Shown here piece by piece: positions 1 through 64,000 of a DNA stretch of 64,000 nucleotides. Source of the DNA: a virus. Numbering within the stretch: the stretch's first letter is position 1; each line of letters opens with the position of its first letter. A program made the translations under genes and the position numbers. The notes below the pieces were generated by a model. That model was not told the origin of the DNA. It saw only the letters and a list, made by a program, of their open reading frames with translations, and did no database searches. The stretch lies in the UHGV virus genome UHGV-1351770; one strand, written 5' to 3'.

Positions 1-1123
1 CCGTATCGATAAGATCATCCAGAACTTTATCACGTCCGGCGGCGTATTGTTTTGCTAGGAATACACCGGATGCGCGGTTATGGTGATTGCGTGATGTAAA
101 ATCATGAACGTCATGGATAAACTGATATTTTGGTTTAAGAATATCAAGCAAGCTATTTTCGCCAGCCCATGACGCAACAGCACAAGCATCGTCTAGTTTT
201 TCGGCGTGTATGTCGCCATATTGCAAGCCTAAAACATGATCGGACGTTTCAAAGCATCCGGCGGGAGTGGCGCAAATATTCAAATCGTAAAACATGCCGC
301 TTTCGTCCATCGTTTCAAGCTGGCGAACAAAAAATTCCCCGTCGTCGTCGAACTCAACAATCAGCGCACCGAAATTATGCAGCGCCTCGGCCTTTTGCCC
401 TGCTTTCTGCTGAATGTAGTTTTTGAGCGTTGCCGTTCCGGTTGAATACATGCGGCGCACTACTTCACCTTTTAAAGCTGGCACGCTTTCGGCGGTGATT
501 TTAGCGTGACCAATTGCCAGACCTTCAATATTTAAAGCCGTTGCAGTTTCTGCGAATCCAGAAAGCGGATAATCTGCGGTTGGCAAAACATTAATTTCAG
601 CCATAAAAGCAAAACGGCGGTTATTTAAAAACACGTTTTTGCTGCAAATATATTTATCAAAAGCGGAATCATATTTGATTCCATCCGCACCTTCTCCATT
701 TTGGAATCCGTTTTTATTATAAATATATTTAGAAACAAGCAAATCAGCGCCGATATATTTAGCAAATTGCTCCAGCGCGGCTAAAAAGTTTTTATGCGGG
801 AAAGTATTATTCTGAATCGAGGTAATAATAAAGCGTTTACCTTGTTTTACTTCCCATTGCTCCACCGTACTAGAAACAATTCCCGCCGCTTCTGGTCGCT
901 CATCGTTTTTAATGGCTTTTGCTACTTTCGCCGCTTTTGGTTTCGCTGGTTTATTTGCTTCCAACCAATCACAAATGGCGGTGGAGTGTTTAGTAGTATC
1001 GTATACCGCTTTCGAAATATCGTCACAAACTTCCAATTTAGTGGCGCGCAGACGTTTACCGTAGAAATTGAAGTCAGCGGCCATTTTCAGGATAACGGTT
1101 TGTTTTTCTGCGGAAATAATCAT
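1..1123 (-). CDS. Large pre-early protein, 5'-partial in window (at least 374 aa); A1-like by size and position upstream of an A2-like gene
   Basis: Continuous minus-strand reading frame from window edge to ATG at 1121-1123 with GGAG RBS 11 nt upstream; not in ORF track because truncated by window; synteny with T5 pre-early A1-A2. Confidence 0.5.
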   Translation of the reverse strand, partial: MIISAEKQTVILKMAADFNFYGKRLRATKLEVCDDISKAVYDTTKHSTAICDWLEANKPAKPKAAKVAKAIKNDERPEAAGIVSSTVEQWEVKQGKRFIITSIQNNTFPHKNFLAALEQFAKYIGADLLVSKYIYNKNGFQNGEGADGIKYDSAFDKYICSKNVFLNNRRFAFMAEINVLPTADYPLSGFAETATALNIEGLAIGHAKITAESVPALKGEVVRRMYSTGTATLKNYIQQKAGQKAEALHNFGALIVEFDDDGEFFVRQLETMDESGMFYDLNICATPAGCFETSDHVLGLQYGDIHAEKLDDACAVASWAGENSLLDILKPKYQFIHDVHDFTSRNHHNRASGVFLAKQYAAGRDKVLDDLIDT

Positions 1124-1213
1124 AGTAATAAAACTCCATTAAAGGGATTAGATTAATAATGGCAATATTGCCAAATATAACGCCTCAAATAATAGGCGTT
1201 ATAATTTGCAACA

Positions 1214-1411
1214 TTAATTTAAAGGCACTAGGCTAGAACTAACACCACAAGCAACGGCGGCAATAAAACAAATCAGACCTAAACGCTTCGCTAACTTAGA
1301 TTTACGTTTAAAATAATACGAATCTAAATCATTTTGAAAATAAGCGAATAATAGGGAGGCCGCCATAATAAATAAGCCTAGAATTAAAGATTCAGTAGGA
1401 AAGAAAACCAT
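1214..1411 (-). CDS. Small membrane protein (two predicted TM helices)
   Basis: 65-aa ORF, hydrophobic segments, same orientation as neighbours. Confidence 0.4.
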   Translation of the reverse strand: MVFFPTESLILGLFIMAASLLFAYFQNDLDSYYFKRKSKLAKRLGLICFIAAVACGVSSSLVPLN

Positions 1412-1501
1412 TTTTAAAACTCCTGATTTAAGGGAAGAAAATAACTATCGCTAAACAGTTATATTATTGCCCCCTCACTAAAAGGGGGCAAGGTATAACT
1501 A

Positions 1502-1909
1502 TTATTCCCCTGCGGCTTGTTTTACTTCATCGGCAACGCCTAACAATTGCGCTACTGCATCCAGCGTTTCAAGTTTTGCACTTTCAAGGCTTGCCAGATC
1601 ATCGGCGTCCTTGATAATGCCGGAATCGATAGCGTGTTTTGCAATTACCCGCACGTAATGAGCTTTGCGGATTGAACTACCGCCGCCAACTTTGCGCGGC
1701 TTGTCGCTTTTCTGATAGGCTTTCGCGCTGGTCAATTTCGAACGAACTGACACGGGAGAAGCCGCGCCCACTGCTTTCGCAATCTCTTTCAGGCCGTCGC
1801 TGTTTGCGAATTCTAATCCGTTTTCATTGATTAACTGCTGGTACATGGTAACAGCTTTCTGAGTGTTTTCTTCATTCCATGCGAATTTTGCGGTTTTTGC
1901 GTTAGTCAT
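1502..1909 (-). CDS. Pre-early A2-like protein (135 aa)
   Basis: Size and position immediately downstream of A1-like ORF as in T5; inference from synteny only. Confidence 0.4.
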   Translation of the reverse strand: MTNAKTAKFAWNEENTQKAVTMYQQLINENGLEFANSDGLKEIAKAVGAASPVSVRSKLTSAKAYQKSDKPRKVGGGSSIRKAHYVRVIAKHAIDSGIIKDADDLASLESAKLETLDAVAQLLGVADEVKQAAGE

Positions 1910-2007
1910 GGTAAAAACTCCTATTAGTTTAATTTAAGGGATTAGATTAACTTAATGTTAATCGTTATATCCCCCTGAAGTAAGGGGGATATAAAGTTAA
2001 CACTAAA

Positions 2008-2259
2008 TTATAAAACGGCTTCCCATTTTTCGTTGCGTTGAACAACCTTTACAACATCGCCGGATTTAACGCGAACGCTAAAAACGGGCTTGCCGTTGTT
2101 ACTGCGTTCATTTTCAGCGTATACCGCGTCGATTGTATCGAACGGCATAAGCGCCGCGCCTTTAATACGTTCGGCCTTTCCGGTTAACTCATCCGTTTTA
2201 GTAACGAAAGGAATAAAAACTGATTGACCAATTTTTGGCGCGGTAATAACGTTTTTCAT
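2008..2259 (-). CDS. Hypothetical protein (83 aa)
   Basis: ORF with GGAG RBS. Confidence 0.4.
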   Translation of the reverse strand: MKNVITAPKIGQSVFIPFVTKTDELTGKAERIKGAALMPFDTIDAVYAENERSNNGKPVFSVRVKSGDVVKVVQRNEKWEAVL

Positions 2260-2458
2260 AGTATAAACTCCAGTTTATTTGATGGATTGTTCCGCATTAC
2301 CTGCTAGAAAGTAACAGGTAATAAGAAAAAATCCGCTCGCCATTATAAAATCAATTTAAAGAACTCCACACGGGCCGCTATATCCCAGTTAGGGGGCGGG
2401 GTACATTATGGTAAGCACCGACCGTCAAATTTTATCAAGTTATCGCTCTTATCGAACT

Positions 2459-2749
2459 GGGTACATCTTAAAACCTATCGGCTAGGTTGTCAAACTATTT
2501 TTTGCGATTTTTTATGATTTTCTTTTAGGTCAATCATAATATTTCGCCAGATCATTTCCAGACCTTGCTGGCGACCTTTCTTGTATTGCTTGAATCGGTA
2601 TTTTACCGATCTTTGCGCTACTGTCAACAAATTTTTTGTTTTGCTATCTAGTGCCTTGCTAGGCTTGCCAGTGATCAATAAAGTTTGTTTCATATCGTCG
2701 ATTCCTTATAATGTATAAGTTTACCGCCGATAGGCTTTAAGATGTACCC
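2459..2749. repeat. 23-bp inverted repeat pair (2459-2481 GGGTACATCTTAAAACCTATCGG; 2727-2749 its reverse complement with 1 mismatch) bracketing the 67-aa ORF
   Basis: Read directly from sequence. Confidence 0.8.
2490..2693 (-). CDS. Small basic protein (67 aa) flanked by 23-bp inverted repeat
   Basis: ORF with AAGGAA RBS; Lys/Arg rich. Confidence 0.35.
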   Translation of the reverse strand: MKQTLLITGKPSKALDSKTKNLLTVAQRSVKYRFKQYKKGRQQGLEMIWRNIMIDLKENHKKSQKIV

Positions 2750-3127
2750 AATTTTTAAAGAGCGCGGCGGTAAACTCCCCGCCGTGTAGTTCGTCATTGC
2801 CGCCCTACGAGATAAATAATAGCAAATACAAAAAATGGTGCAACCTTACTTTTGTAAAGAAATGTAAAGAAGGCAACACGCCCGGCGCTCATCTAAGTTT
2901 AAAGGAAACGGGCGCGCGAATACCATAAAACCCAGCAGGTTGGCAAGTAATTTTTTCAGTTTTATTTGCCTTGCCCTACTTGACAAAACTTAAAAAGCTC
3001 GTGGTAGCGATAAACGGCTTATCCCCTTATGATGGGATGGCTAAAAACTTCATCGCGTTCTAGGATGTTTTAGGCGCATTCTAGCCTTGTTGATAACTTA
3101 TCCCCAAAAGCAAAAATGAAATTTTCC

Positions 3128-3176
3128 TAGTTATCCACTTGACTTTTATTTTCCAGTGGATAACTACTTATTTTAT
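3128..3176. promoter_or_regulatory. Palindrome with 11-bp arms TAGTTATCCAC / GTGGATAACTA (DnaA-box-like TTATCCAC) separated by 27 bp
   Basis: Seen in sequence; arms match DnaA box consensus TTATNCACA at 8/9. Confidence 0.6.
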
Positions 3177-3446
3177 GAAATAAATTAATTGACTTTCGTT
3201 TACTGTTGTGTATTAGAAAGATAGCAGACTAATAATTGCTAGAATGATAATCATGCTGGTGGATTGTAACAGCCTGAACTATTAGCAGACTATTAATCAC
3301 GGAAAATCTCATTAGCCAACTAACTATTTCATGATATATAATATACATATAAATTAATGAGAAATAATAACTATAATAAATAATAATCGATAGGAATAAT
3401 AACTATAAGAAACTATCGGACTAAGTGAGAACCACTATCATTTAAG

Positions 3447-3467
3447 TTATCCACAACGTTATCCACA
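3447..3467 (+). promoter_or_regulatory. Two perfect DnaA boxes TTATCCACA in direct orientation (3447-3455, 3459-3467)
   Basis: Exact match to E. coli DnaA box consensus. Confidence 0.7.
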
Positions 3468-3514
3468 GCACAAAATGATTTGACACAATAGGAAGGATTT
3501 ACAGCACTTTTGCA

Positions 3515-3554
3515 CAGACTTATCCACAGGTTATCCTACTGTATAAATATACAG
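3515..3554. repeat. Left copy of 40-bp inverted repeat (CAGACTTATCCACAGGTTATCCTACTGTATAAATATACAG) containing a DnaA box (3520-3528) and a LexA-box-like CTGT-N8-ACAG palindrome (3537-3554)
   Basis: Reverse complement of 7348-7389 matches with a single mismatch. Confidence 0.85.
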
Positions 3555-3820
3555 GGTAAAAAGGTAGTGTTAACAACTGCAATCAATTTTGAGCGGCCTA
3601 AAACGCTTTCTAACGAGCTAAATGCGGTGGGGTAATATTAAAGTAAAGCCTTCACCCGTCGCCCTGGTGGCTTCGCCGTGTTTTGCTCTTTATTGCACCG
3701 CTGCGCGGTTATCACAAAACTAGGCGTTAGGCAAGGAAAATAAAAAGGTAAAATAATATTTGCCCCTAGAAAGAAAATACCTTTATCATTCACTCACCGA
3801 TTAACGAGGGGGCCGAACAA

Positions 3821-4807
3821 ATGAGGCTATATAGACCAGATAACGCAACCGTCTTAAAGGGTGCGCTGCGTAACCTGCTGGACGGTAGCAGAACAACCAG
3901 CATCAAACATTTTGTTTTCAATATTGAAACTATTCATCATAATTTTTTTGATGATTATGATGCTTATAATATGAATAGTTTTCTACCGTTATATAAACAA
4001 GGGGCAACGCTTGTTTTATATAATCAGGATTATCAATTGCTCACTAGTCGAGGGCCGGATACTGATTTCATAATCGTAAAAGGTAGCACAGTAAAAGCCT
4101 ATGATACTGGGGCGGGCTTAGAAGTTTTCACACTAGAAAATTATGAAGCCAACCCCAATGATCTTTATGATGTAGAAAATTTTCTCGATTCATTTTGGCG
4201 TCATTTATCAGTTGGGTGGAATCGGTCGGATTATGACGGGTATCGTTTTGCGGCTGTAATGGCTTTTGATGATAACGGTAATTTTTTGCTACCGCCGGAA
4301 TTATATGATCGTGTATATGAAGGCGATATTGTTGACGCCGGATTCTCTTTCGAAAGAGAAGAAAGTATTGGCAATATAGAAAAACATGCTGTAAATTCTA
4401 GCACTCAAAGCGTTAACACTCAAATCACTGAAAACAAAGGAAAAAATACCATGACCAAGATCGCTAACATTGTTGCCGCTAATAAATCCGCTGTTGTAAA
4501 CGCTGCAAAACTGGAAGCGGGTAAAATTGCACTGACTCAAATTACGAAAGTAGCGGCTAAAAAAGCACCGTTTATGATTAAAGGTTATATTGATACGCCT
4601 ATCGGTCGAGTAGTGATTGCCAACCTGCTAAGCGTAGCGGTTGACCAGTACGCCCCAAGCAACCAGAAAGCGAAAGCAGTAGCAGGGGCAGCTATGGAAG
4701 CGGCAATGTTGGAAATGGTGCAAAGTTTTAACATCGCTGAAATGATTGATGAAATGGTAAAAGGTATCGATATTTCTACCTTCACCACTAGCACCGAAAG
4801 CGAATAA
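3821..4807 (+). CDS. Hypothetical protein (328 aa), first gene of IR-flanked plus-strand cassette
   Basis: Long ORF, GAGG RBS, followed by hairpin terminator. Confidence 0.6.
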   Translation: MRLYRPDNATVLKGALRNLLDGSRTTSIKHFVFNIETIHHNFFDDYDAYNMNSFLPLYKQGATLVLYNQDYQLLTSRGPDTDFIIVKGSTVKAYDTGAGLEVFTLENYEANPNDLYDVENFLDSFWRHLSVGWNRSDYDGYRFAAVMAFDDNGNFLLPPELYDRVYEGDIVDAGFSFEREESIGNIEKHAVNSSTQSVNTQITENKGKNTMTKIANIVAANKSAVVNAAKLEAGKIALTQITKVAAKKAPFMIKGYIDTPIGRVVIANLLSVAVDQYAPSNQKAKAVAGAAMEAAMLEMVQSFNIAEMIDEMVKGIDISTFTTSTESE

Positions 4808-4815
4808 TAATATCT

Positions 4816-4845
4816 AGCGGGGATTATTACCCCGCTTTACTATTC
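4816..4845 (+). terminator. Hairpin AGCGGGGATTATTACCCCGCT plus T-rich tail
   Basis: Seen in sequence. Confidence 0.5.
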
Positions 4846-4872
4846 CCTTGTTAATTAATAGGAGGCTAATAA

Positions 4873-5367
4873 ATGGCTGAGGAAAAATATGGCTTCTCAC
4901 TGGGAGAAGTGAGCACGGCAAAACATGATATGATCATTTTGGTCGATTGCCATACTGGGTACTGCGGGGAAGGGAACACCGAAGAATATCTTGTTCCTGC
5001 TGGTACAGATCTCGACGCTTTCGCTCAAGAAATGGCTATTGATAATGCTTCTCGTTTTGGTAGTGATGGGTATGAAGATGAGGATACTGGAGAATGGGTT
5101 GAAAACGAAAACGTATACGCTGGTCTTTATCATTATCAATTAAGTAAATCCGGCGCATATGTAAACGGCGGCGATCCTATTAATTCCGTCATGAAATTAA
5201 TTATTAAATATGGTGGCGTCGAGATAATTGATAACAAAGCGGTAATATATGCAAACCGATTAAAACAGCTTGTTTATATTCCTGATAATACCCGATGGGA
5301 TGAATATGCTGTTTTGCATGACGAATTGAAACGATGTTTCAATATTGAATCCTTACAAGTAGTCTAA
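4873..5367 (+). CDS. Hypothetical acidic protein (164 aa)
   Basis: ORF with GGAGG RBS. Confidence 0.55.
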   Translation: MAEEKYGFSLGEVSTAKHDMIILVDCHTGYCGEGNTEEYLVPAGTDLDAFAQEMAIDNASRFGSDGYEDEDTGEWVENENVYAGLYHYQLSKSGAYVNGGDPINSVMKLIIKYGGVEIIDNKAVIYANRLKQLVYIPDNTRWDEYAVLHDELKRCFNIESLQVV

Positions 5368-5382
5368 TGTAAAGTTTTGTAA

Positions 5383-5410
5383 AGGTCGCCATAATCGGCG
5401 GCCTTTTTTG
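5383..5410 (+). terminator. Rho-independent terminator (AGGTCGCC-ATAAT-GGCGGCCT plus TTTTTT)
   Basis: Seen in sequence. Confidence 0.65.
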
Positions 5411-5474
5411 TTATAATGCCTTTACACCGTTTGAGGACGGTTGAAAATTTTCCCTATTAACTAGGAGTCTTAAA

Positions 5475-5705
5475 ATGGTTGCTTATTCTTCTGCTAGTCA
5501 TCTGTTCACCACTCAAGGCTGGGTATCTAACCGCGTTATTATTCACGAAATGGTGCAAGAATATGGCATTGCTAAAACTTATAACACCATCCAAGAACTA
5601 TACAACGCCGATAAAATCGATCAGCAAACGGCAGGCTTTTTGCTGGATACCCTGAAAGCGGAACACTGTACTAAAAAACAAGCTGCAAAAATTGTTTTAA
5701 TGTAA
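5475..5705 (+). CDS. Hypothetical protein (76 aa)
   Basis: ORF with AGGAG RBS. Confidence 0.5.
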   Translation: MVAYSSASHLFTTQGWVSNRVIIHEMVQEYGIAKTYNTIQELYNADKIDQQTAGFLLDTLKAEHCTKKQAAKIVLM

Positions 5706-5751
5706 GAAATAACGGGGCGTTATTTTCGCCCCGCTAACTAGGAGAATGAAA

Positions 5752-5901
5752 ATGGTTATTTTTCGAGCTATTCTGGCAGGTATCTTGGGCGCTATTTTAT
5801 CGTTGTTTGCAATAGCTTTCGGCGTTCACGCTGTTATTATCGGCGCGGGTATCGCCGCATTTTCTTATCTGCTGGGCTGCATGACTGGTAAAGGAGAATA
5901 A
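5752..5901 (+). CDS. Small membrane protein (49 aa, Gly/Ala/Ile-rich TM)
   Basis: ORF below track cutoff; AGGAGAA RBS; hydrophobic. Confidence 0.45.
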   Translation: MVIFRAILAGILGAILSLFAIAFGVHAVIIGAGIAAFSYLLGCMTGKGE

Positions 5902-5903
5902 AA

Positions 5904-6116
5904 ATGATCCGCAACGTTTCTCTTGCACGTTCGAAAGGCTTTAAGCTGGTGGACGTTAACACGTTCGAGCGTGAAGATTGTAAAATCGAATATGTAGCAC
6001 GTAACAAAAACGCTTTTCGTGTTACCGAGAAAAAATTTGACAAGCGCGGCAACGTGATAGCTGAAACAGTTAAACACTTTGCCACCTTTTACGCTGCGTT
6101 TCGTGGGGTGTTATAA
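5904..6116 (+). CDS. Hypothetical protein (70 aa)
   Basis: ORF with AAGGAGAA RBS, tightly coupled to upstream gene. Confidence 0.5.
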   Translation: MIRNVSLARSKGFKLVDVNTFEREDCKIEYVARNKNAFRVTEKKFDKRGNVIAETVKHFATFYAAFRGVL

Positions 6117-6117
6117 A

Positions 6118-6462
6118 ATGGTTATTTATGAAGGCAATCGTTTTGTTGCTAATTGCCGTCCGGCATTATTAGCAAACTACTTAAATCAGCTTTCCCCAGT
6201 TTATAAGGGTGTTATTAATATTTATGAGGGAAAGGCGCATTATAAAATCAATGTGGTCGTTGCCCGTGAACTAGCATTTCAATTTTTGACCTTTGCATCT
6301 TGTGACGTTCAGGTTATGGGTGAGGCATTAATTGCAGAAAATGAAGATGATTTTATTAATATTTTCCGCAAGGTGTGCACCGAACGCCTGATAATGAAAG
6401 GCGCGTATATTCAATCCACTGCGGATAGTATTGAAACAGCGTTTCGAAAGGTGGCGCAATGA
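6118..6462 (+). CDS. Hypothetical protein (114 aa)
   Basis: ORF; start adjusted to ATG 6118 one nt after upstream stop with GGGGTG RBS. Confidence 0.5.
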   Translation: MVIYEGNRFVANCRPALLANYLNQLSPVYKGVINIYEGKAHYKINVVVARELAFQFLTFASCDVQVMGEALIAENEDDFINIFRKVCTERLIMKGAYIQSTADSIETAFRKVAQ

Positions 6463-6674
6463 ATGAAATTAACTGGACTATGTTGCTAGATGTTAGGCAA
6501 GTAAAATTAAAACAAGATCTATGGGGTATAGGTAAAGCGGGGGAGGTGTTCAAAGTATTTAAGGATTCTCACCATAGATTTATAAGGAGAAATAACAATA
6601 CGGGTGCAGCGTTTTATTTAATTGATTTAATCAAATTATATGGTGAGGATATTTTCGATCTAGAATACGAGTAA
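6459..6674 (+). CDS. Hypothetical protein (71 aa)
   Basis: ATGA start/stop overlap with upstream gene. Confidence 0.45.
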   Translation: MNEINWTMLLDVRQVKLKQDLWGIGKAGEVFKVFKDSHHRFIRRNNNTGAAFYLIDLIKLYGEDIFDLEYE

Positions 6675-6801
6675 CTATATAATTTTGGTGTATTACAATG
6701 AAATTATATATTTTCGTTGGTAATAGTAAGGCCGCTAATGATTCAGCTGGTGGCGATAACGTTCGCCACTATTGGCAAAATTATATTTACTAGGGGTTAT
6801 T

Positions 6802-6996
6802 ATGGTTACACTGATTTGCGTTAAAGCCGAAGGCGACACGATAGCGCGAGAAGGGCAAAAATATAAAGCCCAAAAAGATCAATTACTCAAAACAATCGAG
6901 CGTTACAAAATACCCGATCTCAAGTATTCCGTAGTGGGGCGCGATGGGATTCTAAGGGCGACACTTGAAAACGCTATTTTTGAGATAGCTAACTAA
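6802..6996 (+). CDS. Hypothetical protein (64 aa)
   Basis: ORF; start adjusted to ATG 6802 with AGGGG RBS. Confidence 0.4.
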   Translation: MVTLICVKAEGDTIAREGQKYKAQKDQLLKTIERYKIPDLKYSVVGRDGILRATLENAIFEIAN

Positions 6997-7011
6997 TAAC
7001 GGGGCGTTATT

Positions 7012-7206
7012 ATGAGCAATAAAATTATTGTGACCAAAACCACCACAATGGTTGACGTTTTTTATGTGCCCGATACGCCGGAAAACCGGCAAGCGGTCGA
7101 GAGGGGCGAATATGATAGCGTAATTTATGATGCCGATGGTTATTATCAGCATTTGGTCGATTCCTATGGGGAAGAGGAGAAGATCACGCATCAATTACCG
7201 GACTGA
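7012..7206 (+). CDS. Hypothetical protein (64 aa)
   Basis: ORF followed by strong terminator. Confidence 0.45.
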   Translation: MSNKIIVTKTTTMVDVFYVPDTPENRQAVERGEYDSVIYDADGYYQHLVDSYGEEEKITHQLPD

Positions 7207-7212
7207 TAACAA

Positions 7213-7236
7213 GCGGGGAGCAGATCCCCGCTTTTC
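7213..7236 (+). terminator. Rho-independent terminator GCGGGGAGCAGATCCCCGC plus TTTT
   Basis: Seen in sequence. Confidence 0.7.
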
Positions 7237-7347
7237 ACGCCTTCAGATAAATACCCCTTTGTTTTAGTATCCCCACCAAAATTAAACGCGTTAGAATGCG
7301 ATCTAGGACGTTTTAGCGGTATATTAGAATTATTCACTACGTAGGAA

Positions 7348-7389
7348 TACTGTATATTTATACAGTAGGATAAGCTGTGGATAAGTCTG
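7348..7389. repeat. Right copy of 40-bp inverted repeat; contains near-consensus LexA box TACTGTATATTTATACAGTA (7348-7367) and DnaA box (complement, 7376-7384); a further DnaA box at 7449-7457
   Basis: Seen in sequence. Confidence 0.85.
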
Positions 7390-7480
7390 TTAATAACGCC
7401 TCAAAATGGCTAGGATTCTGTCAAGTCAAATCGTGCTGTTAATAAGTCTGTGGATAACTTAAATAGTAGTGCTTCTCACT

Positions 7481-7660
7481 TCCGTTCTTAAATGCAAATC
7501 ATTATCATTTGCATTTCACTACCTAACTAATAATCATTCCACTTTTTAAATGAGAATCATTTCACTTTCTGAATAGTTCTCATCCCCTTTCTTAAATGAG
7601 AATAATTATCATTCGCATTTCACTTTTTAAATGAGATTGATTCTCATTATCATTCGCATT
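7481..7660. repeat. Cluster of palindromic and direct repeats (TGCAAATCATTATCATTTGCA; three copies of TTAAATGAGA..ATCATT(C)GCATTTCAC)
   Basis: Seen in sequence; resembles repeat/palindrome-rich injection-stop region of T5. Confidence 0.6.
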
Positions 7661-7691
7661 CAGGCGAGCAGGGCAATTGCCCTGCGCTTTT

Positions 7692-8290
7692 GTGCAAATC
7701 CGACATTTGCTCCACGGGTTACGTGCTGGCGTGTATGTGCGAATCCGACAATTTTTGGTAGTGTGCAAATCCGACCAGAAAAATTTTTATAGTGTGCAGA
7801 TCCGACAATGAATTTTTCCAAAAACTCCAGCAATCCGATGCTGCGCATCAATCCTGTGGAATTAGCTAGAATATGTGCAGATCCGACATGAGTTTATTTG
7901 TGCGAATCCGACAAGATTTTTGTGACTTCGATTGGAGGGTGTGTGATTATGTGGGTTTGGGGAGAAGATGAGAGAGTGAGAGAAAATTAGGGGAACTGCG
8001 AGAGGGGCGCATGTTTGGTGCGGAGCACCTGATTTGCGGGGATTTTGGGGAAGATGTAAGATAATTTGGGAAGATTTGAGATTAGTGGAGATAAAGTAAA
8101 ATTTTATTAGCAAAATGGGGCAAAATAGCTTGACAAGTGAAAATTTCTGTGGCTCTAAAAACTCAGGCAATCATGGGCCTTCGGCCCGAAATAATGCTGC
8201 CATTTTCAGGAGATTATGTGTCCATGAAAACCTAGGCAATTGTGCAAATCCGACCAGTTTTTAAACTTATGTCAGTGTGCAAATCCGACA
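7692..8290 (+). repeat. Eight dispersed direct copies of 14-bp motif GTGC(A/G)(A/G)ATCCGAC(A/C) at irregular spacing
   Basis: Copies at 7692, 7737, 7764, 7794, 7876, 7900, 8242, 8277. Confidence 0.8.
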
Positions 8291-8333
8291 GCAATTTCCA
8301 GAAATGTGTTTTCAAAAAATGTTGTATAGAAAT

Positions 8334-8403
8334 AACCGCCCTCCCTATAACCGCCCTGTATTAACCGCCTATTGCTGAAGTTTCTAGGAACATGAAAACC
8401 GCC
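8334..8403 (+). repeat. Four copies of AACCGCC(T) at 8334, 8349, 8363, 8397
   Basis: Seen in sequence. Confidence 0.6.
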
Positions 8404-8777
8404 TGAGTTGACGAGAGTTTTCCTAAAAACTTAGGAGTCTACTAGAAAGTGTTGTGCCATCCTAGCAGATGAGCGGCAACCGGTGTATCATCTTGAACAC
8501 AGATATTGCCTTTAAATATTTTTAGTTATTTAAAAGTAAATATACCCCCATTTCATGAGAGTTAGCCCCTCTAGGCGCGTGCGATTTGATACATCCTCCT
8601 AAGTCTCGGTGTGGAAGAACAATTGACGAGAACCTGCGAGCAGAACCGTCATCAAGTGTTTTCCTACGAGGAATGATGTAAATCTACGGCCTAGAGGTAA
8701 AAACAAGTTGATGTTTTTAATCTATGAGATTATTATAACATACAGCTCAAATAATGTCAAGAATTTTTCGTTAACGT

Positions 8778-9503
8778 TTATACATCGTGATTGACTTTGA
8801 GTATGACTCCCTTCGATGCCATGAAAAGGAATGTTGCTAGGTAAGATGACTCGGAATTTAGCGCAGAATAATCTACACTTCCTCTAGGTCTAGTTTCTTG
8901 TTTAGTGTCAAGAATTGTTGATATATCAAACTTAACAGACTTAGCAACTTTTCTAGCTTGTTCAGGATCACGTAAAATTTCAAAGTGAGCAGCATCTAGA
9001 ATAGGGTTAGATGTTGTTGAGTCGTCAACTATACTTAGATGAACCTGCGCAAGTGTAGATACGATTCCTAGCTTTAATTCAGATAGAGAAGAATAAGGTG
9101 GTTCCACTTTCTTTGTAAGTCTAGGGAGATGATCGTATTTACATTGCTTTTGAGGAATCATCAGAATATTTGGATAACATTCTAGACAAGCCTTTGCATT
9201 TCCTTCTTTAAAATACGGGAGTTCTTTATCTGCAAAGACGTGGAATGAATCTGCTGAGAATCCTTTAATAGTAGGATCAACAGTTTGAATTAAACGACGT
9301 AAACTAATATAAGAAGGTGCTAGAGTAACTTCTCCTGCATCTTTATTATACTTGGGTTGCCCACTAGCATTAAGGTATGCAGGATAGAACTCTGCACAAA
9401 ATGCTACTGCATGTGCCTCTAACTCATTAAGCTGAGAAACACATTTCCCATTACAAGCTCTAGCTAACTTAATAATCTCTGCTAAATTCTTTTTAATACT
9501 CAT
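8778..9503 (-). CDS. Hypothetical protein (241 aa), last gene of AT-rich coupled operon
   Basis: ORF, ATGA overlap with upstream gene; AT-rich codon usage distinct from core genes. Confidence 0.6.
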   Translation of the reverse strand: MSIKKNLAEIIKLARACNGKCVSQLNELEAHAVAFCAEFYPAYLNASGQPKYNKDAGEVTLAPSYISLRRLIQTVDPTIKGFSADSFHVFADKELPYFKEGNAKACLECYPNILMIPQKQCKYDHLPRLTKKVEPPYSSLSELKLGIVSTLAQVHLSIVDDSTTSNPILDAAHFEILRDPEQARKVAKSVKFDISTILDTKQETRPRGSVDYSALNSESSYLATFLFMASKGVILKVNHDV

Positions 9504-9988
9504 ATATCATCCGCCTGTCCACTAGCTGTTGCTGCTAATCTTCTTTCACGTTTCAAGATGCCGTTAATAATATCTTTCGCATCAGATTTATTTTTGGCTG
9601 TTCTCTTTATTAGGTCAAATAATACTCTCGGATTAGGAACCTCAAACTCTTCCTCTCCCAGACATATAGTATACTCTTTCAAATGTAATTGAGTATATTT
9701 AGTAAGTGGGAAAGACTCTAGTATTCCCGTACTATCAACAGGAATATGTTCTTTCATAGGAATCACTGCACATTTCTGTTCTTTTAAGAAATTCAGGAAA
9801 CCAATAGTTTGGACATCTTCTGAGTCATAAGAAACTTTGCTTATAGCTTCAATAAGCGTAATAGCTTCAGAAGTTAGTACAGATAGATAACGCCGTACAT
9901 TAGAACCATCAGTTATTTGTAGAAAGTAAACCGACGAGTCCTCCGTCGGTTCAAACAGTATATTAGCGAATTTAAATGCTTCTCTCAT
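9500..9988 (-). CDS. Hypothetical protein (162 aa)
   Basis: ORF, overlapping start/stop coupling. Confidence 0.6.
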   Translation of the reverse strand: MREAFKFANILFEPTEDSSVYFLQITDGSNVRRYLSVLTSEAITLIEAISKVSYDSEDVQTIGFLNFLKEQKCAVIPMKEHIPVDSTGILESFPLTKYTQLHLKEYTICLGEEEFEVPNPRVLFDLIKRTAKNKSDAKDIINGILKRERRLAATASGQADDI

Positions 9989-10602
9989 TAATTACCCCTC
10001 TTATCTTCATTAAGAGCAGCTCCCAACGCCTCCATAATAGCATCCTCTAAACTTCCATGTTGACTAGGATTATTAAAATGAATAGTACAAACAGAACTCC
10101 TAGAAACTCCAGCATCCGCAGGTGCTACGCTTCGCATATCAGATTCAAAAGCTTCTTGAGTATGCTTCAACTGTACAGAAGGGCCGTAATCTTCCACAAA
10201 CTTATATGACTGCGTACTACTTACCACACCCCCACAAGGAACATTGTGCATATCCGACATTAATCTTTTATCGGAGTTATTCAGCATTGAGATTGTCCCT
10301 GACTGCCACGGATCTCTAATAGTTACTGGAGTACTAGGGCGGTTCACCTCAGTCTTCACAAGTTTGTACCCTGCATCGATTAATGCGTTAATTAGATTAT
10401 CAGCTGGGATGCGAGCCTTGCCAAAAATCTTACGAGCATCTTCGAGCTTATCCTCAAGATCTTTACATGCTCTAAGGTCATTGTGTGCAAATGTTAGCTT
10501 CATAGATTTGAATTGTACAGTAGCAGTTAAATCTTTAAAGCTATAATCCCATGTGTTCAGTTCATGATCCGGTACTACTTGAATAGGTTGTTGTGTAAAC
10601 AT
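9988..10602 (-). CDS. Hypothetical protein (204 aa)
   Basis: ORF, 1-nt overlaps on both sides. Confidence 0.6.
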   Translation of the reverse strand: MFTQQPIQVVPDHELNTWDYSFKDLTATVQFKSMKLTFAHNDLRACKDLEDKLEDARKIFGKARIPADNLINALIDAGYKLVKTEVNRPSTPVTIRDPWQSGTISMLNNSDKRLMSDMHNVPCGGVVSSTQSYKFVEDYGPSVQLKHTQEAFESDMRSVAPADAGVSRSSVCTIHFNNPSQHGSLEDAIMEALGAALNEDKRGN

Positions 10603-10787
10603 TATTTATTCTCCAGTTTGTCTAACAGTTTATGGGCTGCTAGATTATATTGTTTAAGTTCACGATTAAGGATTTGGTTCTCACACTTTAACTCTAGATT
10701 CTTATTATTAAGAATATTGCAGATTAGTAGAAGTGCTAGTATTAGTAACAGAGAACCTACGAGCATTAAAAGAAAAAGAGTTTCCAT
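10602..10787 (-). CDS. Small N-terminal TM plus coiled-coil protein (61 aa)
   Basis: ORF; hydrophobic N-terminus then heptad-like region. Confidence 0.45.
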   Translation of the reverse strand: METLFLLMLVGSLLLILALLLICNILNNKNLELKCENQILNRELKQYNLAAHKLLDKLENK

Positions 10788-11032
10788 TATTTAATTCCCA
10801 TGTAACGTTTGAGATATATGATGAAGTCTTCTGCTGTATGCTCTGCGCTACCTTGAGCTACGAATAGCTTGAGAGCTTCACGTTGTAATTTAAGAGCAGC
10901 CAACTCACCACGTAATTTTACTAGATCTTCTGCTAGTTCTCTAGCTCTACGCATAATAGCAAAAGATACAAGTACTACGATGAATAACATAACTACTAAA
11001 ATAATTGCTATGATTTCCATATTAACATCCAA
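10787..11032 (-). CDS. Small N-terminal TM plus coiled-coil protein (81 aa)
   Basis: ORF; same architecture as neighbour. Confidence 0.45.
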   Translation of the reverse strand: MDVNMEIIAIILVVMLFIVVLVSFAIMRRARELAEDLVKLRGELAALKLQREALKLFVAQGSAEHTAEDFIIYLKRYMGIK

Positions 11033-11298
11033 CTTTTATCACACATTTGGGCATGCTCTATCAATTCATTTATTGATATACTGGCATCATAAATACTCTC
11101 TAGTATATACCTTCTGTCAAATTCGTCAACCAAATATTCTACGTTATTTATTACTACTTTATACAGATCTGGGACTAGTGAGCATGTATTTGGTATGGGG
11201 CGACTGCTTAAGTCTATTTCATTATAGCCCCACGTTGTTTTAAATAGTTTGTTACTAAGTGCTGCTAATGGGTTTGACCATATAATATAGCTACTCAC
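11008..11298 (-). CDS. Hypothetical protein (96 aa)
   Basis: ORF. Confidence 0.4.
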   Translation of the reverse strand: MSSYIIWSNPLAALSNKLFKTTWGYNEIDLSSRPIPNTCSLVPDLYKVVINNVEYLVDEFDRRYILESIYDASISINELIEHAQMCDKSWMLIWKS

Positions 11299-11782
11299 TA
11301 TTTATCTCCATTCTTAACTTTGAAAACTTATTATACCAAACTATATGATTATCGTCAATTACAAATTTATGATAACATGCTGGCACGGTATAATTTCCAT
11401 AATCCGTGACACGCTGCACAACCTTGTGTGCACACAGTCGACAACCATGCCCTTCTAAATGAGATCTAGCAGTTTGCCAATAATACCCTTCATGATCTGG
11501 ACAATAAATCTCGACTTGCTGTTGCATTGTTTTGTAATTTACACGCTCATACCCGAAGAAAGCTCCATGAACTGCAACAGCTTTCTTGATGAATATAAGA
11601 TTTAGTGCTTCTTGTTGAAAGTCGGGATGTAGCTGCTTAATCTTAGTTCTATTAATAGATCCATCAGATTTGATAAACCTATTTATTGGGAAGTTATTAG
11701 CTTCCTCAATTAATAATTCATTTACTTTTTCTCTCATATTAGATATTCTCACAGCTAAGGTAGAAACATTCGTAAGCATCAC
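11291..11782 (-). CDS. Hypothetical protein with Cys/His cluster (CPDH..HLEGHGCRLCAH), possible zinc-binding nuclease-like fold
   Basis: ORF; motif seen in translation; function inferred weakly. Confidence 0.4.
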   Translation of the reverse strand: MMLTNVSTLAVRISNMREKVNELLIEEANNFPINRFIKSDGSINRTKIKQLHPDFQQEALNLIFIKKAVAVHGAFFGYERVNYKTMQQQVEIYCPDHEGYYWQTARSHLEGHGCRLCAHKVVQRVTDYGNYTVPACYHKFVIDDNHIVWYNKFSKLRMEINSE

Positions 11783-11963
11783 CAGTAAACTCTTTATCTT
11801 GTATTATACACTTAGCCTGGTCTTCTGGTACTCCGGCATCTAATAATTGTTGTTTACTTGGCTTTTCAGCGAATACCTTTACAAAATATTCACCATCCTG
11901 ATTATACTCATTTATATCTCTAGTAAGGACATATACTTGCATTTGAAATTCCTTGAAACACAA
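11739..11963 (-). CDS. Hypothetical protein (74 aa)
   Basis: ORF. Confidence 0.4.
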   Translation of the reverse strand: MCFKEFQMQVYVLTRDINEYNQDGEYFVKVFAEKPSKQQLLDAGVPEDQAKCIIQDKEFTGDAYECFYLSCENI

Positions 11964-11990
11964 AAGGCCAGAACAATTAAGTCCTGGCCT
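11950..11990 (-). terminator. Rho-independent terminator on minus strand (AGGCCAG..CTGGCCT hairpin followed by TTTTGTGTTT in transcript)
   Basis: Seen in sequence. Confidence 0.6.
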
Positions 11991-11996
11991 CTAGAA

Positions 11997-12368
11997 TTAA
12001 TGAAGTTGTTTACCACTTCTTAAAATAGTGGCCGTTTCCATAAGATTTAATGTTGTATCACGCTTTTTGATTTGTTTGTCAAGTTCATCTGTACGTTTAC
12101 CAATGTAAGCGTTAATAGCCATATTCATAGCTGAGGCGAGATCTTCTTTGGTTATCTCTTCGTTATCTAAAGCTAATTTAGCTAAAGAATCGAAAGTACT
12201 AGAAAGTCCTATAAGATCTGAGGTTTCACTGGCCAAAATAGGGTTAACATTATCTATTGTTACTTCTAACATAGAGTTAACAATATCTTCTCCGTCTACT
12301 AGACCAGATTCAATATTACTCTCCCATTCCTTCATCTGCTCCAGCAATGGATTTTTCTTTTCTGTCAT
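11997..12368 (-). CDS. Hypothetical acidic protein (123 aa from internal start)
   Basis: ORF; start moved to ATG with AGGAAA RBS to reduce overlap with upstream gene. Confidence 0.45.
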   Translation of the reverse strand: MTEKKNPLLEQMKEWESNIESGLVDGEDIVNSMLEVTIDNVNPILASETSDLIGLSSTFDSLAKLALDNEEITKEDLASAMNMAINAYIGKRTDELDKQIKKRDTTLNLMETATILRSGKQLH

Positions 12369-12777
12369 GGTAGAGGTTTCCTGTGTCAGTTGGTAAGAAG
12401 GATGATTGCGTTTTAGGTGGATGTTGTTTAGCAATCCAGTTAAGAATCAGCACACGACTAGGAACAATATCGGTATTATACCAAAAATCATGAACCCATT
12501 GACGAGCATCTTCAAACTTACCAAATTTATATGCTTTCTTAAACAATTTAAATCCAAAACAATCTGGTGCAAAGTCTACTTCACGATACTGAATTACTTT
12601 AGAACCAGTTAGGTCTTGGATCGCTGCATTAATTTCTGTATGAGAGAATTTTGTTTCGTGAAACTTATTAAAGAATCGGTAGTTGAAGCGTCCGTTCGTT
12701 TCGACAAATAACTGGATAAAGAGATCGTTAAATTGGTTATCAAACCAGTAATTCTGTAGTTGTTGTAGTGCTGTCAT
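12316..12777 (-). CDS. Hypothetical protein (153 aa)
   Basis: ORF. Confidence 0.5.
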   Translation of the reverse strand: MTALQQLQNYWFDNQFNDLFIQLFVETNGRFNYRFFNKFHETKFSHTEINAAIQDLTGSKVIQYREVDFAPDCFGFKLFKKAYKFGKFEDARQWVHDFWYNTDIVPSRVLILNWIAKQHPPKTQSSFLPTDTGNLYHDRKEKSIAGADEGMGE

Positions 12778-12974
12778 TTACGAACTCCGTTAATTGCCAC
12801 GATGATGCCTTCGTACATAAAAGGAAGTAGTTCAGAAGTGTAGAAGATATTTTCCGTTATTCCTAGATGTCGAAAAAGTATACTAAATAACGCTGTTAGA
12901 AATACAATCTGAGGCAGTAATACAAAATACTCAGTTACAATCTTTGGTGCCTGATAAACAAGACGTTTTATCAT
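12774..12974 (-). CDS. Small membrane protein (66 aa)
   Basis: ORF, hydrophobic. Confidence 0.4.
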   Translation of the reverse strand: MIKRLVYQAPKIVTEYFVLLPQIVFLTALFSILFRHLGITENIFYTSELLPFMYEGIIVAINGVRK

Positions 12975-13073
12975 TGTTTTTAAGTCTCCTTATTACTTTG
13001 GCCTGCTCCACAATAATAAAAACTGCAAGCACTAATAGTGCTATTAGCCCAGCAGTAATTGGTACTAAATCAA

Positions 13074-13400
13074 TCATGGGAGACGCCATACGTAATTAGC
13101 TGTCTGTAGAGCCTTAGCAGTATCATCATGGTACATTACTACAGACTTTGGTGAATAGCTATCAGCTAGTTCTTTACGAATCATTTCACACTCTTCACCA
13201 GTATCAATATTTTTAACTATCACTTTCATATTAAGAGGTGTTAATACAGAAAGTGGTTTCCAGGAGTCCTCAATTTCAATCCCTACCTTTTTCTCAATTA
13301 TCCTGAGAACTTCTAATGTATCATCTGGAATACTAATATTATTATTCACAAACTGTAATATCTCATGTAAGGTATTTAATTCATTAAAATTAAGCTTCAT
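13074..13400 (-). CDS. Hypothetical protein (108 aa)
   Basis: ORF. Confidence 0.45.
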   Translation of the reverse strand: MKLNFNELNTLHEILQFVNNNISIPDDTLEVLRIIEKKVGIEIEDSWKPLSVLTPLNMKVIVKNIDTGEECEMIRKELADSYSPKSVVMYHDDTAKALQTANYVWRLP

Positions 13401-13635
13401 CTTTAAGAATATCCTCTACCATATCACAAGACTGTTGCAATTCATCCGCAATTCGTTTAATATCGGTTTTTGTTACTTTACCAACTAACATCACCAGTAA
13501 CATAGAAAAGATAATAAGTGGAACTGGAATAACAAATAAAGCTACCCTAACAATATTCTTTGGTGCCCATGTGTGGTACTTAGTAACCAGTACACCAACC
13601 ACAATTAGATAAAACGCTAGAATAAACATCATCAT
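13390..13635 (-). CDS. Small membrane protein (81 aa, two TM)
   Basis: ORF. Confidence 0.45.
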   Translation of the reverse strand: MMMFILAFYLIVVGVLVTKYHTWAPKNIVRVALFVIPVPLIIFSMLLVMLVGKVTKTDIKRIADELQQSCDMVEDILKDEA

Positions 13636-13913
13636 TTTTTAATCTCCGTAATTATCTGTGCACGCATTACTTTATTAGGTAATTTTGTATTCCCAGCTAT
13701 TGCTTCAATATTGTTTAGTTTTTCTTTTAGAATATCTGAGCGTCTTTGTGCTAGTTCAATATCTTGTTCTTGTTCTATTAAGCGGCAGTGAAGTCCACTA
13801 TTAGTAGTAAGCATACTCTCTATATTTTTTCGCATGCTTACAATACCAATAATCCCACCAATCGCTGCTAGTGTCATAAGAACTAGTAGTCCAATGAGAA
13901 TTTCAGTTAACAT
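13632..13913 (-). CDS. N-terminal TM plus coiled-coil protein (93 aa)
   Basis: ORF. Confidence 0.45.
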   Translation of the reverse strand: MLTEILIGLLVLMTLAAIGGIIGIVSMRKNIESMLTTNSGLHCRLIEQEQDIELAQRRSDILKEKLNNIEAIAGNTKLPNKVMRAQIITEIKK

Positions 13914-14074
13914 TAAATACTCCTACATTTTTCATTATCCGGGACTAATTTACACATTTCTACTTTCAGTTCTTTTGCTGAGTTTTCTAGTTTAGAAACT
14001 TTATTGTGAATAAGTCCCAAAAATATCGCTTGGAAAACTACCATTATTGCTACTAATGCTAGTTTATTCTCCAT
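13913..14074 (-). CDS. Small TM plus coiled-coil protein (53 aa)
   Basis: ORF below track cutoff found by manual translation; start/stop coupled to neighbours. Confidence 0.35.
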   Translation of the reverse strand: MENKLALVAIMVVFQAIFLGLIHNKVSKLENSAKELKVEMCKLVPDNEKCRSI

Positions 14075-14325
14075 TATTTCTTACCTTTCAGTTGCTTAAC
14101 TTCACGCTCAAAAGATGCTGCACGACGTTCAGCAGTTGCTTGATGCTCCTTCGCAAAACGTGCTTCCTGTTTTGCAAGGTTGAACGCCATAGCATTCTTA
14201 TTCAGAGAATCATACATCTTTTTCATTGCCGGAATAGACATCTTCATGAGCTGACCCTCAAAACCCTGCATGTCGAGGAGAATTGCCAGAACGTTAGCCA
14301 TTTCATTTTTAGTCATGTTTTCCAT
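14074..14325 (-). CDS. Hypothetical protein (83 aa)
   Basis: ORF; start set at MENMTK after conserved leader ATAAATTAATGAGAGAGG. Confidence 0.45.
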   Translation of the reverse strand: MENMTKNEMANVLAILLDMQGFEGQLMKMSIPAMKKMYDSLNKNAMAFNLAKQEARFAKEHQATAERRAASFEREVKQLKGKK

Positions 14326-14403
14326 TAGAATTTCCTCTCTCATTAATTTATAAATTTATTATACAGAATTTTAAGGCTTAAAGCAACTGAATTTTTTAAT
14401 TAC

Positions 14404-14835
14404 TTACCAATCGTTAACAACTCCGGAGAACTCGGAAGCAAAAACTTTTTCAAATTTCTCTGCAATTTCAGGATGATCTTTACAGATCAGCTCAATACAG
14501 GCTTCTGGAGTCATTCCTTCATCTTCAGGATCACCATAGTATTTATCCCAAAGATCATCAGGAATGATATGCTCCGCCAAATCTTGGAAAGAGATTAACT
14601 GATAACGTTCTGCCTCCTCAGCGATAAGAATTTCGCACAGATCTTTATCTATATCGCTACGATAATCCGCAATTAATAGGGCATTGCAAGCATGACATTC
14701 CCAGACCATCAAACGTTCAGAGATGGGGTTAGACTTATCCTGAACGTAAGACTGGAACAAGGTTCGGAAAGTTGCCTTAACTTGTTCAAACTTATCTGCT
14801 GCTGCGAAAACTAGAGCTTTATCAACTTTGTTCAT
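14404..14835 (-). CDS. Hypothetical acidic protein (143 aa)
   Basis: ORF preceded by conserved promoter/leader module. Confidence 0.5.
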   Translation of the reverse strand: MNKVDKALVFAAADKFEQVKATFRTLFQSYVQDKSNPISERLMVWECHACNALLIADYRSDIDKDLCEILIAEEAERYQLISFQDLAEHIIPDDLWDKYYGDPEDEGMTPEACIELICKDHPEIAEKFEKVFASEFSGVVNDW

Positions 14836-14865
14836 TTTGATTCCTTCTCATCAATTTATAAAGTA

Positions 14866-14894
14866 ATTATACAGAAACTTAAGCATTTTAGCAA
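14866..14894 (-). promoter_or_regulatory. Sigma70-type early promoter (minus strand): -35 TTGCTA, 17-bp spacer, -10 TATAAT
   Basis: Seen in sequence; followed by leader ATAAATTGATGAGAAGGAATC before ATG. Confidence 0.65.
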
Positions 14895-15002
14895 ATAAAA
14901 CTTTTAATTAAAATGCCTAATCCTGTGCCAATAGCAATACAAATGATTATAAGTATTGCTATCGCTTGTATGATTCGTTTAATAATAGCCTCAGCTATAT
15001 AC

Positions 15003-15593
15003 TCAGACATTTATATCACCACGTAATACAGCAGCTACATCCTCCCCTATTTGTAATACCTCTCCGGTAGTACAATTAACTACTCTATCATAGCTAGTAA
15101 ACTTACCAGACACAATATCCTCTAGTGGAATCGGAGTTTTACTCATTTCAAATGAGACATTGATATAACGTGGATCACGTAAAGAAATAGTATGTACGTG
15201 TCCGTGAATATTTAGTTTGCCACGAAGCTCATTAGGGTGCAAAGGGCAGTGGGATAGCCAAAACTTTTTGCCACCTCCAGTCTGTTTACCTAGAGCCTGA
15301 ATATCGTCATAAACTTCCACTAAGTCCTTGATGCTCAGTCCTTGACGTTCCGCATCATGATTACCCATAATAAGTTGATTAGGAACATTGTGGATAACCG
15401 ACTTTAATTTGGCCAGACCTTCACGACCTACTGCAATATCTCCTAGCAAAATAAGTTTTGTTCGTTTACCAATATGCTTGGACAAAGTGTCTAGAATATA
15501 CTCATCGTGCTCTTTTATGTTCTTAAACCACGGACGAAAACGTAGTGCTCCAGGGTGGTCTAGGTGCAAGTCTGACCAGAATTTAACTTTCAT
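15003..15593 (-). CDS. Calcineurin-like metallophosphoesterase (motifs DLHLDH, GDI..R, GNHD)
   Basis: Motifs seen in translation. Confidence 0.6.
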   Translation of the reverse strand: MKVKFWSDLHLDHPGALRFRPWFKNIKEHDEYILDTLSKHIGKRTKLILLGDIAVGREGLAKLKSVIHNVPNQLIMGNHDAERQGLSIKDLVEVYDDIQALGKQTGGGKKFWLSHCPLHPNELRGKLNIHGHVHTISLRDPRYINVSFEMSKTPIPLEDIVSGKFTSYDRVVNCTTGEVLQIGEDVAAVLRGDINV

Positions 15594-15882
15594 TACTCTT
15601 TTCCTTATTCTGTATTAAACTATCAACCCAAGAAGTTAACACTTTGGTTTTAAATTCTTCGGGAGTCTCTCCTTCCTTAATGTCTACCTCATTAAGGTAG
15701 GTAGTAAGCCTTGTTTCTATCTCTATCTCAGCAGGAGAATGAAAACAAAAGTTAACTGTTATCCCAGAATATATTACTCCGGTATCCCCTTTGACGAAAG
15801 CATTAACTAATGCCCTCCAACGAAGGGCATCAATACGCATTGCTCGTAATTCTTCTCGTACTTCTTTCATTCTATCATTCAT
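15583..15882 (-). CDS. Hypothetical protein (99 aa)
   Basis: ORF. Confidence 0.45.
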   Translation of the reverse strand: MNDRMKEVREELRAMRIDALRWRALVNAFVKGDTGVIYSGITVNFCFHSPAEIEIETRLTTYLNEVDIKEGETPEEFKTKVLTSWVDSLIQNKEKSNES

Positions 15883-16757
15883 TAAAGAATCCTCTGTACA
15901 CCGCAGCTATCTTCCCGGAGTGTAGTAAATGTGGTGATTTTGCCCGTTTCATCGTTAACTTGCGCAACCGTCAACTGCCCGTTGAAAACACCGCCAGTAT
16001 CAAGATAAACACGGTTTTTATAAAGAAGTGGGTAAGGAACCCCAGTATGTCCGTGAAATACGAAATCTACCCCTTTAACCTCTGGCACTTCTACCGTGTA
16101 TTTTTCTTTAAATCCTGCGTAACGCTGGAAATACGGGTGTTCTTCACCATTTTTGGACAAGTGGAAGCCTATTTCTTGGATTACATCTCGATCCCATAAA
16201 TATGGCTCAACATGGTATCCAGGATGGTCATGTGGGTCTTCCTTAGCTGCTTCTACTTGTGCAATAAGATTATCCCATACTGGGGTTTCTACTTCATTAC
16301 CACATTCTTTGTATGTAAAAGGTACACCACCGTGAACAACACCATACTTCTTACCACGATGTCTAACAGTTAGGAATACTGGCATTTTTTCAGCCATATC
16401 TTCAGCAATATTTTTAATGGTGTCTGCATCCAGCTCATTCATGGCCCACATACCACCATTATACATCCAATTAGCCCAATCTCCTACAATCATAAATTGG
16501 TCATGATTACCACGGACACTAATAAAACGTGGATTATACAGGAATTTGGCTAAAACTTGTAAGTTTTGTGTGCCTCGGTCAATTAAGTCACCAACACATA
16601 CTACACAATCTTTTTTGCTATTATACCCAGCTAATTTCAACGCATCTTCTAGTAAATCGTTGCATCCATGAATATCACCAACGAAAAACAGGTTGGCGTC
16701 ATCCGGCACTACTAGAGTTTTATGTACATTAAATTCTTTTTTCATAATTATTCCCAA
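15882..16757 (-). CDS. Ser/Thr protein phosphatase (PPP family; GDIHG, GDLIDRG, GNHD motifs)
   Basis: Motifs seen in translation; T5 is known to encode a Ser/Thr phosphatase in this region. Confidence 0.7.
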   Translation of the reverse strand: MGIIMKKEFNVHKTLVVPDDANLFFVGDIHGCNDLLEDALKLAGYNSKKDCVVCVGDLIDRGTQNLQVLAKFLYNPRFISVRGNHDQFMIVGDWANWMYNGGMWAMNELDADTIKNIAEDMAEKMPVFLTVRHRGKKYGVVHGGVPFTYKECGNEVETPVWDNLIAQVEAAKEDPHDHPGYHVEPYLWDRDVIQEIGFHLSKNGEEHPYFQRYAGFKEKYTVEVPEVKGVDFVFHGHTGVPYPLLYKNRVYLDTGGVFNGQLTVAQVNDETGKITTFTTLREDSCGVQRIL

Positions 16758-16993
16758 ATAACAGTTAAAATAGTTGTGCCATAATCATTAGATAGTTGGA
16801 GAGTATAACCCTCTTTATAGAGGGCTTTTATAGCTTCATAACTAATTTCATCACGATTAAACTGTACAAAAGAACCCCCAATCTCCACAGAAGAAACTAT
16901 TCTCTTTTTAACGTATTTATATGGTTTCTTTCTACTCTTAAGGAGTGTAGCCCTATTTATCCTGGCTAAACGTTTTGCTTGTTCCGCTAACAT
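16748..16993 (-). CDS. Hypothetical protein (81 aa)
   Basis: ORF. Confidence 0.4.
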   Translation of the reverse strand: MLAEQAKRLARINRATLLKSRKKPYKYVKKRIVSSVEIGGSFVQFNRDEISYEAIKALYKEGYTLQLSNDYGTTILTVIWE

Positions 16994-16997
16994 TTAA

Positions 16998-17432
16998 TTA
17001 TCTCCAGTGGTTAGTATGCTTCTCAGCTTCCTCATCGTTAGGCTCAAAGACAACATGGCAGTCAACCGCTTCCCAAAAAGCCTCACGGATTAAAGAGTTT
17101 TTAGCTGAAATATCTAATTCTCCCCACTCTTCTAAAGTCTCTAGGTCTGTATCAACTTCGGTATCACAGCCAACCAGCCCCAAAGAAACAACAATAGTAA
17201 CGCGATCTTCACGTTGTTCGGGATAAACATCAGCATATTCCCAAGCAGCTTCTTCAACATAATATTGTTGTTCCTTTTCTGGGAGTGACTTATACTTTTC
17301 TTCTGTAATACCCATCTCAACGGCGCGGGTGCCACAAACTACATTGTTATTAATAATTAGATATGCATAGTTCATCGTAATATTCCTGTTTCTTGAAGGG
17401 CAAAGAAAGCCATTAATATGACTAAAATCCAT
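16998..17432 (-). CDS. Hypothetical acidic protein (144 aa)
   Basis: ORF. Confidence 0.45.
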   Translation of the reverse strand: MDFSHINGFLCPSRNRNITMNYAYLIINNNVVCGTRAVEMGITEEKYKSLPEKEQQYYVEEAAWEYADVYPEQREDRVTIVVSLGLVGCDTEVDTDLETLEEWGELDISAKNSLIREAFWEAVDCHVVFEPNDEEAEKHTNHWR

Positions 17433-17556
17433 ACAAAGATATGTGACATAATCATATTAATGTCTCTCTCATCAATTTATATAAGTATTATACCAAAATT
17501 TTTAGCAAAAAGCAAGTAAAATAAAAGCCTGATCCGCTAAGATCAGGCTTTGTTTA

Positions 17557-17847
17557 TTAGTCCTCTGGATTATCATCCAGGAAATTTTTAATAGCTTCGT
17601 GCATAGTTTCTTTACGAAGCTGACGTCCAATCAAAATATGATTAGCTTCTACTCGACCATTAGGTAAGCGATCTGCCAGAACTACTACAGGAACAGCCCT
17701 TACTCCGAACTTCTGCATTAATTCTGTATTATCAGTCTCTTTATGGACTTCCAAATTATATTCATTGACTACTTTATCAAATACTGGCTCGAAAAGTTTA
17801 CACGGGTTACAGGTGGAACCTTTTAATAGATAGACTAATTTAGACAT
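17557..17847 (-). CDS. Thioredoxin/glutaredoxin-like protein (CNPC redox motif)
   Basis: CxxC motif plus thioredoxin-fold-like hydrophobic pattern; start set at MSKLVYLL with AAAGGAAA RBS. Confidence 0.45.
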   Translation of the reverse strand: MSKLVYLLKGSTCNPCKLFEPVFDKVVNEYNLEVHKETDNTELMQKFGVRAVPVVVLADRLPNGRVEANHILIGRQLRKETMHEAIKNFLDDNPED

Positions 17848-18346
17848 TTTTATTTCCTTTGCTGGCAAACTCACCGTGGAGTTCTTCTAGTTTTTCATCT
17901 CTCCATGCAATTGCTTCTTCCAAAGAACTGCACGTTTTCATATAATTGATTCCTGCCCTAGAGATTTTTACTCTAAAAGACTTCCCTCTTTGAGATATAT
18001 TTTTTAATCCCAATAGGTTATTTTTATTAGCCGATTTCCTATTAAAAGCATTTTGAGCTTTTGTAGCTTCTCTTAAGTTACCAATACGGTTGTTTAGCGT
18101 ATTGGTATCATCATGATCTACTATATCAGGTAAATAGCCTTTGTGCATAAAGAAGATTGCTCTATGCGCAAGTATTCGTTCTCCATCAATAGAGAGCATT
18201 AGATAGCCATCAGCATTAATAGACCCAGCAGGCATATTGTTAAGGCTAGTATTCCAACCTCTTGTACCTTCCGGTCTAGGTTTCCAGGTTAGAGTACCAT
18301 CTTCGTGATACTCTAGTACCTCTAATAATCTTTCCCTAGTAATCAC
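17840..18346 (-). CDS. HNH homing endonuclease (HNH_3-type motif VDHDDTNTLNNRIGNLR) with C-terminal AP2-like DNA-binding domain
   Basis: Motif seen in translation. Confidence 0.65.
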   Translation of the reverse strand: MITRERLLEVLEYHEDGTLTWKPRPEGTRGWNTSLNNMPAGSINADGYLMLSIDGERILAHRAIFFMHKGYLPDIVDHDDTNTLNNRIGNLREATKAQNAFNRKSANKNNLLGLKNISQRGKSFRVKISRAGINYMKTCSSLEEAIAWRDEKLEELHGEFASKGNKNV

Positions 18347-18747
18347 AATTTATTAATGGCCTCTAAGAAGTTTTTCATAGTTTTTACGGTTGCGGTGCTC
18401 AGATCAAGATTTACACCCAAACACTCGGTTAACGCTGCCTGGTAAGGCGCTTTTAAACGCCCTTCAGGGACTTCTACCTTTTTGTAGGTTTTATTCTTTA
18501 CTTTATCTAGCATAGCTTCAAGAACGTTGAGAGGCAACTTCGCACCCTCAATATTCACACCAAGCATTTCGGTCAGCATGTTATTAAGATCAATACGAGT
18601 AAGTTTCTTGCCTTTAGACATAGTAGTTCCTGCCTTCTTCTCAAGTTTTTTACGCTCTGGTGAATCGAGGTCACGTAATGCGATGTTCAACTCATACGGA
18701 GCCATGTTATAATGTTCCGCCATTTGAGTATAGAAACGATCAGACAT
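18343..18747 (-). CDS. Hypothetical protein (134 aa)
   Basis: ORF. Confidence 0.45.
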   Translation of the reverse strand: MSDRFYTQMAEHYNMAPYELNIALRDLDSPERKKLEKKAGTTMSKGKKLTRIDLNNMLTEMLGVNIEGAKLPLNVLEAMLDKVKNKTYKKVEVPEGRLKAPYQAALTECLGVNLDLSTATVKTMKNFLEAINKL

Positions 18748-18822
18748 AATATATACCTCTCTTAACTAATTTATGTATATATTATACAATAACTAGGGCT
18801 AAAAGTCAACTACTTTTTTATC

Positions 18823-19239
18823 TTAATCTACTATATGTATAAATCTTTTCCTAACTAGATACATAGTTATTGGGTAAATTGAGTACATAAGTATCGGGGA
18901 GAAAAGGGTGAAATATGCTGTAACTCCCCCAGCTAACATCAAAGGTATTAATGCTAGAGTAAGGGCCATAAGAATCATGCCGAATGAAACAGCCAAAGCT
19001 ATGGATATGGGATTCTCTAGTTCCATCCATAACCAACAATATTTCGTATCTCTATGGCAATTGCATTTACAAACGCCGAATGAACCCATAATTATATACT
19101 CTAGTCCGTGAATAACCTTTATTAATAAGCTATTTCGGGTAGTTAATGCAATGATAGTAAAGACTATCATTAAAACGAATACTACTAGACTTATTTTCCA
19201 GATACCTAGCAGCATCATAGTGAATAGTTCTGCAAACAT
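18823..19239 (-). CDS. Integral membrane protein (about 4 TM, 138 aa)
   Basis: ORF, hydrophobic. Confidence 0.45.
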   Translation of the reverse strand: MFAELFTMMLLGIWKISLVVFVLMIVFTIIALTTRNSLLIKVIHGLEYIIMGSFGVCKCNCHRDTKYCWLWMELENPISIALAVSFGMILMALTLALIPLMLAGGVTAYFTLFSPILMYSIYPITMYLVRKRFIHIVD

Positions 19240-19316
19240 GGCTTTCTCCTATCTTCAAAAATTATTAAAGCCCCCTTTGCCTAAAAAGGCGGGAATATTC
19301 CCGCCTCAATTATTAA

Positions 19317-19730
19317 TTAAACTAGTTCGACATGACCGCCATCATAGGTACCACGTTTTATTTCATCGTGATAATCTCCCGAAGCATTCCAATCGGCACC
19401 AAAACGAAGTTTAATGCCTAGTTCTTTACCAGCTTGTTCAAAAGCCTTTTTAACTGCCCAAAATGCTTCTAGGTCATTCCAATCAATCTTGCCATTAATG
19501 TATGGAGCAAAATCAAGAGCATCTCCAGTAATATGCTTGCTTTTACTAGGATCTTTTAAAAATGAAGTACCATTAGCAATATTCTGGGCACTTTGTGCTA
19601 CTGTACGAATACCCTGTACGATCGTGAAATCATATGGAGATAATTCTAAAGCTCTACGAGCTACTTTTTGTAGCTCTGGCTTAACGGTAGCTAATTGTTT
19701 TTCGCTATTTTTACCAAATTTAAAACTCAT
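19317..19730 (-). CDS. lys: Endolysin, peptidase M15 family (L-alanoyl-D-glutamate peptidase), 137 aa
   Basis: Length identical to T5 endolysin (137 aa); followed immediately upstream by 218-aa holin as in T5. Confidence 0.7.
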   Translation of the reverse strand: MSFKFGKNSEKQLATVKPELQKVARRALELSPYDFTIVQGIRTVAQSAQNIANGTSFLKDPSKSKHITGDALDFAPYINGKIDWNDLEAFWAVKKAFEQAGKELGIKLRFGADWNASGDYHDEIKRGTYDGGHVELV

Positions 19731-20383
19731 ATTGATCTACCTAAAGATCTCTGTTGTGGGGAACAGAGCTTTGTTAAATACTCGTTAAATTTCTCAGAAT
19801 CGGCTGCATCTACAGGATTATCTTTCCAAGCAATACCAATATACCCAGCATAGATATTGTTTAGATTGAAATACGGACAAGTGTATATGTAATTAAAAGT
19901 AACGTTCTTAAACGCAGGTATATTTAACCCCATGTATTTATTTACTTTTACACTTAAATCCGATGCGTAGTTAAAGCCTTCCAAGTGACGTCTATATAGC
20001 TCAGACGTTTTATTTACCGCTTTATCGGCCAAGTCAGCCCTATCTAATTGCGCATTGCTTTCCCATGCAATAATGTTAGAATAATCATTAATGGCATCGG
20101 GTTTATACTTGACGACAAAAACAGCATCCGCACCCGTTTGAGAAAAGAGTACCATGCTCTTTTCTCTAGCTACATTAGGAAAGTTATCTATCCTTTGAGT
20201 TTGAACATCCTGTAGAACCGCAGACGTGGAGAAAGTCTTTAAGAATGACATCACCTCGCTAGTATTACTAACAAATAAGAAAATAATGACAGCAACTAAG
20301 ATAGTTAGCAGACGTTTAAGAAGCGATGCTGGATCTTTCGCTTCTTGGAGCAGTACCGTTAATAATTGTAAGAACTTTTCCAA
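19727..20383 (-). CDS. hol: Holin (218 aa, N-terminal TM)
   Basis: Size and position relative to endolysin as in T5; TM segment. Confidence 0.6.
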   Translation of the reverse strand: MEKFLQLLTVLLQEAKDPASLLKRLLTILVAVIIFLFVSNTSEVMSFLKTFSTSAVLQDVQTQRIDNFPNVAREKSMVLFSQTGADAVFVVKYKPDAINDYSNIIAWESNAQLDRADLADKAVNKTSELYRRHLEGFNYASDLSVKVNKYMGLNIPAFKNVTFNYIYTCPYFNLNNIYAGYIGIAWKDNPVDAADSEKFNEYLTKLCSPQQRSLGRSI

Positions 20384-20539
20384 TTGTAACCTCCTCTAAC
20401 CAGTACCATTATACTAATTTTGGAGGAAAATTACAATGTGTTTTTAAAGATCACTTCTGGAGCATAAAATTTTGTCGTTGTCAAGAAGAATTTTAGATAA
20501 AAGAAAAGCCAGGGTCGTTAAACCCTGGCTTAAAATTAC

Positions 20540-21139
20540 TTACTCTTCGTTATGCTCCTCGGATTGAGGTAACTGGGCTTTATTATATTGCTCAGATCGA
20601 TATTTTGCCAAGATTTCAATACGCTTATGGATTTCTTTGCTATCTAGATAGATATTTTTGTTGTCTTTTACCATCTCGTCGATTTCGTCTATAGAGAAGA
20701 ACGGATAGTAGACATCTAGCATCATATCTTCTACGAACTTGTTGTAAGATTCATAGGCTTTCTTGATTTCTTGACCCTTCTCACAGAATCCGCCAGAGAA
20801 CGTGTGTCCCATTAGCGTAGCATGTGGATGTACTACCCATCCATGACAGGATAGGAAAATTGTGCAGTAAGCAGAAGCACTAGGACCAATCAGGTGTCCT
20901 ATAACTGTTCCACGGCAATTAGCAATTAAGTTAGATAACTGTGCAGCAGTATCAACATAACCACCAGGGCCATTAATCATCAGATTAATTTCGTCGTCCT
21001 CATTTGCTTGCATAAGTACCATTGATAAATCACGGTATTCATCCGGCGGGCCTAATTCTTCATCAAAGAAAAAGGTATACTCATTAGATTGGCGAATGGA
21101 GTGAAACAGGTTAGTCTTTTCTTCTTTTTTATTAGTCAT
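20540..21139 (-). CDS. ClpP-like serine protease (peptidase S14-like; INGPGGYV and GPSAS motifs)
   Basis: Motif similarity to ClpP seen in translation. Confidence 0.5.
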   Translation of the reverse strand: MTNKKEEKTNLFHSIRQSNEYTFFFDEELGPPDEYRDLSMVLMQANEDDEINLMINGPGGYVDTAAQLSNLIANCRGTVIGHLIGPSASAYCTIFLSCHGWVVHPHATLMGHTFSGGFCEKGQEIKKAYESYNKFVEDMMLDVYYPFFSIDEIDEMVKDNKNIYLDSKEIHKRIEILAKYRSEQYNKAQLPQSEEHNEE

Positions 21140-21151
21140 AGCGATCCTTGA

Positions 21152-21904
21152 TTATCCAACTAGTGGTTCTAGCTCTAAGTCACAGAAGTTATAAACTTCT
21201 AGTTTAAGATTATTGATACCATCGAATTTATTAACTAATTCGTGAGTAATATATTTTGCAGGAATACCACTTTCAGATGGATGATCTGATTTAATAGTGA
21301 ACTTCTGCTCAGCGGGTACTACATTTACTATCAAAGAATCCATATCTAAATGATTTGTTTCTCTGAGTAACTCTCCTTCATTGGGGAATCTAACATCTGT
21401 TATTACGGCGACATCTGGGTCGTCTTTAGCGATGGATTGCTCCAGAATTATGAGCCAAATGCGTTCATGCACCAGCTGCCTTCCTAGCTCTGTCCCTACG
21501 AGCTGTAACATTTTTCTCGGAGAAATAAATAAACTATAAAGTCCGTCTTCTTTATTCTCTGAGATAAGTTGTTGAGGATTAAGATATTTTTCCTCAAAAA
21601 TAGGCCAAACGTACGAGAAGTCTTCAAACTTATCGATACCATACTTAAACCACACATCTCTGGCTCGCTCCAGTTGAGATTGTGTGACCGTAAACCATTG
21701 GTCAATCTCTTTTCCCCTGCGCTCTCCTAGAAACTCTGGAGTTACACCGAGGATTACGGATGCAAGTTCATAAACGGGCTTAGCAAAACTATAACGACGG
21801 GATAAACACGTTGGATACGTGTCATTACACCAATCGATAATTAATTTTGCAACGGTATCTTTTCCCGAACCAGCTTCACCATGTAAACCAACTAATACTG
21901 ACAT
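21152..21904 (-). CDS. dnk: Deoxynucleoside monophosphate kinase (P-loop GEAGSGKDT), 250 aa
   Basis: Walker A motif; size matches T5 dNMP kinase (250 aa). Confidence 0.65.
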   Translation of the reverse strand: MSVLVGLHGEAGSGKDTVAKLIIDWCNDTYPTCLSRRYSFAKPVYELASVILGVTPEFLGERRGKEIDQWFTVTQSQLERARDVWFKYGIDKFEDFSYVWPIFEEKYLNPQQLISENKEDGLYSLFISPRKMLQLVGTELGRQLVHERIWLIILEQSIAKDDPDVAVITDVRFPNEGELLRETNHLDMDSLIVNVVPAEQKFTIKSDHPSESGIPAKYITHELVNKFDGINNLKLEVYNFCDLELEPLVG

Positions 21905-22257
21905 TAATCTTTCCTATTGTTAATTGGTGGATAGTAAACTAAGCAACGTTTTTCTTGTAAATCTTGGCGATAGAAGCAAACCATACCAGTCAGTCGTGAA
22001 ATGTAAGAGTAAACTGCTTCCTCACATTTTGCTTTTGCATTCCAATCTTTATATGGTACAACAACTACTACTCCATCTTCTCCATTTGTAGCTAGTTTCT
22101 TTTCAAACTTAAAGTCAAAGCTACAAGGTTGAAGTCCTTTAGGCCAGTCTACATGAGCTTGCTTTAACTCATGAGATGGCTCTGGTTTTATTTCTTCTGC
22201 ACAGCCTGTGATTGTGATTGCGGCTGCGAGCAGTATTCCAAGTTTCCAGTTAAACAC
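21904..22257 (-). CDS. Outer-membrane lipoprotein, o-spanin-like (lipobox ITGC)
   Basis: Signal peptide plus lipobox; overlaps i-spanin-like gene. Confidence 0.5.
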   Translation of the reverse strand: MFNWKLGILLAAAITITGCAEEIKPEPSHELKQAHVDWPKGLQPCSFDFKFEKKLATNGEDGVVVVVPYKDWNAKAKCEEAVYSYISRLTGMVCFYRQDLQEKRCLVYYPPINNRKD

Positions 22258-22637
22258 GCTAATCTTTCCTCGAACTCTTTACTCTGCTTTTTAGCAATTA
22301 ATGTTACCAATCCAGGCTTTGCAGCTATAATATCTTGGCGACTAAGAGCTTTATCTAACTGCTTAATCTTTTTGTCTAGATCTGCTTGCGAAATATTATT
22401 CATTGTGAAATACTGATTCATTCTAGTCTCACGAAGTTCACTTTCAGCTTTCACCTTATTAAGGGAAGTCTCTAGAGAAGAAATCTTTTTAGTAGCTACC
22501 GCAAGATCTCCCGCTAAAGTCTCCACTTTATCTACTAAGTGATAAGCACCGAATCCGATGCCTATCGCTAGACCTGCTCCCAGGATATACCACTTACCGT
22601 GCCATATTCCTGAAAGAAGTTTTTGTATCAAATCCAT
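22188..22637 (-). CDS. i-spanin-like protein (N-terminal TM plus periplasmic coiled coil)
   Basis: Architecture; 70-bp overlap with lipoprotein gene typical of spanin pairs. Confidence 0.5.
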   Translation of the reverse strand: MDLIQKLLSGIWHGKWYILGAGLAIGIGFGAYHLVDKVETLAGDLAVATKKISSLETSLNKVKAESELRETRMNQYFTMNNISQADLDKKIKQLDKALSRQDIIAAKPGLVTLIAKKQSKEFEERLACLTGNLEYCSQPQSQSQAVQKK

Positions 22638-23292
22638 GTGCTGCTAACCTGTCTTTATCTGATACTTTAATCATATCAGGCTCACCAGTTCCTAGTACAC
22701 CGAAGATATACTGTTCGAGAACTTGGTGTAAACGGTATAAGTTACTTTCAATTTCCTGCCACGGAATACCTGACTGATGGAAACGAATGTTAGTCTGAAT
22801 CACGAAGTTACGAACATCATCGTTATCGTTCTTTTTAATACCTTTCACATATGCAATCGGTACACGCAGTTCGGATAAGATACGTTCTGCTTTAGGTTTT
22901 GCTTCAGCGAGCAAATCACGCATTGTTTCACGAACATCTCCGCGACTCTTATCCATTAAGTAATGGCGAGCATGCAATCCCATCTCTTCCATTTTATCGA
23001 ACATAGTGTCGAGGTTGAACGTTTTGAAGCTAAATGCTGGATGCCAGCAATACAGCTCGTGCAACCAGTAAACTTCACCTGCAACAAATAGTGGGTTTAC
23101 AAAATATTCGAAATCACCACGAAAAGATAGCGAGCCATCACGAAATACCTGGCGAGTATGCACAATGTTCTTTTCTGCATCATCGGTTACTTTAACCAGG
23201 AACTCCTCAGTTTTACGTTCCCACACACGATCTGGGTCGAACAAACTGTTCTGCAAATCATACACATCGGCGAACTTAGAAATAATCCTCAT
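22594..23292 (-). CDS. Hypothetical protein (232 aa)
   Basis: ORF. Confidence 0.5.
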   Translation of the reverse strand: MRIISKFADVYDLQNSLFDPDRVWERKTEEFLVKVTDDAEKNIVHTRQVFRDGSLSFRGDFEYFVNPLFVAGEVYWLHELYCWHPAFSFKTFNLDTMFDKMEEMGLHARHYLMDKSRGDVRETMRDLLAEAKPKAERILSELRVPIAYVKGIKKNDNDDVRNFVIQTNIRFHQSGIPWQEIESNLYRLHQVLEQYIFGVLGTGEPDMIKVSDKDRLAAHGFDTKTSFRNMAR

Positions 23293-23446
23293 ATTTAATC
23301 CTCTTGCCTCAATCTATAAACATATTATACAAAAGTTTGGGCATCTAAGCAACTAAAATTTTATTATAAAAATAGCCCAGTCGCAAAAGTGCAGGCTGGG
23401 CTTTGTCATTATTTGCTTTTGCTAGTAAGTTGATTTAGTATCAATC

Positions 23447-23827
23447 TTATGTAATATTAGTTTCTCTAGCTTTGCGTAGTACCCCTGCATTTCTCCACAA
23501 TTTGATATCAGCAACTGTTTCTTTATATGGAGCAATGGTAGAACCAATTGGGCCAGCAACTAATAGTCCAAAGAACCCTACAATACGCATGTAGAACAAG
23601 CATTCTTTGGCTGTCATATTATTTACTGCTTTTTTCTGCTTTTCATCTTTAAACTTCTGTTCTTGATCATCAATACGTAGATACTTAACAAACCATTCAG
23701 CAGAATGTTCATCCAAATGTCTAATAATAGCTATCGCATATACAGTACCGATTAAAAACCAAGTTGTAACAAGAATTAGTAATATAGTCATATTATCTCC
23801 AGTTAGGGCTAGCAGCCACCTCACCAC
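23447..23827 (-). CDS. Membrane protein (126 aa)
   Basis: ORF, hydrophobic. Confidence 0.45.
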   Translation of the reverse strand: MVRWLLALTGDNMTILLILVTTWFLIGTVYAIAIIRHLDEHSAEWFVKYLRIDDQEQKFKDEKQKKAVNNMTAKECLFYMRIVGFFGLLVAGPIGSTIAPYKETVADIKLWRNAGVLRKARETNIT

Positions 23828-23923
23828 TTACCGCACTAAGGGGCACGACTCCCTTATCCGTAACAGTTGCAGGTGACGCAACTCGGTCCTACGCGAGTTC
23901 TTTAGGTATTCTGCATTTCAGCT

Positions 23924-24187
23924 TTAAATTTTTTCTATATTACGAGTCTTTCTATAAAAGAAAAACACAGATGTTGGGCCTAGAAGAATATCCACAATAA
24001 ATATCATAGATCTAGCACATCTGAGTAATGTTTTATCATCAAGAGGAGGCAGATCTAACGGTCGAGTTTTATGTATAACGTATAATATTACATCTTTATT
24101 CTTAGAAATATACAGATCATCAACCAAGCTGTAAATAGCTACTATAGATCCAATGACGAACCAAAGAGCAAATGGAGAGATAATCAT
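23924..24187 (-). CDS. Small membrane protein (87 aa)
   Basis: ORF. Confidence 0.4.
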   Translation of the reverse strand: MIISPFALWFVIGSIVAIYSLVDDLYISKNKDVILYVIHKTRPLDLPPLDDKTLLRCARSMIFIVDILLGPTSVFFFYRKTRNIEKI

Positions 24188-24480
24188 TTCAGATCCTTTT
24201 CATTAATTAGAATATTAGTAAACAGTGGAGTAACTCCTAGACTCATAGTAGGTCCAAACGTATTCATGGCTGCCCACAATTGCATAGTGATCATCCCATC
24301 TTTAATCTCTGGATCTTTATATTCTTCGATACGTTTTTTGGCAAAGGCAACTACATCTGGAGTACTACCGTTCTTTACAACATGATCATGCCAAAACTGA
24401 GCGTTTTCACTCCGTAGGAATGTTAAAACATCCTTAGTTGCTGGAATCTGCACTGTGCTATTGATGTTTAGTCTTTTCAC
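24184..24480 (-). CDS. Hypothetical protein (98 aa)
   Basis: ORF. Confidence 0.45.
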   Translation of the reverse strand: MKRLNINSTVQIPATKDVLTFLRSENAQFWHDHVVKNGSTPDVVAFAKKRIEEYKDPEIKDGMITMQLWAAMNTFGPTMSLGVTPLFTNILINEKDLK

Positions 24481-24877
24481 GTTCTTCTCTCCGACGTTTA
24501 CTTTCTTTCATCATATGAGCTGCTACAACTTCATGGTAGTAGTCATTAATGTTACCTTCTGGCAGGAAATGCTTTATAGTCTCTAACTGACAAATAACTC
24601 GATGAAGATGGCTATTTGGTAGACACAATTTTATACCTGCAACAAATCCAGAGAAGCCTGGAACACTGAACATGGGTTGGGCTTCTACTCTACCTTCAGA
24701 GTTGATATTAAGCTCAATTGAGATACCCATTTTCATACTATAAAGCTGGCAATATTCTCCATTACCAGACCTTGACCAAACAGTGAAATCCTCATCAATT
24801 TGATCTTGGATTTCTGTAATTGCAAATTTAATTCTAGGGTCTAAATTATTCATCTTCACCTTCAAAGTCGCAATCAT
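24458..24877 (-). CDS. Hypothetical protein (139 aa)
   Basis: ORF. Confidence 0.45.
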   Translation of the reverse strand: MIATLKVKMNNLDPRIKFAITEIQDQIDEDFTVWSRSGNGEYCQLYSMKMGISIELNINSEGRVEAQPMFSVPGFSGFVAGIKLCLPNSHLHRVICQLETIKHFLPEGNINDYYHEVVAAHMMKESKRRREEREKTKHQ

Positions 24878-25145
24878 AACGACAAGTAAAAGAACTGGAG
24901 CTATTAGTACGTTGAGTGGTTATTTCACCACGTTTGCTAATAGTAACGGCTGGATTAGAGAAGTTTTTATTAGTATAGATTTCTACTTTACCATTACGTT
25001 CCTTAACATCACGAACTTTACCATACTCGGTAATAATGCCGTTCTGTTGAACTTTAACATTACCATTTTTCATAGAAACTTTGGTAGATGCCAGAGAACC
25101 GAAACTAACTGCGGAGATCATCAGTGCAATAATAAACTTATTCAT
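24846..25145 (-). CDS. Secreted protein with signal peptide (about 99 aa)
   Basis: ORF; start moved to MNKF after GGGAGG RBS; N-terminal signal sequence. Confidence 0.4.
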   Translation of the reverse strand: MNKFIIALMISAVSFGSLASTKVSMKNGNVKVQQNGIITEYGKVRDVKERNGKVEIYTNKNFSNPAVTISKRGEITTQRTNSSSSFTCRYDCDFEGEDE

Positions 25146-25419
25146 CTTCATCCTCCCCACTACAATCACGACATACATCATAATCGTTGAAAGAACGTTC
25201 GTGAGCTTCACACCACCAAGAACAAGAATCGCAGAGAAACATTTCGGTTTTCTCCAGTGCTTGGCCTAAAAGATCATCAGCCTCCTCAGCAGTAATCTTC
25301 AATCCGCACACATCTGCTACACGTTCTTTAATTAAGCGACCTGCTTCGTGGTAAGACATACAGGTTCCCGCAACATCATGTTCAAGAACATGAACAGCAC
25401 AGTCTAGACGAGTTTTCAT
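25138..25419 (-). CDS. Cys-rich protein (CDSCSWWC..CRDC), possible zinc-binding
   Basis: ORF. Confidence 0.4.
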   Translation of the reverse strand: MKTRLDCAVHVLEHDVAGTCMSYHEAGRLIKERVADVCGLKITAEEADDLLGQALEKTEMFLCDSCSWWCEAHERSFNDYDVCRDCSGEDEDE

Positions 25420-25495
25420 TTCAAACCTCTCTCATCAATTTATAAACATATTATAGCAAGAAAAGAGAGGTTTAGCAAATGAATTATTTCAGAAT

Positions 25496-25843
25496 TTAGT
25501 CATAGCACCACCATAACCCACGCTTACGCATGTCATGATCGCGATTATAATCATAATTTTCTGGGTCTTTCATCACGCGGTGGAGTTCTTGACGATTCCC
25601 TTGACGAACCATTTTATTAGAATGCCACTTAACATTCTTACTAATAGAATTCCAGTTATAACCATCCTTTTTCTCATTACGAATGGTTGCTTCCTTCATT
25701 TCTTTCTTGATGTCGTCCCAGGATTTGGCATAAATAACACGAATCCAGTAGCCATTTTCTTTGATGAAAGAATATTCTTGAGAGAATTGTTCTTTAGACT
25801 TCCACCACTGATCACCAGATTGTTTACGATAAGTACGGCTCAT
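25496..25843 (-). CDS. Hypothetical basic protein (115 aa)
   Basis: ORF. Confidence 0.45.
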   Translation of the reverse strand: MSRTYRKQSGDQWWKSKEQFSQEYSFIKENGYWIRVIYAKSWDDIKKEMKEATIRNEKKDGYNWNSISKNVKWHSNKMVRQGNRQELHRVMKDPENYDYNRDHDMRKRGLWWCYD

Positions 25844-25964
25844 ATTACCTCCATTAAGTCTTTTAAATTAACCTAATGTGGATGAATTTTATTATACATA
25901 TATTATGTACCTTTATACAGAAAAACCCCAGACTACTTATTCAATAGCTGGGGTTTGTTATTAA

Positions 25965-26279
25965 TTACAGATCGGGGCGTTCATCTTCGAAACAACCTGA
26001 GCTGATTCCTTCTCCGAATCCTACAAAGCCATCAAATTCATCATTTGAGATGTCCGCAATCATTGCTTCCATTTTCCTGATCTCCGAGGTTTTCATACCT
26101 GCTTTACTATTCTTATAATATTTGCGAGGGTTCCCACACATCCAACAAGAACAGATGCAAGGAGTAGTAGTGATAATACCTAACCGCTTAGGGCTTTCTT
26201 CATGTGGAAAGACTGTCCAGTACTTCTTGCGGTTGTTCTTCACACGTTGCCGGTGATGACGTCTTAATGCTCGATCCAC
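25965..26279 (-). CDS. Cys-rich protein (CICSCWMCGNPRKY)
   Basis: ORF. Confidence 0.4.
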   Translation of the reverse strand: MDRALRRHHRQRVKNNRKKYWTVFPHEESPKRLGIITTTPCICSCWMCGNPRKYYKNSKAGMKTSEIRKMEAMIADISNDEFDGFVGFGEGISSGCFEDERPDL

Positions 26280-26360
26280 ACATTTCTCCTAAAACTTGGG
26301 AGATAAATGGAGTTTGCTCGACTACCTTGCGTAGTTCGGAGAAACCATATCCAAACCCCA

Positions 26361-26729
26361 TTACATCGCCTGAGTAAATGTACGACTAATAACGTCGTTC
26401 TGTTGTTCACGAGTCAATGCGTTAAATCGAACAGCATAGCCAGAGACACGGATAGTCAATTGAGGATATTTTTCAGGATGTTTCTGTGCATCCAAAAGCT
26501 GATCACGGCTTAACACATTGACATTTAGGTGCTGACCCCCTTCGATTTGAGGGGCGACTTCCACTTTGACTTCACGGAAGGCTTCGGGATCGAATTGTGG
26601 TGTGATACCTTCTAGATCTTCAACTAGAACTTTCTGTTTAAGTTCACCATTGTCGGAGTATAGCTGAATAATCTGATTTTCATGAACAAGGTTAATTACG
26701 CCAGATTTAAGATTTTGATATGCTTTCAT
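26361..26729 (-). CDS. GrcA (YfiD)-like autonomous glycyl radical cofactor protein (122 aa)
   Basis: C-terminal [43 protein letters not shown] matches E. coli GrcA / PFL glycyl-radical domain nearly residue for residue. Confidence 0.7.
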
Positions 26730-26752
26730 TAGATCTCCCCGATGTTAGAATT

Positions 26753-26828
26753 TGGTAGTTAGTAGTGGATTTGAACCACTGTAGTCGCTCCGTATGAAGG
26801 AGGTGCATAACCACTCTGCCAACTAACT
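26753..26828 (-). tRNA. tRNA-Met (anticodon CAT)
   Basis: Manual cloverleaf fold: 7-bp acceptor, T-loop TTCAAAT, anticodon loop TTCATAC, encoded CCA. Confidence 0.75.
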
Positions 26829-26924
26829 ATTATGTTTTACTAGACTAAGTAAGTATTCTTTATACTCTTTGGACCAATTAGCTTTTTTAAACTTTCCTGG
26901 ACGCATAGTCTTAGTTCCTAAATT

Positions 26925-27001
26925 TGGTACTCCGGGAGGGATTTAAACCCCCGATCTCTCGGTTATCAGCCGAGTGCTTTAGATCGCTAAGCTACCGAAG
27001 C
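26925..27001 (-). tRNA. tRNA-Ile (GAT)
   Basis: Manual fold: D-stem GCTT/AAGC, anticodon stem CTCGG/CCGAG, loop CTGATAA. Confidence 0.8.
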
Positions 27002-27751
27002 ATTAACATTTTACAGTAGAACGTTTACCATTTCTAGGCGCACCTGGAAGTCGAGCACGTTCTGCCATTCTTCTCTTAATCTTTGAGATATTTTCTAGTG
27101 TTTGTTCTTCAGGCTTAATGCCTGAAACACTACACCACTGATTACCATCCCATGCAGTAATGATCATAACACCATTACCCATAATCTTTTCTGTGAAAGT
27201 AATTCTCATTATAGCAACTCGTCTAAGCAAGAGGTATATTTAAATTTACCATCTTTATCTACTTTGATTTCAACCTCCGCTCGTGGTACTTGACGAACTA
27301 CACCATGAATCATCTTATAGCGAATGCCTTTAGCTGGTTCACGATCTTTTGGAAATACTTGCTTAACCGTTACTACCTTGTACTCATCATGCGGTGTTAG
27401 TACAACTACTTGATCGCCCTCTTTGATTTTCCAAGAGCCAGGAAATTCGTAAGTATAACGTTGACCACCAGTTTGGAACACAACAGAAAGATAACGTTTC
27501 ATTTGGTTTCCCTCTCATTAATTTATATAAATATTATAACAAGAAATAAGAGAGAAGGCAAATGAATTTTTAATAAAGTTTAGTCACTTCATAAACTATA
27601 CTACGAGATTCTTTATTACGTTGTATTAAATTAGCGTATGCTTCTTCAGCTTCATTTTTAGTATTAAAGTCTATAACGTGGGAGGTATTAGTTCTGTTTG
27701 ATTGGCTATACCAGATAACTACTAGGAGTTTAAACATACTAGTCCTTAAAT

Positions 27752-27838
27752 TGGTGCTGGGCACAGGATTCGAACCTGCAACGGGATTACTCCTCCTGAT
27801 TACAAATCAGGTGCATTCAACCATTCTGCCAACCCAGC
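27752..27838 (-). tRNA. 87-nt class II-type tRNA (3-bp D-stem, 11-nt D-loop, 15-nt variable arm, A73) carrying anticodon TGT (Thr codons)
   Basis: Manual fold: acceptor GCTGGGT/GCCCAGC, anticodon stem CCTGA/TCAGG, loop TTTGTAA. Confidence 0.55.
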
Positions 27839-27846
27839 AGAACCCG

Positions 27847-28011
27847 TTATTTCAACGGGATTTCTTTTTCAATAACAGGAGACTTATCAGTCATGACTGT
27901 CATTGCCATTTGTTGTAGAAATTCAAAGGTGAAGGCTACACGTTCTTCACCAATCTCTACTTCTACACGTTTCTTTTGTTTGTCGATCTTAACTTTTAGG
28001 TTATCAGCCAT
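27847..28011 (-). CDS. Hypothetical protein (54 aa)
   Basis: ORF below track cutoff; manual translation. Confidence 0.3.
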   Translation of the reverse strand: MADNLKVKIDKQKKRVEVEIGEERVAFTFEFLQQMAMTVMTDKSPVIEKEIPLK

Positions 28012-28255
28012 TAGAGATTACAGTACTGGTAGTTGGCAGTATTACAGATGAAGCAACAGTGTTTAAATGCTTTCTCCAGTCTAGGTTAAATTGTTTTCGA
28101 AACTCTTCATAAGGTTCTTCTGGATAAAAGCTAAAACCTCCTTTCTCATCATTTAGGATAACAGAGCCGTCAGTTTGTTCGTATGCTCGGTATGTTTCTC
28201 CAATAATAATAACTCGTTTATCGGTACTTTTATTACGAAACTCGAAAACGTGCAT
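28004..28255 (-). CDS. Hypothetical protein (83 aa)
   Basis: ORF. Confidence 0.45.
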   Translation of the reverse strand: MHVFEFRNKSTDKRVIIIGETYRAYEQTDGSVILNDEKGGFSFYPEEPYEEFRKQFNLDWRKHLNTVASSVILPTTSTVISNG

Positions 28256-28261
28256 AATGTT

Positions 28262-28337
28262 TCCTTAAAGTTGGAGCGGCTAGAGGGAATCGAACCCTAC
28301 TCAGCGAGGCTTGGAAGGCCTGCGACACAACCCGTGT
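28262..28337 (-). tRNA. tRNA-Gly (TCC)
   Basis: Manual fold; anticodon loop CTTCCAA; T-loop TTCGATT. Confidence 0.7.
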
Positions 28338-28345
28338 GCTTAACC

Positions 28346-28421
28346 GCTTATTGTTTGGCTGGAGAAGGAGGAATTGAACCTACCATTAACGGAGTCAAAG
28401 GCCGTTGTGCTAACCGTTACA
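28346..28421 (-). tRNA. tRNA-Gln (TTG)
   Basis: Manual fold; acceptor TGGAGAG/TTCTCCA; loop CTTTGAC. Confidence 0.7.
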
Positions 28422-28427
28422 CTACTC

Positions 28428-28503
28428 TCCAATTATTTGGCTGGGATGCCACGGATCGAACGTGGAACCTTCGGAGTCAGAGGCCGACGATCTGCCAATT
28501 GAT
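28428..28503 (-). tRNA. tRNA-Gln (CTG)
   Basis: Manual fold; perfect acceptor and T-stem; D-stem GATC/GATC; loop CTCTGAC. Confidence 0.75.
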
Positions 28504-28525
28504 CTACATCCCAATAATTTTTATT

Positions 28526-28720
28526 CTACGGAAAAATTATTGTTGGCTCAGATTCTTCCAAACGTTTGCCTTCATGATCTACTCGAATAACTCCGCATCC
28601 CTCGCAAATCACAACAGCACCGTTGCCTTCTTTAACTTCAGCTTCTGTAATCAAACCAGAAAGATCACCAGTATCTCTGCCCCACATATCAATGGAGCAT
28701 TGTTTGCAGAAATCAGCCAT
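28526..28720 (-). CDS. Small zinc-ribbon-like protein (CxxC..CxxC, 64 aa)
   Basis: ORF. Confidence 0.4.
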   Translation of the reverse strand: MADFCKQCSIDMWGRDTGDLSGLITEAEVKEGNGAVVICEGCGVIRVDHEGKRLEESEPTIIFP

Positions 28721-28745
28721 ATTTTATTTCCTATTTAAGTTAATT

Positions 28746-28822
28746 TGGGGTGGCTAGTGGAATTCGAATCCACATAGGCCTGATTCACAATCAGGATCAT
28801 TAACCAATTATGATATAGCCAC
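28746..28822 (-). tRNA. tRNA-His (GTG)
   Basis: Manual fold; acceptor GTGGCTA/TAGCCAC, discriminator C, loop TTGTGAA. Confidence 0.8.
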
Positions 28823-29191
28823 AATTGAAAACTCGCAGGGTTAGCGAAACCTTCCTCAATTAGCATGTTCTAGAATACTAATCAAGTTATCTCCTATTGC
28901 GCGCAGCTCAAGACGAGTACGAATTTTCAATTGTGGCGGCTCTCAGAAACTCTTCTACTCTAGTCTTAGCAGCTTACTCCCGAACGCATGTCGGGGAAGT
29001 CTTACCAAGAGCATCAAATAGCACCGTTACACTTTGAGCCATAGATATATCAAGAAGCAGAAGGACTTGAACCTTCACGAGATAGACCATTTATCTCAGC
29101 CGCTTTATGAGGTATGTTGCAGGGAGTGGATGTTCCCTATAAACCTTTTAGGCAGCCCCGTCTACCGATTCCGGCATACTTCAAGAATTTT

Positions 29192-29374
29192 TTATAAACC
29201 AGCAGAAGCCTCATTTAAAGCATCAACAATAGCCTGTTGTTGCGTCCATCCTCTACCAGTAGAATTAACATGTGGAAGATATACTTCCCAATAACCATCC
29301 TCTAGTAAGGTTATTTGTGCACTAAACTCTGTGCCATCATTTAGTGTAACCTTCACAGTTTTTGTTAAAGACAT
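29192..29374 (-). CDS. Hypothetical protein (60 aa)
   Basis: ORF. Confidence 0.35.
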   Translation of the reverse strand: MSLTKTVKVTLNDGTEFSAQITLLEDGYWEVYLPHVNSTGRGWTQQQAIVDALNEASAGL

Positions 29375-29390
29375 ATATTATCCTATAAGT

Positions 29391-29480
29391 TGGCAGAAGA
29401 TAATGGAGTCGAACCATCACCGTATCGCTACAGCGGGCTGGTTTTCAAGACCAGTTACGTACCACTACGTCCTATCTTCT
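29391..29480 (-). tRNA. tRNA-Ser (TGA), class II
   Basis: Manual fold; anticodon stem CTGGT/ACCAG, loop CTTGAAA; 19-nt variable arm; G73. Confidence 0.8.
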
Positions 29481-29486
29481 ATTGTT

Positions 29487-29577
29487 TGGCGGAAGAGGAG
29501 AGACTTGAACTCTCAAGCCGTTTTACCAGTCAGCCACTTTCCAAGCGGTTTTCGTCACCAATTCGATTTGCTCTTCC
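29487..29577 (-). tRNA. tRNA-Ser (GGA), class II
   Basis: Manual fold; perfect acceptor and T-stem; loop TTGGAAA; long variable arm; G73. Confidence 0.65.
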
Positions 29578-29688
29578 AATAATAAGATGATGCCTCTATC
29601 ACACCAGGCAGTTACGCCTCGCTGGGATTCGAACCCATTAAAACAGCTCAACCGAGATAGTAGGTTTAATTTACTCTGACCATCAAAT

Positions 29689-29773
29689 TTGGTGGGGCTA
29701 GGGAGACTCGAACTCCCACGCATTTAAGCTACGGAATCTAAGGCCGTATTGTCTACCAGTTCCAGCATAGCCC
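29689..29773 (-). tRNA. tRNA-Leu (TAG), class II
   Basis: Manual fold; acceptor GGGGCTA/TAGCCCC, A73, T-stem GGGAG/CTCCC, long variable arm. Confidence 0.75.
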
Positions 29774-29778
29774 CGAAT

Positions 29779-29852
29779 TTGGTGGAGAAAGAGGGAGTTG
29801 AACCCTCGTCTTCTGCGTGCAAAGCAGATGTTCTACCATTAAACTATATCCC
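29779..29852 (-). tRNA. tRNA-Ala (TGC)
   Basis: Manual fold; anticodon stem TCTGC/GCAGA, loop TTTGCAC; acceptor has one U-U mismatch. Confidence 0.7.
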
Positions 29853-30232
29853 CAAATTCTTTAGTTTACTAAGGCTATTAGCTCGGCGTAACTACAGCAC
29901 CTTCGCTTCGAGCGGAAGGAACTGCGTCATCTCGCAAACCCAATACACTATTCAGTTGCCGCTGAATCTAGTGGACTAATCTAGAACTTCTCCCGAATCG
30001 TAGGGATCGTGCTTTTTGGCAGCCAGTCCTAGGTCGAGCTAATACCTTAGTGAACTAAATTGATGGATATCAGACTAATTTTGCTACGACGTTTATCCTG
30101 GGGATCTCTTTTTCGGTAGCTCTGCTAGTGTAGACGTCATACACCTGGTATCTAGGCAGCTATTTTCGCATCAATTTATATACATATTATATCAAGAAAT
30201 TAAGCATCAAGCAACTGCGTTTTTCTTGAAAT

Positions 30233-30311
30233 TGGTAGATCGCCTGGGACTCGAACCCAGAACCTTCCGATTAAAAGTCGGATGCTACTAAACCTATTGA
30301 GCTAGCGATCT
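30233..30311 (-). tRNA. tRNA-Lys (TTT)
   Basis: Manual fold; anticodon stem TCCGA/TCGGA, loop CTTTTAA. Confidence 0.75.
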
Positions 30312-30312
30312 A

Positions 30313-30480
30313 TTAGTAACCATTGTATACTTCTTTAATAGAGTGAACTTTCAGGTAAGGGTGATTAGTACTAAACTCTACCATTACTTCATCCCAATTT
30401 TTACCATAATGAGCGAGTAAGGATTTTGATGTATTCTTACCTAACCGTTTGTCACTTACTACTAATCGAAATACTTTCAT
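30313..30480 (-). CDS. Hypothetical protein (56 aa)
   Basis: ORF below track cutoff; GAGGAT RBS. Confidence 0.35.
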   Translation of the reverse strand: MKVFRLVVSDKRLGKNTSKSLLAHYGKNWDEVMVEFSTNHPYLKVHSIKEVYNGY

Positions 30481-30500
30481 TTCGAAATCCTCTATTAAAA

Positions 30501-30577
30501 TGGAAGCGGGTGCAGGAATCGAACCTACCTCTTTCTAGCTTATGAGACTAGCGATCTCTACCAGAGATCTAACCCGC
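30501..30577 (-). tRNA. tRNA with CAT anticodon (Met, fMet or lysidine-Ile)
   Basis: Manual fold; D-stem ATCT/AGAT, anticodon stem CTAGT/GCTAG, loop CTCATAA. Confidence 0.7.
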
Positions 30578-30584
30578 AATTGTT

Positions 30585-30662
30585 TGGTCTCCGTGGGAGG
30601 ATTTGAACCCCCGACCCTATCGCCCCAAACGAAACGCTCTGGCCAAACTGAGCTACACGGAG
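30585..30662 (-). tRNA. tRNA-Pro (TGG)
   Basis: Manual fold; D-stem GCTC/GAGC, loop TTTGGGG with G37. Confidence 0.7.
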
Positions 30663-30666
30663 AATA

Positions 30667-30825
30667 TTATTTCTTCAACCACAACAAAGATAAGCCCAGC
30701 ATACTAAAGCCGCTAACTAATCCGATACATTTTTCTTCTATAGTAAAAGTATTTAGATTAAATGCTGTTATAGCTATTGGCACACACCATAATGCCATAA
30801 AAACTTGAGCTATCTTGTGTTTCAT
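30667..30825 (-). CDS. Small membrane protein (about 52 aa)
   Basis: ORF below cutoff; GAAGGAAAG RBS; hydrophobic. Confidence 0.35.
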   Translation of the reverse strand: MKHKIAQVFMALWCVPIAITAFNLNTFTIEEKCIGLVSGFSMLGLSLLWLKK

Positions 30826-31278
30826 TTTGCTTTCCTTCTCTTCACTTTATAAAATATATTATACAGAGAATTAGGCAGAATAGCAAATGAATTTTTAATA
30901 AATTTACTTATTGTGTAGGCCACCTGGAGGCTATGAACCCCACGGCTGACAAAGAAGTTTGCGAGACCTCTCTTAAATGCCAGAATAGACCCGCCGATCT
31001 ATCGGAACCTACATAATAAGTAAACTTTATAGTGTCATTCTAGACAGGACTCGAACCTGTTATCACTTGTGCGGACTTACGAGAACCATTCTTTCACTCG
31101 AATCGAACGAGCTTCTGCCCTCGCCAAGCTGGTTTCCCCATCAACCACGCTAGAATGTTTAATTGTTTTCAGTGCAAGAGTCCGAGTCTTGGACACGACC
31201 GCTTCGCAAGTACATAGGCAGCTTATCATGAGTCAGCACTTCCGAATTGCTAGCTCCGTGCTCTGCACTGAAATTTTG

Positions 31279-31626
31279 TTAATTTAATAGTAAAGTACGA
31301 TCTACTTCACCATTAATTGTTCGGCATTCTTCTGGGATTGCCGGAGTGGCCTTATATTCCCACCATTCAGAACCGTCGTATTCACCACGTTCTAACCAAG
31401 TTCCATCAGTAAACCACACGTTACCATAAAGCAATTGCCCACCGAAACCAGAATCATATTTAAAGTCTAGATTATTTAGAAAATCTTCAATATCTTTTTC
31501 TGTATAACCTATGGGTAATACCCAAACTTCTTTGTCCCCATAATAACCGAATTCTATCTTAATACACTTAACTTTAGAATTAATATTCTTTAGGGCAAGT
31601 AACAACTCTTCTTTAGCATTAATCAT
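31279..31626 (-). CDS. Hypothetical protein (115 aa)
   Basis: ORF. Confidence 0.45.
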   Translation of the reverse strand: MINAKEELLLALKNINSKVKCIKIEFGYYGDKEVWVLPIGYTEKDIEDFLNNLDFKYDSGFGGQLLYGNVWFTDGTWLERGEYDGSEWWEYKATPAIPEECRTINGEVDRTLLLN

Positions 31627-31652
31627 AGCATATTTCTCGTGCTAGTTTAGTT

Positions 31653-31729
31653 TGGCGCGACCGATGGGATTCGAACCCACATTCTCTCCCGTGACAGGGG
31701 AGTACCATTACCAAGCCAGCCCCGGTCGC
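31653..31729 (-). tRNA. tRNA-Asp (GTC)
   Basis: Manual fold; perfect acceptor GCGACCG/CGGTCGC; anticodon stem CTCCC/GGGAG, loop CTGTCAC. Confidence 0.8.
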
Positions 31730-31738
31730 ATAATTCAT

Positions 31739-31924
31739 TTACTCAGCTTTGAGTTTTTCAATAGCTGCATTAAGTTCCTTAAGAAACTCTTTTCGTACAT
31801 TAAGACGGTTGAGACTTACTAATATATCATGTTTAAGTTCTTCGATGTATTTCTTCTCAACTTCAATATTGTTGATAGTGCTATCACGATGAACTTCTAG
31901 CTGCGCAATTACATTCTTGGACAT
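31739..31924 (-). CDS. Hypothetical coiled-coil protein (61 aa)
   Basis: ORF. Confidence 0.35.
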   Translation of the reverse strand: MSKNVIAQLEVHRDSTINNIEVEKKYIEELKHDILVSLNRLNVRKEFLKELNAAIEKLKAE

Positions 31925-32026
31925 GCTTGTTTCCTCAGTTATTAATGAAAGTGGTATCTGTGGCTGAATTCGATGTCAGCAATGATAGCTGGTTGGCTAC
32001 CGGTTTACTTAACTCTACACAGAATT

Positions 32027-32109
32027 TGGCGGGCCGTGTAGGATTCGAACCTACGTTGTCTTTCGACATGGATTAACAGTCCACCGCCAAACCGCTTGGC
32101 TAACGACCC
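32027..32109 (-). tRNA. 83-nt tRNA with anticodon GTT (Asn codons), a 13-nt variable arm (GTC-GAAA-GAC hairpin) and G73
   Basis: Manual fold; D-stem GCCA/TGGC; anticodon stem GTGGA/TCCAT, loop CTGTTAA; perfect T-stem. Confidence 0.6.
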
Positions 32110-32261
32110 TAAATTTACATTGCTGACTAGGATTTTCACCTAGACGGAGTTAGCACCGTAGCGTGTAGCGGCATACCTCTCCAAACCGTGCCTCATCTTT
32201 CAATTACGGAGACAGTGTTCCTACGCGTGCCTGAATTGATTTAACAATTCTTTCAGCAAAT

Positions 32262-32337
32262 TGGACGACCGCATGAGATTTGAACTCACATAAAAAGGAT
32301 TTGCAATCCTTCGCCTAAGCCATTCAGCCAACGGTCG
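32262..32337 (-). tRNA. tRNA-Cys (GCA)
   Basis: Manual fold; anticodon stem AAGGA/TCCTT, loop TTGCAAA. Confidence 0.75.
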
Positions 32338-32386
32338 ATTTATCTTGTTCTGTCATGTTGCTTCTCCAGTTCAATTTATGTAATTA

Positions 32387-32695
32387 TTATACAGAACTTT
32401 TGGAAACTAAGCAACTACATTTTTTAAGAATTTGATGCCTTTCTTTTTTCTTCTTATATTTCCACGTTAATGGATTCTGTCGATTATAAACGCTTGAGAT
32501 CTTTGTCTCGTCAAAGTTCTTCAATATCATGTAATCACAGGATAATTGTTCTAGTGGAATGTGATCCCCGTCAAAAGCGTATACATAAGGCTGTTGACTA
32601 ACACGATAATGATAGACTTTGTTAATTCTACGTTTCAGCGACTTATCCGCGCAGTAAATAAAGAAGTTTTCAGGATGCATCAGCATCTCCTTCAA
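32387..32695 (-). CDS. Hypothetical basic protein (102 aa)
   Basis: ORF. Confidence 0.4.
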   Translation of the reverse strand: MKEMLMHPENFFIYCADKSLKRRINKVYHYRVSQQPYVYAFDGDHIPLEQLSCDYMILKNFDETKISSVYNRQNPLTWKYKKKKERHQILKKCSCLVSKSSV

Positions 32696-32697
32696 TT

Positions 32698-32772
32698 TGG
32701 TGCACCCTGTTCGTATCGAACGAACCTCTCAAGCTCTTCAGGCAAGCGCTAATCCATCTCAGCTAAAGGTGC
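32698..32772 (-). tRNA. tRNA, probable Phe (GAA); anticodon stem has two U-U mismatches
   Basis: Manual fold; good acceptor, D-stem and T-stem GTTCG/CGAAC; loop CTGAAGA. Confidence 0.5.
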
Positions 32773-32779
32773 AAATTTT

Positions 32780-32851
32780 TGGCAGGGGTAAAGGTATTCG
32801 AAACCTTTTCATGGGTTTTGGAGGCCCATTTGCAACCTATGCGTACCCCAA
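32780..32851 (-). tRNA. tRNA-Trp (CCA) with non-canonical short D-arm
   Basis: Manual fold; T-arm AAGGT-TTCGAAT-ACCTT; anticodon loop CTCCAAA. Confidence 0.5.
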
Positions 32852-32859
32852 TTATTAAT

Positions 32860-32934
32860 TGGCACACCCAACGAGGATCGAACTCGTGTTCCCACTGTGA
32901 AAGAGTGGTGTCCTAACCGCTAGACGATAGGTGC
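32860..32934 (-). tRNA. tRNA-Glu (TTC)
   Basis: Manual fold; anticodon stem CCACT/AGTGG, loop CTTTCAC; T-stem ACGAG/CTCGT. Confidence 0.75.
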
Positions 32935-32942
32935 ATTAAATT

Positions 32943-33030
32943 TGGTGGGCGTTAATGGAGTCGAACCACTCGAGTCGCAATGACCAGGGATTTACAATCC
33001 CCTCCGCTACCACTTACGGAATAAACGCCC
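32943..33030 (-). tRNA. tRNA-Tyr (GTA), class II
   Basis: Manual fold; acceptor GGGCGTT/AACGCCC, A73; loop TTGTAAA; 14-nt variable arm. Confidence 0.8.
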
Positions 33031-33158
33031 ATATTTAGAAGTATTCAAATACTAGTTTAAACACTTTTAAATATGTTTCCAAATTAGATAACTATTATAT
33101 CAAGTTTTAAGGCACTGAGCAAGTCAGATTTTGAAGAACTTGCTCAGTGCTGTATTAG

Positions 33159-33434
33159 TTAGTCGAATTTAGGAGTGACAGTTAAGGAGAACGGAAGTTC
33201 GAAAACCTCTTCACCCTCATTACTAACGGTAACTACACGACCTTTAAGTTCAGACATTGAAATATCAATATCAGCTTTTGCATCTGGAGCCATGCCAGCT
33301 TCAATACACTTAGCTTTAACTTCCGGTAAAAGCTCTACATTATAGAGATAAAGCCACTCAATCTCACCTTCCCAGTCTTCCCAGGATTTACAGATTGCAC
33401 TTTCAATACCAGTTGCTACAACACGATTTTGCAT
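33159..33434 (-). CDS. Hypothetical acidic protein (91 aa)
   Basis: ORF. Confidence 0.45.
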   Translation of the reverse strand: MQNRVVATGIESAICKSWEDWEGEIEWLYLYNVELLPEVKAKCIEAGMAPDAKADIDISMSELKGRVVTVSNEGEEVFELPFSLTVTPKFD

Positions 33435-33524
33435 TAGTTAATTCCTTCATCAATTTATATAACTATTATATCAGAAATTTAAAGTAAAAGGCAAGTACAT
33501 TTTTAAAAATTCTGTTTGGAGGAG

Positions 33525-33731
33525 CTAAACTCCAGATTCTTCGGCCAAGTCTAAACTAATAAGAGTTATAGCCATAATTGCCGCACCATGTTCTTTTTCT
33601 CCGGTGTTTTTAGCAGAGTCTATAATATCCTTAATCTGTTCGTAATAACTTTTTACTTCTTGTTCAATGCCTGCCTCGGCTATCATGCCTTTAGCCATGA
33701 ATCGTTGCATGGTAATTTCAGGATTAGCCAT
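33525..33731 (-). CDS. Hypothetical protein (68 aa)
   Basis: ORF. Confidence 0.4.
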   Translation of the reverse strand: MANPEITMQRFMAKGMIAEAGIEQEVKSYYEQIKDIIDSAKNTGEKEHGAAIMAITLISLDLAEESGV

Positions 33732-33891
33732 GTTGTTTCTCCAGTTTCATTTTTAATAGTTTACAGATGAAATCAACGTCTTCATCTGTGCCTAAGTCTC
33801 TATCCTCAAGGGTCGCCTTGAAGTTTTTCGTCAATTCCATGAGGATGACTTCCCTAGAACGACGTGTTGGAGGCGGAGGAGGTCTATACAT
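33724..33891 (-). CDS. Pro-rich small protein (55 aa)
   Basis: ORF below cutoff; AAGGAA RBS; coupled to downstream gene. Confidence 0.3.
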   Translation of the reverse strand: MYRPPPPPTRRSREVILMELTKNFKATLEDRDLGTDEDVDFICKLLKMKLEKQHG

Positions 33892-33905
33892 CTTAATTCC
33901 TTAAT

Positions 33906-33982
33906 TTGGTAGGGGTGGTGGGATTCGAACCCACAAAACCTGAATTTTAAGTCCAGTACCTATGCCAATTCGATTACACCCC
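33906..33982 (-). tRNA. 77-nt class I-type tRNA with anticodon TAA (Leu codons UUA/UUG) and A73, lacking the long variable arm of canonical tRNA-Leu
   Basis: Manual fold; perfect T-stem GTGGG/CCCAC; anticodon stem CTGGA/TTCAG, loop CTTAAAA; weak D-arm. Confidence 0.5.
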
Positions 33983-34084
33983 CATGTAATCAGTTTATTA
34001 GTTGATACATATTATAGCCTAGAGAAAACCCTACTACTAATCCTACGAACCAACCAATATAATAATCTTTTAGTTTCACAGGTA

Positions 34085-34270
34085 TTATCCTCGTTCAATA
34101 TCTAGGGAAATACCGCAGTTAGGATTAATACCTGTACCCTTGCAATTTGGGCAAACCCAGATATTGCAAAAAGTATCTCCTGCTTCTGCATCAGAACTTT
34201 CACCAATTCCCCTACACTCAGGGCAGGCACATTCTTCTAGCTCTTGCTTGAGTTCTTGAAACTTAGACAT
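34085..34270 (-). CDS. Zinc-ribbon protein (CPECRG..CPNCKG, 61 aa)
   Basis: ORF. Confidence 0.45.
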   Translation of the reverse strand: MSKFQELKQELEECACPECRGIGESSDAEAGDTFCNIWVCPNCKGTGINPNCGISLDIERG

Positions 34271-34279
34271 ATAGTCTCC

Positions 34280-34468
34280 TTAGTCAATTACTTTTGAGGC
34301 TTCAAGGTAGTCAATATAGTGTACGTTTTCTACCGTAATCATATAATCCGCCACTTTATCCATAGCTTGAGCTTCAGAGGTAGCTCTGACTAATCTATAT
34401 CCTTTTTTATATTCATCCGGGTATTCTCTATCTTGAATAAACACAACATAAACTATATATAGATCCAT
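34280..34468 (-). CDS. Hypothetical protein (62 aa)
   Basis: ORF. Confidence 0.4.
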   Translation of the reverse strand: MDLYIVYVVFIQDREYPDEYKKGYRLVRATSEAQAMDKVADYMITVENVHYIDYLEASKVID

Positions 34469-34486
34469 TTGTGACCTCTATTTAAT

Positions 34487-34564
34487 TGGTGGCTCCCCGA
34501 GGATTCGAACCTACGTACCTTCCGGTTATGAGCCGGGTGCTCATACCATATGAGCTTGAGAACC
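34487..34564 (-). tRNA. tRNA with CAT anticodon (third CAT species), weak T-stem
   Basis: Manual fold; acceptor GGTTCTC/GGGAGCC with 2 GU; perfect D-stem GCTC/GAGC; anticodon stem CCGG/CCGG, loop CTCATAA. Confidence 0.55.
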
Positions 34565-34570
34565 AAAATC

Positions 34571-34659
34571 TGGCGGAAGAAGTGGGAATCGAACCCACAA
34601 GGCTATATTTCAAACCGACAGATTAGCAATCTGCTGCAATACCATTATGCTATTCTTCC
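34571..34659 (-). tRNA. tRNA-Ser (GCT), class II
   Basis: Manual fold; acceptor GGAAGAA/TTCTTCC, G73; anticodon stem GCAGA/TCTGT, loop TTGCTAA; 19-nt variable arm. Confidence 0.75.
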
Positions 34660-34680
34660 GAATTTATAAGATATATTATA

Positions 34681-35202
34681 TTAGAAATTTAACTTCATAG
34701 CAAGAAAATTTTTCAAGTTTTCGGTAGACATCTCATCCACATCTACAGGAGAAACAAATCCATTTAATTGTCTAGCAAACTTTTCACCAGCAGGATCATT
34801 GTCCCCAACAGCTACCACTTTAAAAGGTAGTAATTTCAGTTGCTTTAATAACGCTTTTCCTGGAGAAGAGCCCAACATTGCCAGGGCTGGATAACCAGCA
34901 TTATGTAACGCAACTGCCTTAAATACAGATTCAGCGATCAATACTACTTTTTCATCTCCATTGAGAGTTTCTAGTCCCCATACACACTGGGTAGTAGAAT
35001 AAGTAAAGTATTTAGCTTCAAAGGGGCACTTACCATGACCTTTTGGAGCAGAAGGATTATAAGTTTGATAGCCCCTCAACATCCCAGAGAAGTCATACAA
35101 CGGGACTGTTAGCCATCCCTCCGGACTTAACCAGCAATGATATTTATCTGTATCAAACCCTCTAGATAAGAGGTGCTGTGTTAGCTCATCAACATTCATA
35201 TC
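34681..35202 (-). CDS. Stand-alone Toprim-domain protein (VVAVGDNDPAGEKFARQL), 173 aa
   Basis: Toprim DxD motif in translation; start set at MNVDEL directly after promoter/leader TATAAT..ATAAATTTGAGAGAGGAATCAGAT. Confidence 0.5.
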   Translation of the reverse strand, partial: DMNVDELTQHLLSRGFDTDKYHCWLSPEGWLTVPLYDFSGMLRGYQTYNPSAPKGHGKCPFEAKYFTYSTTQCVWGLETLNGDEKVVLIAESVFKAVALHNAGYPALAMLGSSPGKALLKQLKLLPFKVVAVGDNDPAGEKFARQLNGFVSPVDVDEMSTENLKNFLAMKLNF

Positions 35203-35229
35203 TGATTCCTCTCTCAAATTTATAGATAT

Positions 35230-35258
35230 ATTATACAGAGAATTTAGCATTCAAGCAA
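35230..35258 (-). promoter_or_regulatory. Early promoter (minus): -35 TTGCTT, 17 bp, -10 TATAAT
   Basis: Seen in sequence. Confidence 0.6.
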
Positions 35259-35464
35259 TCAAATTTTTTAACTTTTAGAGGAAAATCATATGGCACTTAA
35301 GGGTAGCAGATAAGTGGTGAGGACCAAAATTTGTGACCCCACTAAAAATCCGGGGGCAATTTTTAAAGACCCCTTGACATTTTCGCGGGGGTAGTGTAAA
35401 GTATATGTTATGGATGAGTGATCAAAGAGACACACATTTTCTATATACTAGGAGGTGTCAAAAA

Positions 35465-36451
35465 ATGACAGAAGAAGTAGCTAAGAGTCCTGAGACCGTC
35501 GCTAGCGTTGCAGCAGAACTGCACCGTCACGAGGAATCAGATAAGAAAAAGTGGGAGAAGGTCAGAGCCTACGAAGAAAAACATCGTGAACACGATGATG
35601 AAGAAGATGACGATGATGAGCATTGTCATAAATATGGAAAACATAAAATGCAAGAACCAGTAAACGTATTCACTAGTGGCTTCCCTGGCCTACTGGGTGG
35701 TTACCCAGCAAACGCAGGTGCTTTCGGTGGGGAAGGTATGGGTCTATTCGGAGCTATCCTAATCGGTGCTCTATTAACAGGCGGATTCGGTGGTTTCGGT
35801 GGATTCGGTGGACGTGGTGTAGTTGGTGAAGGTACCGCAGTTGATGCAGTACTTCAGAACCAAGATACCGCTAGTATTCTAGCAGCTATTAATACTACTC
35901 GTACAGAAGCTAACCAGGGTACTGGAGCTGTTTTAAGCGCAGTTAACAATGGTTTTAGCCAGACATCCCAAAACCAGAGCCGTGATACTCAGTCTGTACT
36001 AACTACGATCTATGGTACAGGTGCTAATCTGTCTAATCAGATCTGCCAGGAAACTCGCAACGTTATTCAGGGTCAGTTCGATCTTTCTCGCCAGATTGAT
36101 CAATCTTTCGCAGCTAACCAGATAGCTCGTGCACAAGATAAGTTTGATTCTGCACAGATCGCTTTCCAGCAGACTTTACAAACTAATAACCAGTTTGCCG
36201 CTGTTCAGGCTCAGATGTGTGCTAACCAGAACTCTCTGGAACGTCAGATTGCTGAATGTTGCTGTGAACTTCAGACTGCGATCGCTGGTGTAACTACTGC
36301 GCGTATCCAGGATGAGTTAGATGCATGTCGCCTACGTGAAGCAATCGCTGCAGGTAGCGGTGCTAACGGTCAGGTAATTAATCAAATCGCTTTAAGTCTT
36401 GGTGCTATCACTCAGACTCTGGCTGGTCTGCAGGCTAAACTGCCTGCTTAA
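35465..36451 (+). CDS. Acidic N-terminus, hydrophobic glycine-zipper segment (GGFGGFGGFGG), Q/N/S/T-rich repetitive C-terminal protein (328 aa)
   Basis: ORF; start moved to ATG 35465 with AGGAGGTG RBS; low-complexity composition seen in translation. Confidence 0.6.
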   Translation: MTEEVAKSPETVASVAAELHRHEESDKKKWEKVRAYEEKHREHDDEEDDDDEHCHKYGKHKMQEPVNVFTSGFPGLLGGYPANAGAFGGEGMGLFGAILIGALLTGGFGGFGGFGGRGVVGEGTAVDAVLQNQDTASILAAINTTRTEANQGTGAVLSAVNNGFSQTSQNQSRDTQSVLTTIYGTGANLSNQICQETRNVIQGQFDLSRQIDQSFAANQIARAQDKFDSAQIAFQQTLQTNNQFAAVQAQMCANQNSLERQIAECCCELQTAIAGVTTARIQDELDACRLREAIAAGSGANGQVINQIALSLGAITQTLAGLQAKLPA

Positions 36452-36472
36452 TATTAAGGGGAGGAGCCCATT

Positions 36473-36889
36473 ATGAGTAAATATGGTTTTGTAAATAACG
36501 GACTTAATCAAAGTATGGGCTCCCAGCAGCCCATTCCGGGTCTGGATAACCCCTACTTACAACAATTGCAACAGCGTTTAGCAGAAGCGCAACAGATGCA
36601 GCAACAACTCCAGCAAAACCCTGGAAGTGTGAGTCCTATGCAAATGATGCAGCAAATGGGCGGGCAGTCGCAAATGCCTCAACAAATGCAGCAACAGGTG
36701 CCGCAGCAGCAAGTTCAGCAACAAACCCAACAACCGCAGGTTTCTGCGGAAGGACAGGCAGTACTAGCCCTTTTCGAAGACTTCGCAAAGACAGAGGATG
36801 GGAAACAGCTTGTATCACTTATGGGTAAGTTTAATAGCTTCTGCCAAAGCCAGGTTGCAAAAGCTCAAAATGGTGGTAATAACTCCTAA
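36473..36889 (+). CDS. Gln-rich protein (138 aa; QQMQQQVPQQQVQQQTQQPQ)
   Basis: ORF with GGGGAGGAG RBS. Confidence 0.55.
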   Translation: MSKYGFVNNGLNQSMGSQQPIPGLDNPYLQQLQQRLAEAQQMQQQLQQNPGSVSPMQMMQQMGGQSQMPQQMQQQVPQQQVQQQTQQPQVSAEGQAVLALFEDFAKTEDGKQLVSLMGKFNSFCQSQVAKAQNGGNNS

Positions 36890-36898
36890 GGAGGAATT

Positions 36899-37093
36899 AT
36901 GTGTTGCAGAAAATCTGTTTCGTGCTGCCCAATGCCTGTAGCACGTTGTTGCTCTCCAGCAATGTTTACGCAAATACCGGCGTTCAATCCGTTTGCCTTT
37001 AAGCCTACTCTTATCCTGCCCCCTAGAGTAGATTTTCAGTCAAGATTGGCCTCCCGTATGGGTGGTTGCTGTAATAAGAGTATATGGTTCTAA
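36899..37093 (+). CDS. Cys-rich small protein (64 aa; CC..CC..CC..CC)
   Basis: ORF with AGGAGGAA RBS 1 codon after upstream stop. Confidence 0.45.
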   Translation: MCCRKSVSCCPMPVARCCSPAMFTQIPAFNPFAFKPTLILPPRVDFQSRLASRMGGCCNKSIWF

Positions 37094-37107
37094 AGAACCA
37101 AACAATA

Positions 37108-37145
37108 AAGCCCCTAGTCGAAAGACTTAGGGGCTTTTCTTTTAT
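37108..37145 (+). terminator. Rho-independent terminator (AAGCCCCTAG..CTTAGGGGCTT plus TTTCTTTT)
   Basis: Seen in sequence. Confidence 0.7.
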
Positions 37146-37150
37146 CTTAA

Positions 37151-37189
37151 ATACAGAAAAGCCCTGCGCTCTCCAGGGAACGCAGGGCT
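37151..37189 (-). terminator. Rho-independent terminator for minus strand (AGCCCTGCG..CGCAGGGCT, U-run in minus transcript)
   Basis: Seen in sequence; convergent with plus-strand terminator. Confidence 0.65.
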
Positions 37190-37213
37190 TACTTCAGATG
37201 TTACGTGCGGATA

Positions 37214-38172
37214 TTATTTATTACGCATATCCATAATCATTTGGCCATCATAGCCAGTACCTACCACAGTCTGTGGTACACCACCTTGATATTTCTGAGC
37301 ACGAATCATTTCAACTTCCAATTGCTTCCAACGAATCATTTCAGGAGTAATAGTACGTTGCAGTGCGGCGTTAGCTTCAGCTTCTTTCTTAGCTGCGTAC
37401 AGTTTAGCGTCTGCGTCACGTTCATTAGCAATAGCTTGGTTGTTGCGAGCTTCACGGTCTGCTTCTGCCTGTTTAACTTTTGCTGTGCTTCTTGTTCAAC
37501 ACGAGCAAGTTCAGCTTTCGCAGCATTAACTTGCTCTTCACGAACTTTGGTATTCTGTACCTGTTCCATGATTACTGGAGGCAGGGTAATATCCTGAAGA
37601 AACACCTGCTTAACTGTGTAACCATATGGGCGTGCATACTCTTCAACTTCCTGTTGAATTGCAGTTTGCAATTGAGCCTGAATTTTAGCATCAAACAAAT
37701 CTTGTGCTTTTGGTACAGACTTACCAAACTCACGAATAGTAGACAGTAATTTTTCAGTTACATACTTGTCTAGTGCCTGATCCTGAGTACCTGCGTTAAT
37801 ACGGTTAATCGGTGCCTTAGAACCATCAAACTGCAACATAACAGTCAGGTCAACAGTGGATTTAAACTTATCCTGGCTAGGAACCTGAAGTTTATCTAAT
37901 TTTACAGCAATATCTTTTGTACTAAAAGTATCGAAAGATGCAAACGGGTTTACAAGATGGAAACCAGGCAATACTGGATTAGGATCTACTTTACCCAGGA
38001 ATGTTTGGGTTTTAACCGTACCATCAGAAACAATAGTATATGAATTAAAAGCTAGAATCAAGCCTGCTAAACCAACTACAGCACCAACTACAGCACCAAT
38101 ACCCCAACGTTTAATAGTACGAATTACTTTCTGCTCAGAAGTCAGTTCTTTCATATTTTTAGTATTAAACAT
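37214..38172 (-). pseudogene. SPFH / band-7 (HflK/HflC-prohibitin-like) membrane protein gene interrupted by a -1 frameshift in an A4 run (plus T-run 37477-37480)
   Basis: N-terminal 239 aa in one frame (TM plus SPFH-like), C-terminal roughly 85 aa continue cleanly in another frame down to stop at 37214-37216. Confidence 0.6.
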
Positions 38173-38206
38173 ATGTTTCCTTTGTTTTAGTTACAGTTAA
38201 TAAAAT

Positions 38207-38281
38207 TGGCCGAGGTGACAGGATTCGAACCTGCATAAAGAAATTTAGAAGACTCCTGCCTCTCCCTTAGACTACACCCCG
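38207..38281 (-). tRNA. tRNA-Arg (TCT)
   Basis: Manual fold; T-stem GCAGG/CCTGT; anticodon stem GGAGT/ATTTC with GU pairs, loop CTTCTAA. Confidence 0.6.
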
Positions 38282-39084
38282 TTTAGGCATTTTTAAGAAC
38301 TCTTATAAAAGCTCTTAAAGATACCCGACGGTAGGTAGGGTTAGCCCCCTCAGATTAAGCTCTGCAGCCCTTCCGTCAGACAATATCTTCCAGTTTAAGT
38401 CAGGGTGACTTAGTGGTTATGTCCTGCGGTATATTGAGGACTCGGTTAGGCTTGGGGTCATGACTTCCCACCTTTTGCTGCTACTCAACAGGAGTTATCG
38501 CGAATTACCTGTGCTATTGTGCACCATTAGTGACATCTCTCATGTCAGCATTTCCCACTTTGTGGATAGCTTGAAAAACTACTCCGATATGGAGAAAGAA
38601 CTTCACTACCCTAGAATACCTTCTAAAGTTCTTCTTTAGCCTGGACATAGTTAAATCGTAATAAAACTATTCAGCAGACTGGTTGGTTAGTCTGGAACCA
38701 ACTACCGCGTGGTTTAGGCAGTGCGCAACTAACCTCGGAAGCTTTTACGTTAAAAGCATCAGTTATCCAGTTCTTACCGACCGTAGTATTCGAACCTACA
38801 TCTTCCACCAGTTACGGCTTGATAATACCAATTATACTAGGACGGCAGTGTTACTACATAAGTGATTTCCACACCCCACTATTTATAAATTAGAGAAGAG
38901 TTTAGGGGAGAGGTTTCAGACGCCTCATTTTACACGTTTTAGCCACTAACCGGGATTGCCGCCCCCTGTGTACTAGTTTTACAACTAACCCACCGACTCT
39001 ATTCAACGAATCTTAGTGCTCGACGCATCTTACATTAAGACAAGTTCAGCGTAATCGGCTCGCTGTTCCCTAATTTATGAATAT

Positions 39085-39113
39085 ATTATACAGAATTTAA
39101 AGGCATTTAGCAA
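39085..39113 (-). promoter_or_regulatory. Early promoter (minus): TTGCTA-17-TATAAT
   Basis: Seen in sequence. Confidence 0.65.
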
Positions 39114-39121
39114 ATAAATTT

Positions 39122-39565
39122 TTAATTAAATTCGCCAGCAATCTGAGCAGCAGTACCACCATCATAACGCCCAGAAAATTCTTCCTTAATCGCTTTCATC
39201 AGCATACCCTTTGTAATTCCAGGGTTTAGCTTAACTAATTCTGCAAAGTATTTACGAATCTCAGTATCAGATAACTGAGGAGGCAGATACTCCTGCAACC
39301 ACTTATTTAGAATGTATTCATACTGAGCAGACTGTAAGCTATAGCTATCAAGATCTCGACCATGAAGTTTAGCTTTCATCTGGTTAATGCTTTTTAGTTG
39401 AGCTTTGAGATAAGACACAAATTGTTCAGAAGTGATGAAATCTTTATCAATACGCTGAAGATCCCCGATTATGGTCTGGTAGCTTTTAGCGACTTCTTTA
39501 TCAGAACCATTAAACTTAGAATCCTGCAAAGCTCTACGCAAAACATCTAAAATATTCTCTTCCAT
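39122..39565 (-). CDS. GatB/YqeY-domain-like protein (147 aa)
   Basis: Weak C-terminal similarity pattern to YqeY family; mostly inference. Confidence 0.35.
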   Translation of the reverse strand: MEENILDVLRRALQDSKFNGSDKEVAKSYQTIIGDLQRIDKDFITSEQFVSYLKAQLKSINQMKAKLHGRDLDSYSLQSAQYEYILNKWLQEYLPPQLSDTEIRKYFAELVKLNPGITKGMLMKAIKEEFSGRYDGGTAAQIAGEFN

Positions 39566-39735
39566 TATTTCATTCCTAACGCTTGGTTAAAAGATTGTTC
39601 TGTCATAACTGCTGAGACTTTGGCGAAATCAAACTTTTTAGGGTTAGTAGTAATTTCAGCCACGTTAGATGTTTTAACAGTTTTCGTAGTACGAATACCG
39701 CGAGTGTTAACACCAATAATTACAACTGATTTCAT
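39565..39735 (-). CDS. Hypothetical protein (57 aa)
   Basis: ORF below cutoff; GAGAGGAAG RBS; TAATG coupling to downstream gene. Confidence 0.35.
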   Translation of the reverse strand: MKSVVIIGVNTRGIRTTKTVKTSNVAEITTNPKKFDFAKVSAVMTEQSFNQALGMK

Positions 39736-39803
39736 ATTTCGCTTCCTCTCATTAGTTTATGGAAGTATTATACAGAAATTTAAGTATTTAAGCAAGTAAA
39801 TTT

Positions 39804-40271
39804 TTAAGTTTTAGTGACAACAGGTTTATAAAACGTATGTCCCTTAATCTTAGTTGTTTTCTTAAATTTCTTTGTCCAGTAAGGTTTATCTTTACCACTA
39901 TGGAAGTATAGTGCTCCATGTGTAGGATCTTGTGGTAAATCAACGTAGTATATCACTCTAGCTAAATTCTTAGCGGTTTGCCAAGCCTCATCGGTTTTAT
40001 CAACTTTTGGTCTCTTAGATACCCAAGAGAACTGGTTAGACTGATATACTACTTTACAGTAGGAATCTGGGAATTTACCGGAGTTTACACGGTTTTTAGT
40101 AACATGTGCAATCGCCGTCATTCCCTTTATGCCCTCACCACGACTCTCGAAATAGATATTTTTAGCAATGCAATCTATTTCTTTTGCATCGTGCGATGCC
40201 TGACTACTAAAGCTGAAGGTAAGGGCAGCTACTAAAAGCAAAGCTGCCTTCATTCTTTTTACTCCTGCCAA
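39804..40271 (-). CDS. Cell-wall hydrolase, SleB/CwlJ family (signal peptide; FESRGEG..THGALYFH motifs)
   Basis: Motifs seen in translation. Confidence 0.55.
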   Translation of the reverse strand: MAGVKRMKAALLLVAALTFSFSSQASHDAKEIDCIAKNIYFESRGEGIKGMTAIAHVTKNRVNSGKFPDSYCKVVYQSNQFSWVSKRPKVDKTDEAWQTAKNLARVIYYVDLPQDPTHGALYFHSGKDKPYWTKKFKKTTKIKGHTFYKPVVTKT

Positions 40272-40576
40272 TCATATTCAACACGATTGGGATTTTCTTT
40301 ATACCCTAAGTCAAGCAAATCATTACGCATATTTTGCTTAGCTACTGGGTTCGAGGTTACTAGTACCACTTTCTTTGGTCTCTGCCCAAATTCTAAGAGT
40401 AAACGAAGAATTTGATAACCTTCCATACCGTCTACAGCCAAGTCATTATCCATATAAACGAAATGGCCTGTGGTATCAGTTTTATTCAGAAACTCTACAG
40501 CGGCTTCTGGGGTTCGAATGATAATGTCCATTCCGTGAAGATTACGCACATCATCAATCAAAATATGAAAAGTCAT
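40259..40576 (-). CDS. CheY-like receiver-domain protein (single domain, 105 aa)
   Basis: ILIDDV..FVYMDNDLAVDGMEGYQILRLL..KVVLVTS pattern matches response-regulator receiver fold. Confidence 0.45.
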   Translation of the reverse strand: MTFHILIDDVRNLHGMDIIIRTPEAAVEFLNKTDTTGHFVYMDNDLAVDGMEGYQILRLLLEFGQRPKKVVLVTSNPVAKQNMRNDLLDLGYKENPNRVEYDWQE

Positions 40577-41019
40577 AATAGCCTCGTTTCATCAATTTAA
40601 AAAATATATTATACATATAATTTAGTAGATTAGCAAATACATTTTTAAATTGTGAAACTAGTAAACCGATAAACAGCCTAGAGGCGCCACAGGCCATATC
40701 TTATGAGCCATGTACCTTTGATCTAGGGTTTGAATCATCAACGAATACTTTGCATCTTTTAGCTTTAGAAGTTTAGAAGTTTGAGTTCTTTAAACTTTTC
40801 AGCTTTCATACTTAAATGTTGATCTTTGAAGTTGTGTCGGTAATATCAACGACGCTTTGTTCTTACGTATCAGCTTAAAAGGCTGGTGTAATAAACATAA
40901 TCTCCAATAGATTATACTTTATAGTATGGTCAGCGGTCTTATTTAACCTCGTATTTCAACCGCTGCTGCGAGGTAAGATGCTTGGGCTTTCGTCTACCGA
41001 TTTACTAGCTTTTAACTTA

Positions 41020-41658
41020 TTATTCTACTTCAATGAAAGTAGAGGCGTTAGACTCGGACAGAACAAAGTCAACATTTGTTGCAAAGTCCTGGTATTCCTC
41101 GTCATGCTGCTTAATCAGCTTCTCCAGTTCCAGAGGATCAATCAAGAATGGAGTATTCTTGAGTTCCAGCAGGTTGAGCTGCATTTTAACTTCATCTTCG
41201 GAAGTTTTCTTATCGCGGGTAGCCATGCTATCCTGCAAACGCTCATATTTAGCATCAAACTGTGCTTTCTGCGTATTAAACTTAACCGTAGCGGCATGGA
41301 ACTGCTTACGCATGTTAGCCAGCAGTTGGGCTTTAAGTTCCATAGAACGCTTAGCTTCAATTGCTTCCGCAACAGTCATTTTACGAGAACCGATCTCAAC
41401 TATTGTTTCTGCATTGCTCTTAATCAGAGCAGATTTGATACTATCACGCTTAGACATCATATCCAGCAGAGATTGGAAATCAGTCTTAATACGGGTAGAC
41501 AGGGCATCTACTTCGATTGCAGCGCCAACTACAACCTGGTTTTTATCCTTACCTTCACCAACAGCGATCAGAAGCTGCTGTTCAGTAGCTTTACGGATTT
41601 TAGCTTCCAGAGATTTGATGGTTGCCAGAGCGCGAGTTTTAGAAATACGAGTAGTCAT
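41020..41658 (-). CDS. Hypothetical alpha-helical / coiled-coil protein (212 aa)
   Basis: ORF with AAGGAAG RBS; two plus-strand ORFs of similar length overlap it and are judged shadows. Confidence 0.5.
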   Translation of the reverse strand: MTTRISKTRALATIKSLEAKIRKATEQQLLIAVGEGKDKNQVVVGAAIEVDALSTRIKTDFQSLLDMMSKRDSIKSALIKSNAETIVEIGSRKMTVAEAIEAKRSMELKAQLLANMRKQFHAATVKFNTQKAQFDAKYERLQDSMATRDKKTSEDEVKMQLNLLELKNTPFLIDPLELEKLIKQHDEEYQDFATNVDFVLSESNASTFIEVE

Positions 41659-41711
41659 TATTTGCTTCCTTATATGAAGTTTGAGATTTGAATTTGTTTA
41701 AATTTGGTCTG

Positions 41712-41894
41712 TTACAGACCAATTGCCAGCAGAGTGCGCAGAACAGTATCGTTACTGTTATCAATTTTAGGATTAGCACGATTTAGCAGATCAAAGATTT
41801 TCTGGATACCTGATTGACGTTCAGCCATACGACGGATACCCAGATTACGAGTAGCTTTCTTACCATTTTTACGAACATTTTTAGATACTGGCAT
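41712..41894 (-). CDS. Small basic protein (60 aa)
   Basis: ORF. Confidence 0.4.
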   Translation of the reverse strand: MPVSKNVRKNGKKATRNLGIRRMAERQSGIQKIFDLLNRANPKIDNSNDTVLRTLLAIGL

Positions 41895-41964
41895 ATTTGT
41901 TTTCCTTTTATTGTTTTCTCAAATTTATGAATATATTATATAGAATTTTGGAGCCGGAAGCAAA

Positions 41965-42666
41965 TCAAATTTTCATTTTTTCGATCATAGCTGCAACACA
42001 ATAGCTCTCAACTAAGGCATCGAATGCTGGGTCGTGCTTAACCGGATAGATCCCATAACGAATGGTGTCCATCTTCTCCATTTTAGCTATTGCCCAGCTA
42101 ATACCTTCAGTTTCTAGAGCTTTATAACTATAGCCAGTTTGCATCCAGAGATTACGAAGAGATCTAACATTACCCAAGTTCCAGAATTTCCACGGAACTA
42201 TTTCTTCATTGGTTCCAGCATGGAAAGTGTTTGCAGAGTAGATAGTCATATCAAACTCTGGGCCATTGCCATAATACAAAGCATTTTCGCCTAGAGCCAA
42301 CTCCATAATATTTTGAGCCATAGAGAAGGCAGCATGGTTAGAGCCAAGTTTATTAGTGCAATGATGTTTACCATTTTGGAAGGCAATCAGTTTTGGATTA
42401 CGCTCATTCATAGCTTCCATAATGTGGATAGCAGACGGGCTATGTTTAGCCTGATCCATCCAGAATGCTAGAGTAGATGCTGTAACTTTGGCACCAGAAT
42501 TAAGTTGATCTTGTACATCTAAAGTAACAAATACTAGATCAGGGTCTTTATCAATTCCATGCATAGCCACAAAAGCGAATGAAGGCATTGCGATATGAGT
42601 AGTACCACAATCTCCTGGAGTTCCTAGAGATTCAATATCTAGCATACCAAATGGTTTTACTTTCAT
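41965..42666 (-). CDS. DEDD-family 3'-5' exonuclease (DnaQ-like; motif LDIESLGT)
   Basis: Exo I motif in translation; start moved to MKVKPF with AAGGA RBS. Confidence 0.45.
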   Translation of the reverse strand: MKVKPFGMLDIESLGTPGDCGTTHIAMPSFAFVAMHGIDKDPDLVFVTLDVQDQLNSGAKVTASTLAFWMDQAKHSPSAIHIMEAMNERNPKLIAFQNGKHHCTNKLGSNHAAFSMAQNIMELALGENALYYGNGPEFDMTIYSANTFHAGTNEEIVPWKFWNLGNVRSLRNLWMQTGYSYKALETEGISWAIAKMEKMDTIRYGIYPVKHDPAFDALVESYCVAAMIEKMKI

Positions 42667-42694
42667 AACGTATCCTTTATTGTGTAGAAAACTA

Positions 42695-42931
42695 TTAAAG
42701 AGCTGTCTCTTTAATAGACTCCCACTTCTTGGGGTCTTTAAAACCAGGAAGCATATCCTCACTGACATCCCAGTTCTCTTCCATAGAGAAGTCGGGCCAT
42801 TCATTCCAGCTACCTTCCAGCTCTTCATAACAGGTATCCATTACCTCATGACTAGAAAGTCGTGTATAATCTCTAGCGGACTTATGAGTGCTAGCACGGT
42901 TAAAATCATTCTTTGCTACAAAATTACGCAT
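42695..42931 (-). CDS. Hypothetical acidic protein (78 aa)
   Basis: ORF. Confidence 0.4.
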   Translation of the reverse strand: MRNFVAKNDFNRASTHKSARDYTRLSSHEVMDTCYEELEGSWNEWPDFSMEENWDVSEDMLPGFKDPKKWESIKETAL

Positions 42932-42972
42932 AGTTTCTCCAAATAAGAGGGGCTTTCACCCCCTGATTTAAA

Positions 42973-43188
42973 TCACTTGCCCAGCAGTTTAAGGATATTT
43001 TCCATAATAGTTTGGGCAGATTTTTCACTCTTGTTGGTTTCAGCCAACTTTAAAGCGAGTTCTTCCTGCTGTTTCTGAATATCCGCAGCAATTTTTTGAT
43101 CAGCCTCAATACGAGCTTGAAGCTCATCAGTGATAGTGGTAAAGGAAGCAACGATTTCAGTAACGGAACGTGGTTTCTTAGAGAACAT
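42973..43188 (-). CDS. Hypothetical coiled-coil protein (71 aa)
   Basis: ORF. Confidence 0.4.
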   Translation of the reverse strand: MFSKKPRSVTEIVASFTTITDELQARIEADQKIAADIQKQQEELALKLAETNKSEKSAQTIMENILKLLGK

Positions 43189-43252
43189 AAAAAATATCCT
43201 TGATTAGTTAGAGAATCAGTAGATTGTAGGGGCTCTCGCCCCTATTTATCTA

Positions 43253-43768
43253 TTACTTCGCTTTACGCTTGCGAGCTGGTTTAGCAGATTTACGAGCAGA
43301 ATCACCCGTGAACTTAATGCCTACACCGTAACACAGAGCACGAACATTATCTTTACTATACTCTACGCCAAAGATATTTGGCTTAACAGAACCAAACTGT
43401 CCACGAGTATTACGCAATACATCTGCTGTTGGTTTACGCTTCTGGTTAACTGCCTTCTCATAGTCTTTCATAGACATACCATTACGAGAGAACAATTCAG
43501 CCCCAGCGTTGAAGCTCAGGGAAACTGGGACAGATTTGTGGCCGTAATTTTCTACATACATAACCATTTTGTAGGATTTACGGGTGGCATTTTTAGCTTT
43601 AGGCTTCTGACGAATCGGAGCCGGATTATTCAGTGCTTGCGCAGCCTGAGCATCGGTAGGATGCTTACGCAGGTGACGTTCCAGACGAGCTTTGCGATTA
43701 GCCTCAGTCTTCTGGAAAGTTTTAACTGCCGGAGCTGCTTGAGTTTTTGCGTTTTTCTGCTTAGCCAT
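43253..43768 (-). CDS. Highly basic protein (171 aa), possible DNA-binding
   Basis: ORF; Lys/Arg-rich termini. Confidence 0.45.
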   Translation of the reverse strand: MAKQKNAKTQAAPAVKTFQKTEANRKARLERHLRKHPTDAQAAQALNNPAPIRQKPKAKNATRKSYKMVMYVENYGHKSVPVSLSFNAGAELFSRNGMSMKDYEKAVNQKRKPTADVLRNTRGQFGSVKPNIFGVEYSKDNVRALCYGVGIKFTGDSARKSAKPARKRKAK

Positions 43769-43806
43769 TATTTGTTTTCCTTTTTGTTTATCAATTTATG
43801 AAGTAT

Positions 43807-43835
43807 ATTATACGAGAATTTGAAGCGTTTAGCAA
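43807..43835 (-). promoter_or_regulatory. Early promoter (minus): TTGCTA-17-TATAAT
   Basis: Seen in sequence. Confidence 0.65.
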
Positions 43836-43843
43836 ATGAATTT

Positions 43844-44293
43844 TTAATTTATTAACTGTAAGCTTCTTTTAATTTCAGACCTTACCTGCATCAAAAGAAC
43901 TCCTAAAGTATTATCCCCGATGCCTCGGCAAACACCCCAATATGTATCTCCCCAGGTATTTCCTTCAATCAAAGTTGCATTTTTTGTTGCTAACAGTTTG
44001 TCTCTCAAATCAGGGATTGCGAACTTTAACCGTAAAAGTTCTAGCATTACATCATCTTTTACTTTATCCCAGTCAGAGCGTAGAGTTAATTTACGTCCTC
44101 TACGTTTGGCAACTCCTGCGTTTAGAGAGCGTAGTACATGAGCTACATCATCTTTTTGGTCTGATTTCATAGCCTGAAAAGCATGTTCTACAGTATCAGC
44201 ATGCCATATTTCATTTAGATATTCGAAAGTAATTGGTGATAAATAAAAGTTTGATAAGAAACTATAAGCACCTTTAAATTCAGTAATCTTCAT
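43844..44293 (-). CDS. NADAR (YbiA-like, DUF1768) domain protein
   Basis: GAYSFLSNFY..EHAFQAMK..DW..K pattern matches NADAR family. Confidence 0.55.
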   Translation of the reverse strand: MKITEFKGAYSFLSNFYLSPITFEYLNEIWHADTVEHAFQAMKSDQKDDVAHVLRSLNAGVAKRRGRKLTLRSDWDKVKDDVMLELLRLKFAIPDLRDKLLATKNATLIEGNTWGDTYWGVCRGIGDNTLGVLLMQVRSEIKRSLQLIN

Positions 44294-44574
44294 TTTTTAC
44301 GCCCCGCATCTTTAGCCTCCTCGGCTGTATAAATATACTGATAAGCCCCTTTGGAGTAGGCTGGAGCAGTACACATTTTCTTACGCTCAATCTCTTCTTG
44401 AGCTTTTCTTTCGCGTTCAGCTAATTCTTCGTCCAGATAAACTAAACGTTGTTCTGGAGGAGGTGGAAGACGTGTCTCTGGCTCACCAATATTAGCCTTT
44501 CTTATTTGACGAGGTGATTGTGCACGTTTTCTCAATGGTTTAAATCCTGATGAATTTGAGTTATAAATTCGCAT
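44290..44574 (-). CDS. Hypothetical basic protein (94 aa)
   Basis: ORF. Confidence 0.4.
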   Translation of the reverse strand: MRIYNSNSSGFKPLRKRAQSPRQIRKANIGEPETRLPPPPEQRLVYLDEELAERERKAQEEIERKKMCTAPAYSKGAYQYIYTAEEAKDAGRKK

Positions 44575-44650
44575 AAAGCCCTCCTCACTTTCAATACGAA
44601 TATTATACTAAATTAGAGGGCTTTAAGCAAGAAAATTTTTAATTTATTTA

Positions 44651-45124
44651 TCACATCTCAGCCATTTCAGCTTCAGTAATAACAGTATTACACAATGCAT
44701 CTACAGCTTCATTACCACTAATACCAGAATGCCCTTTAACCTTAATAAAGGTAGGGTTAGTATTATGAAAGTTGATATACTGCTGTGTTAATTTAAATGC
44801 TTCCTGCCAAAGTTCTAGATTAAGTGGAACTTCACCATCTGCTTTCTTCCAGCCTTTTCTTTGCCAAGAAAACATCCAACTTTCCATGCCATTTTTGCAA
44901 TAAGCAGAGTCAGTATAGATAGCAATTGGTCTATTATCTTTTTTAACAGACCAACGTAGAGCTTCTACAATAGCTGTGAGTTCCATCTCATTATTTGTAG
45001 TTTTAGGATTATAACCAGATTTAGAGCCTAAACGATCGTCGTTATCATCATAGACAATAAAACCCCAAGCACCTGGACCTGGGTTAGACTTACAAGCACC
45101 ATCTGTGTAAATGTGGAAAACCGA
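44651..45124 (-). CDS. rnh: Ribonuclease H (RnhA-like)
   Basis: TDGAC..GxGAWG..ELTA..YTDS..KGHSG..GNE.AD motifs; start at MSVF with GGGAGG RBS. Confidence 0.8.
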   Translation of the reverse strand, partial: SVFHIYTDGACKSNPGPGAWGFIVYDDNDDRLGSKSGYNPKTTNNEMELTAIVEALRWSVKKDNRPIAIYTDSAYCKNGMESWMFSWQRKGWKKADGEVPLNLELWQEAFKLTQQYINFHNTNPTFIKVKGHSGISGNEAVDALCNTVITEAEMAEM

Positions 45125-45126
45125 CA

Positions 45127-45408
45127 TTATACCTCCCAACTAATTTTAAGACCCATGTCTACAAAGGCAGCTTCTCGGTAGTATTGAGAGATATGATACC
45201 CCTTATCCGATAAGGTTTTTAGTACCGATTTAGCTGCTCCTGGCATTTCTCTAGGATTATATAGCCACCTAGCGTAAGGATTATCTCGAATAATTACTTC
45301 TGTATTTCCAGACTTAGCAGCTTCTACAATCTTTTCTTCTATAAACTTTAGAAATGCGGGTACTTCTGTTAATCCTGCAAGTTCTTGAGCTTCTTTGGCT
45401 GAAATCAT
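45127..45408 (-). CDS. Hypothetical protein (93 aa)
   Basis: ORF. Confidence 0.45.
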   Translation of the reverse strand: MISAKEAQELAGLTEVPAFLKFIEEKIVEAAKSGNTEVIIRDNPYARWLYNPREMPGAAKSVLKTLSDKGYHISQYYREAAFVDMGLKISWEV

Positions 45409-45501
45409 TATATACCTCCAGTTTATAAAATATATTATATTTTAATTTCACTAAATAAGCAAATGAAATTTAAATATAATAGCCCCGAAGGGCTATTTAA
45501 A

Positions 45502-46356
45502 TTACACAGTGAATGGATACGCAATAGCAGGGTGGTGTTCGTAACCACGAACAGTAAAATCATCCTTACTTACCCAGGTCAATACATCCTCCAAAGTTCG
45601 GATATTTGGATTGATTTCTAGAGTAGGAGGTGCAAAAGGTTCACGATCGAATTGCTTATGCTCCATCAAAACATTATACTGATCCTCATAGATATGAAGA
45701 TTGATAATCTTCTGGCGTGCAATTCCTGGTTTAAGGCCTGTAATCTGTGCCATTAATGCTAGAAGCGTATAGCACTGAACCATGTTAAATACTTGGCCTA
45801 ACAGGAAGTCATTAGATCTCTGGAAAGAATTCAGGTATAATGTATCTCCCAAAATAGAGAACTGATGAGTGTGCATACATGGACGTAAGCAACCCTTTGA
45901 GAACTCTCCCGGATTCCAGAAAGTTAGAATTTCTCCACGATCATCAATGCCATTTTTCAGATTATGATAAATCTTGGCTAGTTGGTCAAACATAAGACCA
46001 TCGGAATTAGTCCACTGACGTCCTTGAACACCATAGACTCGTCCCATATCATCCTCACCTTTACGGTATGGATTGTCTAGCCAAGCTAAATTTTCATTTG
46101 CATTAGCATTCCATGTGTTAACACCAATAGCGCGGAACTGTGCTGCTGAATCATACCCACGTAGATACCCAATCATTTCCATTATTGCTTGTTTTGCAAA
46201 CGCCTTACGAGTAGTAATAAGGGGAAATTCACCTGCACCTACGTTAAAAGTAAAATCTGCGTCAATAATAGTGAGGCAACGAACCCCTGTTCTAGGATTC
46301 GTTACCCACTGACCCTCTGATAGAATACGTTTTCCAACTTCGATATACTGATCCAT
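45502..46356 (-). CDS. thy: Thymidylate synthase
   Basis: Conserved ThyA-like blocks in translation (e.g. [16 protein letters not shown]); adjacent to DHFR. Confidence 0.8.
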
Positions 46357-46889
46357 TAATAAGTAACCAATTCCTGTACAAATCGCAGGCTGTTATCACT
46401 GTTTGCGCCGGTTGCGTAAACTAAACGCGTAGATTCATAGTTGTAATCTAGAATCGTATTATCCAGATGTACATCTGCCTCTAGTTTTTGATTACTAAAG
46501 ATTGTGGATACAAAAGCACTTTCAATATGTCCATGAATATACATTTCGTACAGTAATGTTGCACCACCTAAAACCACTGTCTGCTGATCTTTTAAGAACG
46601 TAGGTAATGTATCCCCAATCTTTGAAATTGGAGTATAGATACCATGTTTAATATCATCAGGCAGAGGACGATCCGCACGAATAAAGAGGTCAGATTCTCC
46701 AATCATACGTTGCCGAACAACTTCTGGAAGTGCTAAATAAGTACCTGCACCAATGATGATGTTATCTGGGTTCAACACGTCCAGTTGAGAGTAGAAAGCA
46801 TCTAGTTCTTCTTTGAAGGAACCCCATGGGAGTTTGCCTCGGAGGCCGAACTCCCCATTCGGCCCAACTGCATATAATGCCGTTATCAT
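46356..46889 (-). CDS. frd: Dihydrofolate reductase
   Basis: N-terminal DHFR-like pattern ([19 protein letters not shown]); ATGA coupling to thymidylate synthase; size. Confidence 0.65.
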
Positions 46890-48031
46890 AAGAAATCTCC
46901 AAATTCATTGCCCAGATCTTTCAGAGTATCCGTAGAGGTCTCAGTTACCTGACCTACACGGTAGGCTGCACCAATCTGGATTTCTTGTGGAGCAGGCTGT
47001 AAAGAAGTGGTATCCAACCAGTTCATGATCCACGGAATAGGGTTTTTGGTGATTACTGGTAAATGACTAGGCCATTCTACACCAATGTGCATAAACGCAT
47101 TACGCCCCACAAAATATAGGTACTCTTCTAGAAGTTCTGCGTTCAAACCAATCAGACTACGACCTTTGAAAATGAAATGACCCCATTCAATTTCAGTTTT
47201 TAGAGTTTTCAGGAGCTGTGCTGGTGCTTTAGCCACTGCTTCCTCTACCAGATCTTTGTCAAATTGTTGAAACATAATCTGGATGATTGCTTTGGACATC
47301 TGAGTGTGCAGAGCTTCATCTTTAGCGATTAATTGCAGATTTTTAGCAATACCTTGCAGAATATCGTTTTCTGCTAATGCAAAGGTACATGCAAAGGATG
47401 CGTAAAACTGCATTGCTTCCAGACCGTAGATCGCAAAGTAAGCATCTAATAGCTTAGCCTGAGTTTCACGTTTAACTTCGGGGAACTCAGTTTCTGGATA
47501 TGTATTGTCGCCACGATGATCGCGTACTGCGATGAAATACTGACCTAACTGGTACAGTTCATCGAATAGTTCAACAGAATCAGCTATGCGTGCGAATGCT
47601 TCTTGGTTTTTGGTTACAGAATCAATAAATTCTGCTGGATCAGTTAGCACATTACGAATAATATTGCTATAAGCACGACTATGCAGATCTTCGAAGTAGC
47701 TCCACTGCTTGAGCATACCTTCCAATTCTGGACGACTTACAAGCGGCATAATAGCCGCTTCAGGAGCACGACTGATAAAGGAATCTGTTTGAGTCTGCCA
47801 TGCTAAGTTCAGGAGTGTAATTTCCTGAATTTCACGTGGGAGATTAGGCCATTGTTTCTTATCTGCTTCCAGACTGATTTCAGTTTCAGTCCAAAATTGA
47901 GAGCGTTGCAGAAGTGCCAGACGTTCTAGTTCTGGATGTGCTACACGTACATAATCTGCGATACCGAGAGAATCGCCCAGGAAAAGATCAGCGTTAGTAT
48001 GATCCCAATTCAGGTTTAGTAAAGTAGTCAT
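46886..48031 (-). CDS. nrdB: Ribonucleotide reductase class Ia small subunit NrdB
   Basis: Diiron ligand pattern (FACTFALAE.., KDEALH); downstream of nrdA. Confidence 0.8.
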   Translation of the reverse strand: MTTLLNLNWDHTNADLFLGDSLGIADYVRVAHPELERLALLQRSQFWTETEISLEADKKQWPNLPREIQEITLLNLAWQTQTDSFISRAPEAAIMPLVSRPELEGMLKQWSYFEDLHSRAYSNIIRNVLTDPAEFIDSVTKNQEAFARIADSVELFDELYQLGQYFIAVRDHRGDNTYPETEFPEVKRETQAKLLDAYFAIYGLEAMQFYASFACTFALAENDILQGIAKNLQLIAKDEALHTQMSKAIIQIMFQQFDKDLVEEAVAKAPAQLLKTLKTEIEWGHFIFKGRSLIGLNAELLEEYLYFVGRNAFMHIGVEWPSHLPVITKNPIPWIMNWLDTTSLQPAPQEIQIGAAYRVGQVTETSTDTLKDLGNEFGDFL

Positions 48032-48137
48032 TGATTTTCCTCTTTCTCACTATTTCAGGAATATTATAGCAAATCTGGTAGCGATTAGCAAGTAAAATTT
48101 CAAAGAAAAAGGAGACCCGAAGATCTCCTTGTTTTTA

Positions 48138-50468
48138 TTAAATAGTACAACCACCGGATGCACAACCGGCTGCTTCTTCTCCAGCACCTCCACCATTTGC
48201 GGTATTGAAGTTAGCATAATACCAAGTTTTCCACCCATACTTAACAGCAGTCATGAAATCACGAACTACTACTGGGCCAGGAATGATTTCATTCTCAAAC
48301 TTGGTGTAGTCATAGTACATATTCGTACTGATAGACTGGCTGAAGAATTTCTGCATAGTTGCTACCCACTTGATCCACTCGATACGATCTACATCATAAG
48401 CCAGTTTATAGCTCATTAACGTTTCCCAATCGGTTGCACCTGGAGCAATTGCAATTACTTTATTAACTGCACTACCCTTGATAGATACAATCTTACGGGG
48501 TGGTTCGATAGAGTTAGTAACACCTAACAGAACGGAAGAACTTTCTCCCGGCATCTGAGCAGTCAGAACAGAGTTACGCATACCATATTTCAAAATATCT
48601 GCACGCAGAGACTCCCAATCTATTTCTAGACCTACGGATACCAGTTCATCAACAGTTTTCTTGTACGTGTCGATTACCAGAATTCCTTTAGATGGTTTAG
48701 TACGATCAAACCACTCACATGCACCCTGTTCTTTAGCTAGGCGTACAGAGGCTTTATGCAGGAAGTAAGACAGTTTTTCAGCCTCACGGTGAATCCAGTT
48801 ACGGGCTTCAATACCTTCGTAAGCCAGACCTTCTGCTGCCATTGCACCTGCTGCGTTCATCAGGCCAATACCAACATTACGACGTTTCTTAGCCGTATAT
48901 TCCATAGTTGGGAACGGATAATCCTGAATTTCAATAATTGTATCAACGAATTTCAGAAGGATGTAGCAAGTTTTTTCCCACTCAGCCAGAGATTCCATGC
49001 GTCCAAGTACAACACCCCCGAGGTTACACAGAGATACTTCACCAATATCCTCCGGCTTCATTTGATCAAGCTGCTCTTTTGTCTTATACAGCTCTGTGAT
49101 ATGATGGAACGGGCGAGTAGGCTGAGTAATTTCAACACAAAGGTTTGTCATACGGATCGGATCAAGGAAGTTACCGTGACGGTTAGATTCCCCAATGTGA
49201 TGAGCATACATACGTCCTGTTTCCATTCGGATACGTAGCCAAGTATCTAGGATTTCTTTTGCAGAGACTTTAGGAGCTGCAGGAACAGTTTTTCCTTCGT
49301 GGTCGATCTTTGTAAGAGATGCCACACGTTTCTCCGCTGCCACGTAGATTTCTTCAAATTTAGCCTCGTCATCACTATAAAACGCTTCATGAACTTCTGG
49401 AGCATAGAAGTATGACATTAGCGTAATATCTTCGTTTTTAAGATAACGTTTTAACAAAAGATTGTTAAAGCTCAGAGAATAATCCATCTTATCGATTTTA
49501 TTCTCGTCTGTAGCACGTTGTTGCTTAACCTGCATCAATTGAATGATTTCAGGGTCGAAGTACGGATAAGACACTGTGGCAGAACCACCACGAGTTTGCT
49601 GAGTATTGGCCTTTACTGAGCGGTCAATGTGTCGATAATATGGCAGTTTTCCGGAATGCGGGAATGCCCCATTTCGCACCGGATCAGCAATTGATCGGCT
49701 TTCAAGATGATACCCGATTCCCGCTCTGGCTGCGACCATTTTGAAGACGATGTGCTCGGCGGTGTCGATTGAATCCAACGTGTCAGTGGAATCCACGAGG
49801 CAGCAACTAGCAAATCCACGGTCACTAGAGCGCAGACCAACCAGTGGCGGCGTAGGAACGTTGATTTTGTGGAGTGACATTGCGTTGTAGAGGTCGATTG
49901 CATCTAGAATTGTCCAGTTAGGTTGAGATAACATCGCCATTGCCATACCCATATAGGCAAACTGCGGAGTTTCATAAATTTCACCAGTGGCTATATTACG
50001 ACGGGAATACTTATCAAAGAACTGCTTCAGCCCACCACTAGTAAAAAGACGGTCACGATCATGGTCGATAACCTGATTCAGAGCTTCAAATTGCTCATCG
50101 GTAATCCATGCACTCATGTCTTCCCATGCACCTACGCTAACCATATGGTCATGGAAGAAGCGCAGAGAAGGCGGTTCGAAGGAATCATAGAGGCGTTTAC
50201 GCATTTGCGCAAGACGTAATTCCTTTGCTGGCACATCATATGCTGGATTATCTTTGATAAGACTTTCAGCAGCTTTAATTAATGCATCCATCAGAGTGTC
50301 GGAATCTACAACCCCTTTAGGCAGAGTTTTTTGAGCAGCCATAGTAATGGCTGACCAACTTACATCAACTGTTTTGCAACCATACTCCGCCCAACCATTG
50401 AGTTTTTCAGGAGCAAAGTCTTCTACAGTACCGTCACGTTTAATTACTTTTTCAATGCGATGGCTCAT
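48138..50468 (-). CDS. nrdA: Ribonucleotide reductase class Ia large subunit NrdA
   Basis: ATP-cone N-terminus, catalytic CEI / NLC blocks, C-terminal Cys pair; start at MSHRIEK with AAGGAAA RBS. Confidence 0.85.
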   Translation of the reverse strand: MSHRIEKVIKRDGTVEDFAPEKLNGWAEYGCKTVDVSWSAITMAAQKTLPKGVVDSDTLMDALIKAAESLIKDNPAYDVPAKELRLAQMRKRLYDSFEPPSLRFFHDHMVSVGAWEDMSAWITDEQFEALNQVIDHDRDRLFTSGGLKQFFDKYSRRNIATGEIYETPQFAYMGMAMAMLSQPNWTILDAIDLYNAMSLHKINVPTPPLVGLRSSDRGFASCCLVDSTDTLDSIDTAEHIVFKMVAARAGIGYHLESRSIADPVRNGAFPHSGKLPYYRHIDRSVKANTQQTRGGSATVSYPYFDPEIIQLMQVKQQRATDENKIDKMDYSLSFNNLLLKRYLKNEDITLMSYFYAPEVHEAFYSDDEAKFEEIYVAAEKRVASLTKIDHEGKTVPAAPKVSAKEILDTWLRIRMETGRMYAHHIGESNRHGNFLDPIRMTNLCVEITQPTRPFHHITELYKTKEQLDQMKPEDIGEVSLCNLGGVVLGRMESLAEWEKTCYILLKFVDTIIEIQDYPFPTMEYTAKKRRNVGIGLMNAAGAMAAEGLAYEGIEARNWIHREAEKLSYFLHKASVRLAKEQGACEWFDRTKPSKGILVIDTYKKTVDELVSVGLEIDWESLRADILKYGMRNSVLTAQMPGESSSVLLGVTNSIEPPRKIVSIKGSAVNKVIAIAPGATDWETLMSYKLAYDVDRIEWIKWVATMQKFFSQSISTNMYYDYTKFENEIIPGPVVVRDFMTAVKYGWKTWYYANFNTANGGGAGEEAAGCASGGCTI

Positions 50469-50610
50469 TTGGCTTTCCTTTTTATAGTTATCAGGATTTA
50501 AGGAATATTCTACTTTATTATCGGTCATTAGGCAAATAAAATTTTCTGATAGAAAAGGCCCGAGTATTTTCATACCCAGGCCCTGTATATTACCAGTCTA
50601 GCTTTTTAGC

Positions 50611-50832
50611 TTATTCAATTACTTTAGCTCTAGCTACTTCTTTTAATAGAATATCTATGGAGGTGCTCAGCTCGTTATAATTGAATGGTTTATTTGGATT
50701 TGAGGTTACAATTTTCCACGCTAGGGTTGTCTTAGGACTTTCTTCCCCTTCCTTACGTGTAATCATATTAGCAGCACTCAGTGAAGTACGATGTATTTTA
50801 GTTTTACGGCTCAGATGAACGACGTTTCCCAT
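50611..50832 (-). CDS. Hypothetical protein (about 73 aa)
   Basis: ORF; start adjusted to MGNVV. Confidence 0.35.
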   Translation of the reverse strand: MGNVVHLSRKTKIHRTSLSAANMITRKEGEESPKTTLAWKIVTSNPNKPFNYNELSTSIDILLKEVARAKVIE

Positions 50833-50833
50833 A

Positions 50834-51586
50834 TTACACCTTCCCCATGTCTTTAAAAATATCATAGAATGCTTTAGACTCAACAGAACGAACGTTATCA
50901 ATCAATTCGATCATTGAGAATGGGGCATTTTCGTATTTCTCATAGACTTCCATAAGGAGTGCTAGACCTGAGTCACCTTTAATGTCTTTCTGAGCTATAT
51001 CTCCGCAGATAATTAAACGGCAGTCTTGTCCTACACGAGTTAGGAGACAAATCATTGCCTCAACGGAAATATTCTGAGCTTCATCGACAATTACATAGGA
51101 GTTGTTGAAAGTTCTGCCACGAGCATGTTCGATAGCCAAAAATTTAATTTTCTGACGTTCGACATATCCCTTATAGGCATGATCGCCGATGGCCCATTTC
51201 ATACCATCAGCTATTGGCTCCAACCAAGGCTCTAGCTTTTCTGCTAGATCACCAGGAAGCATACCAAGAGACTTACCTAGAGGTTCATTAGGACGTACGA
51301 GGATCACTTGCTCAATATCTGAGTGAATGTCTACGAGTTCCTGAGCTGCAAGAACGGACGGAATAAAGGTTTTACCAGTACCTGGCTCACCGATACCCAC
51401 AGTCACTGTGTTGTTCTTGATCATATTGATATATGATTTTTGCTCGCGGTTTTTACCTACTAGGGATTTAGCAACTGGGTTAGCGTAATCATTAGAAAAA
51501 TCAGCCTGAATTACGTTGTTCTCATATTTGTTGCCACGCTTTCTTGAACCATTGCGGTTCTCTCTTTTTTGACGTGCTTTTCCCAT
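50834..51586 (-). CDS. phoH: PhoH-like ATPase
   Basis: Walker A GEPGTGKTF and PhoH family blocks; start at MGKAR with AGGAGTG RBS. Confidence 0.8.
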   Translation of the reverse strand: MGKARQKRENRNGSRKRGNKYENNVIQADFSNDYANPVAKSLVGKNREQKSYINMIKNNTVTVGIGEPGTGKTFIPSVLAAQELVDIHSDIEQVILVRPNEPLGKSLGMLPGDLAEKLEPWLEPIADGMKWAIGDHAYKGYVERQKIKFLAIEHARGRTFNNSYVIVDEAQNISVEAMICLLTRVGQDCRLIICGDIAQKDIKGDSGLALLMEVYEKYENAPFSMIELIDNVRSVESKAFYDIFKDMGKV

Positions 51587-51879
51587 AAATAACACTCCTA
51601 TAGTGTACTTCGCTAACAGAGGATCAACAAAAAGATCTTGTTTATCAACTTACAAATATATTATACCAATATATACAGTAAAAAGCAACTACAATTTTAA
51701 ATAAGCCTATGATATTGCATTTAAATAAAAATTTGCTTGCTTTTAGCGTGAGATGTGTGATACTAGATAATCATTTTATATCGCGTGCACGAGTGCGTGA
51801 TTATACAATTTTTAATAGAGATTGGCAAATAAAATTTTTTGACTCAGATCATGTTACAGAACTTTATAGTAAAATATTG

Positions 51880-51908
51880 TTGACATCCGCCCTCGAATGA
51901 GTTATAAT
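51880..51908 (+). promoter_or_regulatory. Promoter for nrdD: -35 TTGACA, 17 bp, -10 TATAAT
   Basis: Seen in sequence. Confidence 0.7.
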
Positions 51909-51937
51909 AGTAGTCTTAGTTAGAGAAGGAGAGTGTA

Positions 51938-53812
51938 ATGAATCGTAATGAAGAACTAAAATATAAAGAAATGCAGGCGTTAATTAGAAACTGCAAAGAG
52001 ATTATCGAAGGGTCAGCAGATGAAGAGCTGCTGTTTAATAATGCTAATAAACCCTCAGAACGTTTCCCTACACAAAGGGATATGCTTGCAGGTGAATTGA
52101 GTAAGTATCTGATTCTAGAAGAAATGCCAATTCAGATTCGAAATGCTCATATGATTGGGGATATTCATTTCCATGATGCTGATTATGCTGCATTAGGCAT
52201 GACTAACTGTTGTCTGGTAGCTCTGGAAGATATGTTGAAGAATGGTATGAAGGTTGGTAATGCTGAAATTAGCACTCCAAACTCTATCACTACTGCGGCG
52301 GCTATTACTGCCCAGATTATCACTCAGGTTAGCTCCCATCAGTATGGTGGTACTTCTGTAGATCGCCTTGATGAAGTATTAGCCCCTTATGTTCGTAAAT
52401 CCTATGACAAAAATCATGCGTTTGCAAAACGTTGGACTAAGGATGAAGCCAAAGCATCAGTAATGGCTACGGAGATGACTGAAAAGGAAGTCTATGATGC
52501 CTGTCAGGGTCTGGAGTATGAAATCAATACGATGTTCAACTCTAATGGTCAGAGTCCATTTATTACCTTTGGTTTTGGTCTAGGAACTTCTTGGGAAGCA
52601 CGTCTAGTACAGAAAGCAATACTGAAAGTACGCATGGATGGTTTAGGTATCAATAAACGTACAGCTATCTTCCCTAAACTAGTATTTGTACTTCGTGATG
52701 GCGTAAATATGAAGCCAGGAGATGTTAATTATGACATCAAGAAGTTAGCTATGAAATGTACTGCTGAACGTATGTATCCAGATTATATCAGCTATGATAA
52801 GGTTGTGGAAGTTACTGGAGACTATAAAGTTTCTATGGGCTGCCGTTCATTCCTAGCTGCTACAGAAGATGGTGAAACTGCCGGTCGTAATAACTTAGGT
52901 GTTGTTTCTGTAAACTTGCCTAGAATTGCTATCGAAGCTGAAGGAAATATTGACCTATTCTTTGATTTGCTTGAGCTACGTGTAGATACAGCATTAAAAG
53001 CGTTGGAGTGGAGAGTTGATCGCTTAAAATACATTCAAGCTAAAGCTGCACCCATCCTCTATATGTCAGGAGCCTTTGGGTTGCGCTTGGAGCCTGATGA
53101 ATATGTATTCGATCATTTCTATAACCGTGCTTCTGTATCTCTAGGGTATATTGGCTGCCATGAAATGCTACAGTTCATGTTTGGCAAAGATGTAGACACA
53201 ATGTCCGAGACCTGCATCAAGTTTGTTCAGCGTGTATTGCAGTACATGCGGGATAGGGTCGATCAGAAGAAGGAAGAAACTAAATTAGGTTATAGCCTGT
53301 ATGCTACACCATCAGAATCCCTATGTGACCGTTTTTGTCGTCTAGACCGTGAATATTTCCCGGAGTATGAAGATATTCTGTCTAAAGGATACTACACTAA
53401 CTCTCACCACCTTGATGTGGAACGTAAAGTTGCTCCTAACGTGAAATTTGATTATGAGTCTAACTTTACTCCGATTGCTTCTGGTGGGTGTATTTCCTAC
53501 GTAGAATTACCGGATATGAAACGATTCCCAGATGCACTGGAATGGGTTATTAATTATGCTGCTAGTAAGGTTCATTACTTCGGTATTAATACCCCAGTGG
53601 ATTCTTGTGGTAAATGTGGATTCTTAGGTGAAACAATAGCATCCGAAGATGGATTTAAGTGCCCTATCTGTGGTAATCATGACCCCGAAACTCTTGAAGT
53701 AACTCGTCGAGTTTGTGGGTATCTTGGAAATCCTGGTGCTCGTCCATTTAACCCCGGCAAACAGCACGAGGTGATGGGCAGAGTGAAACATCAGGATATT
53801 CGAGCTAAATAA
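51938..53812 (+). CDS. nrdD: Anaerobic ribonucleotide reductase class III NrdD
   Basis: C-terminal glycyl radical motif RVCGYLG and preceding Zn-ribbon CxxC..CxxC; length 624 aa. Confidence 0.85.
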   Translation: MNRNEELKYKEMQALIRNCKEIIEGSADEELLFNNANKPSERFPTQRDMLAGELSKYLILEEMPIQIRNAHMIGDIHFHDADYAALGMTNCCLVALEDMLKNGMKVGNAEISTPNSITTAAAITAQIITQVSSHQYGGTSVDRLDEVLAPYVRKSYDKNHAFAKRWTKDEAKASVMATEMTEKEVYDACQGLEYEINTMFNSNGQSPFITFGFGLGTSWEARLVQKAILKVRMDGLGINKRTAIFPKLVFVLRDGVNMKPGDVNYDIKKLAMKCTAERMYPDYISYDKVVEVTGDYKVSMGCRSFLAATEDGETAGRNNLGVVSVNLPRIAIEAEGNIDLFFDLLELRVDTALKALEWRVDRLKYIQAKAAPILYMSGAFGLRLEPDEYVFDHFYNRASVSLGYIGCHEMLQFMFGKDVDTMSETCIKFVQRVLQYMRDRVDQKKEETKLGYSLYATPSESLCDRFCRLDREYFPEYEDILSKGYYTNSHHLDVERKVAPNVKFDYESNFTPIASGGCISYVELPDMKRFPDALEWVINYAASKVHYFGINTPVDSCGKCGFLGETIASEDGFKCPICGNHDPETLEVTRRVCGYLGNPGARPFNPGKQHEVMGRVKHQDIRAK

Positions 53813-53817
53813 GCCAA

Positions 53818-53853
53818 TCAGCCGGGTTGCTAGTCGACCTGGCTTTTATTTTA
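53818..53853 (+). terminator. Hairpin plus TTTTATTTTATTT after nrdD
   Basis: Seen in sequence. Confidence 0.5.
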
Positions 53854-53911
53854 TTTGCTTTCAGCCAAAAATTTATATATAATAGATTTATAAATTTGAG
53901 AGGAGAAAGCT

Positions 53912-54193
53912 ATGAGCGAATTGCTTCCTAAAATAGATGTCTCCCATCTTGGAGAGCCTAGTGAAGAACGTAAGGCTCTAGATTGGTTGGGCGGATTTGA
54001 TTATCGTCGTGTTGTTGCAACATGGAATGATAAGAAAGTTAAGAAGTTTCGGGTACATTATGTAGGTAAAGACAAGTGGCTCTGGATTGATTATGAAGAA
54101 TCGAATGGGTATACTAAGGCTGTGAAAATTTATCGCATGTATGGGTATTATTACGCTCACTGTGATAAGAATGAATTTACAGTACAGAACTAA
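53912..54193 (+). CDS. Hypothetical protein (93 aa)
   Basis: ORF with GAGAGGAGAAAG RBS after promoter. Confidence 0.5.
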   Translation: MSELLPKIDVSHLGEPSEERKALDWLGGFDYRRVVATWNDKKVKKFRVHYVGKDKWLWIDYEESNGYTKAVKIYRMYGYYYAHCDKNEFTVQN

Positions 54194-54202
54194 GGAACAA
54201 GA

Positions 54203-54406
54203 ATGAAAAACGTAAAACATCTTAAATATCGCTTAATTTACAACGGACGTATGGAAACAGAAGACCTGGCCCAATTAGCTATTAATTCTAATGAGGTTAC
54301 AGTGCGTGCGCTGGCAATTGAAAAGTTGCGTGCCTCTTATGAAAATCGTGTTATGGAACTAGAGGAGAAACTTTATGGCATTCTCGAAGCCGATGCTACC
54401 AGATAA
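54203..54406 (+). CDS. Hypothetical protein (67 aa)
   Basis: ORF. Confidence 0.4.
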   Translation: MKNVKHLKYRLIYNGRMETEDLAQLAINSNEVTVRALAIEKLRASYENRVMELEEKLYGILEADATR

Positions 54407-54596
54407 GGGTTTAAACTCCGCTTTGGAAAACGCATTAATGCAGCACTGGGAAACTGGCTATAAGGATGGTGTTGAATCCTGCGCTACTATGCTAGAAGTT
54501 ATTGCTAATACCTTAATGGAGAAAGGTAACAAAGAATTAGCTGAGCTGTTAGACAGTATTGGGCAAAACTTTAGAGAACAGGTGAAAAATGCGTAG
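54375..54596 (+). CDS. Hypothetical protein (73 aa)
   Basis: ORF. Confidence 0.4.
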   Translation: MAFSKPMLPDKGLNSALENALMQHWETGYKDGVESCATMLEVIANTLMEKGNKELAELLDSIGQNFREQVKNA

Positions 54597-55404
54597 ATTA
54601 ATTATTATTAGCGGTGCAGGTTTGAGTGTTGAAAGTGGTGTACGAGCCTTCCGTACTGATACTACTAGTGGTAAAGCATTATGGGATGATTATGATCTAG
54701 AAGAAGTATGTAATATTCATGCCTTTCGTGGTAATTTTTATCATAAAACCCATATGTTTTACAACAAGCGTCGTGAAGAGCTAAAAACTGTTGAACCCAA
54801 TCTTGCGCATTTGCGTATTGGTGAATGGTATAAACAATACCCTGGTCAAGTAGTAAACTTGACCACCAACGTAGATGACCTTATTGAGCGTGCTGGCGTT
54901 CCACATAATGACATTCTGCACATTCACGGATATTTAAAAGAGGTTGTTGTAGCTGATAGCTACAATAGTAGCAATAAACGGATTATTGACGTAGGATACA
55001 ATTCTATTGATCCAGATGATTATAAATGGGTTAAACCTAATGTAATCTTCTTTGGAGAGCATGCTCCTGCATATGCAGAAATGTACAATGTTTTTGATGG
55101 TATTACCAGTCAGGATATGATCGTTGTGGTTGGTTGCTCTAACCAAGTAATTAACTTCTACTGGGAATTATTTCCTGTTCTTAATTTGACTGCTGCCAAG
55201 CTAATGATTGTTAACTACTATGATAGTGCACTAGCGGAGGAACCGGGCTATCAAGGTATGACTCGTAGTGAGATGTACCAGCTGGAAGAACGCGGTATCC
55301 CTTACTGGAGTAAAGGTGCGGTAGATGCTTTCAGTGATCCTGATTTTATTGCTCGTGTAGAAGCTCATTTAGGGGGTAGACCTTATGTGTCAGGAAATAA
55401 GTAA
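54589..55404 (+). CDS. Sir2-family (sirtuin-like) NAD-dependent protein
   Basis: N-terminal GAGLSVESGVRAFR matches Sir2 NAD-binding signature GAGIS.ESGIP.FR. Confidence 0.65.
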   Translation: MRRLIIISGAGLSVESGVRAFRTDTTSGKALWDDYDLEEVCNIHAFRGNFYHKTHMFYNKRREELKTVEPNLAHLRIGEWYKQYPGQVVNLTTNVDDLIERAGVPHNDILHIHGYLKEVVVADSYNSSNKRIIDVGYNSIDPDDYKWVKPNVIFFGEHAPAYAEMYNVFDGITSQDMIVVVGCSNQVINFYWELFPVLNLTAAKLMIVNYYDSALAEEPGYQGMTRSEMYQLEERGIPYWSKGAVDAFSDPDFIARVEAHLGGRPYVSGNK

Positions 55405-55897
55405 TACTCCAATTATTTTTCTAGACATTGATGGGGTGCTCAATTCGAGCATCTCCCACCATCATGCACCTGATGATGAAAAGATTTTCTTTGGAAGTGA
55501 CTGGGTTTTCAAACCGCTTCTCAAGGCTTTTCAGGACTTTATTCGTCCTTCTCCGATAATGATTGTTGGAGTATCATCTTGGTTCTCTGTCAGGAATGAG
55601 ATGGAGAACGTTCAGATTATGACCAGATTAGGTCTTATCGATCGTTTTCTTGGTACAACGGATTTTACTGGTGGTGGATTATCTAGGGGTAATTCTGTTC
55701 TTCGCTTCGTTGAAAAGCATAAGCTCAAACATTGGTGTGTGCTGGATGATGCCGGTGCTATGATGTATCAGTATCCAACGGTTATAGTCAATGGTAGGAC
55801 TGGGATAAATCTTCAAGATTTAAAAGCTGTTAGCTATATGCTAGAATTTAGTCCAGATCTTGAAATGTGTAAATCCTTGCAACAATTTAAGGTGTAA
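55385..55897 (+). CDS. HAD-superfamily hydrolase-like protein (motif I FLDIDGVLN)
   Basis: DxDGxL motif in translation. Confidence 0.45.
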   Translation: MCQEISNTPIIFLDIDGVLNSSISHHHAPDDEKIFFGSDWVFKPLLKAFQDFIRPSPIMIVGVSSWFSVRNEMENVQIMTRLGLIDRFLGTTDFTGGGLSRGNSVLRFVEKHKLKHWCVLDDAGAMMYQYPTVIVNGRTGINLQDLKAVSYMLEFSPDLEMCKSLQQFKV

Positions 55898-55899
55898 AT

Positions 55900-56328
55900 A
55901 TGTTCAATAATGTATTCTCTAAAGAAGCTAACCCAATTTTGGTTAACTTTTGGCGTACTCTCCCAGCTAGCCTGTATAATGAGGTTATTAACTCTTTGAA
56001 AATATGGTGTGAGAATAACGAAATCTCCTTTGCTTTTAAAGATGATATTGATGAGGCTCCCTGTATTGGTTTAATTGTGCAGGTAGAGGAGGGTCTTGAA
56101 GAGATTGTCGGCTGGAAAGAGTTAGATGAAATGGGCTTAGTTTTTGCGTTAAACTATAAGCTGTTTATGCCTGCTAAGCATCGCCTCGTTGTTAATTATA
56201 AAACTAGTGAATCTCCTGGTTTTCAGGTTAATGAACGTTATGGTTGGTCTTACTCACCGGAAGAAGTAAATGAGGGGATTCAGAAACTTCGCCGTTTTGG
56301 TTATCAAATTCCGGGTTTAACTGCCTAA
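55900..56328 (+). CDS. Hypothetical protein, paralog A of tandem pair (142 aa)
   Basis: ORF; shares CIG..GL.VALN..F.P and C-terminal IPGLT blocks with next gene. Confidence 0.5.
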   Translation: MFNNVFSKEANPILVNFWRTLPASLYNEVINSLKIWCENNEISFAFKDDIDEAPCIGLIVQVEEGLEEIVGWKELDEMGLVFALNYKLFMPAKHRLVVNYKTSESPGFQVNERYGWSYSPEEVNEGIQKLRRFGYQIPGLTA

Positions 56329-56337
56329 GGGGGCATA

Positions 56338-56727
56338 ATGGAACAAGTATATTGGCGTCAGATTGACCCTAGTTTGGTGAAACGTGCGGAGAAGCTGCTA
56401 CAACGTTGGTTGGGGGTAAGACAAGCCTCCTTCACTTTTCCTGAGCAGCAAACGGATGATCCATGTATTGGCGTTTTCCTGTCTGGATATGCCGAGGAAT
56501 GGGAGATGGATTGGAATGAATTGTCCGCTATGGGTTTAATTGTTGCCCTAAACTTCTCTATATTCCATCCACGTGGTTTGGCCATATGTCGTGTGCCGGA
56601 TGATGGTTGTTCGCCCCATCTTTTACAGGTGGAAGATGATATTTGGGAGTACACTCCAGATATTCTCAAAGAAGCTAAAGAACAGTTAAACCGTGTTGGG
56701 ATCTATGTTCCGGGATTAAATGACTAA
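56338..56727 (+). CDS. Hypothetical protein, paralog B of tandem pair (129 aa)
   Basis: ORF; paralogous to preceding gene. Confidence 0.5.
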   Translation: MEQVYWRQIDPSLVKRAEKLLQRWLGVRQASFTFPEQQTDDPCIGVFLSGYAEEWEMDWNELSAMGLIVALNFSIFHPRGLAICRVPDDGCSPHLLQVEDDIWEYTPDILKEAKEQLNRVGIYVPGLND

Positions 56728-57349
56728 TGATTTTTATTAGCTGAACTCTGATTACCGAGTCATTTTGGCTCGGTTTTATCCGTACTCAAGACCAATGATA
56801 GCACCATCCGGAAAATTTTACTTGCAGGATGCTCAAAATCTTGATATAATATTTATATTGAATTGAGAGACATTAGTAAAAATTGATTTTGCTAATTTTT
56901 CTTGTTTACAATCCGCGATACGGAACAGTTAGGCTGCCCCATTAAGGGTTGTTTTAACTGTTACGTGTTAGTTTTTAAACAAATAGTTAATAGAATACTT
57001 AGCGATCTGCGTCCCGTAGGAACCCTGGTAAGGCCTCGAAGCAACCTAGATAGAGGTGGTTGTGAAGTGAGACGGGAGGAGTGAAAAACTCCGAGACGTG
57101 ATTCTGTAAGTTATACTGCATCTAGTATGAGCTAGTATATGAAGCATTAGGTGAGCAAATCTGGCTTAGCGGCCATCCTCAAGGATTTGTGCGGTATAGC
57201 AAAGCAGCAGCGCAGCGTGAAAGTGGAAGTTGCCACCCCACTTCAGTATTTGCGATTAATTTGTTGAGAAATTGACAGTAACAGTTGTTCTATTCTTTCT
57301 GAATAGTCCTAAAGAAAACTTATTTCATTTCCAACACAGGAGTATTGTT

Positions 57350-60139
57350 GTGTTCTCAATCCTACAAGGTCATGCAGGATTTCATCGCGATTTAGCTACA
57401 GGCAATTGGCGAGAAGTTAAAGCAGAAGACTATCTTTTTGCTAAAAGATTTTCCTCAAAGCATCCTGAAGGTAAACCAGCTTCAATGCCCTTCAAGTTTG
57501 ATGTAATTGATGAAGTTGATCCGCAAACCCTAGTAGAAATGCTTCCTCTTATGAGACGTTTAACGTCTGACCCTCATATCGTTGCGGTACGAGGTAGATG
57601 TCTTGCACCTAAAAATAATGTGCGACGTAAGAAGGGCAACTTTAATGTATCTAACCCAAGCAATATAATTGCAATGGACGTGGATGGTATTGTAGATACA
57701 GGTGGTTGTAACAAGTTTGATCTTGTTGGCATGGCTCGACATATTATTAGAATGTTAAATAGTATTAGTGAGGATATGTTTCCTCTTGATGCAGGGTTTA
57801 TCGCTCATGCATCGTCTTCGGCTGGGCTAAAACCGGGTATCCGAATGCACTTAATACTAGAATCTAATGTTAAAGTAACTCAGGGTCAAATCAAATTCTT
57901 ATTTACATCTATCAACGAAAGTAGTAGACAAAAGTATGGCTTTGATATTGCCGACTTAGCTTATTACTCTTCCGTACAGCTCCATTATTTTGCAGATCCG
58001 TTATTTACCGATGGTATAGTAGATCCGTTTAAAGCGGAGGGTGCTTCACGTCTGGTATTTGTTAAGGGTTCTAAAGTAAATTTACCCAATAATCTGGTTG
58101 ACTATGAAACAGCTAGAGGTGAGTTTAAGGAGGAGTTTTACTCTTTACTCGATCAAATTAAAGGTAAAAAAGCTGCCTCTGATAAAGTAGAGGAAACTAT
58201 CAGCGAACTAGAAGAAGCTGAGGATGGAGTGTATCTACGTATCATACCTAAACTCTATCACAGAGCCTTAGAGGATGGTGTTGATTTTGCATGGCTAGAA
58301 AAAGAAATCCGTCCAGCCTTATCAGAATATATTGCAACTAAAGATAACAGTCGCAATATTCAAGATTACTTTAATAACGGTCGTAAACAGGCTCTGAAAG
58401 CATTTGTTAATAATTCTAAACGTGATATACCTGATGTTTTAAAGGGTATTCCACTCAAAAAGCTAGAAACTAATTCTCTAGAAACTGATAACTTCTTGAA
58501 ATTAAATACTGTACCACCAGAAGGTTATATGACTTTTGTAAAAGCAAGTCTAGGTACAGGTAAAACTACAGCGGTTGTGCGTTGGTTAGATTCAGGAGTT
58601 ATTAAAGGTAATTTCTTAGCAATTACCAATACTCGAGCACTGGTATCTTCAAATGCTAAGAAATTTAGTGCAGGACAATATGATAAGTCTGTAGATATGC
58701 TTAATTTTAAGCGTGGTGCTATTGACCGTATGTCCACAACTATTCACTCTTTGCATAAGTTCAAGAGTTTTATTGGTCAAATCGATGCAATCTTTATCGA
58801 TGAATGTGATGCTGTAATGAATGACCTACTATTCGCCCCGGTTGTTAAACAACGTCGTGAATGTATTCAGGTTCTTCGGGATATTCTTGCAACTGCAAAA
58901 ATCATTATATTATCTGATGGGGATATTAGTGCAGAAACAATTGAAGCATATGGTTCTTTGATTGAGTTTGATAAACCAGTAGCATTTTATAATCATCACC
59001 GTAAGATGCTGTCAAAAGCTCATGCTTATGAGTTTCCTGATGAATCCAGTATTTGGGTTGCACTTCAGACTTCTCTAGAAATGGGGGAGAAATCTATTCT
59101 GGTATCTGATTGTGGCCCGGATGAACTGAATGAGAAGGGCATGGCGTTGCGTCGTAATACTGGTGCGTTAGTTAAGGAAATCCACTCAAATTCTACATCC
59201 GATGTAGATATTCGACGTATTCTGGATTACACAACTAATGAGCTAATTGATCAACAAATTGATTGCTTATTATGTAGTCCATCCGTAACAAGTGGTGTTG
59301 ACTTCAACTATTTTGATAACGTATTCGTTATTACTAGAACCAGCAACCAAGCGCCAAACATGCGTTTCCAAGCAATCAGGCGCGACCGTGGCGCTCAGAA
59401 CATTTATTATTTTATTGATAAATCTACGAGTGGATTCTCCGCAGGTTCTGAGCAATATAACATTGATGAAGGTTGGCTGGAGTTAGCACAGCAATTATAC
59501 GCACGTCGCAGGGAGCTGGAATCTAGAAACTATACTAGTACTTTACGTTATTACTTGCTTGATCAGGGTGCAACTATTGATATTTTCAGCGAAAGCTGGG
59601 GAACTATCGAAGGTGCAGGAAAAGAGTATACGGAAGAGCGAATCAAAGCTATTTTGTATTCAACCCCTGATTATTGTGCTCCACGCCATGCAGATGCGTA
59701 TGAAGCTAAACTACTTCTTGTTCGCTATTATCATCTTGAGTCTATTAAAGATGTAACAGTTGAGCATGTTGAACAATATATCAAGGATAAACCGAATGAT
59801 CGAGCGGCATTCTTCCATAAAATGCACGAGATGTTCTGGGAAGATATTAAGAAGTGTTCAAATGTCACTATCAAACCATTCATAGAAGCTCTGAAAGGTA
59901 AGAAGAAAGATTTCTTCCTTAAAACAGGTCAGAGTGCTAACCCAAAATATGCTAGAATGTATCTTGGTATGATGGGTATTGGTAAGGATATGAACACGGA
60001 GAATATTGTAGACTGGTACAGAACCTATTGTAAAATCGAGTGTATGCCAATCCCGTATAAGTTTATGACTGATGAGGAGAAACATATGCATGATGAAGCA
60101 ATGGCAGAGCTAGGTGCTAGAAATGACAGTGAAGAATAA
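57350..60139 (+). CDS. Large Walker A/B NTPase, helicase- or replication-origin-binding-like protein (about 929 aa)
   Basis: Walker A SLGTGKTT and Walker B IFIDECD; GTG start with CAGGAG RBS chosen over upstream ATG lacking RBS. Confidence 0.6.
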   Translation: MFSILQGHAGFHRDLATGNWREVKAEDYLFAKRFSSKHPEGKPASMPFKFDVIDEVDPQTLVEMLPLMRRLTSDPHIVAVRGRCLAPKNNVRRKKGNFNVSNPSNIIAMDVDGIVDTGGCNKFDLVGMARHIIRMLNSISEDMFPLDAGFIAHASSSAGLKPGIRMHLILESNVKVTQGQIKFLFTSINESSRQKYGFDIADLAYYSSVQLHYFADPLFTDGIVDPFKAEGASRLVFVKGSKVNLPNNLVDYETARGEFKEEFYSLLDQIKGKKAASDKVEETISELEEAEDGVYLRIIPKLYHRALEDGVDFAWLEKEIRPALSEYIATKDNSRNIQDYFNNGRKQALKAFVNNSKRDIPDVLKGIPLKKLETNSLETDNFLKLNTVPPEGYMTFVKASLGTGKTTAVVRWLDSGVIKGNFLAITNTRALVSSNAKKFSAGQYDKSVDMLNFKRGAIDRMSTTIHSLHKFKSFIGQIDAIFIDECDAVMNDLLFAPVVKQRRECIQVLRDILATAKIIILSDGDISAETIEAYGSLIEFDKPVAFYNHHRKMLSKAHAYEFPDESSIWVALQTSLEMGEKSILVSDCGPDELNEKGMALRRNTGALVKEIHSNSTSDVDIRRILDYTTNELIDQQIDCLLCSPSVTSGVDFNYFDNVFVITRTSNQAPNMRFQAIRRDRGAQNIYYFIDKSTSGFSAGSEQYNIDEGWLELAQQLYARRRELESRNYTSTLRYYLLDQGATIDIFSESWGTIEGAGKEYTEERIKAILYSTPDYCAPRHADAYEAKLLLVRYYHLESIKDVTVEHVEQYIKDKPNDRAAFFHKMHEMFWEDIKKCSNVTIKPFIEALKGKKKDFFLKTGQSANPKYARMYLGMMGIGKDMNTENIVDWYRTYCKIECMPIPYKFMTDEEKHMHDEAMAELGARNDSEE

Positions 60140-60356
60140 AAAATGGGAAACAAGGAAGTTTCCAGTAAAAGAACGTAAAGTTCCTGTTTACGACACTTCG
60201 GAAAAGCTATGTAGGGTGGTACCGCATAGATTAGCTGGCATCCCTAACATATCCGAGTGGCTACTTAAACAACGGAAAACTAATGTGTCTCTTCGCATCG
60301 GCTTTGAGTTAGATAAAGTCTATGCTGAACTTGCTTCTTTGCTCAAGGAATCGTAA
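60114..60356 (+). CDS. Hypothetical protein (80 aa)
   Basis: ORF overlapping 3' end of helicase gene. Confidence 0.4.
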   Translation: MLEMTVKNKKWETRKFPVKERKVPVYDTSEKLCRVVPHRLAGIPNISEWLLKQRKTNVSLRIGFELDKVYAELASLLKES

Positions 60357-60363
60357 AAATTTA

Positions 60364-60393
60364 TTTGCATAGTGCAAATAATTTCTGTATAAT
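60364..60393 (+). promoter_or_regulatory. Promoter: -35 TTGCAT, 18 bp, -10 TATAAT with conserved leader ATAAATTTGAGAGAGGAG
   Basis: Seen in sequence. Confidence 0.6.
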
Positions 60394-60424
60394 AGATTCA
60401 TAAATTTGAGAGAGGAGTTTAAAT

Positions 60425-61129
60425 ATGGCTGGTTCTCGTAGAAAGAAACATATCCATGAAATCCCAGATGAAGTCTTTAAAAAGGTTATAGAGCATCTGG
60501 AGAACGGTGGTACTAAGAAAGCAGCATGTGAAATGCTCGGCGTATCCTCTAATCCAACTATGGAAAGGATGATTGAAGAGTGGCAAGATCGCCAAATTCA
60601 AGTTGCCGAAATGAAGAAAAAGAAACGTGGCACACTAATTGAAGGCATCGAGTTAGCCAACGTTATTGAGCAGTATTTATCTGGTGATTCTTTTGAAGAA
60701 ATTGCCGATCGTAATTATCGCTCTGTAGCAATGGTTAAATCTGTTCTGGAACGCTACGGTGCTCTACTTCGTTTGAATGATATTGTAGATCCACTGAATC
60801 CTCCGATTATTCCTGATGATGCTGTAGCAGAAGAATTTGCAGTTGGTGAGCTTGTTTGGGTTCCTGGATACCAGTGTATCGGTGAAATCAAAAAAGCAAT
60901 GGATAACCCTGTTGGTTGCTACCGTGTATGGCTCCTATCAGAAGGCAAACAACAGAACGTCCATTATATGAATTACGAGCTGGCTTCTGTTAAACATCTG
61001 GAAAAGCTAGGGGTTGACGTAAAATCTCTAGGGTACAAGTGGACTCGTGAAGAAATTATTACGTTGATTAACGAAGCTGTTAAGGCCGCCTTGAAACTTG
61101 ATAAAGAAAAAGGAAAACGCCGTGAGTAG
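60425..61129 (+). CDS. HTH DNA-binding protein (234 aa); comparable in size to T5 D5 DNA-binding protein
   Basis: N-terminal helix-turn-helix-like segment TKKAACEMLGVS; D5 comparison is inference from size and position. Confidence 0.45.
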   Translation: MAGSRRKKHIHEIPDEVFKKVIEHLENGGTKKAACEMLGVSSNPTMERMIEEWQDRQIQVAEMKKKKRGTLIEGIELANVIEQYLSGDSFEEIADRNYRSVAMVKSVLERYGALLRLNDIVDPLNPPIIPDDAVAEEFAVGELVWVPGYQCIGEIKKAMDNPVGCYRVWLLSEGKQQNVHYMNYELASVKHLEKLGVDVKSLGYKWTREEIITLINEAVKAALKLDKEKGKRRE

Positions 61130-61373
61130 ACTAACTGATTTACTTAAAGATGGGGAAGTAAAAACACTATATCGTAGAAGCTGGGATAACGATAATAACG
61201 GCTTAGTGTTACTAACTTTAGATGCTGACTCGGATGTAGCTACTCAGCATACCTGGGTAGCCGGTAACTATCCATATAGCGAGGTTGTTTCATTAACAGT
61301 ATGCGAAGCTATTGCAGACGATTGGGAGGTTGCCAGCATCGAGGATATGCTCGCTGTTGGCCTGGTGGAGTAA
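61098..61373 (+). CDS. Hypothetical protein (91 aa)
   Basis: ORF. Confidence 0.4.
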   Translation: MIKKKENAVSRLTDLLKDGEVKTLYRRSWDNDNNGLVLLTLDADSDVATQHTWVAGNYPYSEVVSLTVCEAIADDWEVASIEDMLAVGLVE

Positions 61374-61476
61374 CTACTTAAAAATTTCAGTTGCTTAATC
61401 CTACAATTCTTGATATAATATTCTCATAGTTTGAAAGAACTATTCTGTTTAATTCTTAATTAAGGAAATATAAAAT

Positions 61477-61887
61477 ATGACTACTCCAACTCAGTGGACT
61501 GATGAACTGTTCGAAAAAATGTCTTCCGAATATGTTGCTCGTATGGAGCAATTCCCAGAGGATGAACGTCCCGGTGTTAGCATGGAAATTGTTAGCGAAA
61601 TTGCCCAGGAAAATGGCGTAACTCCGAACGGTTTTCGTATGAAGCTGACTAAAGCAGGTTTGTATATCAAGAAAGCTGCTGGTTCTACTTCTAAATCTAG
61701 CGCATCTACTGGAGAAAAAGCTTCCGGTGGTTCTCGTACCTCCAAAGCACAAGCCCATGCCGACCTTCGCGCAGCATTCTCTGACGCTGGCTTAGCACCA
61801 GATTTTCTGGATGATGCAATTATCGACAAACTGACCGGTAAAGCGGCTGCTCATCTGGCAGAAGCAATCCGAGCTATCACTAAGTAA
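61477..61887 (+). CDS. Hypothetical protein (136 aa)
   Basis: ORF with AGGAAAT RBS. Confidence 0.5.
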   Translation: MTTPTQWTDELFEKMSSEYVARMEQFPEDERPGVSMEIVSEIAQENGVTPNGFRMKLTKAGLYIKKAAGSTSKSSASTGEKASGGSRTSKAQAHADLRAAFSDAGLAPDFLDDAIIDKLTGKAAAHLAEAIRAITK

Positions 61888-61924
61888 TATTTAGATAAAT
61901 CCACCAACAAAAGGAACTACAGTT

Positions 61925-62221
61925 ATGACCAAAGCTGAAATTATCGCACAATGTGAAAAATTTGGTGAGTTTTATCTTCATTACGAGAAACTTCGTCAGA
62001 AAGGAACCACGTACCTTCAGGGTACGATGGAATTTGATCCAGCCCAAGATAAATATCTGGCTGAGCGTATTAAACGTGAACGTATTCGTAAAGAGAAAGA
62101 TGATGAGATCCTTGTCTTCTCTCGTACTAATGATAGCTTCCGTTTTATTCCTGTCGAGAAAGTCCGTCGTGTGACTAGCCTCCAATCAGAGTTAGATCGT
62201 GCTTCTCCAGTAGGCCGATAA
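61925..62221 (+). CDS. Hypothetical protein (98 aa)
   Basis: ORF. Confidence 0.45.
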   Translation: MTKAEIIAQCEKFGEFYLHYEKLRQKGTTYLQGTMEFDPAQDKYLAERIKRERIRKEKDDEILVFSRTNDSFRFIPVEKVRRVTSLQSELDRASPVGR

Positions 62222-62271
62222 GAAACCAATTAGCCCCTATATGGGGCTTTTTGTGTATTTGGGATATGTAA

Positions 62272-62580
62272 ATGAGCGAACAGGTAAATCAAAACTATGA
62301 AGGACACGTTGATGACCAGTCCATCATACTTTGGGAGAAGGAGGGAGAACAAGTAAGATTAACAGTATCTGAATTTCGTGGGAATCTATACATGGGTATT
62401 CGTTACTGGCTTCTTGATATTAATGATGAATGGTTTCCAACGAAATCTGGCTTCTCTTTTCCTTACACCCTAGAAACAACATCACAGCTTTTCTATGCGT
62501 TTACACAGATTCTTAGCGAATCTGAGGTTTTACATGAAGTACAGAAACGAGCTGAAGAACTCAAAGCCAAGAATGCCTAG
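62272..62580 (+). CDS. Hypothetical protein (102 aa)
   Basis: ORF. Confidence 0.45.
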   Translation: MSEQVNQNYEGHVDDQSIILWEKEGEQVRLTVSEFRGNLYMGIRYWLLDINDEWFPTKSGFSFPYTLETTSQLFYAFTQILSESEVLHEVQKRAEELKAKNA

Positions 62581-62667
62581 TTCTTGGCTTTTTCTTTATA
62601 AATGTATTTGCTTTCAACTCAGTTTTGTTATATAATATTTATATAAATTAATGAGAGATACAAATAA

Positions 62668-63639
62668 ATGACTAATGTAAAAGAATTTATTAAACGCTGT
62701 CAAGAAGCATACTATCAAGGCATGTCTTTAATCTCTGATGAAGAATATGATTGCTTAGTAAAACGCTTCCCACTAGAAGAAGAGATCGGGCCTAAGGGTG
62801 ATATTCCACATCTGTATCGTATGTATTCTTTGCAGAAAGTTTACTATAATCGTGGAGACAAACCACCATTCAATCCATTAGGACAAGTAGAAACAGATAA
62901 ACTGGATGGGTGTGCAATTTCTCTACTGTATATTGATGGTGAATTTGTCCAAGCACTAACTCGTGGTAACGGTATTTTAGGAAATGATGTCACAAGCAAC
63001 GTAAGATTGCTGAACATACCTAAAAAGATTTCTCAAAAAGTACCAACCCAAATCACTGGTGAAGTTCTAATTACAAAAGAAGTAGAAAATAAACGTAACT
63101 TTGCCTCTGGTGCTATTAACCTCAAAGATAGCGATGATTTCGTACAACGTATTGGAGAAGGTGGTTTAATCTTCGTTGCATATGGTATTCAGTGTTCTGC
63201 CGAATCTGTAGGTATTACAGAATCGTATTTAAAAGATATGCTTTGGCTAGAGAATGAGGACTTCTTAACAGTTGTTAATGTGCGTTCCTTCTTTAAATGG
63301 ATTCCTACGGACGGTAAAGTTGTTCGTATTAATGACAACAACAAATTCTTCCGAGAAGGCTGGACTAATAAATTCCCTCGTGGAGCATTCGCTATTAAAG
63401 AGGATGAAGAAGGCGAGATTACAACTCTTACTAAAGTTGAATGGCAGGTAGGGGCTTCTGGTAAAGTAACTCCAGTTGGCTATTTCGAACCGGTAATTAT
63501 TGATGATGCTACAATTGTTAAGGCGACTCTTAATAACGTTGATTATATTAACTCTCTTGATCTAGAGATCGGTTGCCAGATTCGAGTGATTCGTGCTGGT
63601 GGTGTAATCCCGTGCATAGTAGAGCGAGTATACGATTAA
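62668..63639 (+). CDS. ligA: NAD-dependent DNA ligase, N-terminal adenylation-domain subunit (KxDG motif KLDG)
   Basis: LigA adenylation motif I; ORF stops before Zn-finger/HhH part, which follows as a separate ORF. Confidence 0.7.
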   Translation: MTNVKEFIKRCQEAYYQGMSLISDEEYDCLVKRFPLEEEIGPKGDIPHLYRMYSLQKVYYNRGDKPPFNPLGQVETDKLDGCAISLLYIDGEFVQALTRGNGILGNDVTSNVRLLNIPKKISQKVPTQITGEVLITKEVENKRNFASGAINLKDSDDFVQRIGEGGLIFVAYGIQCSAESVGITESYLKDMLWLENEDFLTVVNVRSFFKWIPTDGKVVRINDNNKFFREGWTNKFPRGAFAIKEDEEGEITTLTKVEWQVGASGKVTPVGYFEPVIIDDATIVKATLNNVDYINSLDLEIGCQIRVIRAGGVIPCIVERVYD

Positions 63640-63783
63640 TACATAACCCTTTGCTACCCATCTACCATATCGGAATTATAAAGTGGTTATTGACATTTTC
63701 GCCGCTTAGGTATATACTATTATCATTCAGTTGAGGGATAGAAAGTTATGGCGAGGGTAAGCAAAGTTAGTTAAAATTGTAGT

Positions 63784-63811
63784 TGCTAAATGCTTAAATA
63801 CTTGCTATAAT
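63784..63811 (+). promoter_or_regulatory. Promoter between the two ligase ORFs: TTGCTA-16-TATAAT
   Basis: Seen in sequence. Confidence 0.55.
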
Positions 63812-63840
63812 ATTTATATAAATTGATAAGGAAGAAATTT

Positions 63841-64000
63841 GATGAAAATCGAAATTCCAACACAATGTCCCTCTTGTGGTTCTAAGCTAGATCTTGTCAA
63901 CGGACAATTATTCTGTCGGAATAAGTCCAACTGTCCAGCGCAATCAAGTAAGTTAATTGAGAACTTCTGTTCAAAAATGAAGTTAAAGGGCTTTGGCCCA
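63841..64000 (+). CDS. NAD-dependent DNA ligase C-terminal subunit (Cys4 zinc finger [16 protein letters not shown]), 3'-partial
   Basis: LigA zinc-finger signature; continues beyond window. Confidence 0.65.

What the first reader, a model, noticed from the sequence alone, without database searches (positions are those of the whole stretch)
8778..11032. AT-rich, translationally coupled five-gene operon of unknown function next to the repeat region
The genes run 81 aa (TM plus coiled coil), 61 aa (TM plus coiled coil), 204 aa, 162 aa and 241 aa. Each adjacent pair shares a stop/start overlap (ATGA or single-nucleotide). Composition is visibly more AT-rich, with TTA/CTA/AGA/AGT-heavy codon usage, than core genes such as nrdA or thyA. 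That suggests horizontal acquisition. None has a recognisable domain. Its position as the first operon after the first-injected DNA, with two small membrane proteins leading three soluble proteins, fits a host-interaction, anti-defence or exclusion module. It is a leading candidate for an undescribed system.
Basis: partly seen in the sequence, partly recalled or inferred. Interest (0 to 1): 0.7.

Follow-up and report, generated by a model that had tools for sequence, protein, structure and literature searches.

The report
Mosaic tail of T5-like early operon
The five genes are real, tightly packed early genes of a T5-like phage. They are not one imported "system" but a mix of clade-wide genes of unknown function and a swappable end cassette, and that cassette carries an unannotated, strongly promoted, highly structured candidate RNA gene.

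Summary
The ORFs and their 1-nt/4-nt stop-start overlaps are real, lie on the minus strand and are under purifying selection. The unit is not a self-contained, horizontally acquired five-gene operon.

The window is a T5-like phage (96% to Salmonella phage GSP044). Genes 1-3 are homologs of T5.021, T5.020 and T5.019. Gene 1 really starts at ATG 11020 (77 aa, Pfam DUF7237) and overlaps the upstream T5.022 homolog, so the coupled chain continues upstream.

Record counts, against 442 records that carry the core helicase at >=80% identity:
- 204-aa: 440
- 61-aa: 431
- 77-aa: 355
- 241-aa type: 284
- 162-aa: 19

Past the constant 61+204 pair lies a middle slot, either empty or holding one of three unrelated genes. 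Then comes a terminal slot with a 241-type or T5.018-type gene, whose N-domains are homologous. GC equals that of neighbouring early genes; only the GC3 of the two distal genes is low.

New: directly after the last gene sits a consensus promoter plus a ~195-nt rod-like RNA (z = -6.1). It occurs in 10 sequence classes, co-segregates with the terminal-gene allele and is annotated nowhere I looked.

The parts
11330..11358 (-). Promoter-like site (TTGACG-17-TGnTATAAT, 11/12) inside the T5.023 homolog; likely start of the transcription unit that includes the five genes
   Evidence: T5 records annotate a promoter at the equivalent place.
11008..11298 (-). 96-aa gene, T5.022 homolog.
   Evidence: The overlap is conserved in 18 loci. 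dN/dS is 0.17-0.48.
10787..11020 (-). T5.021 homolog, Pfam DUF7237. N-terminal TM (residues 3-23), an RRAR motif, then a leucine-zipper-like coiled coil. Predicted N-out/C-in.
   Evidence: Found in 355 phage records. Absent together with T5.022 in 6/26 loci.
10602..10787 (-). Gene 2: 61 aa, T5.020 homolog (phrog_5799). TM (residues 3-23) plus a coiled coil. The most constrained gene (dN/dS 0.02-0.2).
   Evidence: Found in 431 records.
9988..10602 (-). Gene 3: 204 aa, T5.019 homolog (phrog_5271). Soluble. Only its N-terminal beta-beta-beta-alpha-alpha-beta domain (residues 18-88) is modelled with moderate confidence.
   Evidence: (440 records).
9500..9988 (-). Gene 4: 162 aa, a rare middle-slot gene with no PHROG or Pfam family. 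Present in 19 records. Fused in frame to a 241-like protein in phage UTK0009.
   Evidence: dN/dS is 0.06-0.10.
8778..9503 (-). Gene 5: 241 aa, the terminal-slot gene (phrog_8993). Alleles range from 27% to 99% identity. Its N-terminal ~110 residues are homologous to T5.018, which one T5 record annotates as a 33.8-kDa early protein.
8732..8760 (-). Perfect sigma-70 consensus promoter with extended -10 (TTGACA-17-TGnTATAAT). Its -35 hexamer starts 18 nt after the stop codon of gene 5.
   Evidence: The hexamers are invariant across sequence classes while the spacer varies.
8532..8726 (-). Candidate unannotated small RNA (~195 nt): a 5' hairpin, a long rod-like imperfect hairpin (130 nt) and a terminator-like hairpin (8562..8544) followed by a U-run
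   Evidence: MFE is -64.2 kcal/mol, z = -6.1. The same architecture appears in 10 sequence classes. The sense strand is more stable than the antisense in 9/10 classes. No Rfam match. No public record annotates it.

Best explanation
The five ORFs are genuine early genes, expressed after the second step of DNA transfer. They form the promoter-distal end of the leftmost, leftward-transcribed early unit of a T5-like (Markadamsvirinae) phage.

They are a composite of four modules, not one system:
1. An often-present pair, T5.022 and T5.021 (96 aa + 77 aa).
2. A clade-universal, translationally coupled pair, T5.020 and T5.019 (61 aa + 204 aa).
3. A middle slot that is empty or holds one of at least three unrelated genes; here it holds the rare 162-aa gene.
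4. A terminal slot holding one fast-evolving family (here 241 aa; T5.018 in T5), plus a separately promoted, highly structured ~195-nt RNA gene that co-varies with the terminal-gene allele.

Inferred mechanism (not shown):
- The two small N-out/C-in membrane proteins present cytoplasmic coiled coils. The 61-aa protein tethers its coupled partner, the 204-aa protein, to the inner face of the membrane.
- The 162-aa and 241-aa proteins act together.
- The distal cassette is a dispensable, diversifying host-interaction module. Recombination exchanges it among T5-like phages, probably promoted by the T5orf172-type endonuclease genes found inserted in it.

The biochemical activity of every protein remains unknown.
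For: Identity and synteny with T5 and GSP044.

Real genes and conserved overlaps.

Distribution, against a denominator of 442 records.

Modular architecture in 26 IMG/VR loci.
- The middle-slot genes are mutually unrelated (hhalign probability <1%).
- The terminal-slot families share an N-domain (hhalign E = 2.9e-6, probability 88%).

Link between the 162-aa and 241-aa genes: a single 401-aa ORF in UTK0009 is 56% identical to the 162-aa protein over its residues 1-147 and 54% identical to the 241-aa protein over residues 161-401.

Early expression of homologs:
- In Bas33, genes 0164-0166 are transcribed 20 min after infection at 154-1737 TPM.
- They drop about 9-14-fold when second-step transfer is blocked (PMC13250531 Dataset).
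- T5p017 (= T5.018) is annotated as a 33.8-kDa early protein made from the left-terminal SalI fragment.

Topology: no K/R residues before the TM segment, and 4-6 K/R just after it in the 77-aa protein.

Endonuclease ORFs carrying T5orf172/MUG113 domains lie between the terminal gene and the RNA in 5 loci.

RNA:
- Consensus promoter.
- z = -6.1, and -3.8 to -6.7 across 10 sequence classes.
- Top ~1% of the genome background.
- Strand asymmetry in folding stability.
- The 241-type 5' motif is present in 18/18 sequences with a 241-type gene and in 0/12 with a T5.018-type gene. The latter carry a divergent RNA of the same architecture.
- RNA similarity tracks terminal-protein similarity.
Against: - No functional evidence exists for any of the proteins. 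Both AlphaFold2 models are poor (pLDDT 49 and 52), and the fold searches are uninformative.
- The membrane-tether idea rests only on strict co-occurrence, the overlap and the predicted topology.
- The UTK0009 fusion comes from one lineage. It could be a sequencing frameshift, or a lost stop codon with the internal Met still used.
- In Bas33 the distal genes have 5-10x higher TPM than the two small proximal genes. A single simple operon does not predict this.
- Expression of the RNA itself was not observed. Column-wise covariation is modest, with 5-6 compensatory pairs. In 3 of 9 classes tested the rod interior alone is not significantly structured.
- Co-variation of the RNA with the terminal gene could be mere physical linkage.
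Confidence: 0.6

Rival explanations
1. One reading: a discrete, horizontally acquired, five-gene anti-defence or exclusion system in which all five products work together.
For: The genes are tightly overlapped. The products are unknown. The block sits next to the injection-stop region. GC3 is lower than the genome average.
Against: - The five genes do not co-occur: 440, 431, 355, 284 and 19 records.
- Loci lack genes 1, 4 or 5 in many combinations.
- The coupling extends to the upstream gene.
- GC equals that of the neighbouring genes.
- Homologs occur only in T5-like phages.
- There is no PADLOC hit.
Confidence: 0.07
2. The terminal protein (241-type or T5.018-type) and the adjacent structured RNA form a cognate ribonucleoprotein. 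The 162-aa protein is an accessory subunit. The RNA gene is the first second-step DNA to enter the cell, so the module would act early, for example as a decoy or anti-defence RNP.
For: - The RNA motif and the terminal-gene type co-segregate strictly: 18/18 against 0/12.
- RNA similarity tracks protein similarity.
- The linkage persists even when an endonuclease gene is inserted between them.
- The RNA has its own consensus promoter and a stable conserved architecture.
- The 162-like and 241-like proteins are fused in UTK0009.
Against: - Adjacent sequences in a recombining cassette co-vary through linkage alone.
- No RNA-binding domain is detectable.
- The AlphaFold2 model is unusable.
- The rod interior turns over completely between classes whose proteins are 46-70% identical.
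Confidence: 0.15
3. The rod-like element is not a free-standing functional RNA. It would instead be a structural or regulatory DNA or RNA element at the border between unique DNA and the terminal repeat. Candidates are an insulator or terminator, an RNase III processing site that stabilises the 3' end of early mRNAs, or a palindrome used in replication or packaging.
For: - It lies between the end of the early unit and the repeat-rich injection-stop region.
- No canonical terminator follows gene 5.
- The antisense strand also folds well, at -44 to -63 kcal/mol.
- The conserved first ~20 nt resemble the downstream region of other strong T5 promoters (plus my own recollection of the PN25-type promoters).
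Against: - A perfect promoter with invariant hexamers but a variable spacer sits immediately upstream in every class.
- A hairpin and U-run follow in the same orientation.
- The sense fold is more stable than the antisense in 9/10 classes.
Confidence: 0.25
4. The cluster mimics the FtsQLB subcomplex of the divisome. The two TM+coiled-coil proteins would resemble FtsL and FtsB, and the 241-aa protein would resemble FtsQ. Together they would block host cell division.
For: - The 241-family profile hits P. aeruginosa FtsQ in the PDB (E = 0.014) with a local 'YEHLPRL' match.
- The 77-aa protein hits the FtsL NCBIfam models at E = 0.011 and 0.046.
- From my own knowledge, small phage membrane proteins that block division are known, for example SPO1 gp56.
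Against: - The scores are far below cut-offs (15.6 bits against 55; 13.4 against 50).
- None of 19 family members hits the Pfam FtsQ or POTRA models.
- E. coli FtsQ chains (which I recall are in the PDB) were not hit, and hhalign against E. coli FtsQ gives probability 0.6%.
- The 241-aa protein has no obvious N-terminal hydrophobic segment or signal peptide (by inspection of the sequence; no predictor was run).
- The predicted topology of the small proteins (N-out/C-in) is opposite to that of FtsL and FtsB.
- The 77-aa gene is absent in 6/26 loci.
Confidence: 0.04
5. The small membrane proteins (77 aa and 61 aa, possibly with the 204-aa protein) act at the inner membrane. They would provide superinfection exclusion or membrane resealing after DNA transfer, as T4 Imm and Sp do.
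For: - The proteins are single-pass membrane proteins expressed early.
- The left early arm contains several more small TM proteins: T5.027 and T5.029-031 are annotated with TM domains.
- The 61-aa protein is highly conserved.
Against: There is no sequence similarity to any known exclusion protein. This is purely an analogy of architecture and timing.
Confidence: 0.15

Closest known systems
Phage T5 genes T5.022-T5.018 (NC_005859; T5p021-T5p017 in AY692264)
   Same: The position and orientation are the same, next to the left terminal repeat. T5.021, T5.020 and T5.019 are direct homologs of genes 1-3, and in the T5 locus (L023) the protein identities are 87%, 90% and 71%. A promoter lies inside T5.023 and a terminator lies upstream. 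T5 also has a promoter and a ~200-nt structured non-coding stretch after its terminal gene.
   Different: T5 has a single 294-aa terminal gene, T5.018, after an 81-nt gap, where this phage has the 162-aa and 241-aa genes. T5.018 shares only an N-terminal ~110-residue domain with the 241-aa protein. The RNA sequence is different (classes H-J against class A).
Variable accessory or anti-defence islands of T5-like phages, such as the tRNA-region island encoding Rad (bioRxiv 10.1101/2023.03.15.532788)
   Same: Both are early-expressed, variably present small genes of unknown function in a region prone to endonuclease-associated mosaicism.
   Different: This is a different genomic location: Rad and the island lie in the tRNA-rich region. 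No anti-defence activity has been shown or predicted here. Genes 2-3 are universal in the clade, not variable.
Bitopic TM + leucine-zipper proteins FtsL and FtsB, and small phage membrane proteins acting early (SPO1 gp56, T4 Imm/Sp; from my own knowledge)
   Same: The architecture of genes 1 and 2 is an N-terminal TM helix followed by a short coiled coil. The timing is early.
   Different: The predicted topology is the opposite (C-terminus in the cytoplasm). The scores are far below family cut-offs. There is no sequence relationship to gp56, Imm or Sp.
Phage- and host-encoded structured small RNAs and long hairpin RNase III substrates (T7 R-sites, retron msr-msd ncRNAs; from my own knowledge)
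   Same: The element is ~175-205 nt, has its own strong promoter, and has a long imperfect hairpin closed by a long-range stem.
   Different: There is no Rfam family and no reverse transcriptase nearby. No repeats of the type III antitoxin kind were evident by inspection; I ran no dedicated repeat search. No antisense target exists in the 64-kb window. Expression has not been demonstrated.

Membership tests
Pfam DUF7237 (PF23884) | Whole-protein score above the gathering cut-off (27 bits) with full-length model coverage | tested here: met
   The 77-aa protein scores 153 bits, E = 2.5e-45, matching model positions 1-77/77.
PHROG families 6021 / 5799 / 5271 / 8993 (all of unknown function) | Significant full-length HMM match | tested here: met
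   E-values are 8e-46, 1e-36, 4e-126 and 4e-115 for the 77-, 61-, 204- and 241-aa proteins. The 162-aa protein has no PHROG.
Single five-gene operon | Its own promoter directly upstream of gene 1, with no coupling to the preceding gene | tested here: not met
   The start codon of gene 1 overlaps the upstream 96-aa gene by 13 nt. The nearest strong promoter-like site is 11358..11330, upstream of that gene.
Single five-gene operon | The genes are inherited and conserved together as a set | tested here: not met
   Record counts are 440, 431, 355, 284 and 19. In the 26 loci, every module is independently present or absent.
Single five-gene operon | No internal terminator, and genes on one strand with short or negative spacers | tested here: met
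   No terminator-like site lies between 11032 and 8778 on the minus strand. The overlaps are 1, 1, 1 and 4 nt.
Horizontally acquired island | Composition deviates from the flanking genes of the same genome | tested here: not met
   Pooled GC is 36.8% against 36.7% for the neighbouring early genes. Only the GC3 of the two distal genes is low.
Horizontally acquired island | Closest relatives lie outside the host lineage | tested here: not met
   All homologs among 5.8 billion clusters and 1.84 billion representatives lie on T5-sized contigs or in T5-like phages.
Known anti-phage defence or candidate defence proteins (PADLOC-DB) | Significant HMM match | tested here: not met
   Only chance-level hits were found (E >= 0.03).
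FtsL (NCBIfam NF053549, NF049847) | Score above the curated cut-off (55 or 50 bits) | tested here: not met
   The scores are 15.6 and 13.4 bits.
FtsL / FtsB | N-in/C-out topology, with the coiled coil in the periplasm | tested here: not met
   By the positive-inside rule the proteins are N-out/C-in: no K/R residues before the TM and 4-6 after it. This is a prediction only.
FtsQ / DivIB (POTRA + beta domain) | Match to the Pfam POTRA_1 or FtsQ_DivIB_C models, or to the host's own FtsQ | tested here: not met
   None of 19 family members hit these models at E <= 10. hhalign against E. coli FtsQ gives probability 0.6%. The only hit is marginal, to P. aeruginosa FtsQ (E = 0.014).
Bacterial or phage small RNA gene | Sigma-70 promoter and intrinsic terminator in the same orientation, flanking a non-coding stretch | tested here: met
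   A 12/12 consensus promoter with an extended -10 lies at 8760..8732. A hairpin at 8562..8544 is followed by a T-run. Both are conserved across classes.
Bacterial or phage small RNA gene | Conserved secondary structure beyond chance | tested here: met
   z = -6.1 here and -3.8 to -6.7 in all 10 classes, against a genome background mean of -1.0 and sd 1.4. Compensatory pairs number 5-6. The rod interiors alone reach z <= -2.9 in 6/9 classes.
Bacterial or phage small RNA gene | A discrete transcript is detected | not testable with these tools
   Only gene-level counts are available from the Bas33 RNA-seq. The raw reads (PRJEB101990) could not be mapped here.
Any Rfam family | Covariance-model score at the gathering threshold, or E <= 1 | tested here: not met
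   There is no hit on 8400-8800.

The most novel reading that the evidence does not exclude
The hypervariable end cassette of T5-like early DNA would encode a previously unrecognised protein-RNA module. It would consist of a fast-evolving terminal protein (241-type or T5.018-type, here with a 162-aa partner) and a cognate, strongly transcribed ~195-nt rod-like RNA. The RNA gene lies on the first unique DNA to enter during second-step transfer. Together they would act as a diversifying counter-defence or host-takeover RNP.
Probability: 0.13. Interest if true: 0.75.

Novelty: new member of a known kind. Interest (0 to 1): 0.35.

Why it matters
T5 is a classical model phage, yet most of its early genes have no known function. 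This analysis removes a tempting but wrong reading, that the block is an imported five-gene defence-related system.

It replaces that reading with a testable map:
- A clade-universal pair, a membrane anchor plus a soluble protein (T5.020/T5.019).
- A swap-in middle gene.
- One rapidly diversifying terminal family.
- An unannotated, strongly promoted, structured candidate RNA gene at the border between the terminal repeat and unique DNA.

If the RNA is real it adds a non-coding gene to the T5 map. It would sit in the ~1.66-kb region that Davison (bioRxiv 10.1101/866236) describes as non-coding, seemingly to the right of the annotated repeats and palindromes. It would also be a natural candidate for early regulatory or counter-defence roles. 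If it is not real, the locus is simply ordinary phage accessory dark matter.

Tried and rejected
1. Family and sequence searches. Pfam, NCBIfam, PADLOC and PHROGs gave no functional assignment. PDB sequence and profile searches gave nothing except a marginal FtsQ hit.

2. The FtsQLB-mimic idea. I followed it up and rejected it.

4. HMMER profile of the 204-aa family against 1.84 billion representatives. It found only T5-like relatives. It also hit three giant surface proteins, through a repeat-amplified short motif ('..LI.AL..AGYK.V..') in what I read as Cna-B-, MucBP- and LRR-type repeats. I judged those hits spurious.

5. Remote homology between the alternative middle-slot genes: none.

6. 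An antisense-target search for the RNA within the window found nothing above the shuffled controls.

7. Rad, the T5-family anti-retron protein, is a different gene in the tRNA region.

8. Literature searches for T5.018-T5.022, T5p017-021, DUF7237 and T5 small RNAs found nothing on these genes or on the RNA.

9. Column-wise covariation in the rod interior could not be assessed. MAFFT cannot align the sequence classes there.
Full report
**What the window is.** The region 8500-11400 matches 439 phage records. The best is Salmonella phage GSP044 (Tequintavirus), at 96% identity over the full length. The gene order matches phage T5 next to its left terminal repeat and injection-stop signal. T5 has a single 294-aa gene, T5.018, where this phage has its 162-aa and 241-aa genes.

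**Checking the observation.**
- The five ORFs exist on the minus strand at the stated coordinates.
- Read directly from the sequence, the junctions are TAATG three times (1-nt overlap) and ATGA once (4-nt overlap).
- The first gene most likely starts at ATG 11020, giving 77 aa, not at TTG 11032. That is how T5 and GSP044 annotate it, and Pfam DUF7237 covers residues 5-81 of the long form as model positions 1-77/77.
- That ATG lies 13 nt inside the upstream 96-aa gene, the T5.022 homolog. This overlap is conserved in 18 related loci.
- The nearest good promoter-like site (TTGACG-17-TGnTATAAT) is at 11358..11330, inside the T5.023 homolog, where T5 records also annotate a promoter. A strong terminator lies further upstream at 11992..11963.
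- All the genes evolve under purifying selection, with dN/dS of 0.02-0.48 across the six ORFs tested. That includes the rare 162-aa gene at 0.06-0.10, so none is a spurious ORF.

**Composition.** Pooled GC of the five genes is 36.8%, against 39.1% for the whole window. The 18 neighbouring early genes (11-20 kb) average 36.7%, so the block does not stand out locally. The conserved 204-aa gene sits at the 66th GC percentile. The two distal genes do have low GC3 (3rd and 13th percentile), and CTA and AGA are about twofold enriched. It is a general property of the small left-arm early genes, not a signature of import.

**Distribution.**

| Protein | Phage records (tblastn) |
|---|---|
| Core origin-binding helicase at >=80% identity (denominator) | 442 |
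| 204 aa | 440 |
| 61 aa | 431 |
| 77 aa | 355 |
| 241-aa family, alleles from 99% down to 27%, including Klebsiella and Serratia T5-likes | 284 |
| 162 aa | 19 |

Searches of 5.8 billion protein clusters and 1.84 billion representatives found relatives only on T5-sized contigs. The few giant surface proteins hit by the 204-aa profile are repeat-amplified matches to a short motif, and I judge them spurious.

**Modular architecture.** In 26 IMG/VR loci I mapped all the proteins and clustered every ORF.
- T5.022 and T5.021 are jointly missing in 6/26 loci.
- The 61-aa and 204-aa pair is constant.
- The next slot is empty or holds one of three families: 113-119 aa, 127-129 aa, or 162 aa (only 2/26). 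hhalign finds these families mutually unrelated.
- The terminal slot holds a 241-type gene (15 loci) or a T5.018-type gene (11 loci). These two families share a homologous N-terminal ~110 residues (hhalign E = 2.9e-6, probability 88%; pairwise BLAST E = 0.003).
- In five loci an extra ORF follows the terminal gene. The two I scanned, one of each length class, carry T5orf172/MUG113 (GIY-YIG-like endonuclease) domains. Mobile endonucleases are a known source of mosaicism in T5-like phages (PMC10644984).
- Different genes of the cluster have different nearest relatives. Against phage H8, for example, the 61-aa protein is 98% identical, the 204-aa protein 78%, and the 162-aa and 241-aa proteins 94%.

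**A link between genes 4 and 5.** In Epseptimavirus UTK0009 the gene after the T5.019 homolog is a single 401-aa ORF. Its residues 1-147 are 56% identical to the 162-aa protein, and residues 161-401 are 54% identical to the 241-aa protein. The internal Met is retained. This suggests the two act together. The caveat is that it comes from one lineage, and a sequencing frameshift cannot be excluded.

**Expression.** In the published Bas33 data set (PMC13250531; RNA-seq 20 min after infection):
- The homologs bas33_0164, 0165 and 0166 (T5.021, T5.020, T5.019) have 154-1737 TPM.
- The next gene, bas33_0167, is 726 nt, the length of a 241-type gene; I did not verify its identity. It behaves alike (log2 fold change -4.2).

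The st0 T5 record annotates the T5.018 product as a 33.8-kDa early protein synthesised from the left-terminal SalI fragment. So these are bona fide early, second-step genes. The 5-10-fold higher TPM of the distal genes compared with the two small proximal genes remains unexplained.

**Function.**
- Pfam gives only DUF7237. NCBIfam, PADLOC and PDB sequence searches give nothing significant.
- The AlphaFold2 models are poor: 241-aa pLDDT 49; 204-aa pLDDT 52, with only a beta-beta-beta-alpha-alpha-beta N-domain (residues 18-88) at pLDDT 62-77.
- The 77-aa and 61-aa proteins have an N-terminal TM helix (residues 3-23) followed by 3-4 heptads of leucine zipper. They have no K/R residues before the helix. 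Just after it the 77-aa protein has 4-6 K/R and the 61-aa protein 1-3. They are therefore predicted N-out/C-in, with cytoplasmic coiled coils.
- From the strict co-occurrence and overlap of the 61-aa and 204-aa genes I infer, but have not shown, that the 61-aa protein tethers the 204-aa protein to the inner face of the membrane.

**The FtsQLB lead.** The 241-family profile gave a marginal hit to P. aeruginosa FtsQ (E = 0.014), with a local 'YEHLPRL' match. The 77-aa protein gave marginal FtsL hits. I tested this coincidence and it fails on five counts:
- No family member touches the Pfam FtsQ or POTRA models.
- E. coli FtsQ is not matched (hhalign probability 0.6%).
- The 241-aa protein has no obvious membrane anchor or signal peptide, by inspection of its sequence only.
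- The predicted topology of the small proteins is the reverse of FtsL and FtsB.
- The 77-aa gene is often absent.

I rate this explanation at about 4%.

**The unexpected part: an RNA gene.**
- Eighteen nucleotides after the stop of the 241-aa gene lies a perfect sigma-70 promoter with an extended -10 (8760..8732).
- It is followed by ~195 nt without a plausible ORF, ending in a hairpin (8562..8544) and a U-run.
- The RNA folds at -64.2 kcal/mol against -41.5 +/- 3.7 for dinucleotide shuffles (z = -6.1). Only 4 of 426 background windows in this genome reach z <= -6: two in the tRNA cluster and repeat region, and two unexplained windows at 17.4 and 40.5 kb.
- The promoter with its 5' motif occurs in all 18 sequences that have a 241-type gene and in none of the 12 with a T5.018-type gene.
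- The T5.018-type loci, T5 included, carry a near-consensus promoter and a different ~200-nt sequence at the same place.
- Ten sequence classes, unalignable in the middle, all fold into the same architecture: a small 5' hairpin, one long rod-like imperfect hairpin, and a terminator hairpin. Their z-scores run from -3.8 to -6.7.
- The sense strand is more stable than the antisense in 9/10 classes.
- The rod interiors alone reach z <= -2.9 in 6/9 classes.

The weaker points:
- Column-wise covariation is modest, at 5-6 compensatory pairs.
- The conserved first ~20 nt resemble the downstream region of other strong T5 promoters, so they probably belong to the promoter.
- RNA similarity tracks terminal-protein similarity. 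That fits either a functional pairing or simple linkage within one cassette.
- There is no Rfam family, no antisense target in the window, no annotation in any record inspected and no mention in the literature I could search.
- Expression was not verified.

**Verdict.** Its boundaries and its composition argument are overstated. The interpretation as a discrete, horizontally acquired five-gene system is not supported. What is there is the promoter-distal tail of a T5-type early unit. It combines clade-universal genes of unknown function with a recombining end cassette. The proteins belong to already catalogued but uncharacterised families, so the finding itself is ordinary phage 'dark matter'. 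The candidate RNA gene and its linkage to the terminal protein are the only elements that look new and worth an experiment.

Noticed in passing
window 8532-8760 (minus strand): A perfect sigma-70 promoter is followed by a ~195-nt rod-like structured RNA (z = -6.1) and a terminator-like hairpin. It is unannotated in all records inspected. It occurs in at least 10 sequence classes across T5-like phages and co-segregates with the allele type of the adjacent terminal gene.
   Followed up: partly
L029 (Salmonella phage UTK0009, OQ359889) 3501-4706: A single 401-aa ORF fuses a 162-like N-terminal part (56% identity) to a 241-like C-terminal part (54% identity), with the internal Met retained. This is either a natural gene fusion or a frameshift artefact.
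   Followed up: partly
L012 8797-9525, L004 8324-9052, L006/L009 8333-8689, L020 8647-9003: Extra ORFs of 242 aa or 118 aa lie between the terminal gene and the RNA promoter. The two I scanned (L012 and L006) carry T5orf172/MUG113 (GIY-YIG-like endonuclease) domains. These are likely mobile endonucleases that drive the mosaicism of this cassette.
   Followed up: partly
window 11291-11737 (minus; T5.023 homolog, 148 aa): By BLAST this gene clusters with the T5orf172-type endonuclease ORFs of other loci (cluster c0), though Pfam finds no domain in it. It may be a degenerate relative or share a domain with them. It also contains the promoter-like site for the downstream genes.
   Followed up: no
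window 12316-12777 (minus): This 153-aa ORF is 97% identical to T5.026, whose product is a published E. coli RNA-polymerase-binding protein (PMC7472727). It is the only experimentally characterised gene I identified in this neighbourhood.
   Followed up: yes
window 17401-17600 (minus) and 40501-40700 (minus): These 200-nt windows have extreme folding z-scores (-6.6 and -6.3). They are neither tRNAs nor Rfam hits, so they may be further structured RNAs or strong terminators.
   Followed up: no
window 7500-7700 (both strands): The repeat and injection-stop region folds strongly on both strands (z = -6.6 and -5.5). That fits the palindromes and inverted repeats annotated in T5 record AY587007.
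   Followed up: no
Bas33 RNA-seq table (PMC13250531 Dataset, genes bas33_0164-0167): The two small proximal genes have 154-369 TPM. The distal 0166 and 0167 have 1120-1737 TPM. This suggests an internal promoter, RNA processing or differential stability within the supposed operon.
   Followed up: no
window 26753-38281 (minus): A cluster of 21 tRNA genes. ARAGORN and Rfam disagree on two of them: tRNA-Tyr at 32943-33030 is called only by ARAGORN, and a tRNA at 34490-34564 is called only by Rfam.
   Followed up: no
L023 (= T5) 8570-8620, just after the T5.018 stop: T5 has a GC-rich hairpin (CTCGGTGCAC...GTACCGAG) between T5.018 and the promoter of its version of the RNA. It looks like a terminator for the early unit. 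This window has no counterpart at the equivalent position.
   Followed up: no

What the first reader, a model, noticed from the sequence alone, without database searches (positions are those of the whole stretch)
26361..26729. Phage-encoded GrcA (YfiD)-like spare glycyl-radical domain
The C-terminal 70 residues match E. coli GrcA and the PFL glycyl-radical domain almost exactly ([18 protein letters not shown]). GrcA replaces oxygen-cleaved radical domains of pyruvate formate-lyase. The phage also encodes the glycyl-radical enzyme NrdD (51938-53812) but no NrdG activase in this window. A phage GrcA could sustain host PFL or anaerobic metabolism during microaerobic infection, or exploit host PflA. 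It is uncommon cargo for a phage.
Basis: partly seen in the sequence, partly recalled or inferred. Interest (0 to 1): 0.55.

Follow-up and report, generated by a model that had tools for sequence, protein, structure and literature searches.

The report
Phage T5-type GrcA spare glycyl-radical protein
This is a real, intact 122-residue phage copy of the bacterial "spare part" protein GrcA/YfiD, which repairs oxygen-damaged pyruvate formate-lyase; the same gene is already annotated in phage T5 and over 1,500 other phage genomes, and its T4 counterpart was characterised in 2001, so it is ordinary.

Summary
ORF 26361..26729 on the minus strand encodes 122 aa. Its last 62 residues form a PFL-type glycyl-radical domain (Pfam PF01228, E=3.7e-18). 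They are 77% identical to E. coli GrcA and 79% identical to the PflB C-terminus. RVSGYAVRF is exact and the radical glycine is G97.

The window is the left ~64 kb of a T5-like phage (Tequintavirus). The gene is the homologue of T5.056, annotated in the T5 reference genome through the glycyl-radical InterPro domain. Database copies with 100% identical protein are labelled "pyruvate formate-lyase", and a 99.2% copy is labelled GrcA. Homologues occur in 1,585 of 50,697 phage records, covering T5-likes, T4-likes (vs.6 = Y06I) and phages with ~350-kb genomes, so it is not uncommon cargo. T4 Y06I was shown in 2001 to be activated by host PFL activase and to restore oxygen-cleaved PFL.

The gene is under strong purifying selection in T5-likes (dN/dS 0.07; 0.017 in the radical domain). 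It has its own Shine-Dalgarno site and sits 23 nt downstream of a tRNA-Met gene, so it is not a pseudogene fragment. tblastn finds no PflA or NrdG homologue in the window or in the whole T5 genome, so host activases must be used.

Verdict: already known, low interest. The physiological benefit to the phage has not been tested.

The parts
26361..26729 (-). grcA-like CDS (122 aa plus stop), the homologue of T5.056 and of T4 vs.6/Y06I
   Evidence: ORF list. PHROG 1209 matches the full length at 8e-48. NCBIfam GrcA TIGR04365 gives 3.5e-35. The protein is 100% identical in Salmonella phages Th1, HMD-7 and STP-SP2. dN/dS is 0.07 across 29 unique T5-like alleles.
26364..26549 (-). Glycyl-radical domain, aa 61-122. 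It corresponds to PflB 699-760 and to the catalytically sufficient part of E. coli YfiD (truncYfiD, residues 61-127).
   Evidence: Translation. 49/62 identical to PflB and 48/62 to GrcA. Pfam PF01228. The AF2 model matches 6owr and the PFL C-terminus. dN/dS is 0.017.
26439..26441 (-). Codon of Gly97, the predicted radical-bearing glycine within RVSGYAV (26430-26450)
   Evidence: Translation. It aligns with G734 of PflB and G102 of GrcA.
26550..26729 (-). N-terminal half, aa 1-60. It diverges from cellular GrcA and begins MKAYQ as in T4 vs.6. It is predicted to be beta-rich.
   Evidence: BLASTP against E. coli GrcA aligns only from aa 51 onward. Against T4 vs.6 the alignment is full length at 52% identity. 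dN/dS is 0.11. AF2 pLDDT is 77-88 with five strands. A cellular Vibrio GrcA control gives a similar beta-rich N-terminal half.
26735..26740 (-). Shine-Dalgarno sequence GGGGAG, 5 nt upstream of the ATG
   Evidence: Read directly from the sequence.
26753..26828 (-). tRNA-Met gene 23 nt upstream on the same strand. It rules out a longer upstream reading frame and is a conserved neighbour.
   Evidence: ARAGORN. tRNA-Met is the nearest upstream same-strand tRNA in 27 of 30 T5-like loci.
27533..27561 (-). Sigma-70-like promoter (TTGCCT-17-TGnTATAAT). It is the likely counterpart of T5 early promoter P11, which heads the unit ORF-ORF-tRNA-Ile-tRNA-Met-grcA.
   Evidence: Consensus scan, 10 of 12 matches. 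The position of P11 comes from the T5 reference annotation. The correspondence is an inference, not shown.
51938..53812 (+). nrdD (class III ribonucleotide reductase), the second glycyl-radical protein of the phage. Context only.
   Evidence: Pfam NRDD 2.6e-172 and Gly_radical 9.4e-23. 54% identical to E. coli NrdD. No similarity to the GrcA-like protein.

Best explanation
[quoted passage not shown] It is probably transcribed with the early tRNA cluster. When oxygen cleaves the host's active pyruvate formate-lyase (PflB) at Gly734, the protein is proposed to dock on the cleaved enzyme and replace the lost C-terminal radical domain with its own residues 61-122. The host activase PflA would then install a radical on its Gly97, because the phage has no activase of its own. 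This would restore conversion of pyruvate to acetyl-CoA and formate, sustaining fermentative energy supply in microaerobic, gut-like conditions during infection. Shown here: the gene is intact, it carries a PFL-type radical domain, it is under strong purifying selection, it is homologous over its full length to the validated T4 protein, and the phage lacks an activase. Inferred: activation by PflA, docking on cleaved PflB, and any benefit to the phage.
For: The ORF is intact, has its own SD site and a tRNA gene 23 nt upstream. The glycyl-radical domain is detected at E=3.7e-18. The best NCBIfam hit is GrcA. The C-terminal 62 aa are 79% identical to PflB 699-760 and 77% to GrcA, and the RVSGYAV motif is exact. 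That heptapeptide is, from my own knowledge of Vey et al. 2008 (listed among the references seen), the peptide bound by PFL activase. The protein aligns over its full length, at 52% identity, with T4 vs.6, annotated GrcA in the T4 record. Y06I of T4, which I equate with vs.6 from my own knowledge, is activated by PFL-AE and restores cleaved PFL (PMC8683613 citing Wagner 2001). Removing residues 1-60 of E. coli YfiD leaves catalysis essentially unchanged, so the C-terminal domain suffices for catalysis, and that region is fully present here. dN/dS is 0.07 overall and 0.017 in the radical domain. The AF2 model's C-terminal part superposes on YfiD and on the PFL C-terminus. tblastn finds no PflA or NrdG homologue in the window or the whole T5 genome. 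The E. coli host carries pflA-pflB.
Against: There is no experiment on any T5-type protein. No paper in the searched library combines glycyl radical with T5 terms. The N-terminal half, which in YfiD mediates binding to cleaved PFL, shows no BLAST-detectable similarity to E. coli GrcA residues 1-50. The protein scores 121 bits against NCBIfam GrcA, below the 170-bit cutoff, but the validated T4 protein also falls below it at 151 bits. From my own knowledge, not checked here, the T5 tRNA region is deletable in the laboratory, so the gene is probably dispensable under standard aerobic culture.
Confidence: 0.8

Rival explanations
1. The protein is a decoy or modulator. It binds host PflA or cleaved or intact PflB without productive repair, for example to titrate the activase or redirect host fermentation, using its divergent N-terminal half.
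For: The N-terminal half differs from host GrcA yet is itself under purifying selection (dN/dS 0.11). Free YfiD is a poor PflA substrate.
Against: The radical glycine and the whole catalytic radical domain are almost invariant (dN/dS 0.017), which is more than simple binding would need. The T4 homologue restores activity.
Confidence: 0.07
2. The protein is a spare part for a different glycyl-radical enzyme, either host TdcE (2-ketobutyrate formate-lyase) or the phage's own NrdD, rather than PflB.
For: Several annotators call it 2-ketobutyrate formate-lyase. The phage carries NrdD, which is also oxygen-sensitive. The authors of PMC8683613 speculate that spare parts for other GREs may exist.
Against: It has no detectable similarity to the phage NrdD (E=5.8), whereas identity to the PflB C-terminus is 79%. 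TdcE could be an additional target, but it is a paralogue of PflB, so the mechanism would be the same.
Confidence: 0.08
3. It is a non-functional captured fragment of host pflB or grcA, that is, a pseudogene or hitch-hiker.
For: Only the C-terminal 62 aa resemble PflB. The gene lies in a region of small genes of unknown function.
Against: The frame is intact in all 31 alleles examined, with dS 0.37 against dN 0.025. GC content (0.41) matches the phage (0.39) and DNA identity to E. coli grcA is only 70.5%. It has its own SD and start codon. 1,418 phage records cover at least 80% of the protein.
Confidence: 0.02

Closest known systems
Bacteriophage T4 Y06I (gene vs.6), an autonomous glycyl radical cofactor (Wagner et al. 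2001, BBRC 285:456)
   Same: It is a phage-encoded protein of ~120 aa. Both begin with MKAYQ, the alignment is full length (52% identity), both fall in PHROG-type phage family 1209, and both have a PFL-type radical domain with RVSGYAVRF.
   Different: The 3' 190 nt of T4 vs.6 are 95.8% identical in DNA to E. coli grcA, a recent host-derived mosaic. The window gene is only 70.5% identical there and has phage-like GC content. T4-like phages carry nrdG next to nrdD. T5 has no activase detectable by tblastn. The T5-type protein itself has not been tested biochemically.
E. coli GrcA/YfiD (P68066; NMR structure 6OWR)
   Same: It is a stand-alone protein of ~125 aa. The C-terminal 62 aa are 77% identical, and the glycine loop and flanking helices are conserved. 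AF2 predicts a similar beta-rich N-terminal half for the phage protein and for a cellular Vibrio GrcA control.
   Different: The N-terminal 50 residues are not alignable by BLAST. The protein falls below the TIGR04365 cutoff (121 vs 170 bits). It carries phage-type signature residues (QL.DAQ and DVISRTFT, against TL.DAV and DVIARTFT in cellular GrcA).
C-terminal glycyl-radical domain of pyruvate formate-lyase PflB (residues 699-760)
   Same: 79% identity over 62 aa. The structural match has rmsd 2.7 A over 50 columns.
   Different: The protein lacks the ~700-residue catalytic barrel with Cys418/Cys419. TIGR01255 scores 86 bits against a cutoff of 994. Database labels such as 'pyruvate formate-lyase' or 'formate acetyltransferase' for this gene are therefore misnomers.
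GrcA homologues of phages with ~350-kb genomes (Klebsiella phage K64-1, Salmonella phage SE_PL, Yersinia phage fHe-Yen9-03, Vibrio phage D479)
   Same: After the T5-likes themselves, these are the best-scoring database hits (123-128 bits for the named ones), ahead of the first named cellular GrcA at 116 bits. They share the phage-type C-terminal signature.
   Different: Their N-terminal halves resemble T4 vs.6 (..KQ.LSGEH.GTI..ARIIVSKTF) more than they resemble the T5 type.

Membership tests
[quoted passage not shown] | A small stand-alone protein (~120-130 aa), not a fragment of a full-length glycyl-radical enzyme | tested here: met
   The ORF is 122 aa with its own SD site, and a tRNA-Met gene lies 23 nt upstream. 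The same length is conserved in T5-like phages.
[quoted passage not shown] | A C-terminal glycyl-radical domain with the PFL-type fingerprint RVSGYAV and the radical glycine | tested here: met
   Pfam PF01228 at 3.7e-18. RVSGYAV is at aa 94-100 and the glycine is G97.
[quoted passage not shown] | A C-terminal ~60 aa close enough to PflB 696-759 to replace it structurally | tested here: met
   49/62 residues are identical to PflB. The AF2 model superposes on the PFL C-terminus and on 6owr.
[quoted passage not shown] | An N-terminal ~60-residue region homologous to that of GrcA, which mediates binding to cleaved PFL | tested here: inconclusive
   There is no BLAST alignment to E. coli GrcA residues 1-50. 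However, the protein aligns over its full length to T4 Y06I, the multiple alignment bridges through phage intermediates, and AF2 predicts comparable beta-rich N-terminal halves.
[quoted passage not shown] | A score above the curated NCBIfam TIGR04365 equivalog cutoff (170 bits) | tested here: not met
   The score is 121 bits. The validated T4 Y06I also fails at 151 bits, and large-phage homologues score 135-137 bits, while E. coli GrcA scores 234 bits. The cutoff is tuned to cellular GrcA and does not discriminate function among the phage proteins.
[quoted passage not shown] | Radical installation by PFL activase and restoration of activity to oxygen-cleaved PFL | not testable with these tools
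   This needs EPR and coupled enzyme assays. It has been shown only for E. coli YfiD and T4 Y06I.
Pyruvate formate-lyase / 2-ketobutyrate formate-lyase (the label many database records give this gene) | A ~760-aa ten-stranded barrel with catalytic Cys418/Cys419, scoring above the TIGR01255 cutoff (994 bits) | tested here: not met
   Only aa 61-122 match the last 62 positions of the model, at 85.9 bits.
Class III ribonucleotide reductase subunit (the label given to the 67-aa truncated version in Citrobacter phage YZU-L1) | Sequence similarity to NrdD or NrdG | tested here: not met
   BLASTP against the window's NrdD gives E=5.8. There is no NrdG-like sequence in the window.

The most novel reading that the evidence does not exclude
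The phage GrcA and the phage NrdD may form one functional module. Class III ribonucleotide reductases of the E. coli/T4 type use formate as reductant (PMC4493059), and PFL is, from my own knowledge, the cell's main source of formate. By keeping host PFL alive after oxygen exposure, the phage GrcA would secure the reductant for its own anaerobic dNTP synthesis. T5-type phages would then depend on host activases (PflA, NrdG) for both radical proteins. Separately, the divergent but selected N-terminal half might give the phage protein different targeting rules from host GrcA.
Probability: 0.2. Interest if true: 0.4.

Novelty: already known. Interest (0 to 1): 0.12.

Why it matters
It matters little as a discovery. 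Phage-encoded GrcA has been in the literature since 2001 for T4, and this exact protein is in public databases. What remains open is physiological. No one has shown what a virulent enteric phage gains from repairing a host fermentation enzyme, or whether that gain is linked to formate-dependent anaerobic dNTP synthesis. A practical point also follows: many phage records mislabel this gene as 'pyruvate formate-lyase', 'formate acetyltransferase' or 'ribonucleotide reductase subunit'.

Tried and rejected
(1) I looked for a phage-encoded activase. tblastn with E. coli PflA and NrdG against the window and the full T5 genome found nothing. The only CX3CX2C motif in the window lies in a 104-aa ORF (T5.055 homologue, 25965-26279) with no Pfam hit, which is too small for a radical-SAM enzyme.

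(2) I checked whether neighbouring genes hint at function. All belong to unknown-function PHROG or DUF families.

(3) The promoter and terminator scan was not above the shuffle expectation (11 found against 7.6 +/- 3.3). It gave only one plausible upstream promoter.

(4) I searched the literature for T5-specific work on this gene and found none. One search failed because a search term was too short.

(5) I considered that an ordered N-terminal beta-domain might be phage-specific. This was rejected because AF2 gives a similar beta-rich N-terminal half for a cellular Vibrio GrcA. The N-terminal half has no match among solved structures.

(6) I considered that failing the NCBIfam cutoff might argue against GrcA function. 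This was rejected because the validated T4 protein fails it too.

(7) I considered a spare part for NrdD. This was rejected because there is no sequence similarity.

(8) A rigorous test of grcA/nrdD co-occurrence across all phage genomes could not be done. The search tools return counts (1,585 and 2,925 records) but not their intersection.

Full report
**Observation.** The window contains an ORF at 26361..26729 on the minus strand. It starts with ATG and encodes 122 aa. It is preceded by GGGGAG 5 nt upstream of the ATG and by a tRNA-Met gene 23 nt upstream on the same strand, so no longer reading frame is possible. The translation carries RVSGYAVRF (aa 94-102; G97 is the candidate radical glycine) and [11 protein letters not shown]. 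Pfam Gly_radical matches at 3.7e-18, 66.4 bits against a cutoff of 22.2. The best NCBIfam model is GrcA TIGR04365 at 3.5e-35. The best solved-structure relatives are E. coli GrcA (6owr, 1.4e-30) and PflB (5e-27). Over the last 62 residues the protein is 48/62 identical to E. coli GrcA and 49/62 identical to PflB 699-760, with a 19-residue core ([19 protein letters not shown]) that is identical. 'Almost exactly' is therefore an overstatement, but the match is strong, specific and not low-complexity.

**What the window is.** The region is 96-97% identical in DNA to many Escherichia and Salmonella T5-like phages. The first 25 kb matches the A1, dNMP kinase, holin and endolysin part of Tequintavirus genomes. 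There are 21 tRNA genes between 26.7 and 38.3 kb. The gene is the homologue of T5.056 in the T5 reference genome. That record annotates it as 'putative acetyltransferase-related protein, identified by match to InterPro domain IPR001150', which is the glycyl-radical domain entry. The window gene matches the T5 gene at 334 of 369 nt. Proteins 100% identical to the window's are in Salmonella phages Th1, HMD-7 and STP-SP2. Other records label the gene 'autonomous glycyl radical cofactor GrcA', 'pyruvate formate-lyase', '2-ketobutyrate formate-lyase' or 'formate acetyltransferase'.

**How common it is.** tblastn finds a homologue in 1,585 of 50,697 phage records, and 1,418 of these cover at least 80% of the protein. 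About 430 are T5-likes at >=90% identity. About 1,000 are T4-like phages at ~50-56% identity, annotated vs.6 or GrcA. Others infect Aeromonas, Vibrio and Providencia. The protein database adds phages with ~350-kb genomes (K64-1, SE_PL, fHe-Yen9-03) and Vibrio phage D479.

**What is already known.** The T4 record annotates vs.6 as GrcA. Andorfer et al. 2021 (PMC8683613) summarise the work of Wagner et al. 2001. E. coli YfiD and T4 Y06I are ~14-kDa spare-part proteins. The PFL activase radicalises them, and they form a complex with oxygen-cleaved PFL that restores activity. These two are the only validated members. That Y06I is the product of vs.6 is my own knowledge, not checked here. The same paper shows that removing YfiD residues 1-60 leaves catalysis essentially unchanged, so the C-terminal domain suffices for catalysis. 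Residues 1-60 improve binding to cleaved PFL and raise radical installation about fourfold.

**Relation to the known proteins.**
- The window protein aligns with T4 vs.6 over its full length at 52% identity, and both begin MKAYQ.
- With E. coli GrcA, BLAST aligns only residues 51-122, at 74% identity.
- It falls below the NCBIfam GrcA equivalog cutoff (121 vs 170 bits). The validated T4 protein also falls below it (151 bits), as do large-phage homologues (135-137 bits), whereas E. coli GrcA scores 234 bits. The cutoff reflects the cellular N-terminus, not function.
- In a 69-sequence alignment, the T5 type shares C-terminal signature residues with other phage GrcAs ([13 protein letters not shown]) rather than with cellular GrcAs (TL.DAV, DVIARTFT).
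- AlphaFold2 gives a mean pLDDT of 78. It predicts a beta-rich N-terminal half (pLDDT 77-88) and a C-terminal helix/hairpin/helix unit. The C-terminal unit matches YfiD 6owr (E=2e-5) and the PFL C-terminus (rmsd 2.7 A over 50 columns).
- A control prediction for a cellular Vibrio GrcA gives a similar beta-rich N-terminal half. The predicted order is therefore not phage-specific and should not be over-read, given that NMR finds the isolated YfiD N-terminus disordered.

**Is it a functional gene?** I compared 31 T5-like genes, comprising 29 unique DNA sequences and 17 unique proteins. All frames are intact. Mean dS is 0.37 against dN 0.025, giving dN/dS of 0.07. For the radical domain dN/dS is 0.017, and for the N-terminal half it is 0.11. 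GC content (0.41) matches the phage (0.39). DNA identity to E. coli grcA over the conserved 3' half is only 70.5%. The gene is therefore a long-resident, selected phage gene, not a recent fragment or pseudogene.

**Context and mechanism.** In T5 the gene lies in the early tRNA region. It sits downstream of promoter P11 with tRNA-Ile and tRNA-Met, and upstream of T5.055 and a terminator. In the window, a matching sigma-70-like promoter sits at 27561-27533. tRNA-Met is the nearest upstream same-strand tRNA in 27 of 30 T5-like loci. Neighbouring ORFs all belong to families of unknown function. NrdD at 51938-53812 is confirmed. tblastn with E. coli PflA and NrdG finds nothing in the window or in the complete 121,750-bp T5 genome, whereas T4-likes carry nrdG beside nrdD. 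The most likely mechanism is that of T4 Y06I. Host PflA (pflA-pflB are present in E. coli) radicalises G97 once the protein has docked on oxygen-cleaved host PflB, and this restores pyruvate cleavage. This step is inferred from homology and was not tested here.

**Rivals.** I considered three alternatives.
- A decoy or inhibitor role. This is unlikely given the near-invariant radical domain and the activity of the T4 protein.
- A spare part for NrdD. There is no similarity (E=5.8). TdcE remains possible as an extra target.
- A dead fragment. This is contradicted by the selection analysis.

**Most novel reading not excluded.** E. coli/T4-type class III RNRs use formate as reductant (PMC4493059), and PFL makes formate. 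Phage GrcA may therefore protect the reductant supply for phage NrdD. Both genes are near-core in T5-likes, with ~390 NrdD and ~430 GrcA records at >=90% identity. I could not compute their co-occurrence across phage genomes.

**Verdict.** The feature is real and correctly identified, but it is already known. It is annotated in T5 and in hundreds of relatives, and it was characterised biochemically in T4. Interest is low.

Noticed in passing
L002:5558-5920 (T4 vs.6) compared with L003:4067-4450 (E. coli grcA): T4 vs.6 is a mosaic. Its 3' 190 nt are 95.8% identical in DNA to E. coli K-12 grcA, while its 5' part is only 46% identical. This points to recent recombination or gene conversion with the host gene. 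The T5-type gene shows no such patch.
   Followed up: partly
Proteins P0074, P0098, P0100, P0107, P0108, P0109, P0115, P0118: Many short-contig database 'GrcA' proteins, one cluster having 900 members, join an enterobacterial GrcA N-terminus to a PflB-type C-terminus (...KEQQQDVITRTFTQSM). They may be grcA/pflB gene conversions, but they look like assembly chimeras across a stretch I presume is near-identical in DNA between the two genes (not compared here).
   Followed up: no
window 25965-26279 (-) and 26200-26361 (-): Two overlapping ORFs lie just downstream of grcA. One is 104 aa (T5.055 homologue, phrog_4499) and carries a CICSCWMCGNPRK cysteine motif. The other is 53 aa (phrog_31464), and its ATG overlaps the grcA stop codon (TAATG). 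Public annotations disagree on which is real.
   Followed up: partly
window 54589-56727 (+): Downstream of nrdD lies a run of genes for a Sir2-family protein, a HAD_SAK_2 domain protein ('Swiss Army Knife RNA repair' HAD) and two DUF7415 proteins. The function of this cluster in T5-like phages is unclear.
   Followed up: no
window 26753-38281 (-): There are 21 tRNA genes, all on the minus strand, interspersed with small ORFs. The spacing between tRNA-Met and grcA varies from 13 to 417 nt among T5-like phages, because small ORFs are inserted or lost.
   Followed up: partly
Whole T5 genome (L040-L042) and window 51938-53812: T5-like phages encode NrdD, but tblastn finds no NrdG activase anywhere in the T5 genome. 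T4-like phages, in contrast, carry nrdG next to nrdD. The T5 NrdD must therefore be activated by host NrdG.
   Followed up: yes
Protein P0033 (Citrobacter phage YZU-L1): This is a 67-aa version of the T5-type protein that lacks the N-terminal half. It is annotated 'ribonucleotide reductase subunit'. It is either a mis-called start, a truncated allele or a misannotation.
   Followed up: no

What the first reader, a model, noticed from the sequence alone, without database searches (positions are those of the whole stretch)
27752..27838. Class II (Leu-like) tRNA body carrying a Thr anticodon
This 87-nt tRNA has a 3-bp D-stem, an 11-nt D-loop (GAATGGTTGAA, resembling E. coli tRNA-Leu), a 15-nt variable arm and A73. 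These are LeuRS identity features, and LeuRS ignores the anticodon. Its anticodon is UGU, which reads ACA/ACG. Part of the variable-arm sequence (AACGGGATT) is duplicated just outside the gene. If LeuRS charges it, it would insert Leu at Thr codons. If ThrRS charges it, it is a structurally anomalous tRNA-Thr. Either is unusual.
Basis: partly seen in the sequence, partly recalled or inferred. Interest (0 to 1): 0.6.

Follow-up and report, generated by a model that had tools for sequence, protein, structure and literature searches.

The report
Long-armed threonine tRNA in T5-like phage
This phage gene is a real threonine tRNA with an extra arm normally seen only in leucine, serine and tyrosine tRNAs; it almost certainly still carries threonine, and it belongs to a widespread family in phages and bacteria that the reviews I could search do not describe.

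Summary
Window 27752-27838 (- strand) encodes an 87-nt tRNA with anticodon UGU, a 3-bp D-stem, an 11-nt D-loop, a 15-nt variable arm, A73 and an encoded CCA.

The "Leu-like, possibly leucylated" reading is not supported.
- The D-loop has the Ser/Tyr register, not the Leu one, and lacks A20a.
- The variable arm (3-bp stem, GNRA loop, 4 unpaired 3' nt) resembles E. coli tRNA-Tyr.
- The acceptor stem and anticodon carry the bacterial ThrRS determinants: G1-C72, C2-G71, G4-C69, G5-C68, G35, U36.

Comparative evidence points to threonine.
- In T5 and BF23 a canonical 75-nt tRNA-Thr(UGU) sits at exactly this locus, so the two forms are alternative alleles.
- I found 125 distinct class II tRNA-Thr(UGU) sequences in phages, metagenomes and 67 bacterial species genomes (mostly Eremiobacterota and Acetobacteraceae).
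- Across them the helices covary strongly, G1-C72 and C2-G71 are near-invariant, and position 73 is U or A (C once), never G.

Host tRNA-Thr(UGU) is a published target of the PARIS AriB and P2-OLD antiphage nucleases. Phage Bas33 carries only this allele, and published data show it needs only added tRNA-Lys to escape PARIS.

Most likely this is a functional, ThrRS-charged replacement tRNA. The 10-nt repeat looks coincidental.

The parts
27752..27838 (-). Class II tRNA-Thr(UGU) gene, 87 nt, CCA encoded
   Evidence: ARAGORN; Rfam RF00005 58.9 bits; 100% identical in many T5-like phages annotated tRNA-Thr.
27802..27804 (-). Anticodon UGU, in loop UUUGUAA with U33 and A37
   Evidence: The anticodon arm CCUGA-UUUGUAA-UCAGG is nearly identical to E. 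coli thrU ACUGA-CUUGUAA-UCAGU.
27813..27829 (-). D-arm GCA-GAAUGGUUGAA-UGC: 3-bp stem, 11-nt loop, Ser/Tyr-type G18G19 register
   Evidence: A scan of IMG/VR with this D-arm motif returned 92 tRNA-Ser out of 114 tRNAs and only 1 tRNA-Leu.
27780..27794 (-). Variable arm AGGAGUAAUCCCGUU: 1 nt, then a 3-bp stem GGA/UCC, then GUAA loop, then 4 unpaired nt ending in U48
   Evidence: The same architecture dominates 77 distinct family variable arms, and it resembles the E. coli tRNA-Tyr variable arm.
27752..27762 (-). 3' acceptor strand GCCCAGC, discriminator A73 (27755) and CCA (27752-27754)
   Evidence: Together with 27832-27838 it forms G1-C72, C2-G71, U3-A70, G4-C69, G5-C68, which covers the four bacterial ThrRS acceptor determinants in Table 1 of PMC9976931.
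27841..27862 (-). Conserved hairpin just 5' of the tRNA (stem CCCGUU/AACGGG). It holds the stop codon of the upstream ORF and the second copy of AATCCCGTTG. On the + strand it looks like an intrinsic terminator.
   Evidence: Fold -9.1 kcal/mol, z = -3.0; terminator-like on +; compensatory change CCCATT/AATGGG in BF23, which lacks the class II tRNA.
27574..27843 (-). Allelic cassette of about 270 nt (class II tRNA plus a small ORF) that replaces the roughly 85-nt segment holding the canonical 75-nt tRNA-Thr(UGU) of T5 and BF23. Boundaries are approximate.
   Evidence: Three-way alignment A2: the flanks are collinear and the interior is unrelated. Annotations of AJ604531, AJ604530, AY543070 and OR083247 agree.
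27570..27737 (-). 55-aa ORF (homolog of 'ORF trn 2.19.-1') present with the class II allele in the four annotated or aligned genomes examined; function unknown
   Evidence: phrog_15108, E = 2e-39, unknown function; absent from T5 and BF23 at this position.
27847..28011 (-). 54-aa ORF (homolog of 'ORF trn 2.18') immediately upstream; marks the conserved left flank of the locus
   Evidence: phrog_5919; present next to both alleles.
27533..27561 (-). Sigma-70-like promoter (annotated P11 in phage 5, T5 and BF23); marks the conserved right flank
   Evidence: TTGCCT-17-TATAAT, 10 of 12 matches, with TG; annotations.

Best explanation
This is a functional phage tRNA-Thr(UGU) built on a class II (long variable arm) scaffold. 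SHOWN BY SEQUENCE AND COMPARISON: it folds as a standard 7/5 cloverleaf with a Ser/Tyr-type D-arm and a short Tyr-like variable arm. Its acceptor stem and anticodon carry the bacterial ThrRS determinants. It occupies the exact locus where T5 and BF23 carry a canonical 75-nt tRNA-Thr(UGU). It belongs to a large covarying family of class II tRNA-Thr(UGU) genes found in phage tRNA arrays and in bacterial chromosomes. INFERRED: host ThrRS charges it through G1-C72, C2-G71, G4-C69, G5-C68 and G35-U36, which lie away from the D and variable arms. It then reads ACA (and ACG), which is 22% of the phage's Thr codons. Its role in infection is to keep ACA decoding going when the scarce host tRNA-Thr(UGU) is limiting or destroyed. 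That host tRNA is a published prime target of the PARIS AriB and P2-OLD Toprim nucleases. MORE SPECULATIVE: this allele keeps the host-like cleavage motifs in its anticodon stem, so any nuclease resistance would have to come from the altered D-loop and the protruding variable arm, not from cleavage-site mutations as in the canonical T5 allele.
For: 1) It is a real tRNA. 2) Six of the seven bacterial Thr determinants listed in PMC9976931 Table 1 are present; the missing one, G34, is also absent from host thrU. The anticodon arm matches E. coli thrU in 4 of 5 stem pairs and 6 of 7 loop bases, and the first four acceptor pairs equal E. coli thrT. 3) Same-locus replacement: T5 (AY543070) and BF23 carry a 75-nt tRNA-Thr(UGU) between the same hairpin and promoter P11. 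About 103 phage records hold at least 80% of the class II tRNA, nearly all of them T5-like, and about 311 hold the canonical allele at 90% identity or more. Only one tRNA-Thr is present in the window and in Bas33. 4) Family: 188 hits giving 125 distinct class II tRNA-Thr(UGU) sequences, from Aeromonas T4-like phages, metagenomes and 67 bacterial species genomes. G1-C72 occurs in 122 of 125, C2-G71 in 119 of 125, and N73 is U in 89, A in 35 and C in 1, never G. In the 70-sequence alignment 99% of cells are paired, 18 of 21 pairs show double changes, and 0 of 500 shuffles reach the observed values; the 15-48 pair covaries G-C with A-U. 5) Chromosomal, housekeeping-type context: in Eremiobacterota the gene sits next to the Tyr-Gly-Thr(GGU) cluster and nusG/L1, and in a Roseomonas isolate next to moeA. 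6) The tRNA is more conserved than its flanks (100% against 96.7% in Bas33), and the variants seen keep the structure. 7) In vivo, indirect: Bas33 is HildyBeyeler. It encodes only this allele and no tRNA-Lys(UUU). PMC12409363 reports that T5 tRNA-Lys(UUU) alone rescues Bas33 from PARIS, whereas T7 needs Lys plus Thr(UGU). 8) A GenBank note for phage 5 says a CUA-anticodon version is an effective amber suppressor. If it was tested on this tRNA, the scaffold works in E. coli translation.
Against: No aminoacylation data exist for this tRNA, so ThrRS charging is inferred from determinants and synteny. Whether E. coli ThrRS tolerates a long variable arm is untested. A73 and A15-U48 are two genuine LeuRS elements. 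The anticodon stem keeps both the AriB site U36AAUC|A41 and the P2-OLD CNG pair (C28UG30 / C40AG42), so by the published sequence rules it should be cleavable. The Bas33 rescue is only consistent with resistance, because the authors note that phages differ in their sensitivity to tRNA depletion. I could not scan whole bacterial genomes to show that the class II gene is their only tRNA-Thr(UGU).
Confidence: 0.8

Rival explanations
1. One reading: LeuRS charges it, because LeuRS ignores the anticodon, so it inserts Leu at ACA/ACG. This would be a phage missense-recoding tRNA analogous to nematode nev-tRNAs.
For: Class II body, A73 and a possible A15-U48 Levitt pair, which are two of the E. coli LeuRS elements. 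The GenBank note that a CUA version suppresses amber efficiently would fit an anticodon-blind synthetase. Nev-tRNAs are a precedent (PMC3333845 abstract; PMC4033280).
Against: The D-loop register is 3 nt before and 4 after G18G19 with U20a. That differs from the Leu-type 4-before, 3-after register with A20a, which is listed as essential and is kept by E. coli leuV and by both phage tRNA-Leu genes, including the 77-nt one without a long arm. A D-arm motif scan returned 92 tRNA-Ser and 1 tRNA-Leu. Family members mostly have U73 and G15-C48. The acceptor and anticodon arms are Thr-type. The gene replaces a canonical tRNA-Thr at the same locus. ACA makes up 11.4 per 1000 codons in this phage, so efficient Leu insertion would hit most proteins.
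Confidence: 0.03
2. Dual or ambiguous identity: it is mainly threonylated but is also partly mischarged by an enzyme that recognises class II bodies (SerRS or, less likely, TyrRS), giving low-level Ser at ACA codons.
For: The D-arm is Ser-type, C11-G24 and G30-C40 are present, and the variable arm is Tyr-like with A73. The amber-suppressor note suggests charging without the Thr anticodon.
Against: SerRS determinants G73 and G2-C71 are absent, and C2-G71 is a listed antideterminant against SerRS. The variable stem is 3 bp against 5 bp in E. coli serT. TyrRS needs G34 and U35. From general knowledge, ThrRS edits Ser-tRNA-Thr.
Confidence: 0.07
3. It acts mainly as a decoy or competitive inhibitor of tRNA-targeting defence nucleases, or serves another non-decoding role. 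It presents a host-like anticodon arm without needing to be an efficient translation substrate.
For: The anticodon stem-loop keeps the exact AriB and P2-OLD target motifs of host thrU. The PARIS authors raise competition by viral tRNAs as a possibility.
Against: Full conservation of ThrRS determinants, the T-loop, the G18G19 tertiary contacts and the encoded CCA, plus covariation of all helices in chromosomal homologs, indicate selection for a working translational tRNA. For the canonical phage tRNA-Thr tested, P2-OLD rescue was by replacement, not protection.
Confidence: 0.06
4. It is a decaying or non-functional tRNA-like relic, for example a tRNA-Ser or tRNA-Tyr gene with a mutated anticodon, or an insertion artefact created by duplication of the neighbouring AATCCCGTTG sequence.
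For: The 10-nt repeat lies within 75 nt. The T5 tRNA region is mosaic and rich in homing endonucleases.
Against: About 103 phage records hold at least 80% of it, 94 of all matching records at 95% identity or more. Compensatory changes occur across the family. The variable-arm sequence GGAGUAAUCCCAUU occurs in unrelated metagenomic tRNA arrays that lack the hairpin. The hairpin occurs in T5 and BF23 without this tRNA. Variable-arm variants do not co-vary with the hairpin.
Confidence: 0.02

Closest known systems
Canonical tRNA-Thr(UGU): E. coli thrU and the 75-nt T5/BF23 phage allele
   Same: Anticodon UGU, A37, G1-C72, C2-G71 and A73. The anticodon arm is almost identical to thrU. It sits at the same genomic locus as the T5/BF23 gene, and it is annotated tRNA-Thr in GenBank since AJ604531.
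   Different: 3-bp D-stem with an 11-nt D-loop instead of 4 bp with 8-9 nt. A 15-nt variable arm with a stem instead of a 5-nt loop. It shares no sequence with the T5/BF23 allele beyond the identity positions. Unlike that allele, it keeps the host-type AriB and OLD motifs in the anticodon stem.
Bacterial class II tRNAs: tRNA-Tyr, tRNA-Ser, tRNA-Leu
   Same: Long variable arm and a 3-bp D-stem with G13.A22. The D-loop register and GGUUGAA motif match tRNA-Ser. The variable-arm design (1 nt, 3-bp stem, small loop, 3-4 unpaired nt) and A73 match E. coli tRNA-Tyr. In Eremiobacterota the gene lies beside tRNA-Tyr and has a similar D-arm.
   Different: The anticodon and acceptor stem are Thr-type. 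It lacks G73 and G2-C71 (Ser), G34 and U35 (Tyr), and the Leu D-loop register and A20a (Leu).
Nematode nev-tRNAs: class II tRNAs with Gly or Ile anticodons that are leucylated (PMC3333845; PMC4033280)
   Same: A long-variable-arm tRNA carrying an anticodon of a class I amino-acid family.
   Different: Nev-tRNAs keep the identity elements of their class II parent and are charged with Leu, are poorly expressed, and read rare codons. Here the acceptor and discriminator match the anticodon's own synthetase, the codon is common, and the gene substitutes for a canonical tRNA-Thr. It works like an ordinary tRNA-Thr, not like a recoding tRNA.
Phage tRNAs that replace host tRNAs destroyed by defence nucleases: T5 tRNA-Lys, Thr and Asn against PARIS AriB; phage tRNA-Thr(UGU) against P2-OLD
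   Same: Same isoacceptor as a prime nuclease target, the same phage group, and the same locus as the T5 tRNA-Thr shown to contribute to PARIS escape. Bas33, which carries this allele, needs only tRNA-Lys to escape PARIS.
   Different: The published resistant tRNAs carry substitutions at or near the cleavage site or have a shortened anticodon stem. This allele keeps the host sequence there and differs in body architecture instead. Its resistance has not been measured.
allo-tRNAs and tRNA-Sec: non-canonical long-arm tRNAs served by SerRS (PMC5389517; PMC7609411)
   Same: A long variable arm combined with unexpected anticodons, found in bacteria and phages through large-scale searches.
   Different: Those have 8/4 or 9/3 (or 8/5) acceptor/T-stem geometry and Ser identity. 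This tRNA has the standard 7/5 geometry and no Ser determinants in the acceptor stem.

Membership tests
tRNA (Rfam RF00005) | Cloverleaf scoring above the curated gathering threshold, with T-loop, G18G19 and U8/A14 | tested here: met
   58.9 bits against 29; ARAGORN cloverleaf; all four helices covary in 70 homologs.
Class II (long variable arm) tRNA | Variable region longer than 10 nt that forms a stem-loop | tested here: met
   15 nt with a GGA/UCC stem and GUAA loop. There are 31 different stem sequences among the family's variable arms.
Class II (long variable arm) tRNA | 3-bp D-stem with a non-Watson-Crick 13-22 pair and an enlarged D-loop | tested here: met
   GCA/UGC, G13.A22, 11-nt loop. 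Pair 12-23 covaries through five pair types.
Bacterial tRNA-Thr (ThrRS substrate) | Acceptor determinants G1-C72, C2-G71, G4-C69, G5-C68 (PMC9976931 Table 1) | tested here: met
   GCUGGGU/GCCCAGC contains all four. In the family G1-C72 occurs in 122 of 125 and C2-G71 in 119 of 125.
Bacterial tRNA-Thr (ThrRS substrate) | Anticodon determinants G35 and U36 (G34 in GGU isoacceptors) | tested here: met
   The anticodon is U34 G35 U36. G34 is absent, as it is in host thrU.
Bacterial tRNA-Thr (ThrRS substrate) | Actual threonylation by ThrRS | not testable with these tools
   Needs an aminoacylation assay. The only indirect support is same-locus replacement of a canonical tRNA-Thr and the Bas33 PARIS rescue data.
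E. coli tRNA-Leu identity (LeuRS substrate) | Discriminator A73 | tested here: met
   A73 is at 27755. It is not conserved in the family: U73 occurs in 89 of 125.
E. coli tRNA-Leu identity (LeuRS substrate) | A15-U48 Levitt pair | tested here: met
   A15 and U48 are present. Family members mostly have G15-C48 (94 against 22).
E. coli tRNA-Leu identity (LeuRS substrate) | Leu-type placement of G18G19 (4 nt before, 3 after) and A20a in the D-loop | tested here: not met
   The loop GAAUGGUUGAA has 3 nt before and 4 after G18G19, with U20a. E. coli leuV and both phage tRNA-Leu genes have AAUU/AACU-GG-UAG/CAU.
E. coli tRNA-Ser identity (SerRS substrate) | G73, G2-C71 and a long, correctly oriented variable arm | tested here: not met
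   It has A73 and C2-G71, a listed antideterminant against SerRS. The variable stem is 3 bp against 5 bp in serT. C11-G24 and G30-C40 are present.
Bacterial tRNA-Tyr identity (TyrRS substrate) | A73 plus G34 and U35 | tested here: not met
   A73 is present, but the anticodon is UGU, so G34 and U35 are absent.
nev-tRNA-like recoding tRNA (class II tRNA misacylated relative to its anticodon) | Keeps the parent class II identity set while carrying a foreign anticodon | tested here: not met
   The acceptor and discriminator match the anticodon's own synthetase. The same is true of the class II-bodied Trp (A1-U72, G73) and Cys (U73) phage tRNAs found with the same D-arm motif, and of the long-arm window and Erwinia-phage tRNA-Asn (G73).
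Nuclease-resistant phage replacement tRNA (anti-PARIS / anti-OLD) | Same anticodon as a host tRNA targeted by a defence nuclease | tested here: met
   Host tRNA-Thr(UGU) is a prime target of AriB and P2-OLD (PMC12409363, PMC12445682).
Nuclease-resistant phage replacement tRNA (anti-PARIS / anti-OLD) | Substitutions at the cleavage site or a shortened anticodon stem | tested here: not met
   U36AAUC|A41 and C28UG30/C40AG42 are retained. Only the Epseptimavirus variant has a C27.A43 mismatch.
Nuclease-resistant phage replacement tRNA (anti-PARIS / anti-OLD) | Demonstrated resistance and rescue | tested here: inconclusive
   Bas33 carries only this allele and is rescued from PARIS by tRNA-Lys(UUU) alone. 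No direct cleavage or rescue test of this tRNA was found.

The most novel reading that the evidence does not exclude
Class II tRNA-Thr(UGU) is an unrecognised natural lineage. It is the apparent housekeeping tRNA-Thr(UGU) in Eremiobacterota and some Acetobacteraceae, and it circulates in phage tRNA arrays. In T5-like phages the long variable arm and remodelled D-loop act as a structural shield. They would let a tRNA with a fully host-like anticodon stem escape anticodon-arm Toprim nucleases (PARIS AriB, P2-OLD). This would be a second escape route alongside the cleavage-site mutations of the canonical T5 allele. The variable-arm-bearing tRNA-Asn of the same phage, another AriB target isoacceptor, would be a parallel case.
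Probability: 0.3. Interest if true: 0.75.

Novelty: new variant of a known kind. Interest (0 to 1): 0.55.

Why it matters
Reviews state that long variable arms are confined to tRNA-Leu, tRNA-Ser, bacterial tRNA-Tyr and tRNA-Sec, and that bacterial tRNA genes are structurally uniform (PMC4033280, PMC7609411, PMC4810241). A conserved, covarying class II tRNA-Thr(UGU) family in phages and in whole bacterial lineages would be an exception.
- It bears on how ThrRS, a class II synthetase, accommodates a long arm.
- It bears on tRNA annotation and isotype-mismatch flags.
- It bears on the design of orthogonal tRNAs.

For phage biology it exposes a natural two-allele polymorphism at the T5 tRNA-Thr locus: canonical with a mutated cleavage site, or class II with the host-like site. 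That isoacceptor is the one two E. coli defence nucleases attack. The polymorphism gives a directly testable question about how those nucleases recognise tRNA shape as opposed to sequence. It does not appear to be a case of deliberate mistranslation.

Tried and rejected
- A blastn search of the tRNA against 5,426 E. coli genomes found nothing. I fetched thrU, thrT, tyrU, leuV and serT directly instead.
- The MFE fold of the isolated sequence is not a cloverleaf. I disregarded it in favour of the ARAGORN and Rfam structure and the covariation.
- The weak Rfam hits sX4 and anti-hemB are far below threshold and reflect the tRNA-like and terminator parts.
- I rejected the idea that the variable arm arose by duplication of the upstream AATCCCGTTG, or that the two copies interact. 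The hairpin exists with a compensatory change in T5 and BF23 without this tRNA. Variable-arm variants (CCCACU, CCCAUU) keep an unchanged hairpin. The same variable-arm sequence occurs in unrelated metagenomic arrays.
- I did not use the GenBank "effective amber suppressor" note as evidence for LeuRS. The identical wording sits on BF23's canonical tRNA-Thr, T5's canonical one says the opposite, and a CUA anticodon creates U35, which favours TyrRS or GlnRS.
- Seven literature searches for a class II or long-arm tRNA-Thr, or for any study of the phage tRNA-Thr itself, returned nothing relevant.
- Supplements of the PARIS and OLD papers are not held, so I could not check whether this allele was in their tRNA panels.
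Full report
**Observation.** The window is part of a T5-like phage (Tequintavirus). The 601-nt query window:27500-28100 is 98.3% identical to Citrobacter phage Cit2 and 96.7% to Escherichia phage HildyBeyeler. It carries a cluster of 21-22 tRNA genes on the - strand. ARAGORN calls an 87-nt tRNA-Thr(tgt) at 27752-27838, and Rfam's tRNA model scores it 58.9 bits against a threshold of 29.
- 7-bp acceptor stem GCUGGGU/GCCCAGC
- 3-bp D-stem GCA/UGC with G13.A22
- 11-nt D-loop GAAUGGUUGAA
- anticodon arm CCUGA-UUUGUAA-UCAGG
- 15-nt variable arm AGGAGUAAUCCCGUU (GGA/UCC stem, GUAA loop, four unpaired 3' nt)
- normal T-arm, A73 and an encoded CCA

The 10-mer AATCCCGTTG occurs twice in the window, 74 nt apart.

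**Which synthetase does the body fit?** I compared it with E. coli K-12 thrU, thrT, tyrU, leuV and serT and with the identity sets compiled by Giege and Eriani (PMC9976931).

| Synthetase | Elements present | Elements absent |
|---|---|---|
| ThrRS | G1-C72, C2-G71, G4-C69, G5-C68, G35, U36 | G34 (also absent from host thrU) |
| LeuRS | A73, A15-U48 | A20a (U20a here); Leu-type placement of G18G19 |
| SerRS | C11-G24, G30-C40, R4-Y69 | G73, G2-C71; variable stem 3 bp against 5 bp in serT |
| TyrRS | A73 | G34, U35 |

- The anticodon arm is nearly that of thrU (ACUGA-CUUGUAA-UCAGU), and the first four acceptor pairs equal those of thrT.
- G18G19 sit three nucleotides into the D-loop with four after them. 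E. coli leuV has four before and three after. Both of this phage's tRNA-Leu genes keep that Leu-type register, including a 77-nt tRNA-Leu(UAA) that has no long arm at all.
- C2-G71 is a listed antideterminant against SerRS.
- The D-loop is therefore Ser/Tyr-type, not Leu-type. A scan of IMG/VR with the D-arm motif GCARARWGGYTGAATGCA returned 114 tRNAs. Of these, 92 were tRNA-Ser, 12 tRNA-Thr(UGU), 3 tRNA-Cys, 2 tRNA-Trp, 1 tRNA-Tyr and 1 tRNA-Leu.
- The variable arm has the design of E. coli tRNA-Tyr (C-GUC-ACA-GAC-UUC), not of tRNA-Leu or tRNA-Ser, which have 5-bp stems and one unpaired 3' nucleotide.

**Same-locus alleles in T5-like phages.** Prototype T5 (AY543070) and BF23 (OR083247, AJ604530) carry a canonical 75-nt tRNA-Thr(UGU) between the 54-aa ORF trn 2.18 and promoter P11. 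The window, Salmonella phage 5 (AJ604531, deposited by the Ksenzenko laboratory and annotated tRNA-Thr) and many others carry the 87-nt gene at exactly that place.
- A three-way alignment shows collinear flanks. The interior differs: about 270 nt (class II tRNA plus a 55-aa ORF of unknown function, phrog_15108) against about 85 nt.
- The two tRNAs share essentially only G1-C72, C2-G71, U3-A70, A73 and the anticodon.
- About 103 phage records hold at least 80% of the class II tRNA, nearly all of them T5-like. About 311 hold the canonical allele at 90% identity or more.
- The window and HildyBeyeler each have a single tRNA-Thr.
- The tRNA is better conserved than its surroundings (100% against 96.7% in HildyBeyeler). 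The few variants are in loops or are compatible with pairing.

Two interchangeable genes with the same anticodon at one locus argue strongly for the same function.

**A wider family.** The same architecture occurs at 77% identity in T4-like Aeromonas phages (PX29, Ah1), next to tRNA-Tyr in their tRNA arrays. The pattern GCNRARNGGYTGAANGC-N6-YTTGTAA found matches in two further collections:
- 67 bacterial species genomes, mostly Eremiobacterota/Vulcanimicrobiota and Acetobacteraceae, including the isolate Roseomonas sp. KE0001

ARAGORN returned a gene for 188 of the 199 matched stretches, and every one was tRNA-Thr(tgt), 80-94 nt long. The 125 distinct sequences have these features:

| Feature | Count |
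|---|---|
| G1-C72 | 122 of 125 |
| C2-G71 | 119 of 125 |
| Position 73 | U 89, A 35, C 1, never G |
| 15-48 pair | G-C 94, A-U 22 |
| Variable arm | usually 13-15 nt: 1 nt, 3-bp stem, GNRA loop, 3-4 unpaired nt |

On a 70-sequence alignment, 99% of cells form standard pairs and 18 of 21 pairs show changes on both sides. The 15-48 pair switches cleanly between G-C and A-U. No shuffle of 500 reaches the observed values, and slid controls collapse to 27-45% paired.

In Eremiobacterota the gene lies beside the Tyr-Gly-Thr(GGU) tRNA cluster and close to nusG and ribosomal protein L1. In the Roseomonas isolate it lies beside moeA. These are ordinary chromosomal contexts, not prophage ones. U73 in most members rules out Leu identity for the family.

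Other long-arm tRNAs behave the same way, with acceptor and discriminator features cognate to their own anticodon:
- a tRNA-Trp(CCA) with A1-U72 and G73 and a tRNA-Asn with G73, both in Erwinia phage pEp_SNUABM_01
- tRNA-Cys(GCA) with U73 in IMG/VR contigs
- the window's own tRNA-Asn with G73

This is the opposite of the nematode nev-tRNA situation, where the class II parent's Leu identity is kept (PMC3333845, PMC4033280).

**The repeat.** The upstream copy of AATCCCGTTG is the 5' arm of a stable hairpin (-9.1 kcal/mol, z = -3.0). The hairpin contains the stop codon of ORF trn 2.18 and reads as an intrinsic terminator on the + strand. Three findings point to coincidence:
- The hairpin is present in T5 and, with a compensatory change (CCCATT/AATGGG), in BF23. 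Both lack the class II tRNA.
- T5-like variable-arm variants (CCCACU, CCCAUU) sit next to an unchanged hairpin.
- Variable arms reading GGAGUAAUCCCAUU or GGAGAAAUCCCGUU occur in unrelated metagenomic tRNA arrays with no such hairpin.

Both sequences therefore pre-exist independently. I treat the repeat as coincidental.

**What it is for.** ACA makes up 22% of Thr codons in the window's long ORFs, or 11.4 per 1000 codons. [quoted passage not shown]
- PARIS AriB cuts between positions 40 and 41 in the sequence U36AAUC|A41. It is predicted to contact D-loop U16-U17 with its second subunit. [quoted passage not shown]
- P2-OLD amputates the anticodon arm at a paired CNG motif (positions 28-30 and 40-42). 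Phage tRNA-Thr(UGU) variants rescue by replacing the degraded host tRNA and restoring ACA decoding (PMC12445682).

The canonical T5/BF23 allele has a mutated site (GUUGC-CUUGUAA-GCAUC). The class II allele keeps the host-like UAAUC|A and the CUG/CAG motifs.

One published result bears on this allele. Bas33 is HildyBeyeler, MZ501074.1. Its only tRNA-Thr is 100% identical to the window's, and it has tRNA-Lys(CUU) but no tRNA-Lys(UUU). The PARIS paper reports that T5 tRNA-Lys(UUU) alone rescues Bas33, whereas T7 needs tRNA-Lys plus tRNA-Thr(UGU). This fits a class II tRNA that is functional and not inactivated by AriB. It is indirect, and the authors themselves caution that phages differ in their sensitivity to depletion. 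If the allele is resistant, the resistance would have to come from the remodelled D-loop (no U17, different register) or the protruding arm. I rate that idea at about 0.3.

**Rivals.**
- Partial mischarging by SerRS or TyrRS cannot be excluded without assays. The key determinants are missing and an antideterminant is present.
- The GenBank note that a CUA-anticodon version is an "effective amber suppressor" shows at most that the scaffold works in translation. The same wording is attached to BF23's canonical tRNA-Thr, and the opposite wording to T5's. A CUA anticodon also introduces U35, a TyrRS/GlnRS element.
- A pure decoy role or a pseudogene is contradicted by the conservation of all features needed for charging and decoding.

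**Novelty and limits.** The gene has been annotated as tRNA-Thr since 2004, so the object is not new. None of the reviews or searches available to me mentions a class II tRNA-Thr, and reviews state that long arms are confined to Leu, Ser, bacterial Tyr and Sec. My literature access is partial, so the family may be noted elsewhere. Charging was not and cannot be tested here. I also could not verify that the bacterial genomes lack a canonical tRNA-Thr(UGU).

**Verdict.** This is a real and unusual tRNA, but it most likely works as an ordinary threonine tRNA. It is interesting mainly as a member of an under-described class II tRNA-Thr family, and as one of two alleles at a locus that sits in the middle of a known phage-host tRNA arms race.

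Noticed in passing
window 32027-32109 (-): tRNA-Asn(GUU) is 83 nt with a 13-nt variable arm (GUC-GAAA-GAC plus AAC) and G73. BF23's tRNA-Asn is 78 nt and Bas33's is 86 nt. It keeps the host-like U36AAUC|C41 sequence, and tRNA-Asn(GUU) is another published AriB target. This may be a second class I isoacceptor with a long arm in the same phage.
   Followed up: partly
window 33907-33983 (-): tRNA-Leu(UAA) is only 77 nt with a 5-nt variable loop, so it is a class I-like tRNA-Leu. It keeps A73 and the Leu-type D-loop (AAUU-GG-CAU). BF23's tRNA-Leu(UAG) is also 77 nt, whereas the window's tRNA-Leu(UAG) is 85 nt. Variable-arm length is labile in T5-like tRNA sets.
   Followed up: partly
window 34490-34564 (-): Rfam finds a 22nd tRNA (40.3 bits, anticodon loop CUCAUAA, anticodon CAU) that ARAGORN did not report. 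It is annotated tRNA-Met in Bas33.
   Followed up: no
window 27570-27737 (-): A 55-aa ORF (phrog_15108, unknown function) accompanies the class II tRNA-Thr allele in the genomes checked (window, phage 5, Bas33; STG2 has a differently sized ORF there). It is absent at this position in T5 and BF23.
   Followed up: partly
window 27841-27862 (-); BF23 L131 about 6200-6225: A hairpin containing the stop codon of ORF trn 2.18 is conserved, with a compensatory G-C to A-U change in BF23. On the + strand it is a terminator-like element facing the tRNA cluster.
   Followed up: partly
L003 1492-1578 and 2904-2989 (Erwinia phage pEp_SNUABM_01); IMG/VR hits: Other phage tRNAs combine a long variable arm with class I anticodons and cognate discriminators. 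On the same Ser-like D-arm are tRNA-Trp(CCA), 87 nt, with A1-U72 and G73, and tRNA-Cys(GCA), 85-89 nt, with U73. tRNA-Asn, 86 nt, with G73 has the long arm but a different D-arm. An annotated 87-nt tRNA-Lys in the same phage was not called by ARAGORN.
   Followed up: partly
L134-L200 (for example L191 168-450, L193 7236-7531, L137 240-7962): In Eremiobacterota the class II tRNA-Thr(UGU) lies divergently beside the tRNA-Tyr-Gly-Thr(GGU) cluster near nusG and rplA. Its D-arm resembles that of the neighbouring tRNA-Tyr. This hints at an origin by exchange between adjacent Thr and Tyr genes.
   Followed up: partly
L004 501-587 (Salmonella phage STG2, Epseptimavirus): This class II variant has G43A, giving a C27.A43 mismatch, plus C32. 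Loss of the 27-43 pair is one of the two changes reported to make a phage tRNA-Thr resistant to P2-OLD.
   Followed up: no
GenBank notes in L001, L132, L133: Ksenzenko-lab records carry per-tRNA notes on whether an amber-anticodon version suppresses. The T5 record misprints the anticodon as 5'-CAU-3'. The notes disagree between the near-identical canonical tRNA-Thr of T5 ('does not') and BF23 ('effective').
   Followed up: partly
L178 (Planctomycetota MAG contig RFZJ01000085.1) 11-2381: A dense tRNA array (Lys, Cys, Gln, Gln, Lys, Lys, class II Thr of 82 nt, His, Asn) within 2.4 kb. It looks like a mobile or phage-type tRNA array inside a MAG contig.
   Followed up: no
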